DNA from: Carcharhinus longimanus
Lineage: Eukaryota
Reading direction: 5' to 3'
NCBI GenBank assembly: GCA_030264375.1
Contig: JASCQW010000112.1
Location: forward strand, 36,556,444-36,620,443
DNA: 64,000 nucleotides
The translations under genes and the position numbers were made by a program. The notes under the pieces are model-generated. The model was not told the origin of the DNA, searched no databases, and worked only from the letters and a program-made list of their open reading frames with translations. Positions 1-64,000 of the stretch are shown here, one piece after another (within the stretch, counting starts at the first letter, position 1; each line of letters starts with the position of its first letter).

Positions 1-775
1 ACAAATGTGAGGTAATGCATTTTGGAAGGTCTAATACAGATAGGAAATATACAGTAAATGGCAGAACCCTTAAGAGTGTTGATAGGCAGAGGGATCTGGG
101 TGTACAGGTTCACAAGTCACTGAAAGTGATAACGCAGGCAGAGAAGGTGGTCAAGAAGGCATATGGCATGCTTGCCTTCATTGGCAGGGGCATTGAGTTT
201 AAAAATTGGCAAGTCATGTTGCAGTTTTATAGAATCTTAGGTAGGCCACACTTGGAATATAGTGTTCAATTCTGGTCGCCACACTGCCAGAAGGATGTGG
301 AGGCTTAGGAGAGAGTACAGAAAAGATTTACCAGGATGTTGCCTGGTAAGGAGGGCACTAGCTATGAGGAGAGGTTGGAGAAACTTGTTTTTTTCTCACT
401 GGAACAAAGGAGGTTGAGGGACAACCTGATAGAAGTCAACAAGATTATCAGGGGCATAGTCAGAAGCTTTTCCTCAGGGTGGAAGAGTCAATTACTAGGG
501 GGCATAGGCCTAAGGTGCGAGGAGCAAGGTTTAAATGAGATGTACAAGGCAAGTTTTTTTTACACAGAGAGAGGTGGGTGCATGGAACTCGTTGCCCGGG
601 TAGATAGTGGAAGCAAGTACAATAGCAATTTTTAAGGGACGTCTTGACAAATACATGAATAGGATGGGAATGGAGGGATATGGTCCCCGGAAAAGTAGGG
701 AGTTTTAGTTGAGTTGAGCAGCATGGTTGGTGCAGGCTTGGAGGGCTGAAGGGTCTGTTCCTGTGCTGTAATTTT
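1..775 (+). mobile_element. CR1/HER1-type LINE, 3' fragment (ORF2 C-terminus and 3' tail), degenerate
   Basis: Translations MHFGRSN...RDLGVQVHKSLKV...AYGMLAFIGRGIE...RPHLEYSVQFWSPH and SYEERLEKL.FFSLEQRRLR match the CR1 ORF2 C-terminus; in-frame stop and frameshifts present. Confidence 0.9.
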
Positions 776-2522
776 CTTTCCTCTTTGTAGGGTGATGCCA
801 AGGATACTATCATTGGGTTCAGCATGCAGAAAGTGAAAAAAAGATAAAACACAACATGTCCCCAGTCTTGATTACTACACAGGATTCCTGCTAGAAATCT
901 TGCATTGCATGTATCAGGACAATAATAAGTTTAATTACAGTATTCCCACATAGAACTAGTACTCACTGCACTCATACTTCAAAGAATGCTCTGAAAGGCA
1001 TGCTGCCAGGGGTCGTTGTTCCCACAGAACTTTAACCCAGAAAAAAGTCTATTTACAGGGGAGAGGAGTAATTCTAATTGTAAGAAACCATCTTACCATC
1101 ATATTTTCTATTAAGAAACGCATATTACTGTAAAGTATTTTAAATTAATATTCCCAAACTCATCATAATAACTTTCTTAAATGGAGAATTCAATCACCAT
1201 CTGAACACTGATCACACCAGCCAAGTAAAAATGCTTCTGACAACCTTTTACGCATCGCACATATATATGTGGAGCAGAATGCTGAATACATATGTATAAA
1301 ATGAAAATAAAGTCAAACAATGAGGAGAGGAGAAGAACAGCAGAGGGCAATATCTTAAAGAACAATGTTTGGCAATGGGCTCAAGACCTAGTCAGTCTAA
1401 ACAAACGAACAGAACAATGGTGACTAGTTGAGAACAAAAAATAATCAAAATTGCATATTACATTTGCTACAGTTGCATCCACATCATTGGAAGGATTTGG
1501 CTTGCTCAGTTAAGTGGCCGTTAAACTTTACATTTTTGAGTAAATGATGATTGTTTGAATGAAGCGCAAAGAAAATAAATTGCTTTCACTGCTTATGATT
1601 TAATGGAATAGTTCAGCTTTTGAACATTCTGGTCGTCTAACTTCCACTTCAATTGCTTGCCATAAGATGTGATCAATTTTGTGTAGGATTGTTGTGCACT
1701 TTGATGAATAAGTGAGATTATCTCATCAGAAAAGTGACCCTCATCACCTTCACACCCCAAGGTATGCTGATGTTGCCTGTATTTTTCAGCACTATAAATC
1801 AGTCATGATCACAGTCCCTTATTTTTTCAAATACTAATTCGCTCTCCCTCTGTCACTCAGTACTTCATAGCTGATGAACTACCTTTGAAAATTAAACACT
1901 AACAGTATTGTGTAAGTGAAGATAGCAACTAATTTCTGTATAGCATGGAGCCATAAACTACAAAGTTAACTTCCTTTGGTGAAAATTGAGGGATACATGT
2001 TGGTCAGATCAGGACAACTACTCTTGAAAAATAATACCACTCTGCGTTAAGGTAGGCAAAGTGCCACTGTTGACCACTATTCCACAACATGTATGGGTGT
2101 TCAGGAAAGGGAAGTGAAAAAATATACTTATTTCTAGCAGTGGTAAAATGCCAATTGGAAAGGTTGATGCTATCTGTATCAAATAATGTGCAAGTTTAGC
2201 TTCTGACCTTTCATTTGATACGCAGCAGTTGTATGAAAGGTATCAAAAGAAAGCATGAAATATCATGATTCAATACAAGATGGTGGGACTCATTTCTCTG
2301 AGTCACAGCTATCAATGGCAGCTCATTTCTATTATGTTTTTATATTTCCAGTTAATAAACAAAAATAGCTTGCATGTTGACAACTAAGGAAACCTGAACA
2401 TATCACACCTACTTCTACTAAAAAGTTAGGAATATTATTTACAAGTATACGACTATTTGCTCCTGTCAATTTCACTTTTATTGGCATTAACTCAGTTTAA
2501 AACAGAACAATAACATACTTAC

Positions 2523-2597
2523 AATAATACATTTGCTACTATTGCATCCACATCAAATAATGTATCAGTTGCAAAACTCCGAAGCATTATATTACCC
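2523..2597 (-). CDS. TXNDC16: TXNDC16 coding exon 4 (75 nt; (R)GNIMLRSFATDTLFDVDAIVANVL(F)); gene continues beyond the window start
   Basis: Flanked by tttctctttaatag acceptor and gtaagt donor; matches human [25 protein letters not shown]; phase compatible with the preceding exon. Confidence 0.9.
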
Positions 2598-3250
2598 CTA
2601 TTAAAGAGAAAAGAAACAAACATGTTTCAGTTAGCAATTTTCAATACAGAGTTACATATTTCACCTGTTTTTATAATTGAAACTATATGAAACATCAAAG
2701 TTAACTGTGACAGAGAACAGAACTAGGAGTAAGACATTTCAGCAAATGGAGCCACAATCAACCATAGGTCTTGTTAACTGTTACTGTACATTTCCTCAGT
2801 CACATTTAGGGTTCCACTATAGGTTATCTTGCATAATAAGGAACAAAGAGAAAATGTGAGGTGCATTCAGAAATGGAGGCAAGACGTTTTAGGGAAAAAG
2901 AGATTTATTCTGGGTGTGCCAAATATTTGACCTATGCGAAAACTCATCACTACGATTAAAGGTCTCCAAATCAAGATACTGAGAAATACACAAAAGGTTC
3001 CATTTACCCAACATGGTGTACAAGAGTAGTGGGGTGCATATTCCTGGAGGGCCACAAAAAGCCACTTATTAAATGCTATAGAACGTACACAAAAGCCAAG
3101 GGTTAGGGATGATTTATGTGTGCGTGTGTGCACATGTGTACTGCTAGTACTCATCCACACTGGAAATCATTTCTCTCCTTCTCCAGATAAGACTACCTTA
3201 TCTTTAAAAGAATTGACAGAGTTATCTGAGGCTAGTCGAATGGGCTAGTG

Positions 3251-3322
3251 GGTTCCATGGTGTAATGGTTAGCAATTTGGACTCTGAATCCAGTGATCCG
3301 AGTTCAAATCTCAGTGGGACCT
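3251..3322 (+). tRNA. tRNA-Gln(CTG), probable pseudogene
   Basis: GGTTCCATGGTGTAATGGTTAGC...GACTCTGAATCCAG...GTTCAAATCTC...GGACCT with anticodon CTG at 3284-3286. Five differences from the canonical vertebrate tRNA-Gln-CTG as recalled, giving a D-stem and a T-stem mismatch; no oligo-T terminator directly after. Confidence 0.8.
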
Positions 3323-3452
3323 TGTTATGGCCGNNNNNNNNNNNNNNNNNNNNNNNNNNNNNNNNNNNNNNNNNNNNNNNNNNNNNNNNNNNNNNNNNNN
3401 NNNNNNNNNNNNNNNNNNNNNNNNNNNNNNNNNNNNNNNNNNNNNNNNNNNN

Positions 3453-3607
3453 ATTGGCCATGCTAAATTGCCCCTTAGTGTCAGGGGGACTAGCTAGGGT
3501 GAATGCATGGGGTTATGGGGCTACGGTCTAGGGGGGGATTGTGGTCAATGCCGACTTGATGAGTTGAATAGCCTCCTTCTGCATTGTAGGATTCTATGAT
3601 ACTATGA
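3453..3607 (+). mobile_element. HE1-type SINE, 3' part (5' part lies in the N gap)
   Basis: attggccatgctaaattgccccttagtgtc core and ...ctgcattgtaggattctatga tail; similar copies at 17263, 32655 and 43420. Confidence 0.7.
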
Positions 3608-4304
3608 ATACCAGCAATAATGTCATGTTGATCCCATGAATCTCATCAATGAACCAATCATACAATCATCACAGGACATTCTAAAGCACCTCACAATTAA
3701 CAAAGTATTTCCCTGAACCAGGAAATGGACTGTTCTCTAAGTTCTAATTTAGCTCATTCAGACAATCTTAAATTGGCTGAGTATAAATCTGATCATAATG
3801 AGGATTGTTTCATTGTTGTCCAATTGTTAAGTTGCACCTAATCACATGTTGTGCTAACTACACTGAAAATCAGTTTAAGATGGTCAGTCAGGCTCATGTG
3901 TAGTTCACTTATGTGTGCTAGAAGCCACATCTATTCACACTCAGAACCCTGTTCTTTGCAGATAAAAGGAACATGTCTATACTTTGTACCTTTTTCAACT
4001 AAACAAAAACTGTTGAATGTTCATTCTCCATGGTGATGCCTCCACCAGAGTCCACTTCCCAACCAATCGGACTCACTTCTCAGGCAGTAAAATTGTTATT
4101 CCCTTGTTACAGTTCGGTCATTTCTTGTGAGCAAACTGATAAGTGCACGATGAAAAGCTTTGATAGCATGTCCCCAATTTCAGCAAATTTTATTAACAGT
4201 TTATCGTGCACACAATCACTATGAAATGATTGTATTGCCACCAACTTCCTTATTACAGCATAGACATATGTCCAATAAAACTGATGCTGTAGGTATAACA
4301 TATA

Positions 4305-4961
4305 GGGTGGAATTTTTCTGCTCCGCTGTGCTGGTGGGAGTAGTATAGCAGGGCAGAAAGGGTGCAAGGCTGATTTAAATACTTATTAGCCTATTTTAAT
4401 TAGCGAGCTCGGGACACAATAATTTGGGCTCACTTAACTTTCTGACCTCACCAGTGGAGGTCCTCACCAGCAAGGATCACAGATGGTTCCCACCAACTGG
4501 AACTAGATGTGATGGCCTCAGGACCGGATGTCATTGAAACCCCTAGATGCTGGGCAGGGCATGGTAACTGGCATCTGGAACTGTCCATCGGGCACCCAGC
4601 AGTGCCGAGGGGATGGAGCCTGAGGGAATGAAGCCTAATTTGGGAAGGGGGTAGGGGAAGGATTATGCAAATGGGGGGTGTCAGCTGGTCAGAATGGGGC
4701 AGCAATTGAGGGTTGGGGGTGGAGATCAACAATTTTCCCAATGTAGGGCATCTGTGCAATAGCACTCCGAGCAATCTGCAGCTGGATTCCCAGTGTGAAT
4801 CAGCTCTGCTCACCCTCCCCTGGAGGAATCACATTACAGCCTCTGTATTGCACGGACTGCCATAAATTACCATGACTTGCCTCACTGGAAAAAAAAGGCG
4901 AGAAAACTTCCCGTTTTCTTGCCCGTTCAACACTTAGAATTTTTCTGAGAAAATTCCACCC
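4305..4961. mobile_element. Non-autonomous DNA transposon/MITE-like element (Harbinger-like TIRs)
   Basis: Terminal inverted repeats gggtggaatttt...aaaattccaccc bound a GC-richer segment with no credible ORF. Confidence 0.5.
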
Positions 4962-6649
4962 ATTGTCTCTCTGCAATCCATGGTAAACAATGAGTCGTGG
5001 CAAAATCGCCATTTTCTTGTTTCCAACCTCCTAAGAGCAAGTGCCCATCCCTCAACAATCAAACCCCTCCACCCCCCCCCCCCCCCCCACCAAAACTCCA
5101 GCACAATCCCAGATGTTGTCTCAAGCCATTGTTTACAGAGGAGCCAAAATAAGATGCATCCATCTTGAGGGCCAAGGAAAAACCTGTAGATCATCTGCCA
5201 TTATGCCTGCTATTTTGATGTCTTAGATATCTAAATTGAGCGTGCCATTCCATTAGCAACTGTTCAATTCATGTTTTCATGTAAGCAGTTTTGAAAAAGA
5301 TATGCCATTGTAAGATTAACACTCCTCTGAGGGTGCTGAGTCAACATTAGCTAACAGCCTTCCTCTCCACCTGATTTCACAAATGCACTTCACAACTCAG
5401 TAATGGTCTTGTTCATGAACTTAATGGTTGAATGAAAACTCTTTTTATTGTTGCTTCATCAGCTCAAGTTTAACCAGCATCAGGACTTTGCAGTGACAGA
5501 AGCAAGATGAAAAAGATCACAGCACTCTTCACTAGGATCCTGAACTATATTCGTCAACCAGGACCTGATTTCAGGCCAATAATCTTTCTACCTGCAAATC
5601 AATATTTTTGCCATCCCTCTTCAATCGTGGAAAGGTTATATATAGCACTGGAAATATGACAGCTGACCTTACCAATTAACCTGTTCAGGATGGTGAATTA
5701 AGAATAACAGCTTGGACCCAATCCAACTCTCCCAGCAACTGTCATGATCTGAAAATTATGCCATGCGGCCTGCAATAGATAAACAATTACCCTTTTGCTA
5801 CAATATTTCATAATTGAGTTTGCGGGAGCTGTCCATCACCAAGCCTGTTCACTTGACAAAAAGAAAGACATAAAGCTACAAGTTTATATAATCCAGGATA
5901 AAATTAACATCCAAATTTAAAATGCCAAATTTACATAATACCTGAAAATGTCTCAAAAGTAATAAAGCATATAAAATCTTGTGCTTCAGAATCTTAATTT
6001 TGACAAATGTAACCTGGGCACATTCTTCACTCAATAAAGAATTGTAATGAAGCAGAGGAATCCCAGAATTGGGTGATCCAGTTAAATTTACACTGTTTCT
6101 AGGATCCTTCACACATCATTGTAGTAGCAATCACTTCATATTAGACATTTAAATGTTATTTATCACTTCTTTATTTTAAATAAACTATAATTCAGATTTT
6201 CCTGTGTTCAAATTCTTTTGACATTTGATAATATAACAAAAATATCTGTGATTTTCAAATAGCTTAGCACTACTACACAACAAGCATATATATCAACGGC
6301 TCAAAAACATGACTGAAATTAACTTGCCAGCAGAGACAATCAACAGCACAAGCCACACCTCTCTAAACTGAGATTGCTCCCCAGATTATGACAATTTCCC
6401 CAATTAAGATGGCAATAAGGATACCAAACCTACCTCAGCATCCTTGATCTAAAGAAAATATATTTAGTAAAGTTTTATAGTCCTAGTCATTATGTCAAGG
6501 TGCCTGCTGGAAAGTTTGCTTATATACACATTTTAGGAGTAGAGATCATGCTCAAATAATCTGTGGTCGGTCATTAGGTTCACTCATAAAGAAAGCTAGC
6601 AAGGAGAAAGTATTGGTAGATGGCTAGTGCTCATGAATTACATCCTAGA

Positions 6650-8700
6650 GTTATAGAATCATAAATCATAAGAGTCTCTAAGAGGCAGAAGAAGGCCAGT
6701 TGGTCTGTCGAGGTCATGCCAGCTTTCTTTGGAGCAATCCTGATGATCCTTGATTCTGGCCCTCAATTTTGATGAAAAGTCAAAGAACTGAAATGTTAAT
6801 ATTGATTTTCTCTCCACAGATGCTGCTGCGTATTTACAACATACTCTGTTTTTATTATAACCAGTCCTATTCCCCCATTCTATCCCTATAGCCCTGAAAG
6901 TTTATTTCCCTCAAGTGGCCATCCAATCTTAGTGAAATCAGTAATCATTTTGGCTTTCACCACCCTCATAGGATAGTACCGGTACCTATGAAAAAAAGTT
7001 CCTCACATTCGCCCCCGTATCTTCCTAAATTGCAGTCACCTTATATGGATGTCATACACCAGTTGTGGCCTAACCAGAAATGCATGGAGGCTCAAGTTAA
7101 CTTTCCTGCTTTCATACTCAATATCTTAATTTATTAAGCCCAATATCTCACATGCTTTACTAACAACTCTCTCAATTTGTCCCATCACTTTCAAAGGTCT
7201 ATGTAAATAAACCTCCAGGTTTTTCTGTCTCTGCACACTCTTTAGAACTATGTGACCGAGTTTATATTACCTCTCCCTCTCCCTTCTGCAAATTGCATCA
7301 CCTCACACTTCTCTGCATTAAATTCCATCTGTTGCTTGTTTGCCCATTCTCCTACAATATCCTATCTATGACTTATTGCAGTCGATTAGTATTATTCTTA
7401 CTGTTTGTCACACCTCCATGCTTGGTATCATTGACAAATTTTGAAATATTACTCTGTATTCCAATATGCAAGTTTTTTATCGGAAAAAAGCAATGACCCT
7501 CGCACTGATCCTTAGGGAACACCACATTCTACCATCGTCCAGGCTGATAAAGAATCACATACACAACTCACTGTTTTTTTTAACATGACTTTTTTTTAAT
7601 CTTTCAACCAATTTTTTTATCCAAGCTGACACTGACCACCCTATGCCATAAGCCTCAATTTTGTTAACCAGTCTTTTATACGCTACTCTGTAATAGTTTG
7701 ATAAAATCCTTATAGTCAACATCCAATACATTCTCTTCAAGAATCTTTTCTGTTACTTAATCAAAAAATTCAATTAGTCAAATATGATCTGCCTTTTAAA
7801 AATCCTTGCTGACTCTCATTTTATTAACATAAGAATATAAGTAATAGGAGCAGGAGGAGGCCATCTAGCCCCTCGAGCCTGCCCCGCCATTTAATAAGAT
7901 CATGGTTGATCTGAAGTGGCTCAGTTCCACTTTCCCGCTTTCTCCCCATAACCCTTAATTCCCTTGCCTNNNNNNNNNNNNNNNNNNNNNNNNNNNNNNN
8001 NNNNNNNNNNNNNNNNNNNNNNNNNNNNNNNNNNNNNNNNNNNNNNNNNNNNNNNNNNNNNNNNNNNNNGCCCTGATATTATCCTTAATTAACAGAGCTA
8101 CCCCACCCCCTTTTTCCTCCCGTCTATCCTTCCTAAACACTTGATATCCCTGGACATTCAGCTCCCAGTCCCTGTCACCCTGCAACCACTTCTCTGTGAT
8201 TAACTCCAACTTCCCCAAGTCCTGTTAATTTTTTTCATTGATCATTGTTTTTAAACTGACCAGCCTGTAGTTATTAGAAATGTCCTTACATCGTTCCTTG
8301 AACAAGGGTGTCCGATTTCCCATTCTCCAATTCTTTGTCATCTCCTCCATCTCTACAGAAGATTAAATGATTAAAACAAGTCTTTCTGCTATCTCCACTC
8401 CAACTTCCTTTAGCGACCTGGGATACAAGCCAACTGCACCCGACAACTTATCCACTCCAATAATAGCCAGTCTTTCTAGTAAATCCTGTCCATCAATTTT
8501 CACCTCATCCATTACTACTCATCGTTTCAGCTACTACTGATACTTTGTCAACATGTTCTTTCTTAGAGAACACTGATACAAAGTACTTACTACGTAATCT
8601 AGCCTTGTCCTGTGTGCTAGGCATCTATCATCTTTTTCTCTAATAGATCCCACCCTACCTCTTACTCCCACGTACTAGAAGAAGATTTTCAGGTTCCCTT
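6650..8700 (-). mobile_element. Old CR1-type LINE fragments (minus), interrupted by a young CR1 copy
   Basis: Minus-strand similarity to CR1 RT (e.g. KRLVNKIEAYGIGWSVSAWIK; plus-strand tgcatcacctcacacttctctgcattaaattcc). Boundaries approximate. Confidence 0.7.
7828..8198 (-). mobile_element. Young CR1 LINE (3' tail, gap, endonuclease-domain fragment)
   Basis: 3' tail cataagaa...aggagcagg..ggccatctagcccctcgagcctgccccgcc on the left; APE-domain WLQGDRDWELNVQGYQVFRKDRREEKGGGVALLIK on the right; 100-N gap between. Confidence 0.8.
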
Positions 8701-9109
8701 TTATGTTAACTGCCATTGTATTCTCATACTCTCTCATTGCCAGTCTTATTTTCCTCATTACTTCCCCTCAGCTTACTGTATTTAGCTTGATTCTCTCTTG
8801 AATAATTCACCTGACCTGCATCATTCGCCGTTTTATTGTTCATCATCAAAGGAGCCCTGGTTTTGGTTCCCCTTCTTGTTGAAATGTACTGAGTCTATGT
8901 TTAAATATGAGTTCCTTAAAGATCACTGTTACACCTTGAGAAGAACCAATATCAGCAACATTTCTCAAATAGCATCCTCCTTACATTCCTAACAGATTTA
9001 TCATATAAACTGCAAAAGAAATTTTTTAAAAAGTGCGAGTCAAAGCAAATAATAGAAATAAAAACTTTGATAGTTGACGTAAAAAAATTATAAACATATG
9101 CTAATTTAC

Positions 9110-9183
9110 CTGAAAAGATAAGCTTTCTTCAGGACATCTTCATTTTCACAATATTTTGGCACTTTTTCTGTGGCACAGTTAAC
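9110..9183 (-). CDS. TXNDC16: TXNDC16 coding exon 3 (74 nt; VNCATEKVPKYCENEDVLKKAYLF(R))
   Basis: tttttgtag acceptor and gtaaat donor; matches human VNCVKEEISRYCGKEKDLMKAYLFK. Confidence 0.9.
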
Positions 9184-9986
9184 CTACAAAAAGGGGCAGA
9201 GCATTTTAATGGGATAATAAAACACAGCAAATGATTATAAACCTAACACTGCCTTTGTTTAAACACTGTTTTATCAACAAAAATTGCTCTGCCAATTTTT
9301 TCCTCCTCTCCTCTGTAGATCTGGACCACACAGCTGATAGTTTTTTTTTGGACAATTCTTCAGGATGTTGGCATTGTGGACAACTGTAGCATTTAGTGCC
9401 CAATCTTGACTGTGCTCAAGAAGGTGGACGGCCTTCTTCTTCTATCACTGCAGTAGATGTAGCAGACCTTCATTAGGAAAGTTATTTTCCTGGAGCCTCT
9501 TAATTTTTTAGCACCTTCTCTGCTTCAGCTTATTATTAGACGCAGCTGCACCCAAATCTCAGCAACAGCATGATAAGATTGACATAAAAGCAACCCAGCC
9601 AGCACTGCCACTGTTTGTCATTCTCAGCAAGCATCTTCTAATCAGTACCTCCATGATGCTTGAGCTTTAAAACATGAGGGTGTACAGCATGGATGAATAA
9701 ATGAATCAGTACCAACAACCTTGTAGAACAGCCAGCAGAGTTGCAAGTTAATGCACCACTGTAATAACAATATAATTCTATTTCTACTTGCATTGTTTTA
9801 TATTATTTCTATTAATATTTTGCTAGATTTTGCTAAAAGAATTAAGATAGAACTGAGCTTTTCTTCCCACGGCCCTCATTTTTGCATATTGCATCTCAAA
9901 ATGGTATGCAAGCCATCCAAGACAGCTCTCAATGACAGGTCATGTTTTAAAAGTAAAAACATCCAAGAGAAGAAATTTTAATTCAC

Positions 9987-10069
9987 CTGAGCCACCGTAA
10001 TGCCATACTCTTCAAGTGATTCTGAAGATTTTTCTAGTTGTTGAAGGAAATGTCTGATTGACGGGTTGG
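9987..10069 (-). CDS. TXNDC16: TXNDC16 coding exon 2 (83 nt; (T)NPSIRHFLQQLEKSSESLEEYGITVAQ)
   Basis: atttcag acceptor and gtgaat donor; matches human FLEELNEAVRPLQDYGISVAK; phase 1 to 0. Confidence 0.88.
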
Positions 10070-12421
10070 CTGAAATGTAGAAACAAATAATGATTTTAGT
10101 GTTTTGACCTGAATATTTCTTTTTGTGAGCAATAGTGGGCAACCTGCTGTCTGTGGACAACATGCAATTCAACTGGGTTCTGAGTGCGACCCACAAAACA
10201 TTCTGTTGACCACTGCCCACATGCAGGGTTGCCACATTCTGCTGATTTCCATCCACAGTTTTTTTCCCTACCAGTATGGCTGAAGTGATACACATGTAAA
10301 GCAAGGGCAATAGAAGTGAGGTGCATGCTACTTGCACACAACATCGACTGTAAGAGCTATGCACTCCACCTGTGTCCAAAGCATAAATATTTATTTTGCT
10401 TTTACCATTTGAAGTTGATGATAGTTCTATTAATATAAAAATGATTAAGCATTTTCTAAAATTCACAGTTAGCGAACAAGCCTGATTACAACTTGCAGAA
10501 CGATGAGATGAAGGAGTGTCACTAAGGCAGCCCATTCACTAGCCTATTCACTCATCACTGTTCTAAAAAATTTGGTAGATCAAAGATAAACAAAGACTAA
10601 CATTCTGCCTTGCTCTTAAACTAGCTTTACTGGTCCTAACTGTTTTTAATAAGTGAGAAAAGGGATGACAAAAAAAAGGTGCCTTTCATGTTCTCAAAAT
10701 ATTCCGCAGCAAAGTGCTTTTTAGTAATAATCAGAGACAACGAATATATGCACAAAAAGCCACGTAAACTGCAGTGAGATGAATAACCAGATAAACTCTT
10801 TAGGTGGGGCTAGTTCATAAACAAATAGTCCCAATGTGTTTCTCAGCAACAGGATCAAACAAATTTGATACTGAGCATGAACAACAACAATTTGAATTTA
10901 TTTAAAATCTTGAACATAATAAAATGTTCCAAGATGCTTCAAAGCAACATTATCAAACAAAGCCTGACAGTGAGCCACAGAAGATAATTTTAGGGTAGAT
11001 GACTAAAAGCTTTGTCAAAAAGGTAGGCTTTAAGGAATGCCTTAAGGGAGGAAAATGAAGTACAGACATGAAGACGTTTAAGGAGAGATTCCAGTGCTAA
11101 GCACTGTGGCAGCCGAAAACACAGCCACCATTGATGCAGCAATTAAAACAGTGATGTTCAAGGGACCAGAGTTGAAGGAGCAAAGATATTTTGGAAAGTG
11201 TACGCCTGGAGAGATAACCAAATTATGGACGGAAAAGGCTACAGAGAGACTTGAAAACAAGGATGAGAATTTTAAAATTGAGGTCCCAGATGTGCACCTG
11301 AGGGCACAGGGGTGATACATGTACCAGACTTGGTGTAAGTTAGGTTAAAAGAAGCAGAGTTTTGGTTGAGTTGAAGTTTATAGAGGGTGGAAAATACAAG
11401 GCAGCCAAGAGTGCATAGGAATTGTCAGACACTGATACAAATAGCAACATGGGAACTTACACATTGCTTAAATGGGTGCACAGGAACTCAATTTAATGTC
11501 TCATCAACAGGCATCGTCTCTGACAATGCAGCATACTCTCAATCCTGTTTTGAACATCAGCCCAAATTATGTACTCGTGATCATACAGTCTTATGACTCA
11601 GGCGAGTGTGCAACAACTGAGCCAATACAAAGCAAGGACAGGAAAAGGAAATGATAAAAATTATCATCGTCCACATAATGTGTTAGATAACATATGTGGT
11701 TTATCATGACAATATATATATCAACCACATTGTTTCAGTGTTCAATTAATTGAAATAAAACTGAAATGAGTATTACAATTAGGCAGGATAATTCTAAAAC
11801 AAAACTCAAATTAGAAGCTACATTGATCCTTTTCAAGTGGTTATTACTGTCCAGTCAAGAGGCAAAAAAAACTGTACATTTTTTCTGGGACTTAAAATTC
11901 AATTTAAAGATAAAACAAAGAAAGATTGAGTTATTTTTTGAATTTGATTTATGCACTTCAAGATTAGGTATGTCAGTCCTAAACTTTAGAGCATTTTTCT
12001 GATTTATTATATTTATGTTTTAGAAACAAGCATCGCAAATCAGGTACAGTGCAGTTTTGATGCAGAATAAACCTCCTTATACATTATCTCAACAATGATC
12101 CTTAAAGTCAATCTTGGAAAAGTACCACACCAGTGACAGAGTGCCATTTTTTATTCCTACAATAAGAAATGGTACTCTGGCCTTTGTGAGAGATTTTTAA
12201 TTTAGTAATAAGTAGTTCAGAATCATGAGCAGCATACCATATAATCTCAGCGACAATCAGCAAAGGTATAACTTAGATCAAGCCAAGATGATTAGTGTTA
12301 CCTGGTATGTCCAAAACAAGGAAAATGAGCTTCTAAACATATTACGACGGATACAAAAACAAAGTTTTACTTTTAATGCAGCATTCTGTTCCACATATTC
12401 CCCAAGCTAGTGAATACTTAC

Positions 12422-12578
12422 TTGTTCTTTTGAAGTATATTAAAGAAGCTTTTCCTGACTGTAGAATATTGACAAAATGTTGCTGATTTAATGTGTGTAA
12501 TGTTTTCATACCATCAGCAGCATTAAAATAACCAGCATATAATAAAATTAAACCAAGATAGGTATGCCATTGGTCCAT
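12422..12578 (-). CDS. TXNDC16: TXNDC16 first coding exon (157 coding nt; signal peptide MDQWHTYLGLILLYAG...LQSGKASLIYFKRT); acceptor at about 12663
   Basis: ATG at 12578, hydrophobic signal-like N-terminus, similarity to human LQPGKASLAYF, gtaagt donor at 12421; upstream ttcttttttccag acceptor at 12664-12665. Confidence 0.85.
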
Positions 12579-14399
12579 TTTAGCAGATAGATGAAGGTAG
12601 TTCTGATCCCAAAAATTGTTTAAATTGGTTGAATGAAATCTTCAACAGTTTTGTTATTTATTTCTGGAAAAAAGAAAAATCAGTAATAAACAAGATATAG
12701 CGCACAAAACATGTTCAATTCCCCAGACTGCATCATGATGTTGACAGTTCCATATATTTTAAGTCTAACAGAACGCAAAACATGTTAAAGTAGCACCAAT
12801 GCATTAGGAGTACAAAATTAACATGGAAAACTAGTTCTCTTACTGTACATCACAGGTCAACTTCTTAAATAATTACTCATTGGAATACATAAAAATCAAT
12901 TGATAAGAATTTTTCTCTGACTAGCTATTCTCTTTTCTAAAAGTCCCTAACTCCCAAGTAAGAATGACAGATTTCACAAGTGGACCCGATGGGTTTTTAC
13001 AACATTAATGAAAGTTTCATGGTCATTATTACCAAGGCTGGATTTATTAATTGGATTTTAGATTTCACCAACTGCCCTGGTGAGATTTGAAATTATACCC
13101 CCACATCATCAGCCTGGGTCTCTGGATTATAACACCAATAACATTACCACAATGTCACCATCAAAGGTACGCCAAGGAGCTTGCAGCAAGGAATGAAGGC
13201 AATGTCAATGTTTTCAGTCTTCTGAATAAGTTACTGCGCAAATCTGTGTCTCAGCCAATTCTGGATCTAACATGGGAAGCCTGACAACAGAGAGATGGTG
13301 CAAGGGTCTGAGCAGAGGCAAGGCAAAGCTGGTCAGTCATGAATGTACATTTGGAAACTGATCCCACCTCTGAAAATCCTATTGTCAAGAAACAGCAGGA
13401 AGATGAGTTGGGGATGGGGGGAGTTGGTGGGGGGCAGGGAGGGGGCTAGGGGCTGGGAAGTTGGGGAGACAATGACTTTTCGACAACACCTGAGATAATA
13501 AGGCAGCCATAGGTAGTTAGGCTTGGATGCTAATAGTATCAAGCGAGAAAGGCATTTCCACAGCTGAAGAATAAGCATGCTGAAGGAAGATAACGTAACC
13601 TGATAAAAAAGGTTGCAAAACGGTCAAAAATGGGGTAATGCTCGACAGTGATGATCACCCAGGACATCAGTTGCAACTCTGATTAGCCATTTAGATGATG
13701 TGACATGCGATATGATCAACCTGATTAGAGACGTTCTAACAGAGCTGCATGATGAACAAACATATGGAAGTATAAAAAAAGTCAAAAGACAGTTTGCTTT
13801 TGGATGTAAATTAGAGAGATGGGACTTTCTGCATGAATAAAGGCAACTGGAGCTTTGTGTTATGGGCGGGGAAACAAGCATTCCAGTTTGAATTCAATTC
13901 TGTTTACTTTTCGCACCTTTTCCCAGTGGCTGAGTGGGTTGCCTCCGAGTGCTTCGGTACCCCTCCCCCCTCCCTCAATTCGCGAAGACGAGCTGNNNNN
14001 NNNNNNNNNNNNNNNNNNNNNNNNNNNNNNNNNNNNNNNNNNNNNNNNNNNNNNNNNNNNNNNNNNNNNNNNNNNNNNNNNNNNNNNNNNNNNNNCGCGT
14101 GCTTCGGTACCCCCCCCCCCCCCCCCCCCCCCCTCAATTCGCGAAGACGTGCTGGTTAGGCGCATTGGCTATGCTAAATTTTTCCCTCAGCGTCCCCAAA
14201 TAGGCACTGCAACGTTGCGACTGGGGGATTTTCACAGTAACTTCATTGCAGTGTTAATGTAAGCCTGCTCGTAACACTCATCAATGAACTTCTCAACACT
14301 GCGCAAAATACTGTCAATTAATTCCGCGGGGGACGGAAAGGAGCGGAAATCCTCGATAGATAAAGCAAGAGGACAACCCATTCTCCGCACGGCCCTCAC

Positions 14400-14490
14400 C
14401 TATCCGTCCCAATGTGCCTCTCCAGAATATTCAGCAACAGCGGCTCAATCCACACCTCAGCTCCTCGCGCCCGGAGAGAGGGGCGGGAAA
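14400..14490 (-). other. TXNDC16: Candidate non-coding first exon of TXNDC16
   Basis: Minus-strand donor AG|GTGAGG at 14400/14399 just downstream of the GC-rich promoter; TSS not determinable from sequence. Confidence 0.35.
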
Positions 14491-14760
14491 TACTAACTGC
14501 CGTTGCGGTGCGACGCCACTCGGCTATTGGTTAATCGGGATGTCAATCATACCGCTTGCAGCCGCTTCCGGCGACAGGGGCGGGGGACAGGACCGCGCAT
14601 GCAGCACCCTGCATGTCCGCCTTCCCCCCCTCCGTCCAATCCTGGCCTGTTCTCACGATGATTGACAGGGAGTTTCACCAATGAGCGGGCTGGTGGGGGC
14701 GGGGCAGGCGGCTGCTGGTTGTTTTTTTTGTTTGGGAGGGGAGGGGCGGGTGTTTGTTGC
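14470..14760. promoter_or_regulatory. Bidirectional CpG-rich promoter shared by TXNDC16 and GPR137C
   Basis: CpG-rich. GC boxes (GGGCGG) at about 14481, 14578, 14697 and 14744; CCAAT boxes on both strands at about 14526, 14636 and 14678; ETS/GABP-like CTTCCGG at about 14565. Lies between head-to-head genes. Confidence 0.75.
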
Positions 14761-14897
14761 TCCTGGCGCTGAGGAAGCGGCTGGGCTGGAGGAGATGGAG
14801 AGTGACTGACTGCAGTAACCAGCGCAGCTTTGGCTCAGGATAAGCTGTGGAGGAAGAGGAGAAGAAGAAGAAAAAAAATACCCCAACAACACAAAGC

Positions 14898-15251
14898 ATG
14901 TCTGTGGCAATGACGGCGGCTCCGGACAAGCCCATCCAGGCTGCAGTGCCTCCCTCAGTGGAACTCGGTTTGACTGTGGTCTACACCGCTCTGTACTCCC
15001 TGCTTTTCCTCTTCGTGTACCTGCAGCTCTGGCTGGTCTTGCACTACAAGCACAAGCGCTTCAGCTACCAAACGGTGTTTTTGTTTCTCTGTCTGTTCTG
15101 GGCAGGCCTGAGGACTACCCTCTTTTCTTTTTACTTTAAGAATTGTGTGCAGGCTAATCAGCTGGAGCCTTTGCCTTACTGGCTGTTGTATTGTTTCCCT
15201 GTGTGTTTGCAGTTCTTCACGTTGTGTCTACTAAACCTTTATTTTGCACAG
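14898..15251 (+). CDS. GPR137C: GPR137C exon 1 ([10 protein letters not shown]...[11 protein letters not shown], 118 codons)
   Basis: GPR137-family TM1-3 ([32 protein letters not shown]; [21 protein letters not shown]); cag|gtatgt donor. ATG at 14898 is preferred over the GTG-started ORF in the track. Confidence 0.92.
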
Positions 15252-17262
15252 GTATGTATTTGGGAGGGGGTCAAAACAGAATCTTTTCATTTTCCTACTG
15301 ATCCCGTTATTGTAGCGATAACGGGCATTGCGTTTGTAGGAGACGGCAGAAACACCGGGCAAAGTGCTGATATGTACGGAACTGTCTTTGTCTTTTTTTT
15401 AATACATCCAAATTAGAGCCCGTCTTCTGAGATGTAAGGCGCCTGTATTATGTTCCTCCTATTGTACCAATTTTGCAGAGCAATATGATTTGCCACTGAA
15501 ATAGCGAGTACCTTGATCTGAGAGAGGGACTAATTTAATATGAGAGACTTGTCTTGTCTGGATGAATATTCTAAGCGAACCGTTGTTTTCAAAGAAACAA
15601 GTGAAAACGGGGAGCCATGCCATTCCGGTTTTGGATAATCACCAATTATGACGTTAACTGGTTTGACTGCCCACTGCCTTTCAGAACTGCGTTCGGCTAT
15701 TTATTGGGGGGGGGGGGGGAATGTTTTTTCTGAAATCCCCTAACCAGTTACAACAGATTTTCTTCCGTTGCTAGAGGTTTCTCGACAATTTCATCCATTT
15801 CAAAGGATTTCAGTCTGTTAGTAATCTGGCATTGTTGTTGTTTTTGTTCCAGTCTTGTTTTTAATACGAGCAGATAATCGATAAATAAATGGTCCCATTT
15901 CGCCACCAAAACGATTGCAATTTCCAATTGTTAAAACTTTTTTAATGCTTTGAAGCAATCCGCGTTACCGAGCTGCTATTAATGAACCAGCCTTCCTGCG
16001 GTTATTTCTGTTGCGTACTGTCGATTGAGTTTTGAGAAGATGATCATATTAAAACTCGCGTTTTAATGCTTCACTTATATTTATCAATGTTAACGTAATT
16101 TAAGTTTGTTTACTTGGTTCGACCCGCAAGAACTATGTAGAGGTCGTAGCGATTATTGCAATTCATTTAATTTGAAGTTTGTTCGGGATTACAAGTAAAT
16201 ATTCCATTCGTAAGAATCGTAGCAGCTGGATACTGGAAATAAAAAAATTACTTAACGAGGTAATCCACCTCGGGGTTGGGACGTTCTCGCCTGTCCACGG
16301 CCTCTGATTTGGGTTCGAACTTCAAACTTCCACCCTAGTCAGTTGTGTACATCCTACTGTTTACATAAATAATTGCGCAAAATGTTAATGATTCATTGTA
16401 AATCTCTCTGCATTATCCAGAATAACAAAGGCAAATTTGTCCTTTGCAAGTTAGAAGTACTCTATAAAATTATAAAGGACGAGTACAATACTTAGCCACT
16501 GTCTGGGTGCAACTGAGTTTTGTTATGACCGTCAGAGATAACGTTTTTAAAAAACGTTAACTAACTTAAAATGTGAAACTGTGGTTTTGTTTTAGTTAAA
16601 ACTTCTACTGTAACAAATGACTAGAATTCATTATTGACAAAGTACTTTTTTTTGTGGGTAATGTGTAATTCAGTGACATTCCCATATATACTTACCTATC
16701 AGCCAACACACTCTCCCCAGAATTACAGTCCAGTTACTGACAACTTCCTATGGGTTCCCATATCGCCGCCTCAACAGGTAGCAACTTTGTCACTAAGTGT
16801 TTTTGGAAAGCTTCTTAAATCCACCACCAGTAGTAAAGCATATTCTAATGATTCTTCCCCTTAACTGTGCCACATCAAATCTCTGAAACCCCGAGAACCT
16901 ATAGAAGGCTGCAAGATATATTCCTTTGACTGGAGTGTTTTTCCCCCGTATCCAACTATGTTAGCTCTCAAAGTCAAGGACCCTTTTCTCTCTGGTCGTC
17001 ATGTTTGATTTCTGTTTTTCCATGGAAGCCTGTAACCTGATCTCAAAATGGCTTCCTCTGTCTTCCCCATGGCAGTAGAAACACATTCACATTTCTACCA
17101 AAATATAAAGTTAATTAACTGCCCTTGGCCTCAAATGCCTTTCATCTTAGTAAATTGTGGCACCTTTCTGTTGCTTTAGCAGTATTTACCATGAATAGAT
17201 GCATTGTATCCAAGCATAAATGCCTTGCATCTTCTTCCCAGCAAAATGACCTCAGACTTACC

Positions 17263-17540
17263 CAGGGGTAGCACAATGGTTAACACTGCTGTCTCTGTGC
17301 CAGAGGTCAGGGTTTGATCCCAGCCTTGGATCACTGTGTGGAGTTTGCACAGTCTCCATGTCTGCAGGTGCTTATGTTTCTTTCCACCGTTCACAGATGT
17401 GTAGGTTAGGTGCATTAGCCATGGTAAATGCATGGAATTACAGGGATAGGGCAGGGAGGGGGGCCTGGGCAGAATGCTCTTTTGGAGAGTCAGTGCAGAC
17501 TCAGGCTGAATGGCCTATTTCTGCTTAAGAGTTCTGTGGT
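17263..17540 (+). mobile_element. HE1-type SINE
   Basis: tRNA-like head (gtagcacaatggttaacactgctg...ggtttgatccc), gtgtggagtttgcac core and HER1-like tail. Confidence 0.75.
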
Positions 17541-17924
17541 TACTTTGACCTCTTACAATTAAACCACCCAACCTTGCATCAGAACAGGTCACACAACCAA
17601 TTCATTTACCCCAATAAAGCTACAGTTTCAAAATATAATCTAGAATACCTTAATTGTATCTGCTGTAATTGACAAACTGCCTTCAAATTGAGAATAATTG
17701 AAATATAAAGAGTACTGTTATTATAACTGAGATCAAACAATGCAGACTGTATTGGTATTCATGTTTTTCAGTTGATCTAAAGTTATTTTCTGAATTAATG
17801 TGTGGTGGCCAACTATGCTTTCTGAAGCTTCCTTCCAAAACTTTAACACTCCATTCCTTTCTCAATTTAATAAAAATCTGTTGATAAAACTTTCAGTCAC
17901 CAATACATTAGCTTCCCCACAGTG

Positions 17925-18170
17925 AACTAGGCTTGTACTCGTTAGAGTTTAGAAGAATGAGGGGAGATCTCATTGAGACGTATAAGATGATGAATGGNNN
18001 NNNNNNNNNNNNNNNNNNNNNNNNNNNNNNNNNNNNNNNNNNNNNNNNNNNNNNNNNNNNNNNNNNNNNNNNNNNNNNNNNNNNNNNNNNNNNNNNNTTA
18101 TTGAATGGCGGGGCAGGCTCGAAGGGCCAGATGGCCTACTCCTGCTCCTATTTCTTATGTTCTTATGTTC
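17925..18170 (+). mobile_element. Young CR1 LINE 3' end (gapped)
   Basis: LYSLEFRRMRGDLIETYKMM followed, after the gap, by the tail ...gctcctatttcttatgttcttatgtt. Confidence 0.85.
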
Positions 18171-19249
18171 CTAATCAGCCTTGTACTTGGGGCATCTTGA
18201 TCCTTAATACTAAATGCAACTTGTAATGTCACTTATTGGGGACTATGAAGTTCTGTGAATTCAAAGGACTTCCGGTAGATCCATAAGCAGCCTGCTTTTA
18301 TATTAGATTGAAATTTGTTCTGCTAGGTGATAAGTGATTGAAGCAGTCTTCAAGATGATGGAGAATGAGACTGTCTTGCTTGTAGGTTCTCAAGTGAAGA
18401 TTCTATGGTCTTCGCTTTTATACTAAAATTGCAAGATCAAAAATTCAAGTTTTAATGGATAATATTGTTGCATTAATTGTGTGGTTTTAAGGGAAATAAC
18501 AAATTTCCAGTAGGCCTGAGGCCTTTTTACAGAAGCCTCAGGCACTCCTTGCTTTGACTTTCATTCAGATACAGCGATAAATAAAACTGGCTCTTTTACT
18601 AACTTACTCATCAAACTTTTTTGCTCTGTTATTGCAGCAAGGCATTAACTGTTGAATCCTGAAAGTAAACATGTTTACTGGATGAAAGCTGGCCAACAAC
18701 TTCAAAAAACGATACTAAAACAAACAATGCTGTAACACTCAGTAGTCAAACATTATCTGAGGAGAGAGTTGATGTTTTTTGATCACAACTGTAAAAATTG
18801 TCCTAAGGTCTAAACAAAATGTTACACTGCCTCACTTAAGCTGTAACTATGGCAAACATTCCTTTGTCTGTATTAGAGGAGGAAATAACAAAATTGAAAG
18901 AAAATCATCAAAAAGAAATACACATTTTGAAAGCTCAAGTTACTTTTTTTGTGTGGTAGTCTCCATCTTAAATTGCTTGCTTCAGTGTTTGCTGGAATTG
19001 AGCTCCAGTTGAAGTGAATGATTAGATCAGCATGAGGGGCTGAATGGTGTTATTGTTTGTCACAGCAGAACATAATCTAGTAATGATGGGGGGTTGGGGG
19101 GGGGATTAGGCATTTTCTTCTAAGAAAATTTTAGTGTTGTGGGCTGTTTACATCTGTCTTGTTAACTGAGATTGTTCCCAGTTTGGGCAGTGGTTCTCAA
19201 GTGTGGTGATCGGCCAGAATCCTTATCTACATCCCTTGTGATGTTTCAC

Positions 19250-19795
19250 AACTGTACTGTGTACTGTGAACAGTATTGGTTAATTTATTTAAGGAAAGAT
19301 GTCAATGTGTTGAAAGTGATTCAGAGAAAGTTTGTCAGACTAATACTTGGAATGGGCGAGTTATCTTAGAGCAAAGATTGAACAGGCTAAGCTTGTATCT
19401 AGTGAAGTTTAGACACGCAAGAGACTACTTGATTGAAATGCACAATATCCTGCTGGGGTGGATGTGGAGATATTTCCTCTTGAGAGAATTTAGAATCAAG
19501 GGTCTTTTTTTTTTATTGAAAAGAAATGGGTTGCTCATTTAAAATGGATGAGGCTATTTCTCTTCTTCACGGCTCATGTCTTTGGAATGCTCTTCCTGAC
19601 AAGGTGGTGAAAGCAGAGTCTTTGAATATTTTTAAGGCAGAGGTGGATAGTTTCTTGGTCAGCAAGGGGGTGATAGGTTTCAGGGTAGGCAGGCTACAGC
19701 TTTGAGATTACTATTAGATCAACCATGATTGTAAATGATGGAGCAAGCTCAAGGGACTGAATGCCTGACTCCTGCTCCTTGTTCATATGTTCATA
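19250..19795 (+). mobile_element. Old CR1 LINE 3' fragment
   Basis: YLRKDVNVLKVIQRKFVRLILGM..LS and tail cctgactcctgctccttgttcatatgttcat. Confidence 0.75.
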
Positions 19796-21658
19796 GCTAT
19801 ACTGGCTCCCAGATGTGTGGTGTGAATTGTCGTAAGTGCAAGCAATGGCTGCTTTTGAAAGCAAGATTATTTTTAATTAATATGATGGAATGTAGGTATT
19901 GATTTCTCATTGTGATTTTATAGCATATTAGAATATTTGATTATTTGTGTAAATGTCTATCCTTTTGCTGGTATGCATCAGTAATTTAGTTGAAATATTT
20001 AATACATAAAAAAATACAGTTTAAGGTTAGATATCTGCATAAGTTCTTGTTTATTCTGAGAGCATTGTGGCAAACAGAAGTAAGTTAAGTAAGACCAGTA
20101 GGCAGTCCACAGCATGTTTTGCCCTACCAAAGTGATCTGTAGATTAGGAAGTATGAGAGACACTGAATTAGGATTGTAAGCAATAAAATGTGCACCCCTT
20201 CAAATGTTGCCCCTCACCCTTGCCTGTGGTACATTGCCGAAGGCTATACGGTAAGAGTTGAGAGGAGTCCAGGACTTGCATCCCTGGAAAAACTTTAAAA
20301 CTTTTTGGTTCAATTTGGTCTGGACCCCAGTGCAATTTTACTTTATAAACAACAAAATTAAAATCAAATTCAATTATCAGCAGTAAGTCACTTCCAAAAA
20401 AGCCACTTAACACTGACTGCTAGAGTTGAAAGTATCTGCTCTGGACCCAAACTCTACAGCATCAAAATCTTCTAGTTCTGACATAATTCCTCTTCCCAAT
20501 ATCCATGTTTATGCTGGTACTCATCATCTCTGAGCACTGCTGTTCTCCCCCACCACCACCATTTAAATTCAGTACATGTTGGGAATCTTGTCTTCCTGAT
20601 GAAAAGTACTTTTCACTGCCTTCTCACTTGCTCCTGCCCCACCAAAGCATTAATCTGCATTCTCTCACTTTCTTGAAACAATTCTTCCAATTCCTGCCTT
20701 CCAGGCTGGAAGGAAATGGCTCTGGATGAACCATCAGCAAGCAATGAGCCCTTTGGCAGAACATTTCAAGTTTTAAGTGTCAATTAAGTTCTCGCAGGTC
20801 TGGACCACATGGGCCCGTTTGGTTAAGAACAGATTTTCTTCTCCAAGACGTTTTGTTTTTAGCAAGTCTGGTAGTTTCATGGTCACCATCACTAGCACTA
20901 GCATTTTAATTCCTGATTTAATTAATTAAATTTAGATTGCCTAGGCACTGGTGAAATGGGGACTTGCCTCTGGATTATTTGTTTAGTAACATAACTAGCT
21001 ATTGTAGATCTAACATATGCAGTACTATACATGTATTTGATACAAAGGCAAATTTGAATTCAACTTCCAAAAGTTGCTTAGTAACTGCAAGTGTTTTGAG
21101 AAGTTGAAGTACTACAGCTTCTTGATCTTCAGAAATTACATGGATTCAAGGTATAAATTGTTTATCCTAGCCACTGGCATAAAATAAATTCTAGTCTTAG
21201 TTTCATTGGGGAATTAGTGTATAATGCAAAAGTGTCATTAAACACTAGGATAATTACTTGAGGATAACTATTAGAAATAAACAGGCTACAGTAAAGAAGT
21301 TTTCCTCTGGCATTGGATAGATGTTCCACTTATTCTGCCATTTGCAAATAAAATGGTTACTATTTCTTGCCAAGTGCAGCTTGCAAAATCAAGTGTAACT
21401 CGTCACACTTCCAATGGAAGTTAAATCCATTTTCTGTCCAGCCTCCACTGCAATCATACTGTCTCTGGAGCAACAATAGACTTGACAAAGTTGGATATAT
21501 TTTCTGAGCTGGTATTCAATGTATTCCTCTTCTTGCCGCTGCCCCAATCCCCAGGTGTATTTCTGTCAAATGCTGCTTACTTCAGATCAACAGTGAACTT
21601 CTTCATTTTCTTAATAACGGCAGCTGATGTTCTTTTTGTCTTCCTGAGAGCATATATA

Positions 21659-22328
21659 GTGAGTGAATTAATGAGGGGAGATGGGGACAAATTTGCATTT
21701 ATATATTGCACAGTATTTTTTTTCAAACCATTTTTAAGAATCTCACACATTCAGTTATTTTGAAATGCAATGCCAGTTGTAACATTTGTGGCACTGGGGG
21801 AGCATAAAAGTGAAATGATTGGCCATTTTAAAATATGATTTTTATGCCTCTAATTAAAGAATGTTTTAACTAAAAGATTGGTCATGGGATTGGATTTACA
21901 GACAAGATGGTTGTTAAAGCGACGGTTTCATGCCGTAGGACATGGTTTATTGCAAATTGATGGTTTCATGAAATGAACCACACCTCCAGCTTTAATCTTT
22001 GAGATCACTTACCAGTACTACTGTCCTTGAGTGCTATAGAAGCCTGTGGTGAGAACAAATGGGTGATTTGGAGCTGTAATGTTTACAGCACTGGCATAAA
22101 CTAATATTAGGGGCCCTTTTTTCCTCAAGGGAAAGCAGAGGAAATGGGTCTAGTAGTCTGATACTTTTTGCCTTTTTCTCTGTCTGATACTTAAGTCAAA
22201 ACCAATATAACCCTTCTTATATGAATTACTTAACGGCATTGTGGTGCATATTTATTTGAGTTTGTGCAAAATACTCTGCAATATATAAATGCAAATTTCC
22301 CCTCAACTCCCCTCCTGAATTCACTCAA
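21659..22328. repeat. About 60-bp imperfect inverted repeats (21660-21719 and 22268-22327) flanking about 550 bp
   Basis: Arms match at 53 of 60 positions by manual alignment; TA dinucleotide just outside each arm. Confidence 0.75.
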
Positions 22329-23069
22329 TAGTTTGCACTTAAGGCAACTAACTTTAGTGTTTAATGACCAAAATCTAGACATTGCAAATAAAACAAATAC
22401 AATAAATCCAATTGTGCAGTGAGTGATGGAATTGAGGTTCATGAGTTTCTCTCCCTACTGAATTAGCTAGGGTATCCAATTTGTGTGCCATCATTAACAT
22501 AGAGGAAATGTAGTAAATCCTACATTTATTCCCCTCCTTTCTCTTCAACATTCTCATCTCAAAATGGTGAAGCACTGTTTTATTTGTCATTGAATCCCAG
22601 TAATACAGAAGGAGGCCATTTGGCTCATTGAGTATTCACTGACTCTCCAACAGAACATCTTTTCCAGGCTCAAGCCCCTGCCTGATCCCTGTAATCCCCC
22701 TAACCTGCACATCTTGGAAGGCTAAGGGGCAAGTTAGCATAGCCAGTCCAGCTAACCTGCATATCTTTAGACTGTTGGAAGAAATATATGCAGACATAGA
22801 ATATGCCTCTGGTCTGCCTCTTGACCAATGACTGATGTTTGTATGTAAACTAAACAATTGAGTGTTGGCAAGTTATTTGTGGAGAGTAACATAATTGAAC
22901 CAGAGCATTCAAAGTTTAATCAGGGCTCAAGGTTTTTGAGAACTCGAAGTGTCATTATGTTTTCACCCCCCTGCTTAAGGTAGAGATCAATAGTGACTAA
23001 AAGATCCAGGTGTGGGATTAAGTAGCAGATTTCGGTGCTCACAATATCTGAGAACCAAATGTATTAAAA

Positions 23070-23280
23070 ACCAAAAGAGAGAAGTCTGGCAGCATCTACG
23101 AGAGAAAGCTGACATTGAGTCCACATGAACTTTTGTTGAAGCTCTGACACCACTTTGACAAAGGGTCATTTGGACTCTGTCAACTCTTTTTCCCTCTCAT
23201 GCTGCCAGACCTGCTGAGATTTTCTAGCATTCTCTTTGGTTTCAGATTCCAGTATCTACAGTAATTTGCTTTTATCCAAT
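23070..23280. mobile_element. Penelope-like element terminal repeat remnant (inverted arrangement)
   Basis: gtctggcagcat...gagtcc...tgac paired with gtca...ggactc...atgctgccagac; related copies at about 6770, 25200 and 43090. Confidence 0.5.
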
Positions 23281-23381
23281 ATTTAATAGATTAGTTGATC
23301 TGTGACATAGATGGAGTCTGAAGCCTGGTTGTGAAAGTGATGGCTATGTTTGAGTGGCCTCCTTTTGGTCACTGTTCAGCT

Positions 23382-23473
23382 ACCTTCAAATTAGTCTCAA
23401 GTTGACTTCATGTGGTGACAGTAGCTGTAAAATTTTCAGATACCTGAAGTCAACTTGAGACTAATTTGAAGGT
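23382..23473. repeat. Perfect 29-bp inverted repeat with 34-nt spacer
   Basis: accttcaaattagtctcaagttgacttca (23382-23410) is the exact reverse complement of tgaagtcaacttgagactaatttgaaggt (23445-23473). Confidence 0.95.
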
Positions 23474-24245
23474 TATTTCGGTGGATTCGCTTCTATTTAT
23501 AAATTACCAACACGTCTCCAAGTGCAGGCATAATTCAGTAATCGTTTTGTCATTTTTAACCTATTTTCCAATAATGTGATGTTTATAGTTGAATCTCAAA
23601 ACATATAATGTCTTAAAGCAGAATAGATTCAGAGCATAGAATCATCTTTGTTTCTCTGTCCTTCAGCCCATATGACAATGCATTACAGCACTACCACAGA
23701 TGTGATGGTACAATTACAATGTGCTAAGTTAAGAGCCAGTTCCATTATACTGTGCCTTGGGAATTTATGATGGAAACAGTTGATACAGAAGTGTGATTAA
23801 AAATATAACTATAGGAAATAAGGCTGTATGTTTCTGAATCATGCCTCAACCCATTCCCTTTATCCCTCTTCCTTATTCTGCTTCACTTTGATCTGCTCCT
23901 TTGTTTCTTTACCAAGTCATTTGTTTCCTCCCTCAGTTTCTGCACTGAACAAGTTGTCTTCCTGATTTATTTTTCCCCTCGTTCTCTCAATGGATGTGAT
24001 GGACAGGGCCAGCCTTTGTTGTTTATCCCTAGTTACTCTGAGAATTGGCAACAGACTTCCCCCTTCAAATATGTGCATTATTGATACAACAGAATAGTTA
24101 ACTTGATCATTTCAGGGACAATTAATAGTCAATCTTGTTGGTGTGGATCTAGAGTCACATACAGACTAGTGCTTAACCAGAGGACATTTGTGAATCATTT
24201 GGTTTCTTACAATAAATAACCTGACAAATTTATGATCTCTTTTAC

Positions 24246-24893
24246 TGTGTCAGGGGTCAGTTTAGAAACTCCAAGATGCACTATGAAGTTAATCTAGACC
24301 AGAAATGTTTGATTTTGGCATTAGTGTGAGCATAAGGTGTTTCACCCCAGATGTGATTCTATTGACCCACTAGGAAGCATTTAACTTTTACTAATTGAAA
24401 TACTTAAATATGATATACTTTTTAACTGCTAGCTGATCTCTATTAGTTCCATTTTAAACAATATTCCCCATGGACCTAAACTTCATAATCAGTTAACAAA
24501 AACACAGGCTTGCTTGGGTCGCCAGTCATCACATCTTTAACACCTTTAGAGAGAAAGACAGATCTAGTTTGTAACAGGTCCTGAACTTCAGCCTACAGAG
24601 AAAAGAGCTGTTGCTGTTGGCAAATGCAAAGAGACTTCCCCCATTGTAAACATATCTCCTCCATTAGCACACAACGTGCTCTTGTCAATCTAATCGAACA
24701 CTACCCTGAAAGCCCACAGGACTACCCAAAAAATAACAAAACTGCATTAACTCAGATTAAAACAAACATCTCAATAACTATGAGCAATTATTCTTCTGTG
24801 TTCTCAGCAGGTGGGCTGCCTGGAGTAGACAAAACACCATAACCAGAGCTGAAGTTTAAAACCATTGCCTTAACAAGAAACAGCATAATCACA
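24246..24893. mobile_element. Possible solo LTR
   Basis: TGTG...CACA termini with imperfect 4-bp flanks (ttac/atac); about 650 bp, no ORF. Family not confirmed. Confidence 0.35.
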
Positions 24894-25189
24894 ATACTAC
24901 TCTTGATCTAAGTGTTTATATGAGAGATGTGGATGTTTTACCATCTTCGGTGGTTGTCCCAATTTTAATTCCAGCAGCAACCATTTTTGTACATTTTAGA
25001 AGAAAACACTTATTATCCCACATGTGGCATGGAAGTTGATTCAATAAGTGTCAAAAGGGTATTGGATAAATGTTTGAAGGGGGAAAAAATTGTCGGGCTA
25101 TGAAAAGGACAGGGGAACACAATTTAATGGTTCTTACAAAATCTGGCATGGGTATCATGAGCCAAATGTTGTCCATTCCAATTAATCTG

Positions 25190-25690
25190 AAACAAATAAA
25201 AAAAGTTTGAAAATCTTAGCAGGTCTGACAGCATCTGTGGAGAAAGAACAGAACTAATGTTTTGAGTCTGGATGACCCTTTGTCAGAGCTGAAGACAATT
25301 GGAAAATAGGATGAGATCTATACTGCTGTGGGGGATGGATAGAGGGTCAGCAAAAGGTGTAGACAAAGGAGAGATCAAAGATGTCATGGACAAAAAGCAT
25401 GATGACCATGGCTAAGGAGGATGCTGCTAGCGGCAGGTTAAGATATCAGAATGTGCAAGTGTAAACAGTGTGACAAAAGACAACCTGAAACAGGTGATGG
25501 CTCTTGTGGGGTGGGGAGACAAGGGAGAGTGGTGAAGTAAAAAAGATGGAAAGGGGGGGAAATTGAAAAATGAATCAAAGGAAGGCAATAATGAAAATGC
25601 ATATGAAATTTTAAAGAAATCTTTTTAAATGGGGTGAAAAGGGTGGACAAGAGAGATTATGGTCTGAAGTTGTTGAACTCAGTGTTAAGT
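25190..25690 (-). mobile_element. Penelope-like retroelement 3' fragment
   Basis: agcaggtctgacagcatctgtggaga... terminal motif followed by a purine-rich tract and ggtctgaagttgttgaactc, typical of fish and shark PLE ends. Confidence 0.5.
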
Positions 25691-26098
25691 TGAGATTACC
25701 CTATTCAAAGTCATAAATGGCATTGTCTGTGATTATAGTCACTGTATTTATTTCTCCTCCATCTGATATCTTTGTCAGTTGACCACAACATCCTTCAGTT
25801 CCTTTCCTTTTGTCCTGCTCAGTGGGACTTGCCTTTAGTTCCATCCATGCTAAGCTATCAAATGGTAGCCAGGCAATCTCTAATAGTGGCTTCTCCTACA
25901 GCTACTTAGTTTATATTTGAAGTGAATGCCTAAGTGCAAATTCTGGCCCTCTTCCCTTCCTCATCAAGCATGTTGCCTGTTAGCAGCAGCATCCACAACT
26001 CTCATATGCACTAAACAAACCAGCTTTTTGTCTCCACCTGTAATTGCCTCTGTCAACTTGCTTGCCCAATATCCAGTGTCCCACCATGTCTCCCTCTA

Positions 26099-26205
26099 TC
26101 ATAAGAACATAAGAAATAGGAGCAGGAGTAGGCCGTCTGGCCCTTCGAGCCTGCCCCGCCATTCAATAAGATCATGGCTGATCTGTCGTGGCTCAGTTCC
26201 ACTTT
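26099..26205 (-). mobile_element. Young CR1 3' tail (about 105 bp, 5'-truncated)
   Basis: cataagaacataagaaataggagcaggagtaggcc...; near-identical to the tails at 18098, 29455 and 55450. Confidence 0.85.
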
Positions 26206-28836
26206 CCAGCAAGACAAAAGTGTAGCTCTTGCCTCATTATTGGTTGGTGGATTTTAATTTGAGCTGCGTGATTTTTGAATTCAATGTCGGCCAGTGGTTT
26301 CACTTCAGAGAAGAGCTAAGCATGAGCTGAACAGAAGTGAGGTGGAACTGGGAGTTCACGCAGAGGACTGGAGTTTGTGCATTTCATAACAAACTACTTT
26401 TTTGATGTAACCCCAGTGTTGGGATTTCCAATAAATCTTTCACAAGAAATTTAAAACAAGGAGTTCTGGAAGTCTCCTTGTCAATACGTATCTTACTGTA
26501 AATCACAGATTGCATTGTGAACTTCGAGTTGAATCAGGTGCTGCGCTATTGGAGATAGTTGAGTATCCCGTTGATGCTACCTGTGAGAGGATCCCAAATT
26601 CCCAAAGGATAAATACTGGATCTTAGTGGTGGATACTTGTTTGGAATAATGTGAGGAATAACCCAGTGAGGAACCAGTCCAGTCATTGTGTAAACAATAA
26701 GGAGTATAGAAAAACACATGACAAGAAATATTAATTAACACTATGACTCCTAAGTATTTTAATAACTAAACACACTTTTATCTGAAATTAATCTTATTCC
26801 CGGAATATCCTCATGTTTCCTGAATTCACTGGGACACCCCTTTTCCAAATGGCACCCAGTTTAGTAATTCCACAAGTCAAATCCAGCTCATCGTTACCAC
26901 ACAATATAGCTTAGATGACCAAGTCTGGGAAAAGATCTTTTCCTGGCTCAGTGAAGATACGAAAATATGTTTTATAGAGGAGAATATCTGCTGTGACTCT
27001 AAATATTAGATAGACTAGGCCTCTGTGGCTTTGATCATAGATAGGACAGGCCTCCATGTCTCTGCTCAGAGATGGAACTGGTTTTTCTGAAGATTTTTGA
27101 CCTGTCTGGCTATTGGGTAGAAAATTAGCCTCCATCCCCAAAGAGTGTATTAGCAGATATACCGTTCAGCTGCTTTGATATCCACCCTATGGATTTGGCT
27201 GTTCTATCTCAAATTCTTTGCCTTTCGAAGTTGTCATTTTGTATAGCACCACTGATCCCTGGTAAGCAATGTTTCTGTTATGGTAATTCACACCTCAATT
27301 CGCTAAATTCCTGCTAATCCTGTTACTTGTCCGTTTCTTTTCATCTCAAATTCATTGTTAACCTCGTAAACTTCAATTCCTATCAAGATGCCCTTTTTCA
27401 GTTGAGACATTAAATCAATTCCCTGTCCTCTCAGGTGTATATGAAAGATTCCACAGCGCTATTTTGAAGAAGACCATGTGAGTTGCACTGACGCCCTGTT
27501 AGTCTTCTTTTGAAGACATTGCATCTACATTTGCTGTTCCTGGTAACAGTAATGACTTTCACGTCCATTGGCTGAACCATCTCCATGGTACAAATTCTCT
27601 GGCTCCAACTAATGGTTATCGTGAAATTAAGATGTGAAATGAAGATGTCAAATCAACGCCCCCGTGGCCCAGGGAGCATCGTCTGGGCAGGGGACACCAG
27701 TCCAGGGGCAAGGATGGTTGCAGACCTAATACCTGAGGCTCCAGCTTTTCTTGTGCCTTGACAATCTCTTCTTTCTCACCCAAATTTCATGCCACTGGAA
27801 CCAGCAAAGCAATTCCCACCCTGCCCAGAGGAGCCGGTGCAAGACAAAAGGAAAGGAAAACAGTTGGAAGAAGGAAAGTGACTACTTGCAAGAAATCAGG
27901 CCAAAGCAAAATATAGATAATGGTATAGATATAGATAATAAACAGCAGCATAATGGTCAAAGGAATTCACTTTCACTAAAGCATCGGGGTGGAATAGCTG
28001 TGTATTTGTACTCAGAAATGCACAGAATTAGTAAAATGTAAAATTAATAACCGTTGCAAGAAGAATTTAGGTGAGAGTGTGTTACACGTGGGACAGAATC
28101 TTACGCACTCTTTCCCCCTCCCACCCCAGTGAGATCTGAGGTGAGAGTAAGCATGAGATTGCCTGGATGGGAATACCCCGCCCAGTCTGATCTAACACTG
28201 GTTTGGGGGCAGGGCCCCGGAAGGGAATCCTGCCCTTGTCCCGGTTAAGGTGCTTTTGTGGCCACTTGAGGGCATATCCCACCCAGCCTCAATTCTTAGG
28301 CGGATGGGGGAGGAGGGGTTGGGGAGGGGGTGGAAGAAACACCAAAATGAAGTCAGTTTGATTCAGGGTGGGAAGGTAGGGAGGGTGAAGCATCTTCCAT
28401 CCGAAGCCCCCTTCTGACTGGGGAACACCCTTGCCTTAAGACCCAGTAACTGCCAGCCTCCCTCCACCTATCCCAGTGGCCTATTCCCTGTAACCCCAAT
28501 ACCCCTGTAACGTTCCTATACGCCCAGTCAATGCATGAAAGGGCATTGGGCCTGCTGGAGTTGGCAGCATGAGTTCTACCACAGTTAGAAATACAAATGG
28601 GAAAAGAAAGCCCACATTTTGTAAAATATCCCTATGTCTTCCGTGGGTTGCTGACAGCAGTGCCAGAAGATTCCTTTTTAATTCTTGGAAATGCCTGGTT
28701 ATTCTTGATGTGTTTTCGGCCTTACTCAGGCTTTGCAACACCGTTGTGTGTCACAAGCTGGATAGGCCAGAGGGCCTTTCCCTGTCCTCCTGTTCCTATG
28801 ATTGTAAAACAAAACAAAACCCGGTTATATCCCTAG

Positions 28837-29091
28837 GTTACGGCAGACACCCGATCGTCACCATCGGAGCTATTTCACAAGCAGGAACAAGAGCCGCACC
28901 CGGTCACCAGGGAAGCGTGAACAACCCAGCAGCCATAACTCGGACAAGAAGAAAAGCTCTTCCTACAGCCCTCGCCGTAAGAGCAGCTCCCGCAGCTCCA
29001 GCAGGTCCGTGTCACGCTCCTGCTCCCGATCGCACGACAAGAGAGATGGACGGAGCAAGTCACGGTCATCGCCTCGCAAGGAACAGTCCAG
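28837..29091 (+). pseudogene. Orphan RS-rich exon (255 nt), SRRM3-like, inside GPR137C intron 1
   Basis: ccctag|G acceptor and AG|gtaaga donor. The frame from 28838 is open exactly to the donor: LRQTPDRHHRSYFTSRNKSRTRSPGKREQPSSHNSDKKKSSSYSPRRKSSSRSSSRSVSRSCSRSHDKRDGRSKSRSSPRKEQSR. SRRM3 similarity is from memory only. Confidence 0.6.
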
Positions 29092-29454
29092 GTAAGACTC
29101 ATTCTCCACCACTGAGTACCAGCCTGGTTGCCAGCACTCACAGCAGTGTGTTTGTCTGAATGCAATGTGAACAATGCCAGCTATAGTAGGGTAGTGATCT
29201 GGTAGGACAGTAATTCCTCGCTTAACATTGTGCTTCTGTTCCAGAAAAGCCCAACTTTAAATGAAACAACTTTAAGCGAATCTGATTTTCCCATTGCAGC
29301 CAATATAAAAGCTAAAGTTAGATTCTGTTAGGAACTTTCTCATTAGAAAGTATTATGCCCTATAATTTGAAATACTTTACATTGCTCACTTCCTATATTC
29401 ATAACTTAAGTAACTTTTAAAATGAAATAAATATAAAAATATTTTTAAAATGTG

Positions 29455-29715
29455 AACACAAGAAATAGGAGCAGGAGTAGGCCATCTAGCCCTTCGAGCC
29501 TGCACCGCCATTCAATAAGATCATGGCTGATCTGAAGTGGANNNNNNNNNNNNNNNNNNNNNNNNNNNNNNNNNNNNNNNNNNNNNNNNNNNNNNNNNNN
29601 NNNNNNNNNNNNNNNNNNNNNNNNNNNNNNNNNNNNNNNNNAATAAGATCATGGCTGATCTGTTGTGGCTCAGTTCCACATTCCCACCCTCTCCCCATAA
29701 CCCTTAATCCCCTCT
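29455..29715 (-). mobile_element. Young CR1 3' tail (gapped, with duplicated flanks)
   Basis: Same tail as 26099; aataagatcatggctgatctg occurs on both sides of the 100-N gap. Confidence 0.8.
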
Positions 29716-31949
29716 CTTCTCTGTAGCCTTATTCAGTCCTATAATTTGCCATTTCCTTAGGCCTCCACCTTTGTCGAGCCTTTTTTATATTCTTTCATGG
29801 ACATGGGTGTCGCTGGTTTGGCCAGCATTCTTTATTGCCCATCCACAATTGTTCTTAAGATGGTGGTGAACTACCTTCTTGAATTGCTACAGCTCATGTG
29901 ATGTAGGTACACCCATGTAAATTCCTCTCTCTCCTTTAAAACCAATTTCCCCAATTAAATATAGGGAAGACCACAGCCATTGTCTCCGGACCTCTATCTA
30001 AAACTCTGTACTCTTACTATTGATTCCATCGCTTTCTCTAGCCATTGTCTCTGGCTGCACCTGACTGGTACCCCTGGTGGCCCTGAGCTAACATAATCCT
30101 ATATTCTTGCATCACTAATAGCTGCTTCATCTGTCTGCCCAGCAGCTTCTGCAACTGTCGTCCATGGCTTTGTTGCCATTTGATTGTGGAAATATCCTCC
30201 GGACAAGTCTCGTTCCCTGTACTCTCAACTTCAACTCATCCAAATCACACATACCCTATATCATACCAAAGTTTCATGCATTAGGCAGTCCTTTCCTTGT
30301 TGTACATTGAAACATTTATTGTAAGTTTAAGTCCCTCCATGTCTTATACTAATCTCTATAGCCACTTCCAGGTCTTTAATTCCTGAGGTCACATCCCTTC
30401 CACTCCCCATCAAAATTCTCTTCCTCCAATTTCTGTGTTTTCCCTCTTTCCTTTACCTGATTATTGGTAGCTGTGCCATCCCAGTTGCCTAGGCCAATTG
30501 TATGAAATTCCTCCTAATCCCTGCAACCTCTCAATCTCCCTTCTGACTTTAAGACTAACCTTGTAAGTCATTTCCTCTGACCAAGCTTTGCAAGCCCTCC
30601 TGATATCTATTTTTGCTTTATCAGTTTTTGTCTGATTTCACTTTTTNNNNNNNNNNNNNNNNNNATGTTTTTACGTTGAAGGCACAATGTAAGCACAAGT
30701 TTTTGTAGATAAGTGCAGATACTGTCTCTTTCTGGAGACTTGCTTGTATGAAGTCCTTTTAGATTTTCTAGGACTCTTCATATAAAAGTAAGTGATTTTC
30801 TTCCTTTGAGTTCTTTAAGTGTTTACAATTCCTTGTTTTCAAGCCGACTTTAATGGCGCTTTATTGGCTGCCCTCCAACTAAGATCATCCTGAGTTTGAA
30901 ACTAAAATAAGTAAATATTGTGCATCTGCCACAATTGTTATCTCAATCTCTTTGAAACCTTGATTTATCTCTCCTTTTTTAAGCACGTTTCTGCATTTTC
31001 AGCTCTGGTTTTCTTTCCCTGCTCCCAAAGCATTTGAAGTTGTTTTTCCCTTTCCCTTTCACATTTAATTAAATTAGGGTTGTTTATTTAGTCCAAACTT
31101 TTGTTTTAGGAATTTGTATATTCAAAAATATACCCTGTATATTCAAAATTGCTCCATTCATCCTAATCTGTATCCCTTCTCTCTTTCCATCTCCTCCACC
31201 TTGCATATATCTGAATCCCATATGTATAATTTGATCATTCCTGTCAACACCATCCCAGAGGATTTCCATTTCCTGTATCCTGTCTCATTTACTAACAAGA
31301 TGAGGTTTCTTGCTGCTTTGGTTCATGAAGCAGTCATGCAAAGCATTACCTAATTCTTAACTCTAAACCATTTCATGTTTGGTTTATTGAAGTCTTTTCT
31401 TAACAAAGCTTTCCTGTTCTCTTCTAGCATTTCTCTTTGTAGAGTAAATTAACCTCCTTTCGTTGACCTGGAAATCTGTAGCACATCTGTGATCAAACTT
31501 GGATGCTGTCTAAACAGGATAGTTTATTTTATTGCACATGATGTACTGCAGAATCCATTTCATTGAACTCTGATGTCCATTTTGTTAGTGCTGAAAATTG
31601 TAGCTTTTGAATGTTAAATTGTTTTCAACCCTTGGATTTAATGCATTTCTGCTATATCCACATGTGCTGCCAAAATTTCCAGTTTTGCCATCTTATTTTT
31701 GATTATTGTTTACACAAGTAATTGTATAATACAAGCTGCTGACATAGTTTTCACAAATGTAGACTGGATCATGTAATTTGAACTGTTTTTATTCAAAAAA
31801 AACTTGCCTATATTGTGGGTGGGGTTTTCAGGTTGTGCCCACCCCATAACTGGAAATTCCTATCTGAGGTAAGTCCATGAAACTTTCCATTCCACTTGTG
31901 CCAATTTCTGCACCCGACAGGACCATAAATTTTACCCCAGTGTGTTTCA

Positions 31950-32310
31950 AGACCATCAGATGTCTCATCACTTTCCAACTAGTGAAATGCTTGTGAAGTG
32001 TAGTCACTGTTGTAATATAGGAAGCATGGGGGCCAATTTGCACGTACCAGGTTCTCATTGACAGCAGTGTAATAGTGACCAAGTGGGTTGTTTTGGTGAG
32101 CAAATGAGGGATAACTCCCATGCTCTTTATTGAAATTGGGCCATGGGATCTTTTATATAACCCTGATGAGTTGACAGGACTTCTGTTTGATGCCTCAGCT
32201 GAAAGTTGGCACTCCTGACAGTATAGCACTCCCTTGGTACTGCACTTGTCAGCATTGGTTTTAGTTCTGGAGTGGAGCTAGTGTGCTAACTACCAAGTCA
32301 TGCCTGGCAT
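31950..32310 (-). mobile_element. Deu-domain SINE (SacSINE1/AmnSINE1-like), old copy
   Basis: Reverse-complement Deu-domain motifs gccatgggatcttt and ctgaaag..ggcac.cctgacagt.tagcactccc..gtactgcact; similar remnants at about 11480, 27390 and 57000. Confidence 0.55.
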
Positions 32311-32654
32311 CTAATCATTTGTGGTGATCAGTGCTCCTGATGTTAGCATGTACATTGTAGTTTGCAGTAAAATGCCTCCATAACTCCAGAATTACCTGAA
32401 GANNNNNNNNNNNNNNNNNNNNNNNNNNNNNNNNNNNNNNNNNNNNNGCCACCCGCACACCCCCCCCCCCCCCCCCGCAAACCCCTGACCTCAATTCCCC
32501 ACTTTAGCCTTGAAGCACTTTTGCCTTGTCCTATCCAAGCTCATCTCATCAGTGACTCTCTTCCTAACCATTCACCTATTTCTGTTCCATGCCATCCAAT
32601 GTTAGCTGACATTGTTAATGTTTCCCACTCCTCAAACACCTTCTGACTTCACAG

Positions 32655-32950
32655 CATGGTGGCACAGTGGTTGACATTACCTCAGTGGTAGAGACCCAGG
32701 TTTGATTCCAGCCTTGGGTGACTGTTCTGTGTCTGCATGGATTTCCTTGGTGTTCCAGTTTCGTCCAACAGTCCAAACATGTACAGGTTAGTTGAATTAG
32801 CCACGCTGAGTTGCCCCTTTGTGTCCAAAGATATGTAGTTTAGGAGGATTAGCAGGGTTATAGGGTGGGTCTGGGTAAGGTGCTCTGGAGAGTCACTGCT
32901 GACTCAGTGGGCTGAATGGCTGCCTTCTGCACTGCAGGGATTCTATGACT
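32655..32950 (+). mobile_element. HE1-type SINE
   Basis: catggtggcacagtggtt head, ggtttgattcc B-box-like motif, tail ccttctgcactgcagggattctatga. Confidence 0.75.
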
Positions 32951-33710
32951 TCAGAAATTACCATTTTAGAAAACTGCTCTTGAACCTTACAACTTTGCCA
33001 ATCATCCCATTTTCAACGTGCTTCAGCTTGGTTGCAGTATTTAACAGCACCAAATGTCATCAAACAACTACTAGTTGGCTTAATTGAAATATCCCATTTA
33101 CAGTTAATACTCCTTGTACTTCATGATCTCTCCATAGCATTCAGCATGGTTAACCATGCCATTCTCCTCTGTGGTTCCATTCCTACCTAATTGGACCAGA
33201 GCAGCAGTGACTATCCCTCCATTTTCAGGCTAGGATTTCCTTCTGTTTCTCATCTACATGATGGTAGTGATAATACCATCTGTAGAAACCAAGTCACTTT
33301 CTGGCTGCATGTTTCCCCTCTTTCTCAACTGATCATCTCATCTATAAGCCTTCCTCCGCATCCAATAAAAAGGAAGGTCAAGGTCATTGTTTCAGCCCAT
33401 GGTATATTTTCCATTCTGTCGCTGATGCTTCCAGCTGTATTCTCAGTTCCACCTCAAGCCAGATACTATTTACAGGCCCCATATCTTGTTTGACCCTGCT
33501 TTACATCTTAAATCACCACTATCGAAAGCATTGTCTAGTTTGGCTACTTCTCGCAAATGTTTGTGGTAAAAGTATTTTAATGTATGGTTTTAGGAATGTT
33601 AAGTAGTGCATCATTAGATTTTTTTTGTGTAACATTTGTGTATTCCTAACTATATGATGCATTTGATGGCTTTTGCTTTTCTTTCAATATGATAATGTAT
33701 GTCTTTGCAG

Positions 33711-33760
33711 GTTATTTTTAAGGCCAAAGCTAAATATTCTCCAGAACTTAACAAATACAA
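33711..33760 (+). CDS. GPR137C: GPR137C exon 2 (VIFKAKAKYSPELNKY(K))
   Basis: tttgcag acceptor, gtgagt donor, 50 nt; matches the GPR137-family intracellular loop. Confidence 0.9.
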
Positions 33761-34141
33761 GTGAGTACCATGCACACCATCTTTGTTTTAGCTAAATCCA
33801 GCAAAAAAAGCACAAGCGCATTTTAAGATGAGCCTTTTGTCACACTTTGGAAAAGCTTAATTACTTAAATTTTTAATTTAGTTGCCACTGTAGGTGAGTA
33901 AACACTAAATAGAATTTTTGCTGAGTTTCTTTTGGCCACATATAAAAGCAGTCTGCCCCAAATTTTCCAAAATGGGTGATAACAAAAAAGCTTTATTCAT
34001 AACACACCCTTGAACTTGTTTACTGAATCGAGTTTCTGAAATAGAATCTGCATGAAGCAACATGTAACGAACACACTTTCTTGGAGCTCATTCAAACTCC
34101 AGATAAACATCCTCCTAACTACTTTTCCTTGGTGTTTTCAG

Positions 34142-34370
34142 GATTCCATTGCGGCTAGCATTCCTATTTGCTAGCATTCTGTTTCTGGTGGTAAACTTCA
34201 CATGTGCAGTGCTTGTTCAAGGAAATGTGCCAGAAAGCCAATTGAAATGGACTGTGTTCGTTCGAGTGCTCATCAATGACAGCCTCTTTGTGCTTTGTGC
34301 TGTTTCGTTAGCAGTATGCATCTTCAAAATTGCAAAAATGTCATCTGCGAATGTCTATCTTGAGTCAAAG
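34142..34370 (+). CDS. GPR137C: GPR137C exon 3 ([11 protein letters not shown]...[17 protein letters not shown]...[10 protein letters not shown])
   Basis: ttttcag acceptor and gtaaaa donor, 229 nt; [13 protein letters not shown] matches human GPR137C ([13 protein letters not shown]). Confidence 0.93.
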
Positions 34371-34995
34371 GTAAAAGTTGGATTACTTTCTGTGTGTGCA
34401 CTTGGGTTCAAAAAAAGTCAATGTGAATGAAGAATCTGAATTCATTAATTTTGAGTAAATTATTCCTTACTAGCATCTAACGTTGGTATGCCTTAAGTGA
34501 GTCATTTGAAAAATTTTCATATAAAGGATCAGGTTTCATGTTGAAGTGCCAATTAATCTGCTTGCATCTCTCAAACGTTGATTTGGAGTTTTTGCCGTTT
34601 TAGTGACACTTGTGCTCTCAGGATCAATAAAGCAACAAACTTTGAATCCAATTTGCAATTATTCCAGCTATGAATTTCAAATAAAGGCTTTACTGTGGGG
34701 CAAAAAAAAACAAAGTCAATTTAATAATAAACCATACAATGAGCAGATGAAGGCTTGAGTCAAGGGTAGGCATGTTTACAGATTGCAAGTGAACTTTGTC
34801 ACTCTCCTTGCAATAATCAGGATATTAATTGTACCATAATGTTCACAATGTCAGGTATTTATATTGTCTATTAATAATAGAAATTATACTGTGGCTGCAG
34901 TACCCAGTTTATTACTCTGGCTAATTGAAAGTTGTTGCAGTTCACCTTTATTTTAATCCATTCAGATAACATCATTTGTCTTTTTTTCCCCCCAG

Positions 34996-35145
34996 GGAAC
35001 GTCTGTTTGTCAGGCCACTCTTGTGGGTGCAGCAGTAATACTGCTTTATATATCGAGGGCCTCTTATAACCTGGTGGTGGTTTTCATGGCTCCAGAAGAT
35101 AGGCCCAGTTCATTCAACTATGGCTGGTACAATGTGTCTGATCAG
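34996..35145 (+). CDS. GPR137C: GPR137C exon 4 (GTSVCQATLVG...FNYGWYNVSDQ)
   Basis: Polypyrimidine tract plus cag acceptor, gtagct donor, 150 nt, open frame. Confidence 0.92.
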
Positions 35146-35649
35146 GTAGCTGTATGTGTATGAAGGTTTTTAAAATTTATTTTAATGAGGCAATTTTGTG
35201 GCACATTGTGTTAAGCAGTGATGTCCCTGTTAAAATATATTGGAATTTTCAGTGAATAACTGAAATTTAAGATCTTAAGACTTCATCAGGAATATGCTGT
35301 ATCTTTGCGCTTATCAACCGTTTAACATTTGATTCAACATTTGATTGTATTAATAACAGCTAATGTACCATTTGGCAAATACACAAAATGGGGTCACATT
35401 GCAAGATTTTCTGAATTGGGATTAAATAATTCCAAACAGGGCAATGGTTTCAACAATACAATACACATTTCAAAAGCTCTTTAATGCACTGATCAAATTT
35501 CAGATTCGAGTAATGTGTTCAAGTTCTTAAATTTGCTACTTTATTCTAAAGTAATATTTTTAATTGGCCTTTTCTAGTTGTCTTTCTCAAATGTTCCATT
35601 TTAACTGATTTGCAAATGTATTAAGCTGCATTAATGTTTGATTTTCCAG

Positions 35650-35775
35650 GCCGACGTTGAAAAAGTCAGTGACCAAGCTTATGTTGCATTTGGAATAATT
35701 CTTTTCCTTTGGGAACTATTGCCTACAAGTTTGGTGGTATTTTTTTTCAGGGTGCAGAGACCAAATCAAAATCTG
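35650..35775 (+). CDS. GPR137C: GPR137C exon 5 (ADVEKVSDQAYVAFGIILFLWE...RPNQNL)
   Basis: ttttccag acceptor and gtaaga donor, 126 nt, TM7. Confidence 0.93.
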
Positions 35776-37584
35776 GTAAGAAGTTTTGTATATGTCATCA
35801 GAATTTTCTCAATGACTTACCTACTCACTGCCCAAAGGCAGATCCCACCCACAGCACCATAACTTTTACTATGGATGGGGTAAGCAGCAGGTCCCGAATC
35901 CTTGCTTGCCAGAGTAGGAATGAAACCGTGCTGTTGGCCCCAATCTGATTCGCACCACACTTTTAAATGTATGGTTTATCCTGGAGCTATGGATAATAGT
36001 AGAAGCTGTAATTTTTTTTCCATCACGTACCTCACCAGGAATCTTTCCTGCTCTTACCACCNNNNNNNNNNNNNNNNNNNNNNNNNNNNNNNTCATTGAC
36101 AAATGTTGGAAGGATTTACAAGTTCATACTCAACCTGTTTATCCTTGTTATGAATGCATCTTCCTTAGCCATAAAGTCCTGTAGTGGGATTTGAACATAG
36201 TTTCTGGTCGAGGGGCACGGACCCTACCTACTTAGTTACAAGCTCTTTTTTTTGCCACAAGTATTAACTTTTTTAGTGCTTTCCTATCTCATGCCAAAAA
36301 TATTTAATATACTTCCCCTTCTACAGAAGGATAAATTAAGAACAGAAACATAGCAAAATTCTGCCATTAGTGCCTCAAGCTTATTCTGCCACTTAGCTGT
36401 TTTGTGCCTCAAGTTCATTTTAACCACTGTGGTTCTGTATTCTTTGGTGCCCCTCAAAAGGAATATATTAACTTGCATCTAGAAAGCTCCATTTGACCCA
36501 ATACTTGGTAATTTCTTTGTAATCTGCACTGACTTTTTTGATCACCTGATATTTTGTCTAACTGCTCAGTTGTGGTTTCTTTATAAAATAGTTCAAATAA
36601 ATTGTTTTGTATGTGCCATCAGAATTTTACCCGTCCCCTGATCAAATTTATTTTTGCTATTGAGATTTTTATTTTCACATTTAAATCCACCAAGTTCCTC
36701 CTCTTGACTATTTTTACATTCACTTGGTACTTTTCCATCATTGTGCAGACGGGAAGTATTCATTTAACAATTTGCTGTTTCCTTACTATCCATTTGTCTA
36801 TTTCAATATATTTTTGCCATGAGTCTTGGTATTTCTTAGTTTTAATTCTGTACTCTACCTCATTGCTTTCTTTGGTTTTTTGCTTTTTCTTGGTTAGTCT
36901 GCAGTATTCCATTCTTTGCATTTTTGAAATTTTTTTTAGTTTGACACTGACGTAATTCATGATTTCTAATTATACAAGTGCCTTTGAGGTGTAGTGTACT
37001 GTATCAAAAGTTACTTTGTTTTCTGCTGTTCATAGATTTAGTTTAGTTGAATAATAGTCAATGTTTTTCATTGATTTGAAGCTTAGCTTACCTTAAAATC
37101 TGTGACCCTTCCTCCTTTCTCTCAAATCTGAAGTCCAGTTTGAATATATAATGGTTCTTGCAAGTCTTAGATGTGAATTTTCTCACTCCAGACTCTCTCT
37201 CCTTCATGAGACTGTGTGCATTTCAGGTTTAAATAATGCTCACCCCATCTGTTCAGCATTCTTTGGTTCCAAAATTGAACCTTAATCTGGTGAATATTGC
37301 TTTGGACAAAATTTGGAAACCTCAACTTCTGTTATTGTGCGCATGGTACTCTTGGTAAAGAAAGATTGTGTATACATTATTTTTTAAGAGTACTTTAAAA
37401 TTCATTGTCTTGTGCTAATTGCACACAACTGCATTTTTGTCTCTAGTCCTGAATGTTGCTGTTGGTAACCGTTTGAGGAAATATTGGACAAGTCGCTTGT
37501 AAATTCTATCTTAAAATAACCTCACTTATTTGCTAGTCAGAGACCAAATCAACACTGTTGTTCACTTGTCTTATAGCACAGTAT

Positions 37585-37722
37585 GGCCGGAATTCTCTTG
37601 ACCTCGCCTGCAGCTGGGACTCTCCAGCCCCGCTAAAGTGAATAGAGTTTTGACTGAGTGCCAAATTCTCCAATCTCTTTGGCAGCAGTGGAGGAGGCAT
37701 ACGAGATCAGAGAATTCAGGCC
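37585..37722. mobile_element. 138-bp MITE
   Basis: TIRs ggccggaattctct / agagaattcaggcc (13 of 14 match). Confidence 0.6.
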
Positions 37723-38200
37723 TGTATTTTAATCATCAGAAGATAATGCCCAATGGAAAAAAACAAGTATCCTGGTAGGTATTAATGTATAAGATTTTTG
37801 AAGCTGACAGTGTAACATAAAATGTAATCATTATGAATTTTTATACAACTTTTAAAAATCATTCTTGGCATTCTGGTGGCAAACTTCATTAATCATACCT
37901 CCATAGTAGTCAACTTGTGAATTGTTAGTTTGAGCCTTTTATTGCTGAAATGCATTTTTAGCAGTTCAGTATTTACAATGGTATTGGAGCTTAAGACAAA
38001 AGGTAAATAAGATTTTTTGATGTTAAGAATAGTATGCTATTAAAGTTTGACTTTGTGAAACCCAATCACTCGTGTACAACATGACGACTGTTTGTACTCT
38101 GTCAGCGTTGCTTTTGTTATAAGCATTCAATCTTTTTTCAGAAAAAAATTTAATTGACTTGAGTACAATTGTTTAAACTTTGTATGGAAATGTTTTACAG

Positions 38201-38325
38201 GGATCAGGTGGAATGATCAACAGCCACAGTTTCAGTTCCAGGGCGTACTTTTTTGATAATCCAAGACGATATGACAGTGATGATGATTTGAGTAGAAGCA
38301 GTGGATCTAGAGGAGAGAGAGGAAG
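38201..38325 (+). CDS. GPR137C: GPR137C exon 6 ([30 protein letters not shown]...)
   Basis: ttttacag acceptor and gtgggt donor, 125 nt; contains the family-conserved [15 protein letters not shown]. Confidence 0.93.
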
Positions 38326-41199
38326 GTGGGTGAAATTGCTTTCCCAGAGATGGAACCTCCACATTCTTAACCATTTGACGCTACTGAAAGTAATAACCTT
38401 TTTAAAGAAGCATAATGGATGAGGTTTTTGCCAATTATAACCATTAGCAAAATACTTCATAACTAATAACTTCTCTCTTTTTATAGAAGGAAATACTTTT
38501 TTAGCAGTGTGGCTTTGGAGCCATGTGGCCTCAGATAATTGTCACTACATTTCGGTATATCCTCCTTCACTCCATTTTGCAAATTGTTGTACTGTGGAAG
38601 ACTTCCTTGATTTTTGTTGTGCAGTAAACTGGCTAGACCCTGGCAGAACTATCTTTAAATGTGCTATGCAAAACATTTTTCTTTTTTGTTTTCCTTCCAT
38701 GAGTCATTTTTAAAGAAATTGTAAAGTTGTTTGAGGAGATGATGCCTTTTTTACTTTAAGATGTACTATGTTGCTTTGATAATCCCATTCAAAAATTACA
38801 GTTTGAGGCTGTATAGAGATGCCTTCCTTATGTATCAGTTGGCAAAAGTGACTTCAGTCACAATGAACCTACATAGGTCCCAGCTCTGAACTTCAAGACA
38901 ATTCCTGAACTACATGTTGAGCTGACTCTTTACAGCCGCAACATATTGGCTGAGTGCCACGCTTAAAATTTGGAACTTCTTCGTCAGGAATAAAAAAAAG
39001 CAGAAGTGTAATATTAACTAACAAACATATTTCAATCCACAGAAGTTAAATGTAAACTAAATGCTGAAAGGAATACATTTTCCCAGTTGCACCATATTGC
39101 TTATGTGGCTTCAGGAGTGCTCTGATGCTACAACAAAAGGGCATCTGCTGATTATCACTAAGTTGCTCAAGTGATGAGGTGTGACTATCAATCTTCAATA
39201 ACATTCTATAAAACTTAAACTGGAACAAAGGCCACTGATATATTTTGACATGTGGAAGGGAAGTCCCACAAAAACTACAGTAAGTCCTTGCTTTAAAAAT
39301 TGCAGTTTTATTCCTGAAAAGCACAATGTTAAGCAAATCTGATTTTTCTCATTACAGCAATACAATTCTGTAGAGCCTTTCCCATCAAAAAAAATTACAT
39401 CTTGTAAGTTCAATCACTGCACATCCCTAAATTCCTATATTTGTAAATTAAATATAAATTTGAAATAAATGTTTCCCCCTCATTTGCTGCTTTCTCCCCC
39501 AAACCTGCACTGAGAGCAAGGACTCAGGAGTGAGGGAGCAAGAGGAGCTGCAAGTGGAAAGGTCAAGGAGGAAAACGGTGAGTGGGAGAAGAGTCCATCC
39601 TAGCATGAAACAGCTCTAAAGCAAGAGTCCTGATGCTCTGCCAGCCCAATTATATCCACAGCACTAAAGTGAGACTTGCTGAATGAATGAGGCAAGACTG
39701 ACAGTTAAAGCATGGAAAGAGACTGTGTTTGCCCCATGTCTGTGCTGGCCCTGTAAAGGAGAAGTTCACCTAGTGCTTCTCCATTGCCATTTTCCCTTAG
39801 CCTTCAAACTTGATCCAATTCCATGCTGAAAACCCCAGTTGACCCAGCCTCCATCATTCTTGGGCAGTGTGTTCCAGATTCCAATCACTTGCTGCATTTT
39901 AACACTTTTTTCATGTCACCAATTATGTTTAATCTGTGCTGCCTTATTCTCGATCCTTCTGCCAATGGGAACACTACTCTGTCCAGATCCTTTGTAACTT
40001 TGAATACTCCGATATTTTCTTTCCCAAAGAGAAGTGCCAACTCCGATCTATTATGTAGCTGAAGTTCGTCATCCTTGGAATCATTCTCGTGAATCTTTTC
40101 TACACCCTCTCATGCTTTCATGTCCTTCCTTAAATGAACATATGTAGCATCATTTAATGTTATAACTCTGCTTCTGAGATCTGCTAACAGACTATTGGCA
40201 GTCACATCACATCCAGTTATAAGGTGCCTGTGTTATTCCAGCTGATACTGTTGGACTGGTCACATCCTGGGATGGAACCTGGCTTGATAGACCCTAACAC
40301 TTTTTGTTTAGAGAGGTGGAGAATGACTACTGAACAGAGCCTTGGGAGTCAGCTGATTAACTTTTAACTTTTAATTAGAGTCATAAAACTTATTGGAATA
40401 CAGGCATCTTTTTAAAGTGAAACCAACATTCAGGCTTCATCATTCTTGCCATCCAAATGCAGAAATATAAATTAAAGCTATATCTTATTCCTGATGAACA
40501 CAATACAAACACAATTTACTTAAAACTATCTGTATTTCCTAACACTCGCACTCTTTTAAAAAGAAAACAGGTTTTCAGCAAATTAACTTTAATGGAACTT
40601 TTATAGAGAGCGATTTAGGTTCCATCNNNNNNNNNNNNNNNNNNNNNNNNNNNNNNNNNNNNNNNNNNNNNNNNNNNNNNNNNNNNNNNNNNNNNNNNNN
40701 NNNNNNNNNNNNNNNNNNNNNNNNNNNNNNNNNNNNNNNNNNNNNNNNNNNNNNNNNNNNNNNNNNNNNNNNNNNNNNNNNNNNNNNNNNNNNNNNNNNN
40801 NNNNNNNNNNNNNNNNNNNNNNNNNNNNNNNNNNNNNNNNNNNNNNNNNNNNNNNNNNNNNNNNNNNNNNNNNNNNNNNNNNNNNNNNNNNNNNNNNNNN
40901 NNNNNNNNNNNNNNNNNNNNNNNNNNNNNNNNNNNNNNNNNNNNNNNATCATTAAGCATCAGTGTTGCATCTGGACTATCCTGGAGAAAATATAATCTTG
41001 CATCACCAATTGCTTTTGTTCCATCACTGGCTCGCATAGCTGATGGTGTGTGCACCAAGCTAATGGTTATCTTTGGGATTGATGTTGCCAGTATTTGTTT
41101 AGCTCTGAAAATGAATTGCAATGAGTCAGCAGTAGCAGCCACTTCCAGTAGAATTGCTTATGATTTGCAGCTGTGTGTGAACTGCTGAAAAGTGCAGGC

Positions 41200-42420
41200 T
41201 GAAGGAGTGGTTATAGCACAACAGGAGGCCATTCAGCCAATCTTGTCTTACGCTGATTTTTCTGCAGCTTGCCTAGTCCCACTCCCCCACCTTTTCTTGA
41301 TGGCTTTGTGAATGTTTTCAAAGAATTATCCAATTCTCTTTAAGACTTCAACTGAATCGATCTCCACCACACTCTCAGGCAGAGTATTCCACATTCTAAT
41401 CCCATGCTACATTTAAAACTATATAGTAGTGGCATAAGCTAAACTACTTTTGCCAGTCACCTTAAATCAGTGTCCTGTAGTACTCAATTTGTCACTTTCT
41501 CCCTACTTACTTTGTTCAAGCATCCCATTAATTTGATCACCTCTAACAAATGTCCTCTTGTAGTCTTAACCTTTTTCTCCCAAGAGAATAATTCTTGAAT
41601 CTCCGATCCATACAGTTCCTCATCCCTGAAACTATCCTTGCAAATCTTTTCAGGACTGTCTCTAATATCTTCACAAAGGGCTGCCCAGAAGTGGACACAG
41701 TACTATGGCGGAGGTCAAAGCAGGGATTTGTACAGGTTCACCATGACTTCCTTGCTTTTGAACCCTTTTATCCCTGTTTATTAAACCCATGATTCCATAT
41801 GCTTTATTAATTGCTTTCTTAATATTGCCTTGCCAATGATTTGTGCACATGTACCTAATCCCTGCATATCATCCATCACTTATCTGTCCATTCCACCATC
41901 CTGACTTTGTTTTTTGAAGTTTTATCCCTATCTTCCTCACTTCACAACATTTCCAAATTTTGTATCATTTGTAAATTTTCCAATTGTGATTTGTACATGA
42001 GTCTAGATCATTAATGTTGATCAAGGAAAGCAATGGTTCAAACACTGACCACTGGGGAACCATGCTCTATCCCTTCCTCCTGTCCAATAAAGCAAGCATT
42101 TCACTTTTCCTGTCACTTGGCAGTTCTATTCTGTTGTGTTCCATCATGTCTGTGTGGCTCTTTTGGTATCTAACTGGTTCAATTTCTCAGCCCTATCCCC
42201 ATGCCACCCTGTCAGACAGTACATTCCAGATCAGAATTCACTGTGTTAAAGTCAATTCTCTGCCTTTCACCCTGGCTGTTTTGCTAATTATCTTAAAGCT
42301 GTGGCCTCAGGCAAGGGTTGCTGACNNNNNNNNNNCTGACTTTTCTGTCCCTGGAAACAGTTTCTCACTTGATCAAAATCCTTCATGATTCTGAACATTT
42401 CTCAATTTCTGTGAACATCC
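41200..42420 (-). mobile_element. Old CR1-type LINE fragments
   Basis: Reverse-complement CR1 3' motifs (ctccaccacactctcaggcag, ttcctcatccctg, actgaccactggggaacc). Boundaries approximate. Confidence 0.6.
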
Positions 42421-45179
42421 TCTATTAGTAAGGAGAATAATCTTGAAGCAAAAAGCTGACAAATTTCAAAGTAAAAATTAACTAAAAATTCCATATCTAT
42501 AGATAAGACATCATTAAAACAGTATGCAGAAGATGTGAAATAAATTCATCTAAAAGGTCACAAATTTGCATTGTTTCCATTCCTGTATACTGTAGAGTTT
42601 GGAGATTTGTGAGCCCTGTTTATCGTCTTTGGATGAATGTCAATATGCTAACTTTTTGTTCCTTTGTTTGGCAAGGACTTGTGTTTGGCTTTTATTCCAC
42701 AACTGATTGCTCTCTGAAACCTTGCTTAAAATGACTGTTGATCATCTGTAAACTTCAACAGCAAGTGTTGCTGGACAAACCTAGACACCACCTCATCATT
42801 TCCCATCACCCTTATTTCTGAGGGTCCCCTAAAGCTAAATATTGCAGCAGTTTGCTTTGCTTTGTTTTGCTCCCAGTGCCCCATCCAATATCCCATTTGC
42901 ACTGCCCAGCCATAATGCAGCACAGAATGAGTATCATAACAGCAAATGCAGGCCATTGTGTGTACCAGTACTAGCTGCTCACAAAGCAAACTAATCTAAT
43001 GCTATTCCTCCCATCCCTCACTCTCTTAGCTTCTGATACTTTTAATTATTTGTGTAGTATCATTAAATATTGTGATTCAATGCAAGCAAAATACCATGCA
43101 TGCTAGAAATCATATCAAAGATGCAAATGCTGAAAGTGCTCTGCAGATCTGGTAGTACCTGTGGAGAAGGCAAGATTTCAGTTCCAATGAAAGGTTATTA
43201 GCATTAATTCTGTTTCTATTCTCAGATGCTGCCTAGTTGTCTGGGTATTTGTAGCATTTTCTGCTTTTATTACAGATTAGGTATAACCATATCTTTTCAG
43301 CTCTGGAACATTATAACTGAGGGTGGAGGTAACTCAAAGATGTGCTGGGGCACCCTTGAAGTACCCATGCAGGTAGCTTGAACCTCCAATGAACAATTGC
43401 CCTACAATGGGAGCCATCCAAAGATGTGCAGGTTAGGTGGATTGGCCATGCTAAATTGCCCCTTTATGTCCCAAGGTTAGGGGGAATTATCAAAATTTAG
43501 CAGGGTAAATATGTGGGGTCTCAGGGTAACCTAAGAGTGCAGACTCATTGAGCTCCTTCTGCACTGTAGGAATTTTATGATCCAAAGTCCAATTTAAATC
43601 TGCTTTCCAACTGTTTTACAGCAATTAATTACTCAGGAAAAGTTAGAATTAAAGCCATTTATAACTTCTGGGTAAATATAGTACTGACCCACTCTGCCCC
43701 TAGTCCTACCCACCTGCCTTGTACACATCTCCATGGCTTCTCTAAATGGCTGGACTTTTAAATCTACTTGCTTTAATGCAGCTAGTGTCATTTAAAAAAA
43801 AAAGGGGCATACCTTCCTGCTTGGGTGCCTGGAGAGACAAGGCTTTGGGAACCTGCTGCACTATCCTTCTCAGCTGCTCGAGTCTTGAGGGTCAGGTGAA
43901 AGAGGTATGCTACATTTCAAGGTAAGTAACTAGGAACAAAGTGACAATGCTGATTGCCAGTCCAAGGAAGTTACAGTCAGAGCTGGGAATGTTTAAAGGT
44001 GTGACAGTTTTTAAGCAAGGCAAGGAGTAGGTGGAGGAAAGAAATGGTTGCAGAGATGCCAACTAAGATTCAAAATCTCCCCATGTGACATTTTAGAGGC
44101 ATATTGCTGCCTGCTTCAAATGATTAATATTTTCATGACCCTACATTACCTGCCAAGCTGCTTTTGAAAAGAAATTTAGTCCCCAGAATAGACAGCTTTT
44201 TTGAAGGCTGTAAAAGTTTACCTTTCAGTTGAGACTTATTGTAAATGGATGTTAAGTGGTCAAAGCTGCTGATGAGAAGATTTGGACTTTAGAGATAAAT
44301 ATACTTCCAATCCAGATTTTTGTAAATGTTGTCCAGAAAAATTTAAAGATTTATCCTTTCATTATGGAGCTGGAGGGTTGTGTGCTACAGTGTAGTGGGC
44401 TGAAGAATCCAGAACAAATTGAGGGTGGGGTGGGGTGGTGGAATTGTAATGAGAATTATTTAGCAATTGTATTCAAAATAATTCACTTAATCCCTCCAGC
44501 TCACGTGGGAAGTGGACAGTAAGACTCCATTACAATCTCCCTTGCTCCAGCCCAAGTGATCTCCCACTCTTGGAGGTTCTCCTCAAATGTGCTTCACCAG
44601 GTTGTCTTTGGCATCTTCTGCCTGATGGTGTCCACGCTATGTTTTCATGAACTGGGGCATTGGGATATTTGTATTCAAAGTCTCTGCCCCTTTTCCCTTT
44701 ATTACAGCTTGACAATGTTTCAGAAACTTCAGAAAGAGTATTCCCATATTGTTATCCTAAATGTCTTCTCATTGTATCCATATCCCATTTGGTTTTGAAA
44801 GCCATAGAATCTTCTTTTTACCTAGCGGAAATAATTCACTAAGTGTGCAAGAGCTCTTGAGCCATCTTATATGAAGGAGCTAACATTCACTTTCCAAATT
44901 GTCCTCCGCCTCTTGAGCCATGATCAGAGAAAGCAGGAATGTGTATTTTCACTTTGACTTTGACCTTGCTCGCGTTCCCAAATTATGATCCATCGTGGAA
45001 AATGATTATGCTGTAACAGCACTGGTAGATGTTTGGGAACAAGTCAGCTATCTGCCTGCCAGAATAATTTGGTAAGGACTGAAACTGGAGATAAAAATGT
45101 TAGCTGCTAACATTAAGTTTTTTTTCTTTTAATTAAAACTTAAAATCCCTTTTTGCTTTCCCCCCTACTGTTTTTAAAG

Positions 45180-45381
45180 CATCCAATCCACAACACCACA
45201 AGGCACTGGTTGGTATGGAGCCATCCATAGGAATAGCAATTACAATGTAGTGTCTCACTTGCTGAATGGACCTCCAGCAGCTACAGCACCACTTCTCTTC
45301 GCTTATGGTAACATTCAAAACAACCACCATCATAACTATTATTCAACACCACAAAACTATTATTCAACACCACAGAACTAA
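45180..45381 (+). CDS. GPR137C: GPR137C exon 7, terminal coding part ((S)IQSTTPQGTGWYG...APLLF...NYYSTPQNYYSTPQN*)
   Basis: Polypyrimidine tract plus aag acceptor; matches the human GPR137C tail (GWYG...LNGP...TAPLLF...TPQN*); TAA at 45379-45381. Total CDS 1236 nt, 411 aa. Confidence 0.9.
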
Positions 45382-48300
45382 TGGGAATCTACAATTTCAG
45401 TCCTGTGGAAAATGTTTACATGCCAATTTTCATGGGCTGACCACTTGGCTCGCTATGAAAGAATTTCAATTGTGGTGCTCTAAGAAAAAGTTATCAATGA
45501 AGTAATCTTCAGAACTGCATCAATGACTATAAAAGGAGGATAGTGACACCCTGTAGCGTTGCAGCTTGTCTTGACTGTAGTAATTGAGACTGCATATTGC
45601 ACTTTTACCTGCACTTGTAATCGGAACACAATTCCAGAACGAATCTTGATTTATAATCAAAGTTTTTTTGGAAGGTTTTTAGAATTAATCTGGGCCGAGC
45701 AGAAGGAACTACTTTCTTCATAACTTGACCATTCTAAAGCCTGTTTTAATGTGTGATAGGTTTATGGAAGGCAGAGATAATATGCAAACCTGCCCTTTTT
45801 TAAGCTAGCTGAAAGAGATTGGTTGTTTTAAATACACTAATGCTGTGATGCATGAATTTCAGATATTCTTATAGATAACTGCACATGGTTTTGTCATGGG
45901 AAAACAATATTGGCAAGTTTGGTCATATTGTTTCCAAGACTAGATTTAAGACCAACTTGGAAATCTGTTAAGTGATCAACCAAGCATCTGAATGTAATGT
46001 ATGGTGCAATGTTTTACTATTTGCCATTTGGAATCTTGTATATGGGCTAATGTTCTGTTTAACAGAACTTAACATCTGTACATGTATTAATATTGCCAAT
46101 ACAACTGTAGCCTAAAGCTGACAGCATTATCTTAGCCTATTCTGCTGTAGTAGAGTTGCATGTTTAAATTTAATGAAGAATAATCTTGTAGCCCACATGA
46201 TATTTTGGGTATTTGGGGTTTGAATTCTTGAGGGCTGGTTTCTTCAAACAAGGATGGAACAATTATTGGATTTCTTTGTCTGTAATGTAATTTAAACATG
46301 TTGTGTACACCAGCATGTGTTTTTGTACACACTTGAACATTCCATGAAACAGCTGGATATTTAAGTACACTACACAACAATTGTAGGGCACGGATTAAAC
46401 ATATGGTACAACATGAAACTATTTTGCACGTTTTCCTTTGCACTGGTATTCATGAAGGCAGTAGAGCTATTAATTTCAGGAGATGAATGTGAACTGTTGA
46501 CTAGTAAATTGTTTGAATGTACTGTATTTTTATATCTAATTGAGATGGAAGCCGTACAACATTATGACTCAGGATCTTAATGGAATTCAGTAAAAATAAG
46601 ACTAGTTTCTACTAAATGTCTTTAAATCTGAGGGGTGCCAAATTTGCGCACTCAGTTGCAAAAATAGTATTTCTGACATTGGTAGAGGTTATTGCATATG
46701 ACTTTTGAAGTCATAAAGTGGTACAAATTAATGAGATTAAATGATTTCCAATGTGAGCAAAATTAATCTTGCCTCAAAGTTGATACTTGTAGCATTGGAT
46801 AAGCATATGAGGGTGTGCTACCCAGTTTTACTGAAAGGCAAAGATCACTTAAAGGCCAAAAAAATGTTTTGACCTTTGTATGTTTGGTACATTAAGAATG
46901 AACCCAAGTTTAGGATCATGCCATTGCAGAAGTGCAGATATTTCTATCATTGCCAATAATACTTCTGTCATCTAAAGCTCTGACCTTTCTCAGTAGAAAG
47001 ATTGAGACTTGGGTTGTGTTATTTGGTAGGTAGGGGGAGAGGCACTGAGGGAGCTGATAATCTTCGCCTATGTTTCACAATCTATAAAATGGCTTTCTAA
47101 AATGTTTTGCTTGTGTTAGCCTTATTCAATTCACACATCTACCCTCCAGTTTTTATGCAAACTATTCATGTGTATTTTTACTTCTGCGCTTTCCTTTTGG
47201 AGAATGTGTACAAATTAGTCATTACATTATCTGTGCAGTAAAGACAGACCTCTTGAAAAAGTATTCACCTGCTGAAAATCACTTACCTATTTCTGATGTA
47301 TTTACTGTTTCCCTCTTTTAACATATACCAACTGAAAACATTGAGACTAGCCCAATCTAATTGCAGTCTTTGTTTGGTGATGCGTGGTTTCTTCAGGTGC
47401 TCCAAGAGTAACTTTGATCAGTAAGTCATATTTGGGGAAGGAATGGTGGCATTACAGAAGAAGGAAAGGGAGGGAAGAGAACCACAGTTCAGGGTTGCAA
47501 ACAATTAAATGGATTGTTTCTGTCAATAACTAAAATTGGACTTTGATCCATGTACATTCTGATTGGGGGAAAAAATAGAATTGGCCATGCAGGACTGATT
47601 TTAAAAATGTAATGTGCTTGTTTGGAGTCATTAGTCATATTAGTGATTTAATTTTTAATGCATGCTATTACTGATGTACAGCAGCCATTTATTTGTAGTA
47701 AGATGTATATCTTGGCAGACTTATCTTCAGGCAATGCATTTCTACCATTTTTACTTGTGTAGAATCTAATCCAAAAGGATAAAGTCTTGTCATTGTTTTC
47801 AAAACTCAGAAGTACAGTACCTTTGAAGTCTCGGTCCCTCATGTTTGTGTTGAAATGTTAATACTAAGGAATTTTGAGCCACTAGTTACAAATGTGTTTA
47901 TTTAACAAATCATTTCAGATATGTATGTGCCAGCTTTTGCTAATGTATATTTTGTTCTTTCATGGGATGTGGGCATTGCTGGCAAGGCTAGCATTTGATG
48001 TCCATACCTATTTAATTGAGGTGGCTTACTAGGCCATTTCAGAACAAGAGTCAACCACATTGTTGTGGATTTGGAGTCACATGTAGGCCAGACCAAGAAG
48101 GATGGTAGATTTATTTCCCTAAACAACATTAGTGGACCAGATGGCTTTTCTCAATGGTGATTTTTATGTTCTGAATTACTGAGACTAGCTTTCATTCCAG
48201 ATTTTATTAATTGAATTTAAACTCCACCAGTTGCCATGGTGGGATTTGAACCTGTATCTCCCTGCACATTAGCCTTGGCCTCTGGATTGCTGGTCTGGTA

Positions 48301-49140
48301 ACGTTACCACTGCACAATCATCTTTCCCAATTTTAAATTCTGCAGCTCTTTGAATTAATTCATAGTTTTTGTATTTTTCACTTATTGAACCAAGAGCTCA
48401 TTCTAATTGTATTTTCCATCCAGTCCATGAGTGAATTGTCCTAGCTGGCAATCAGTCTGAGGATCAAATACTTATCACATTGCTGTGTGAAGTCTTCTGT
48501 GGACCAGGATCTGAACAAGCAAACAAATACTACCCCTACTGTTGACTTGATGTGTGATTGTAAATGGTCAGCTTAGCTCAGTTGTGAAGTTTTGATTTCT
48601 GTGTGACCTGAGCTTCTGTTTTTGAAGGGTAAAATTTGTTTCTGTCCTTGTAAAATCTTCAACTTTAACCTGATTCATTTTGTCTTTATATTGTTGGTGT
48701 TAGGACAGAAATATTGATAAACAGTTCAACATTTTGGTTCATTTATTCTCTTTTCTTTGAAAATACTTTTGAATTATTTTTCTTTAATGTTTTCAGTAAC
48801 TTTTGAATTTGTCACTTTTCAAGATTGAATATTTGTAAAACTTTACCAGTAATCTTTAAACCTAAAAGTCTGTCTTTTTGTGGGAGTATCTAAGTGTACT
48901 GTGCTGTTAATTTGTTTATCTATAAAGTTAACCACTACACTTGTACTGTTAATTGTAAAGCTGCTCTGAAGGCTTTATTTTATTGTGGCCAATGAATGTA
49001 AATGGATTTACCATGTAATAAGTTGTAACAAGCACTACCATATTTAAATAACCATTTTATGGCATTCGTAAAGGGAAGATGTAAGTATTAAAAATTAAAG
49101 TTTTAAATCTCAATTGGAAAATCTGTCTTAGTTTCTGTGC

Positions 49141-49146
49141 AATAAA
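49141..49146 (+). promoter_or_regulatory. Candidate GPR137C polyadenylation signal (3' UTR about 3.8 kb)
   Basis: AATAAA at the end of a long AU-rich, mostly unique region, with further ATTAAA/AATAAA nearby. Confidence 0.4.
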
Positions 49147-51381
49147 ATGGAGGTGGTAGCCAAATAAATGACTAAATGATCACTTCAAATTGACATTTAT
49201 ATTATCATTGGGATAAGATGTTTAGGTGGGGGAAGGGATTGGAGGAGACCAATGATCTTTTTCGTATTCATTCAATGGAAACTCTGCTTCATTATGGTTT
49301 AGTTTAGAATAGACATTGAATTTGGGGAAAAGTGCCCAAACAGAGTCTGCTGCCTTCTATGGAATTTCTTTGGTTAAGGTGCCAGCTAGTTTTGATGCAA
49401 GAAATTCAAGTACAGATCGCACTGACTGAGACCCCCGCCTTTCCATGTTGGCACAACTTGTACAAGTAGAAGCAGGTGTAGGCTGCTTAGGTCTTCGAGC
49501 CTGCTCTGCCATTAAATAAGGTAATTGCTGACATGAGTATGGTCTCAACTCCAGTTTCCAGCCCATTCCCTGTTGGGGCTCGCCTGTCAAAAATCTATCT
49601 AACTCAATGTTCAATTACCTTGTCTCCACTGCTTTCTGGGAGAAGAGAATTCCAGAGATGACCTGAGGTGGGGTGGTGGGTTGGGGGGGGGGAAGAAAAT
49701 CTCATCACTTAAATGGGAAGCCACTTATTTTTAAACTGTTCCCTAGTTCTGTCACTCCACAAAAGGAGACTTTTTTTCAAGTCCCCATCAGGATCTTTTA
49801 TGTTGCAAGATTTCTCATTGTTCTAAACTCTGTCTGCAGGCCCAACATTTTCTCTGAAATAATAATGCACATATATCCCTCCTTTATGTAAGGACACCAA
49901 AACTGTACATGCACTAGCCATGATCTCAGTTGTAGCATAACATTCCTACTTTTATATTCTATTGTCTTTGCAATAATACTAGTATTCAATTTGTATTGAT
50001 CACTAGTTGTACCTATAGAATCTCCACAGTACAGCAGGAAATCTGCAGTCCTTTACCTGGTCTGGCCTAATGTGGCTCCAGCAATGTGGTTGACTCTCAA
50101 CTGCCCTCTGAAGTAGCCTAACAAGTTAGGGATGGATAATAAATGCTGGCCACCCAGTGACAAGCATATCCCATGACTGAATAAAAAGTATTGCTCCATC
50201 TGCCATTTTCCCCCACTCACTGTCCCTTTGCAAATTCTACATCCTCCTCACAATTTACTTTCCTTCCTAACTTTGTGTCATCATCAAATTTGGCCCCTTT
50301 ATCCATGTCATTTGTAGAATCCAGGTTTGCAACATGAGATCACTTAGCTCATTTGTGTCTGTGCTGCTGAAAAATCAGCCACAAAGCCTAACCCCCTCCC
50401 AGCTGCGACTCCCCTTTTCAGGCAGTGAGTTCCAGATCCCCACAGCTATCTGGATGAAAAATCTTTTCCTCATCTCACCCTAATCTTTCCACCAATCATT
50501 TTAAATCTGCTTCCTCACTCTTTTCTGCTAAATAGGGTCTTTCCAACCACTGTCTCCAGGCCTGTCAATTTTGTACATCTGTCTCCCCTCAGCTTCCTCT
50601 GTTCCAAAGTGACTCCAGCCTATCTAATGTTTCCTCATTTCTGTGATTTCNNNNNNNNNNNNNNNNNNNNNNNNNNNNNNNNNNNNNNNNNNNNNNNNNN
50701 NNNNNNNNNNNNNNNNNNNNNNNNNNNNNNNNNNNNNNNNNNNNNNNNNNNNNNNNNNNNNNNNNNNNNNNNNNNNNNNNNNNNNNNNNNNNNNNNNNNN
50801 NNNNNNNNNNNNNNNNNNNNNNNNNNNNNNNNNNNNNNNNNNNNNNNNNNNNNNNNNNNNNNNNNNNNNNNNNNNNNNNNNNNNNNNNNNNNNNNNNNNN
50901 NNNNNNNNNNNNNNNNNNNNNNNNNNNNNNNNNNNNNNNNNNNNNNNNNNNNNNNNNNNNNNNNNNNNNNNNNNNNNNNNNNNNNNNNNNNNNNNNNNNN
51001 NNNNNNNNNNNNNNNNNNNNNNNNNNNNNNNNNNNNNNNNNNNNNNNNNNNNNNNNNNNNNNNNNNNNNNNNNNNNNNNNNNNNNNNNNNNNNNNNNNNN
51101 NNNNNNNNNNNNNNNNNNNNNNNNNNNNNNNNNNNNNNNNNNNNNNNNNNNNNNNNNNNNNNNNNNNNNNNNNNNNNNNNNNNNNNNNNNNNNNNNNNNN
51201 NNNNNNNNNNNNNNNNNNNNNNNNNNNNNNNNNNNNNNNNNNNNNNNNNNNNNNNNNNNNNNNNNNNNNNNNNNNNNNNNNNNNNNNNNNNNNNNNNNNN
51301 NNNNNNNNNNNNNNNNNNNNNNNNNNNNNNNNNNNNNNNNNNNNNNNNNNNNNNNNNNNNNNNNNNNNNNNNNNNNNNNNN

Positions 51382-51518
51382 CTCATAGCTCAACCCCCTC
51401 AACTCCGGTATCAGCCTAGTAAACCTCCTCTGCACTCCCTCCAAGGCCAAAATATCTGCGCAGGTGCGGCGCCCAAAACTGCACACAGTACTCCAGCTGC
51501 GGCCTCACCAATGCCCTA
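51382..51518 (-). mobile_element. Young CR1 ORF2 fragment next to a gap
   Basis: YRALVRPQLEYCVQFW and ADILALEGVQRRFTRLIPELRGLSYE. Confidence 0.85.
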
Positions 51519-51919
51519 TATATCTGGCACCTCCATATTATACTTGGAAGTGTAGCATCTGTAATTTATTAATATTTCACCACCTGAGGGAAGTGAGATA
51601 TTACAGGAAAACCTGAGGCCTGGTACTTGGGGCAAGGCAGATTTTTGCTTCATTAAAATCAACTTGGACCTAAAGCTGGAGACTGAGAGAGAAAAGGGAG
51701 GTCCACTTCCCAGAGGGTGGCAGGAGAGGCCATTGTTAAATGCAGAAGGAGCACCTCTGCATTTTGCATAATCTCCCTTTGCCTCCAATTGTTATTCCCT
51801 GGATGAACTGTCCCTTTTCAGAGCCTCAGGATCCTCAAGATCTCCAGCTCTCTGGAGGGTTATGTTATGAAGAGCACAGAGGACTTCCACAGTGACTGAG
51901 ATCTTGGTACTAACTGGCC

Positions 51920-52800
51920 TAGGCATAATGGTTTGCTCAATAGTTGTCTTGCTGAGCAGGTCATCGTTATATCACCTCATTCTTCTGTTTGGCATTCTCA
52001 TAAAGAGGCCAGTAACCTTCTCTCTATTCAGAGGATTCCCTTTTCCCCCGGGAATCATTGACACATTCTCAGAGTTGGAGTGAGGCAGCCTGAATTAGTG
52101 GGAGATGAAAAAGTCATAGCAGCTGTCAGGAAAGCAAGCACACATATGCTCTTGTTATAGTTGCAGACCAGTTGGACATTCAGGGAGTGGAAACCTTACC
52201 TACTGATGGATTCCTAGTATTTGCTGGGGCTGCATGGGTATAATGAATGATGCCCTTCACCTGGGGAGAATCCAATGATGGAGGTGAGACCTAATGCCCA
52301 CTGTCCCTGACACCATGAATATGCTGTCTAGCTTTGACAAGAAGGGCATCAACGACCTATAAAGGTTAGTGAGAGTCATAGCTGACATGCCAAATTTCCT
52401 TAGTCTTCTGAGAAGTTATAGGGGAGTAGGGAGCAGGAAAGTGGATTCACCAAGGCCTTAAACCTTGGATGCAATAATGTGCAGCCACTTGCAAGATGAC
52501 ATTAAGATCCACAGCTGATCCGTGGAAGGAGCCAGAAGCAAAGTAGTTTAAGGCCTTGGTGACCATAACAATCACCAGCAGGGCACAACAACCAATTCTA
52601 GAAGGTGCAAGGTTTTCATCAACGAGGGCACAGATGTCAGTGACCACATCTGAGAGTGCAGACTGCGCCAACATTGACTCCCAGTCATCTCCATTTTCGG
52701 TGGTTGATTGTGTTTAGCGTATGGACTTTTTTGCCTTCCTGTCACTCTTTCCTCTCTTGTACCCTTCTGTTGCTCTTCCTCCAGATGGTGTTGCCATCTG
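51920..52800 (-). mobile_element. Decayed PIF/Harbinger (HARBI1-like) DDE transposase
   Basis: Minus-strand segments VTKALNYFASGSFHG...QVAAHYCI, GFHSLNVQLVCNYNK and TIEQTI resemble Harbinger transposase motifs; many frameshifts and stops. Confidence 0.75.
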
Positions 52801-53159
52801 GCCCATAATCTGACAGCGGTACCTTTATTTCCAACTGGAACATTACTGCTGGGCTGCCTTGCCCCTTGCTCTTCTACTAGGAGGTGAGAGGATACTAGCC
52901 CCATTCAATAAACATAATGAGGTGCAGGAGTAGACATTAGGACCAGAATTTTCCAGCTGTTCATGTTGGCAGGATCTTCTGGTCCCACTGACAGCACACC
53001 TCCACCGTGGGTCCTGCCACTGGCCAATGGCGAGCTGCATCTACCGCTGCAAAATATGCAGTCAGGGAAGTATCCCAGCCACAGTTTCTTGAGCCTGCTT
53101 CACCTTTCAATTAAATCATGGATTACGGCCTTAACTCCACTTTCCTGCCTACTCCCCTA

Positions 53160-53645
53160 TAACTTCTCAGAAGACTAAGGAAATTTGGCATGTCAGCTAT
53201 GACTCTCACTAACCTTTACAGATGCACCATAGAAAGAATTCTTTTTGGTTTATATCACAGTTTGGTATGGCTCCTGCTCTGCCCAAGACCGCAAGGAACT
53301 ACAAAGAGTCGTGAGTGTAGACCAATCCATCACACAAACCAGTCTCCCATCCATTGGCTATATCTATACTTTNNNNNNNNNNNNNNNNNNNNNNNNNNNN
53401 NNNNNNNNNNNNNNNNNNNNNNNNNNNNNNNNNNNNNNNNNNNNNNNNNNNNNNNNNNNNNNNNNNNNNNNNNNNNNNNNNNNNNNNNNNNNNNNNNNNN
53501 NNNNNNNNNNNNNNNNNNNNNNNNNNNNNNNNNNNNNNNNNNNNNNNNNNNNNNNNNNNNNNNNNNNNNNNNNNNNNNNNNNNNNNNNNNNNNNNNNNNN
53601 NNNNNTTATGTAACACGTGACAATCATAAATAAATCAAACCAAAA
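53160..53645 (+). mobile_element. Rex1/Babar-type LINE 3' fragment (gapped)
   Basis: LRRLRKFGMSAMTLTNLYRCTIE..L...ITVWYGSCSAQDRKELQRVV motif; A-rich tail aataaatcaaacc. Confidence 0.75.
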
Positions 53646-54839
53646 ATAACCCTCCATTCCCTTGTAGATCAAAATTTCTCAGGACCGAGTATCAACTCTC
53701 CCTGTCACCTGTGCAAGACTAGGGGAAGAAGTGTCCAGTCACCCATGGCCCTGCTGACCCTCTTGGGATAGGTTGATGCCTTGGATTGATGGGAGGATGA
53801 AAGACTCATGATTGATCTCCCACTCCTTCAATTGTTCACCACACACACCCCCCACCCCAGCAATGCTAGAGCTTTGAAAGAATCATAGTTGGTTGGGATT
53901 AGAGATGATGCCTCTCATGTGCCTCATTTTTGACAGCAGCATTTGATATTGACACACTCCTGGTATTTTCACAGCCCCAATTCCAGTCTTCAGTCCCCTG
54001 TATCTCATATTGTGTTTTCTAGCAAATTGGCAGATTTTTAAGTGTTGCACATGGTGAGTCCAAACCTTTTAAATCAGGGCATATTATTTTTTCAGCAGAT
54101 GTCAATTCTACAATTCTGTAGAAAACTGGCCTTTATGCAACGTGCCAACTACTTGCATGTTTTAAAGCTGAAAATACATAGAGGTGTACAAGTTTGTGAT
54201 AAATTCAAGCAATAGGAAGGCTAGGGTTTATAGCTATGTTGAATAATGGTTCTAATATTTGACAGTAGTTCTGGGGTTTGGCCACTAGAGACAATTAGCA
54301 CCCCAGACTGGAAATGTTACTGGAGGGATGAGCATGGGACATTTTTAAATTGTTTGCGCAAGTTGGGTTCCTTCTAATGTGGTATCTTGCCTCTTGTTTT
54401 TGAGGCAGTAGCTGTTGTGAAAGATGTTGAGAAACTAGGCAGACGGCCAAGAAGGAAACATCTGGCACCTACCCTTTATCCTCTCCAGGACAAGAATCTG
54501 AGGAAACTATAGGTGGATGTGGGAAATCAGAGGTTGGAGAAATTGATTTCTTTAATAACTAATAGCAACAAACTAAAATTGCTCCAGTAGTGACATTAGT
54601 GTCAAAATTCCCCACAAATCACCCACAGTGCCAACATAAGACTAAATTATTGTAAGTACCCTGATATCCTTTTATAGTAAGGATATGACCTGCTGCTATC
54701 CCCCTCAATCCCACCTTTGAGGAACTACAGCTTATTTTCCTCATCTCCTTGGAATTTGCTTTGGACTTTTGCTGTAATGAATAGTGTCACAGGGATCAGT
54801 GCTGTGGCCTTAGCCATTTAATATCTACAGAATGGATTC

Positions 54840-55120
54840 ATAGAATCTCTACAGTGCAGAAAGAGGCCATTTGGCCCATCAAGCCTGCACCAACAATCCA
54901 CCTAACCCCTATCCCCATAACTGCATGTATTTACCCCATTAATTGGTGTCCCAAGGTGTGTAGATTAGGGCAAAGGGCCAATCTACCTATCCTGCACATC
55001 TTTGGACTGTGGGAGGAGACCAAAGCATCCAGAGGAAACCCACACCTTGCACATTCTCCCCAAACTCCAGAGTCATCCAAAGCTGGAACTGAATCTAGGT
55101 TCCTGGTGCTGAGGTATTGG
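54840..55120 (-). mobile_element. HE1-type SINE (minus), old
   Basis: catagaatctctacagtgcagaa tail and ctgcacatctttggactgtggga...gaggaaaccc core in reverse orientation. Confidence 0.7.
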
Positions 55121-55449
55121 CGAGGTTAAACAAGGCAAAAAGTTAAATAAATAGGAGAATATGGCAAGTCCTAGAGGGTCTTGGAGTGAATGTCAAGGCA
55201 TAAAATATAACAGCAAGGAAAGTTACACCAGAGCTATACAATACACTGGTTGGGTCACAACTTGAGTACTGATTGAATCCTCTCTTGTGCAATTACGAGG
55301 AGATTTACAAGGATGGTGCTAGGACTGGGAAATCACAGAAATGAGGAAANNNNNNNNNNNNNNNNNNNNNNNNNNNNNNNNNNNNNNNNNNNNNNNNNNN
55401 NNNNNNNNNNNNNNNNNNNNNNNNNNNNNNNNNNNNNNNNNNNNNNNNN

Positions 55450-56830
55450 ATTGAATGGCGGGGCAGGCTCGAAGGGCCAGATGGCCTACTCCTGCTCCTA
55501 TTTCTTATGTTCTTATGTTCTTATATCTGCTTACTGGATGGATAACAGTTAATCTAATTAATACCAGTAAGCTTCTAGAAAAAAATGTTTGGAATAGAAT
55601 TTAGTCTCTTGGATAAATATGGGTTGATTAGGAAGAGCCAGAATGGATTTCTAAAGGGGAATCTGTGTTTAACTAACTTACTGGATTTTTTTGAAGTGGT
55701 AACAGGGTCGATGAGGGTAATGTGGTTGATGTGGTGTACATAGACTTTCAAAAGACGTTTGATAAAGTACCACACGACAGACTTGTGAGAAAAGTTATAG
55801 TTCATGAAATAAAAGGGACAATAACAATATGGATACAAAATTGGCTGAATAATAGAAAGCAGAGAATAATGGTCAATGGATATTTTGACTAGAGGAAGAT
55901 TTGTGGTGGTTTCCCCAGAGGTCTGTATTGGGACACTTGCTTTTCCTGATTAATATATTAATGATCTAAATATTGGTGTGCAATAGGACAATTCCAAAGT
56001 CTGCAGATGATACAAAACTTGGAAGTAATGTAAATTGTGAGGAGTGTAGAATTTCCTAAGGACAGGGACAAGTTGGTGGAGTGGGCAGATAGGTGGCAGG
56101 TGAAATTCAATACAGAGAAGTATGAGGTGATGCATTTTGGTAGGAAAAACATGAACAGTACAAAATAAGGGGTAAAATTCTAAAAGGGGTGCAGGAGCAG
56201 AAGGACCTGGTATATACGTGCATAGATATTTGAAGGTGGCAGGACAGTTGGAGTATTCTGGGCTTTATTAATAGGAGCATAGAGTATAAGAGCAAGGAGG
56301 TTATGCTGAATTTATGCAAGACACTAATTAGATCTTTGCTAGAATGTTGTGTACAGTTCTGAGTGCCATACTATAGAAAGCATGTGAGAGTGCAGAAGAG
56401 GTTTACGAGATTGAAGTTTCTCATCCCTGGAACCAGTTATGAGGGTAGGTTAGGGAGGTTGGGCCTGTTTTGAGAGAAGGTGGCAAAGGGATTTTATAGA
56501 GATGCTCAAAATCATGAGGGGGCTTGGCAGAATAGAAAGGGAGAAACTGCTCCCTCTTGTAAAAGGGGGGCACAAATTTAAAGTGATTTGTAAGAGCAAA
56601 TGTACTGTGAGAAGGAATTGAGCGGTCTAGAATGCACTGCCTGGAATTCTGGTGGACACAGGTTCAATCGAGACTTAAGTGGACATTATTTCTCTTCAAG
56701 TAATCATCTAATGTAGAGGGTTAGGGGGAAAAGGCAGGGGAATGGCACTAAGTCATGATACTTGTTTGGAGAACTGAAGCAAAAGGGCTGAATGGCTTCC
56801 TTCTGCATCATAACAATTCTGTGATTGTGA
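55450..56830 (+). mobile_element. Young CR1 tail (55450-55520) followed by an old CR1 RT-to-3' fragment
   Basis: Tail ...ttcttatgttcttatg; then GFLKGNLCLTNLLDFFEVVT, VVYIDFQKTFDKVPH, ADDTKLG and later motifs with disablements. Confidence 0.8.
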
Positions 56831-58339
56831 ACATCATGAGGTTGATCATTGTTCTCACTGCGACTGACCTGGGCTCTGCTCTGTGCCCTATCCATAGTAA
56901 AATCCAGTATTTTGTTGTAGTTCAATGAATAATCACCAAGGACCTATAGAAAATGATGTATTATTTAGACAGAGGAGTAAATTTGTGCATAGCATGATCC
57001 CAGAAACTGATGAATGACGAGGTAATCTGTTTTCGTAAATGTTAGTTAAGGAATAAATGTGGCAGAATACTAGGAAAATTTCTTTACTCTTCTTCAAATA
57101 GTGCTGTGCAATCTCCTACATGCAGCTGAACAGGCAAGCAGGCATGGCTTTAGTTTAATATCCGAATCTGAAAAATGGAACGCAGCATTCCCTCAGTTCT
57201 GCACTGAAATGTTAGTCTAGATTGTCTGCTCAAGTCTTCAAAACTTGAAACCTCAACCTCCAGAAGTAAGGATCTTGCTAATGATAAAATCATTAGTTGA
57301 GAAATCTAGACCTACTTTGAATTTTTACAGTAACTAAATTGAATCCCTGACTTGTGTGTGTGTTTTCTAAGAAGTAAATTCACTCTAACCTAGGATTAAT
57401 TATCATCTAATGAAGCCTAACTGGAACTGAATGGTTAAATTTACTATACTGAAAGTATATTCTTAAAAAATACTTAATTAAATTTAAACAAAATTTAAGA
57501 GATGCAGATACCATGCAAACTCTTCCCTGAACTGTCAAAAAATGTACCAATGGTATGCATAAAAGTTCTAGTGTTAAAATACTCAGCATTTTAGTCTTCC
57601 TTAATCCTTTTTGCTTCAGATGTGTTCCCCTTGTCTGAAAGAAAATTCCACACAATTGTTTAGCAAACTATTACAGGAAAGAGATATTTTCCTTGTTGGT
57701 TTTATTTCAAGCTTTGAGTCGCGTTTAAATGAATGTTTTACTTGTACATAAGCAAGCTATTAAATGTTCAATCTTTGTTATTGCAGCCTTACAGAATCAG
57801 ATCCTAAATTCCCATCCTCTGCTCTTTTGCAGGTCACAGGAATAGCAGTTGGCTACTATCTGTCTAAGTGGGCTGTAAATTTAACTTAATTTAATAAATT
57901 TCAGTTCAGAGTAACCTACCAAATCCACATTCCTGGATAAAGCAGCAAGAATGATATGCAATCAAACACTAGTTTTTTGCATTCATTTCTTATATAAAAG
58001 TGTCACAGACACGTGGGAGTGTTTGGATAATACCAGGAAAAACATCTGGAAAAAGTGCACAAAGTCGTCCCAAGATGACATAGATGGATAACTTGCTTCT
58101 TTGAGCCAGGCAGTGAGGGAATATAATGCAGCCCATGCTCAGAACAAGTTTGGACAAAAGATAGATGTGATATCAATAACATTAGCTGAGTTACAAAAAC
58201 GTTTTTCAACCAGCACGTGAAACTTCAGGTGCAGATTTTGTAAGAAAAATAATTGAGATGCAATTCTGCACCAAATATTACAGAAAATATAGACTATTAA
58301 ACAAACTAGATCCTATTTTTAGAAATACTCTCACACCAT

Positions 58340-58850
58340 GAAATTTAGAGTCAGAGTTTTACAGCACAGAAAGAGCCCATCATGTCTGCACCGATTATCA
58401 AGCTACCTATCTATTCTAATTCCATTTTCCAGCACTTGATCTGTAGCCTTGTATCCTATGCCATTTCAAGTGCTCATCTAAATGCTTCTTAAGTGTTGTG
58501 AGGCTTCCCACCTCCACCACCTTTTCAGGCAGTGAGTTCCAGATTCCCATCACCCTATGCCTGAAAAGGTTTTTCCTCAAATCCCCTCTAAATCTCCTGC
58601 CGCTTATCTTAAATCTATACCACCTGACTATTGACCACTCTAAGGGAAAAAGTTCCTTCCTATCTGCCCTGTGTCCCTCATAATTTTGTACACCTCAATC
58701 AGTCCCTCTCGCCTTTCTTTGCTCCAAGAAAACAACCCCAGCCAATCTCGTCTCTCTTGATTACTGAAACGCTGCAGCCCAGGCAGCATCCTGGTGAATC
58801 GCCTCTGCACCCTTTCTAGTGCAATCACATCCTTCCTATACTGTGGCGAG
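58340..58850 (-). mobile_element. CR1 LINE 3' fragment
   Basis: IALERVQRRFTRMLPGL...LGLFSW...GLIEVYKIMR. Confidence 0.85.
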
Positions 58851-58983
58851 CAGATTAATATTTCAAGTTACAAATCTTCTCCCTTTAACCGTTCAAAAGC
58901 CATAGAAGGGTTAAAGCTTTTAAATTAAAACCATTTTCATTTGCAATGACTTGCACTACTGAGTGATTTCAGAATAAGTCCCC

Positions 58984-59107
58984 GGGTGGGATTTTACAGC
59001 CTCGCTCGAGCGAGACCGGAAATTCCCACCCAGGGTCAACAGACGTTTCCACTGTCCACATCTCACCCAGTCCAATTCCGTGGCAGGCGAGGTGATAGAA
59101 TTCCGGT
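58984..59107. mobile_element. Short MITE-like element beginning with a 48-bp palindrome
   Basis: 58984-59031 is an imperfect palindrome (20 of 24 pairs); termini resemble the gggtggaatttt TIR family. Confidence 0.5.
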
Positions 59108-59762
59108 GATTGAGTACTACAAAGTCATATTTTCTTTATAGTTTTGCCTATCTTTACAATCTTCCACAAAAATTATATTTCTATACTTAACATTCTAAAG
59201 TTTCCATGGAGTTTGATAATTGTATTAGAAGAATTCATAGTTTGAATCCTCAGATGAGATCAGATAAGCAAGTTCCTTCTGAATGCAAGAATCCTAAATA
59301 AAATGCAGTTTGGGTAACAGAGCCCCACAGTTGATAGGGTGCACAGGACAAACTCAAGCTGGAAGAATGGCTATTGTGAAAATTGGAAATGCCATGTTGT
59401 TGAGCTAAAGCATGGGGAGCTTCACCCCACCACTTTCATAATGCACAAAATGCTGAGATTAGCAAAGTTACGATATTTTCCGATCATATTTCAGCAACAG
59501 ATGGAAAGTAATCAATAACCAAGTTACATTTTCAATAATTACAAAAAAAACTCAAAGAACTGTTATGTACGGCAACAGTGCATTTTTGTAAACTCAACAT
59601 GAGTTTTAAAATCAGTAACATTGCACCAGTGTAAACTGAGAATCAAAAATATGCAACGTATCAACAGTAGCGAGATTAGAATATTTAGCAGTAAAAAGAT
59701 ACAGGACAATCACTGATAATCCCCCTATATACCAAACTACTTTACAGCAAAATTTGGCTCAA

Positions 59763-59768
59763 TTTATT
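59763..59768 (-). promoter_or_regulatory. Candidate proximal ERO1A poly(A) signal (distal candidate at 57701-57706)
   Basis: TTTATT on the plus strand (AATAAA on minus) about 90 nt after the stop codon. Confidence 0.35.
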
Positions 59769-59858
59769 TCCCTTTTCACATTCAGTAAAGTTTAGGCAGG
59801 TTGACCATCCATGGATTTTTTTTTCAAAAAAAGGATGGCTTTAAGCTGTAAAAATCTA

Positions 59859-59964
59859 TTATAAAAATGTCCTCTGTCTTAAAGAATCGGCTGTTTGGAG
59901 TTCTTTTTGTGCAGATTCCAGTAGTTCTATAAAGTTCTGAAGCTCCCGGACACTGGTAGAAATC
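59859..59964 (-). CDS. ERO1A: ERO1A last exon ((R)ISTSVRELQNFIELLESAQKELQTADSLRQRTFL*)
   Basis: ttttgttacag acceptor; matches human RISTSVKELENFRNLL; TAA at 59861-59859 followed by TAG. Confidence 0.9.
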
Positions 59965-60655
59965 CTGTAACAAAAGAAAGTGATCACTGTTATGCGTCAG
60001 TGATATAGTGACCTTGTTGCCCAACATTTACTGGTTAAGAGTTTGAGCAGTGTTCAAATGAATAGGAATCATTGATAGCTGAGCAGATGCTGGCATCAGA
60101 ACTCCCTTCTTAAATTTAATTGGAAAACCATTGATAGCCCCAAATTCCCAGACTGCTAGTGGAAATGGAGAATGGAATTTCTACCCCAGTTCTGATCCCA
60201 CCCTAAATCTCAGGGTTGAGATTTAACATAAAAGGAAGTGGATGGCGGGATCAGTTACAGCACTCCCAGGCAATCTGTCCCTGGGTCAGGGTGGAATTTC
60301 AAAGCAACGCCTTACCATTCTGCTCAAAGAACAATTTTCTTCTGTACTTGTCATACAGCATTAACCCCACTTTTGCTGGTTTGTAATGATATACTTTACA
60401 CTGGGGACAGAAGAGACAGAGCAGGCAGTAACTGTGAGTAGGTCACAGTATTCTGCCATCTCCTTCTGACATTGACACAGGGACAAGAAGCGGTTGTTTA
60501 CCCTCTCCATTTTCATGCTCCACTCAACAATCCACCCTCCACCATGCCCCGCCTCCTGCCATCAAAAAAGTGGCACTGTTCAATAGCTATAAAAAGGTGC
60601 AACCCAACGTTTAATTTCAACATAAATATATAAACCAAGTAGTAAAAATTCTCAC

Positions 60656-60789
60656 CTTCCAAAAGCATTAAAGAGTGCAACAATATCTTGGCGCTTCAGG
60701 TGGAATCTTTGGCCTGGACCCGAGTCTGGTAAACTGTTTATTTGCTTCTCAGAGAACAGGATTTTCAGAACGGTACCCAGTCCTTGTGT
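60656..60789 (-). CDS. ERO1A: ERO1A exon ([16 protein letters not shown]...[11 protein letters not shown](R))
   Basis: cgacag acceptor and gtgaga donor, 134 nt; matches human [15 protein letters not shown]...QEIVSLFNAFGR. Confidence 0.93.
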
Positions 60790-60879
60790 CTGTCGAAATC
60801 ATTATAGCGTATATTAACATCTCCATTGATAGGAGGGAGGTTTAAAATAGCTTTTTGTTTGGAGATACTTAATACTGAC

Positions 60880-60966
60880 CTGAAGCTTGCCCCAGAGTCT
60901 ACACTTAAAGCAACCAACGCAATCCATTATCCTTGAAATATTTTTGAAATGCAGCCGGAATTCTTC
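60880..60966 (-). CDS. ERO1A: ERO1A exon with inner active site ([29 protein letters not shown])
   Basis: CxxCxxC motif CVGCFKC (alpha-type; ERO1B has CVGCDKC); 87 nt, aag/gtcagt splice sites. Confidence 0.95.
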
Positions 60967-62345
60967 CTTTAATAGGAGAGAAAGATGGATTATATTTCTT
61001 GCTATACCATTAAATTCACAGGCCAGATTTACAAAAATACATTTTAAGCCACAATCCATTCTTTTGAGCACGGTCAGTCTTTTGCCATTGCTGCTCTGAA
61101 GGCAGAAGGTACACGGCAAGTGACAGAATGAACTGTCCTCCAGATTCAACTCCCCACCCCATCATTCTTTAGTATAGCAGTCTGATGGCTGCATTTCCGT
61201 CTCAGCAGAATTAGTTTAATTGAGGCTATACAGGGCTTTGGACTTTAAAACAGTTGCTTCTGAATTGGGACATAGTACCAGACCCAATCTGCAAATATTT
61301 TCTCTATTTTCCCATTATTTTCATGTAATGCTGAGGTCATTTGTGATACTATACAAATCCAAATGAAAATACTGTTGTGAAAGTCTGGCATTGTCATTAG
61401 CTGTCTCTTGCTTGAAGAGAAAACCCAGACATGAACAATTTATTCTTCAATTTTATTTCTTGAATTCAAAAAATTCTCTATCTCCTCCTCTTACATGACT
61501 AGGAAAATTCAAATGTTCTTGTGTTGCATTTTCCAATATTAAAATAATTAGTGGAGTTAAGATATTTTAATCCAGTGTTGCTCTATTCTACTAAGAATTA
61601 GAGATGGACTCATGTTTTGTGGATTTCTCCTAACTCCCTTAGATCTCAGTGGCATGAAATTCTAATGCATTTATCGTGCTTTTTTGTACATCAATAAGGA
61701 AGATGCTAAAAACGCTCACTATTCTTAACTACACATGCAATTAAATGCAGAACTCCCAGACCCTTGCTGTACTTGACAAAGATTCTCAACATGAAAATAG
61801 ATAGAATGATGTGAATTTGTAATACATAGTCACTAATCATGCCAGAAAAGATTAGGCTTGTCCAGTCCAATGCAAGTAAATCTTTAATGGTATGATAGTC
61901 ATAATAAGTTAACTGGCTCTCTTGTGTAGCCATATGCTAGGATACAGCAATCTGTGTGTTAAATTAGTTAAAATGATCTGAGGTATGGATTTGTGAATAA
62001 ATGTTATATTAATCTATGTTATTTGTTACAAGCTAGTTATTCATAAATAGACAACGCACATCTTTTTATGAGCAAAATGTGTCATTATTCAATGAAATCT
62101 TTGTACCAGAGGATTCTTTCTGGCTGAGAATTCAATGCAGGGTCAAGTCAAAGTCATAAATGTAGCATTGAAACCTATGTTAAATATTACCAAGGAATGT
62201 TTGCAGTTAGTGCATTACCTGGAATTTTTCATCTTCAATTGCTCTGTAGCTGTGATCAGAAAATGTGTCTGCATCAAACCAACCTTTGCTCACTATGGAC
62301 CCTTAGTTCCAACAAGTACAAATAACAGTTTTAGTGTATTGTTAC

Positions 62346-62415
62346 CTTGAGATTTTCAGCTTCCTTTTTTTCTCCAGCGAACAAGGACCGCTCATCAAAG
62401 GGGAAAGGGAATGAT
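62346..62415 (-). CDS. ERO1A: ERO1A exon ((K)SFPFPFDERSLFAGEKKEAENLK)
   Basis: ttattctag acceptor and gtaaca donor, 70 nt; matches human [23 protein letters not shown]. Confidence 0.9.
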
Positions 62416-63661
62416 CTAGAATAAAACACATTATTATTGGATAATCCATTATTGAGTAACAACAGAATGGGATTCAGGACACACTGATCATCAGCTTACT
62501 CCAAATTTACTTTGTCACAGAGAATGTGGATACACTAAGAACTGTACACATACAGTATCTGATTTAGTAGGGTGCTACAGAAGAGATTCATTACAATGAT
62601 TCAGGAACACAATAATGGAAGGATGTATAGCCCATATAGATAGGAAAATGGCAGAGACACAGAAGACGAGTAAATAGATTGAAGTTTATCAGGATATTGT
62701 TGTGCCCAGAGATCTGTGCTAAGATTTATGTTACGATCAGTATAAAGGTTTTGGACAAAAGCAAAAAGCTGGTTTTCTTGAAATTTCTTGATACCAAAGA
62801 GTGCAGGAGATTACAGGAAGACACGCAGATCAGCGAAATGGGAAAACGTGTGACATGTACAGTAAAACGTAAAGAAATGTGAAGGAGGAAGTGCAATAGT
62901 GACTGGAAATCTATTCAATGCATATTTATTCTACGAGGGAAATTAGATAGTGGGAGTTGATAAAAAGAAAGCAATGTAGACTTAAGGATATTGGGGTGGT
63001 TCTGCTGCTAATGTCTTATTTGCTTTTCCTGACATCAAACAAGCAAATAAGAAAAAATATATATGTCATAGACAAATGTGTTGTGAAAAGGAGGGGAGTG
63101 TTTTAATGCCATTTTTATATTATGCTGCTGGTATCAAGTAGAATTTGCAGATGGGTGCTGAGTATTTACCACTTGCTTGATATTAGGAAAGCAAGAGCTG
63201 GGTTCAAAACCTCATTTGTGCAGCATGCTCTCAGCAGATTAAATTATTTCATTAACAATACTGAAGAATGCTAGTGGCCATGAGAGCAAAGTTGGATTAA
63301 AAATGGTAAGGCCATCTGCTTCAACCCATGTGGCAGGTGCTGCTTTTAATAACTTGTTGGCATGAGACAGTCCCTTGTGTGCAACTGACCTACGACTGAA
63401 AACATCACACCTCGGACTCTTTTTGTCATCAGCTCTGCATGGAATAATGGAAGTTGAGGATGATTTGTGGGTTTAGCCCTTTAAAGTAAACTTGCAAAGT
63501 CATTAGTGGGATTTCTAACTAGAAAACAGGGCTAATTTGGTGCAGTTTCTTATTGCTATAAGATAAACCATTCTCTTTGACAAAGCTTGCAGAAGACTGC
63601 ACTGAAGCCTTTACAATTAGAAGCCTGTTGAAATCAAAAGCTTTATCAAATGGTAACTTAC

Positions 63662-63908
63662 TTGGCCAAATTGAGAATTTCCAGCAGAAGTTTTTTATTT
63701 TTTGCATCCACTTCACTGTTGCCTGTGTAAAGTTGGAAGGTAGGACGCTCAAAGAAAGGTAACACCTTAGATAAAGCTCTCAACTCTATGAGGTACAAGA
63801 AAAAAAGGTTTTGAAGCCTGCGTGGGCCTTCCCCTTTGGTAATCCCTGTGTCAAACCGCAGCTTGAATTCTGTAATATTGTGTCCCCACTTTTTTTCGAA
63901 CCAGGTAT
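63662..63908 (-). CDS. ERO1A: ERO1A exon ([15 protein letters not shown]...[31 protein letters not shown]...LLLEILNLA); gene continues beyond the window end
   Basis: tttccacag acceptor and gtaagt donor, 247 nt; strong match to ERO1 alpha. Confidence 0.95.
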
Positions 63909-64000
63909 CTGTGGAAAGAAAGTTTACCCTGATTAGTTTGGAGCTAAGAATGCATAGCGCACACATTTGATCCTCTAGCATTAGTTTCTTAGCAAAATAC

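What the first reader, a model, noticed from the sequence alone, without database searches (positions are those of the whole stretch)
28837..29091. Stranded SRRM3-like RS exon in GPR137C intron 1: possible captured poison exon
Seen: a 255-nt segment with AG and GTAAGA splice sites, CpG-rich within CpG-poor intronic DNA. Its RS-rich frame (phase 2-2) is open and stops immediately after the donor, and it is absent from the ORF track. No neighbouring exons of an RS gene are visible. Recalled: KSSSYSPRRKSSSRSSSRSVSRSCSRSHDKR...SPRKEQSR parallels human SRRM3 KSSSRSPGPHPRSWSSSRSPSKSRSRSAEKR...SPKKPLSR, the region upstream of the eMIC microexon-regulating domain. Intron-like flanks suggest DNA-level transfer rather than retroposition. 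It lies sense to GPR137C. Spliced after exon 1 (phase 0) it reads VTADTRSSPSELFHKQEQEPHPVTREA* (TGA at 28918-28920), so it would be an NMD poison exon. Its polypyrimidine tract is weak, which could allow regulated inclusion.
Basis: partly seen in the sequence, partly recalled or inferred. Interest (0 to 1): 0.75.

Follow-up and report, generated by a model that had tools for sequence, protein, structure and literature searches.

The report
Shark SRRM3 exon, likely mis-assembled
An intact exon of the neural splicing regulator SRRM3 sits with its own flanking DNA inside the first intron of the shark GPR137C gene, but the 3.3-kb block carrying it is bounded by repeats and an assembly gap and shows no sign of a second copy, so it is most likely the shark's ordinary SRRM3 exon put in the wrong place by the assembly, not a captured regulatory exon.

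Summary
The exon is real. 28837-29091 has AG and GTAAGA ends and encodes SRRM3 residues 402-487 (84% identical to electric-ray SRRM3); the match stops at both splice sites. No other SRRM3 exon is in the window. The host is GPR137C, and the exon-1 frame does stop at 28918-28920.

The placement is doubtful. The exon lies in a block, 26208-29541, between two same-direction CR1-type repeat tails; the right one runs into a 100-N gap whose two sides disagree. The block has 2.6 times the CpG rate of the rest of the intron, and a free scan puts its left edge at 26258. Both outer flanks are pyrimidine-rich; the block is not. In three deep read sets the exon shows no extra depth that a second copy would give (weak measure). 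With strong conservation of the RS frame, this suggests the one true SRRM3 exon, mis-joined through repeats (about 0.8).

No displayed contig bridged either edge and no RNA was examined, so a real recent insertion (about 0.15) is not excluded. Nothing supports poison-exon use.

The parts
28837..29091 (+). SRRM3 coding exon (RS region just before the SRRM_C domain), phase 2-2, intact AG and GTAAGA
26208..29445 (+). Foreign block: the exon with flanking DNA inferred to be SRRM3 intron; CpG- and GC-richer than the host intron
   Evidence: X1 contig 26685-29480 and X9 contigs 26212-27622 and 28115-29476
26097..26207 (-). Young CR1-type LINE 3' tail (CR1 label recalled), 98.5% identical to the copies at 18098 and 55450; inferred left edge of the block
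29446..29541 (-). CR1-type tail running into the gap; its first 31 nt are shared with organism C
   Evidence: (X9 record 30 ends at 29476)
29542..29641 (.). 100-N assembly gap; its two sides overlap by 28 repeat positions and differ at 3 of the last 7; inferred right edge of the block
29642..29718 (-). CR1-type piece after the gap, closer to the 26097 copy than to the piece before the gap at the overlap
14898..15251 (+). GPR137C coding exon 1 (phase 0 donor)
33711..33760 (+). GPR137C exon 2
28918..28920 (+). TGA that would be a premature stop if the exon were spliced after GPR137C exon 1

Best explanation
The exon is an intact SRRM3 exon, and the 3.3-kb block around it (26208-29541) is most likely a piece of the shark's real SRRM3 gene that the assembly joined into GPR137C intron 1 through near-identical repeat tails. 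In the inferred path the assembly enters a repeat tail of the GPR137C intron at 26097, leaves through another copy into SRRM3 intron DNA, ends in a third copy at 29446-29541, and returns across a 100-N gap to the rest of the GPR137C repeat at 29642. In the animal the exon would be spliced in its RS frame between the other SRRM3 exons, and GPR137C exon 1 would join exon 2 with no such exon between. Shown: SRRM3 identity, block composition, repeat and gap edges, depth figures. Inferred: single copy, the false joins, the true location.
For: (1) The RS frame is strongly conserved: 56 of the last 58 residues equal ray SRRM3 (alignment), with both splice sites and 20 CpG kept. An old neutral copy, or one used in the other frame, would not keep this, so it is the true exon or a recent copy. 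(2) No extra depth on the exon: bin 28584-29237 reads 13.7, 6.66 and 12.2 in X1, X6, X9 against medians of 13.25, 5.66 and 13.05 in 8 low-depth bins of 30; a second exon-only copy predicts 18.4, 7.9, 18.1 and a whole-bin copy 26.5, 11.3, 26.1. The X1 contig over the exon has depth 7.74 against 8.1 and 8.66 for contigs over GPR137C exons. (3) The block is foreign to the intron: CpG 40 of 2983 against 68 of 13376 (p 4e-6, exon and repeat tails left out); an unconstrained scan starts the CpG-rich segment at 26258, and 0 of 60 block permutations reached the score. GC 0.426 exceeds every same-size window of GPR137C introns examined (max 0.408), and divergence from organism C is 108 of 2773 against 173 of 6046 (p 0.013). 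(4) Both outer flanks are pyrimidine-rich (0.64, 0.62) while the block is 0.50; 5-7% of 350-nt windows reach 0.62. (5) The gap's two sides disagree where they overlap, and the piece after the gap resembles the 26097 copy. (6) The right flank is GPR137C intron: a white-shark alternative exon starts at 30984.
Against: No displayed contig bridges or contradicts either edge; the joint and loose-end tables were flooded by repeat matches, with 2552 joints and 8503 loose ends not shown. The tool states that summed contig depth is no copy number, and human-like contigs are dropped without notice, which could hide a true SRRM3 contig. In X6 the exon bin (6.66) is above the median and not far from the 7.9 predicted for a second exon-only copy. 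Two other bins inside the block (27276-28583) read about twice baseline or more in all three runs (X1 27.6, 28.8; X6 12.2, 12.4; X9 40.2, 29.4); I put this down to low-copy repeats (table 3 shows 4-7 contigs at 27226 and 27258, and bins outside the block do the same), but did not prove it. The left edge has no gap and its repeat is only 110 nt, which short reads can span. All four 100-N gaps inside this repeat family have colinear sides, as true joins would. Tests that the two outer flanks are one split element were not significant. The free scan's right edge fell at 30236, not 29541. A real insertion by repeat recombination would leave the same block structure.
Confidence: 0.8

Rival explanations
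1. The block is a real, recent and inert duplicate: a stretch of SRRM3 between two CR1-type repeats was copied, for example as a circle formed by repeat-repeat recombination, and entered a matching repeat in GPR137C intron 1; it is skipped in splicing.
For: Same-direction repeat tails at both edges and foreign composition fit this as well as a mis-join. The left edge is gap-free. Circular intermediates are reported for human segmental duplications (PMC7450558; search listing and start of abstract only).
Against: A near-identical second copy should raise depth 1.5- to 2-fold; the X1 block contigs read 7.62 and 7.74, at or below the GPR137C exon contigs. The gap sides disagree.
Confidence: 0.13
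2. The block is real and the exon is spliced between GPR137C exons 1 and 2 as a poison exon, giving a stop at 28918-28920 and nonsense-mediated decay.
For: Sense orientation, intact splice sites, phase-0 exon 1, and a stop 171 nt before the next junction, beyond the usual 50-55 nt rule (rule recalled).
Against: It needs the placement to be real first. Conservation is in the RS frame, which a poison role would not use. None of 120 listed GPR137-family proteins holds either peptide, though decayed transcripts would rarely be annotated. Any internal phase-2 exon in sense orientation is likely to give such a stop, so the stop is no sign of function.
Confidence: 0.04
3. The placement is old and shared by related sharks, or the exon was moved rather than copied (one SRRM3 allele lost it), so a single copy is seen at this site.
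For: Organisms B and C hold the exon with flanking sequence (records 14 and 30). A cut-and-paste move would leave depth unchanged.
Against: Those contigs do not reach GPR137C sequence, so they fit the SRRM3 locus equally. An old copy would not keep the RS frame; a move would break SRRM3, whose eMIC loss harms vision in zebrafish (10.1101/2021.09.08.459463, passages).
Confidence: 0.03

Closest known systems
SRRM3 (serine/arginine repetitive matrix protein 3; Narcine bancroftii XP_069741050.1)
   Same: 83.7% identical over residues 402-487; the match begins and ends at the two splice sites.
   Different: Only this exon is present: no cwf21 exon, no SRRM_C exon, no start codon in frame.
SRRM4 (nSR100)
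   Same: Paralogue with an RS region and SRRM_C domain.
   Different: Skate SRRM4 gives only 30% low-complexity identity to the exon (P0106).
Repeat-induced mis-join in a gapped assembly (general knowledge, recalled)
   Same: Block bounded by same-direction copies of a very high-copy repeat, a fixed 100-N gap with disagreeing sides, 13 gaps in 64 kb, no extra depth.
   Different: The left edge has no gap; the true joins were not observed directly.
Segmental duplication or translocation through a circular DNA intermediate (PMC7450558; cattle KIT translocations, PMC12235870; search listing and start of abstract only)
   Same: A genomic block with introns found at a distant site.
   Different: Those cases are large and shown as extra copies; here the block is 3.3 kb and no extra copy is seen.
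Poison (NMD) exons and pseudoexons
   Same: An included exon would carry a stop 171 nt before the next junction.
   Different: No inclusion evidence; conservation is in another gene's coding frame, not tied to the host.

Membership tests
SRRM3 exon | Best match is SRRM3 over the whole exon | tested here: met
   83-84% to ray SRRM3, 45-54% to bony-vertebrate SRRM3, 30% to skate SRRM4
SRRM3 exon | Homology bounded by splice sites in frame | tested here: met
   match 28835-29092 only; AG and GTAAGA
SRRM3 gene (functional locus here) | cwf21 and SRRM_C/eMIC exons in the same locus | tested here: not met
   no other SRRM3 exon in 64 kb; no Pfam domain in the exon
Poison exon of GPR137C | Premature stop more than 50-55 nt before the next junction | tested here: met
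   TGA at 28918-28920, 171 nt before the donor
Poison exon of GPR137C | Physically inside the GPR137C transcription unit | tested here: inconclusive
   no displayed contig bridges 26097-26207 or 29446-29718; indirect signs point against
Poison exon of GPR137C | Spliced to exons 1 and 2, rising when decay is blocked | not testable with these tools
Segmental duplicate | A second copy at the donor locus | tested here: inconclusive
   no extra depth in X1 and X9, ambiguous in X6; the measure is weak and no whole genome was held
Retrocopy | Joined exons without introns | tested here: not met
   single exon with splice sites; flanks shared with organism C (record 30)
Assembly mis-join | Reads contradict the joins | tested here: inconclusive
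   tables were cut; edges lie in repeats and a gap with disagreeing sides

The most novel reading that the evidence does not exclude
A 3.3-kb circle cut from SRRM3 by recombination between two CR1-type repeats entered a matching repeat in GPR137C intron 1 so recently that it is still identical to its source, and its SRRM3 exon, with native splice sites, now acts as a ready-made poison exon that lowers GPR137C.
Probability: 0.04. Interest if true: 0.6.

Novelty: not a real feature. Interest (0 to 1): 0.12.

Why it matters
If the best reading holds, this is a warning for annotation: this assembly can move a coding exon into another gene through short repeat tails, so its SRRM3 model would lack an exon and lone exons near 100-N gaps should be checked against reads. 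If the insertion were real and spliced, it would be a clean example of a regulatory exon arising in one step from another gene's coding exon.

Tried and rejected
No whole genome was held, so the donor locus could not be searched. Run search: 22 holders, no RNA holder listed; no evidence either way. The 437 letters left of 18166 (X9 record 26) and the 69 left of 26212 (record 29) were not displayed. First idea, that the whole 18098-29541 contig is foreign, was dropped: 18171-26096 has host-like CpG o/e of 0.07-0.16. Continuity of one old LINE across the block: Pfam on six frames, nothing relevant; tblastn with 132 LINE proteins, 0 hit both flanks; profile HMM, no score; frameshift-tolerant profile alignment 15.9, reached by 22 of 150 shuffles; nucleotide alignment 129.5 against null 116 +/- 12. 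The repeat-subtype argument is weak: table 5c shows the diagnostic letters mixing among copies. An exact 25-nt exon pattern had 0 matches in metagenome contigs. Four look-ups of earlier findings returned nothing. Retroposition rejected (splice sites and flanks kept). SRRM4 origin rejected. Paper searches listed no report of an SRRM3 piece in GPR137C; PMC11979771 passages did not bear on it. No supplements were read.

Full report
Observation. The segment 28837-29091 is preceded by AG and followed by GTAAGA. It holds 20 CpG (o/e 0.92 against 0.24 for the window; 0.4% of 255-nt windows reach that count). Its RS frame is open and stops straight after the donor. Read after GPR137C exon 1, which ends in phase 0 at 15251, it gives 27 residues and TGA at 28918-28920, 171 nt before the donor. 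The acceptor's pyrimidine fraction, 0.55, equals that of 2 of 4 GPR137C acceptors examined, though its T fraction is lower.

Identity. A search of longer proteins gave one hit among 1266 candidates: SRRM3 isoform X2 of Narcine bancroftii, E 6e-26. tblastn places residues 402-487 on 28835-29092 at 83.7% identity and finds no other SRRM3 exon in the window; other hits are low-complexity cross-matches. The last 58 residues match at 56 (alignment). Bony-vertebrate SRRM3 proteins match at 45-54%, skate SRRM4 at 30%. Pfam puts cwf21 at 59-102 and SRRM_C at 481-544 of the ray protein, so the exon lies just before the C-terminal domain. SRRM3 and SRRM4 share a 39-residue C-terminal eMIC domain needed for microexon inclusion (10.1101/2021.09.08.459463, passages); I did not map eMIC on the ray protein. 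The host gene is GPR137C, 97% identical to shark and ray proteins in exon 1, with seven exons mapped from 14907 to 45378. TXNDC16 and ERO1 exons flank it. That human SRRM3 and GPR137C lie on different chromosomes is recalled.

The assembly. The window has 13 N runs, five of exactly 100. Four of the five lie inside one very high-copy repeat family that I call CR1-type from recall. The exon lies 450 nt before one such gap (29542-29641). Its two sides overlap by 28 repeat positions and differ at 3 of the last 7; at those letters the piece after the gap resembles the repeat copy at 26097-26207 rather than the piece before the gap. This subtype argument is weak on its own, since the letters mix among copies (table 5c).

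A foreign block. Leaving out the exon and repeat tails, 26208-29445 has 40 CpG in 2983 positions against 68 in 13376 for the rest of 16401-33710 (p 4e-6; 32 in 2542 without 28100-28540, p 9e-5). An unconstrained two-breakpoint scan starts the CpG-rich segment at 26258, about 50 nt from the repeat at 26207, and 0 of 60 block permutations reached the score; its right end came at 30236. GC is 0.426 against 0.389, above every same-size window of GPR137C introns examined. Divergence from organism C is 3.9% in the block and 2.9% outside (p 0.013, from 2 and 4 listed contigs; two contigs over GPR137C exons left out). The 350 nt on either side of the block are pyrimidine-rich (0.64 and 0.62; block 0.50), a level reached by 5-7% of windows, as if one tract had been split. 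Four tests for a single old LINE across the block were not significant. The right flank is GPR137C intron 1: the first seven residues of a white-shark alternative exon match 30984-31004 after an AG.

Reads. The run search listed 22 holders; I laid four on 14850-34450. X1 holds every sampled word and may be the source sample, so it is not independent. It has one contig over 26685-29480 with no differences, so the exon and its near flanks are assembled correctly. Organism C has a contig over 28115-29476 with the exon and both flanks. No displayed contig bridges either block edge, and the tables were cut by repeat matches. The exon bin reads 13.7, 6.66 and 12.2 in X1, X6 and X9 against medians of 13.25, 5.66 and 13.05 in 8 low-depth bins outside the block; the other 21 bins were left out as raised by repeats. 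A second exon-only copy predicts 18.4, 7.9 and 18.1. The X1 contig over the exon has depth 7.74, those over GPR137C exons 8.1 and 8.66; the eight listed X1 contigs range from 4.43 to 11.2. Against this: the tool says summed depth is no copy number, human-like contigs are dropped silently, X6 is ambiguous, and two block bins (27276-28583) read about double or more in all three runs, which I attribute, unproven, to low-copy repeats.

How it most likely works. The conserved RS frame, intact splice sites and kept CpGs mean the exon is either the working SRRM3 exon or a very recent copy. A recent copy should add depth, and none is seen. The simplest reading is that a 3.3-kb piece of the real SRRM3 gene was threaded into GPR137C intron 1 through repeat tails at 26097 and 29446, returning across the gap (0.8). 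In the animal the exon would be spliced within SRRM3. A real inert insertion by repeat recombination would leave the same structure and is the main rival (0.13). The poison-exon reading needs both real placement and inclusion, neither shown (0.04); its stop codon follows from reading a phase-2 exon in phase 0, and none of 120 listed GPR137-family proteins carries either peptide. An old shared copy or a move without duplication gets 0.03.

Comparison and verdict. The exon is a member of SRRM3 by homology and exon boundaries; it is not a retrocopy and not a functional SRRM3 locus here. It would work like a poison exon if included, but physical linkage is inconclusive and inclusion untested. Six paper searches listed no report of an SRRM3 piece in GPR137C; from those I saw listings and the starts of abstracts, plus passages of two papers, and no supplements. 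The finding is most likely an assembly artefact around an ordinary exon. Interest 0.12.

Noticed in passing
window 30984-31046 (+): Homologue of the 21-residue alternative exon in white-shark GPR137C isoform X3 (P0121): the first 7 residues match after an AG, then the match in that frame ends.
   Followed up: partly
window 13996-14095: A 100-N gap whose two sides repeat the same unique-looking sequence around a poly-C run, so some 100-N gaps here mark unmerged overlaps and are true joins.
   Followed up: no
window 17925-18170 (+): Young CR1-type repeat with a 100-N gap; organism C's contig aligns from 18166 with 437 letters before it not displayed, which would fit absence of this insertion in C (record 26).
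   Followed up: no
window 14250-14850 and 15750-16400: CpG-rich stretches around GPR137C exon 1; TXNDC16 coding sequence lies on the minus strand at 9981-10535, so the two genes appear head to head.
   Followed up: no
window 23382-23473: Hairpin with 32-nt arms, 97% complementary, 28-nt spacer (I17).
   Followed up: no
window 52357-53221: Inverted arms of 77 nt, 97% complementary, 711 nt apart: possibly a small DNA transposon (I1).
   Followed up: no
window 21657-22330: Inverted arms of 63 nt, 87% complementary, 548 nt apart (I8).
   Followed up: no
protein searches: Only one cartilaginous-fish SRRM3 (Narcine) appeared among the 120 listed hits, though many shark GPR137C proteins did; likely the word filter on low-complexity sequence.
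   Followed up: no
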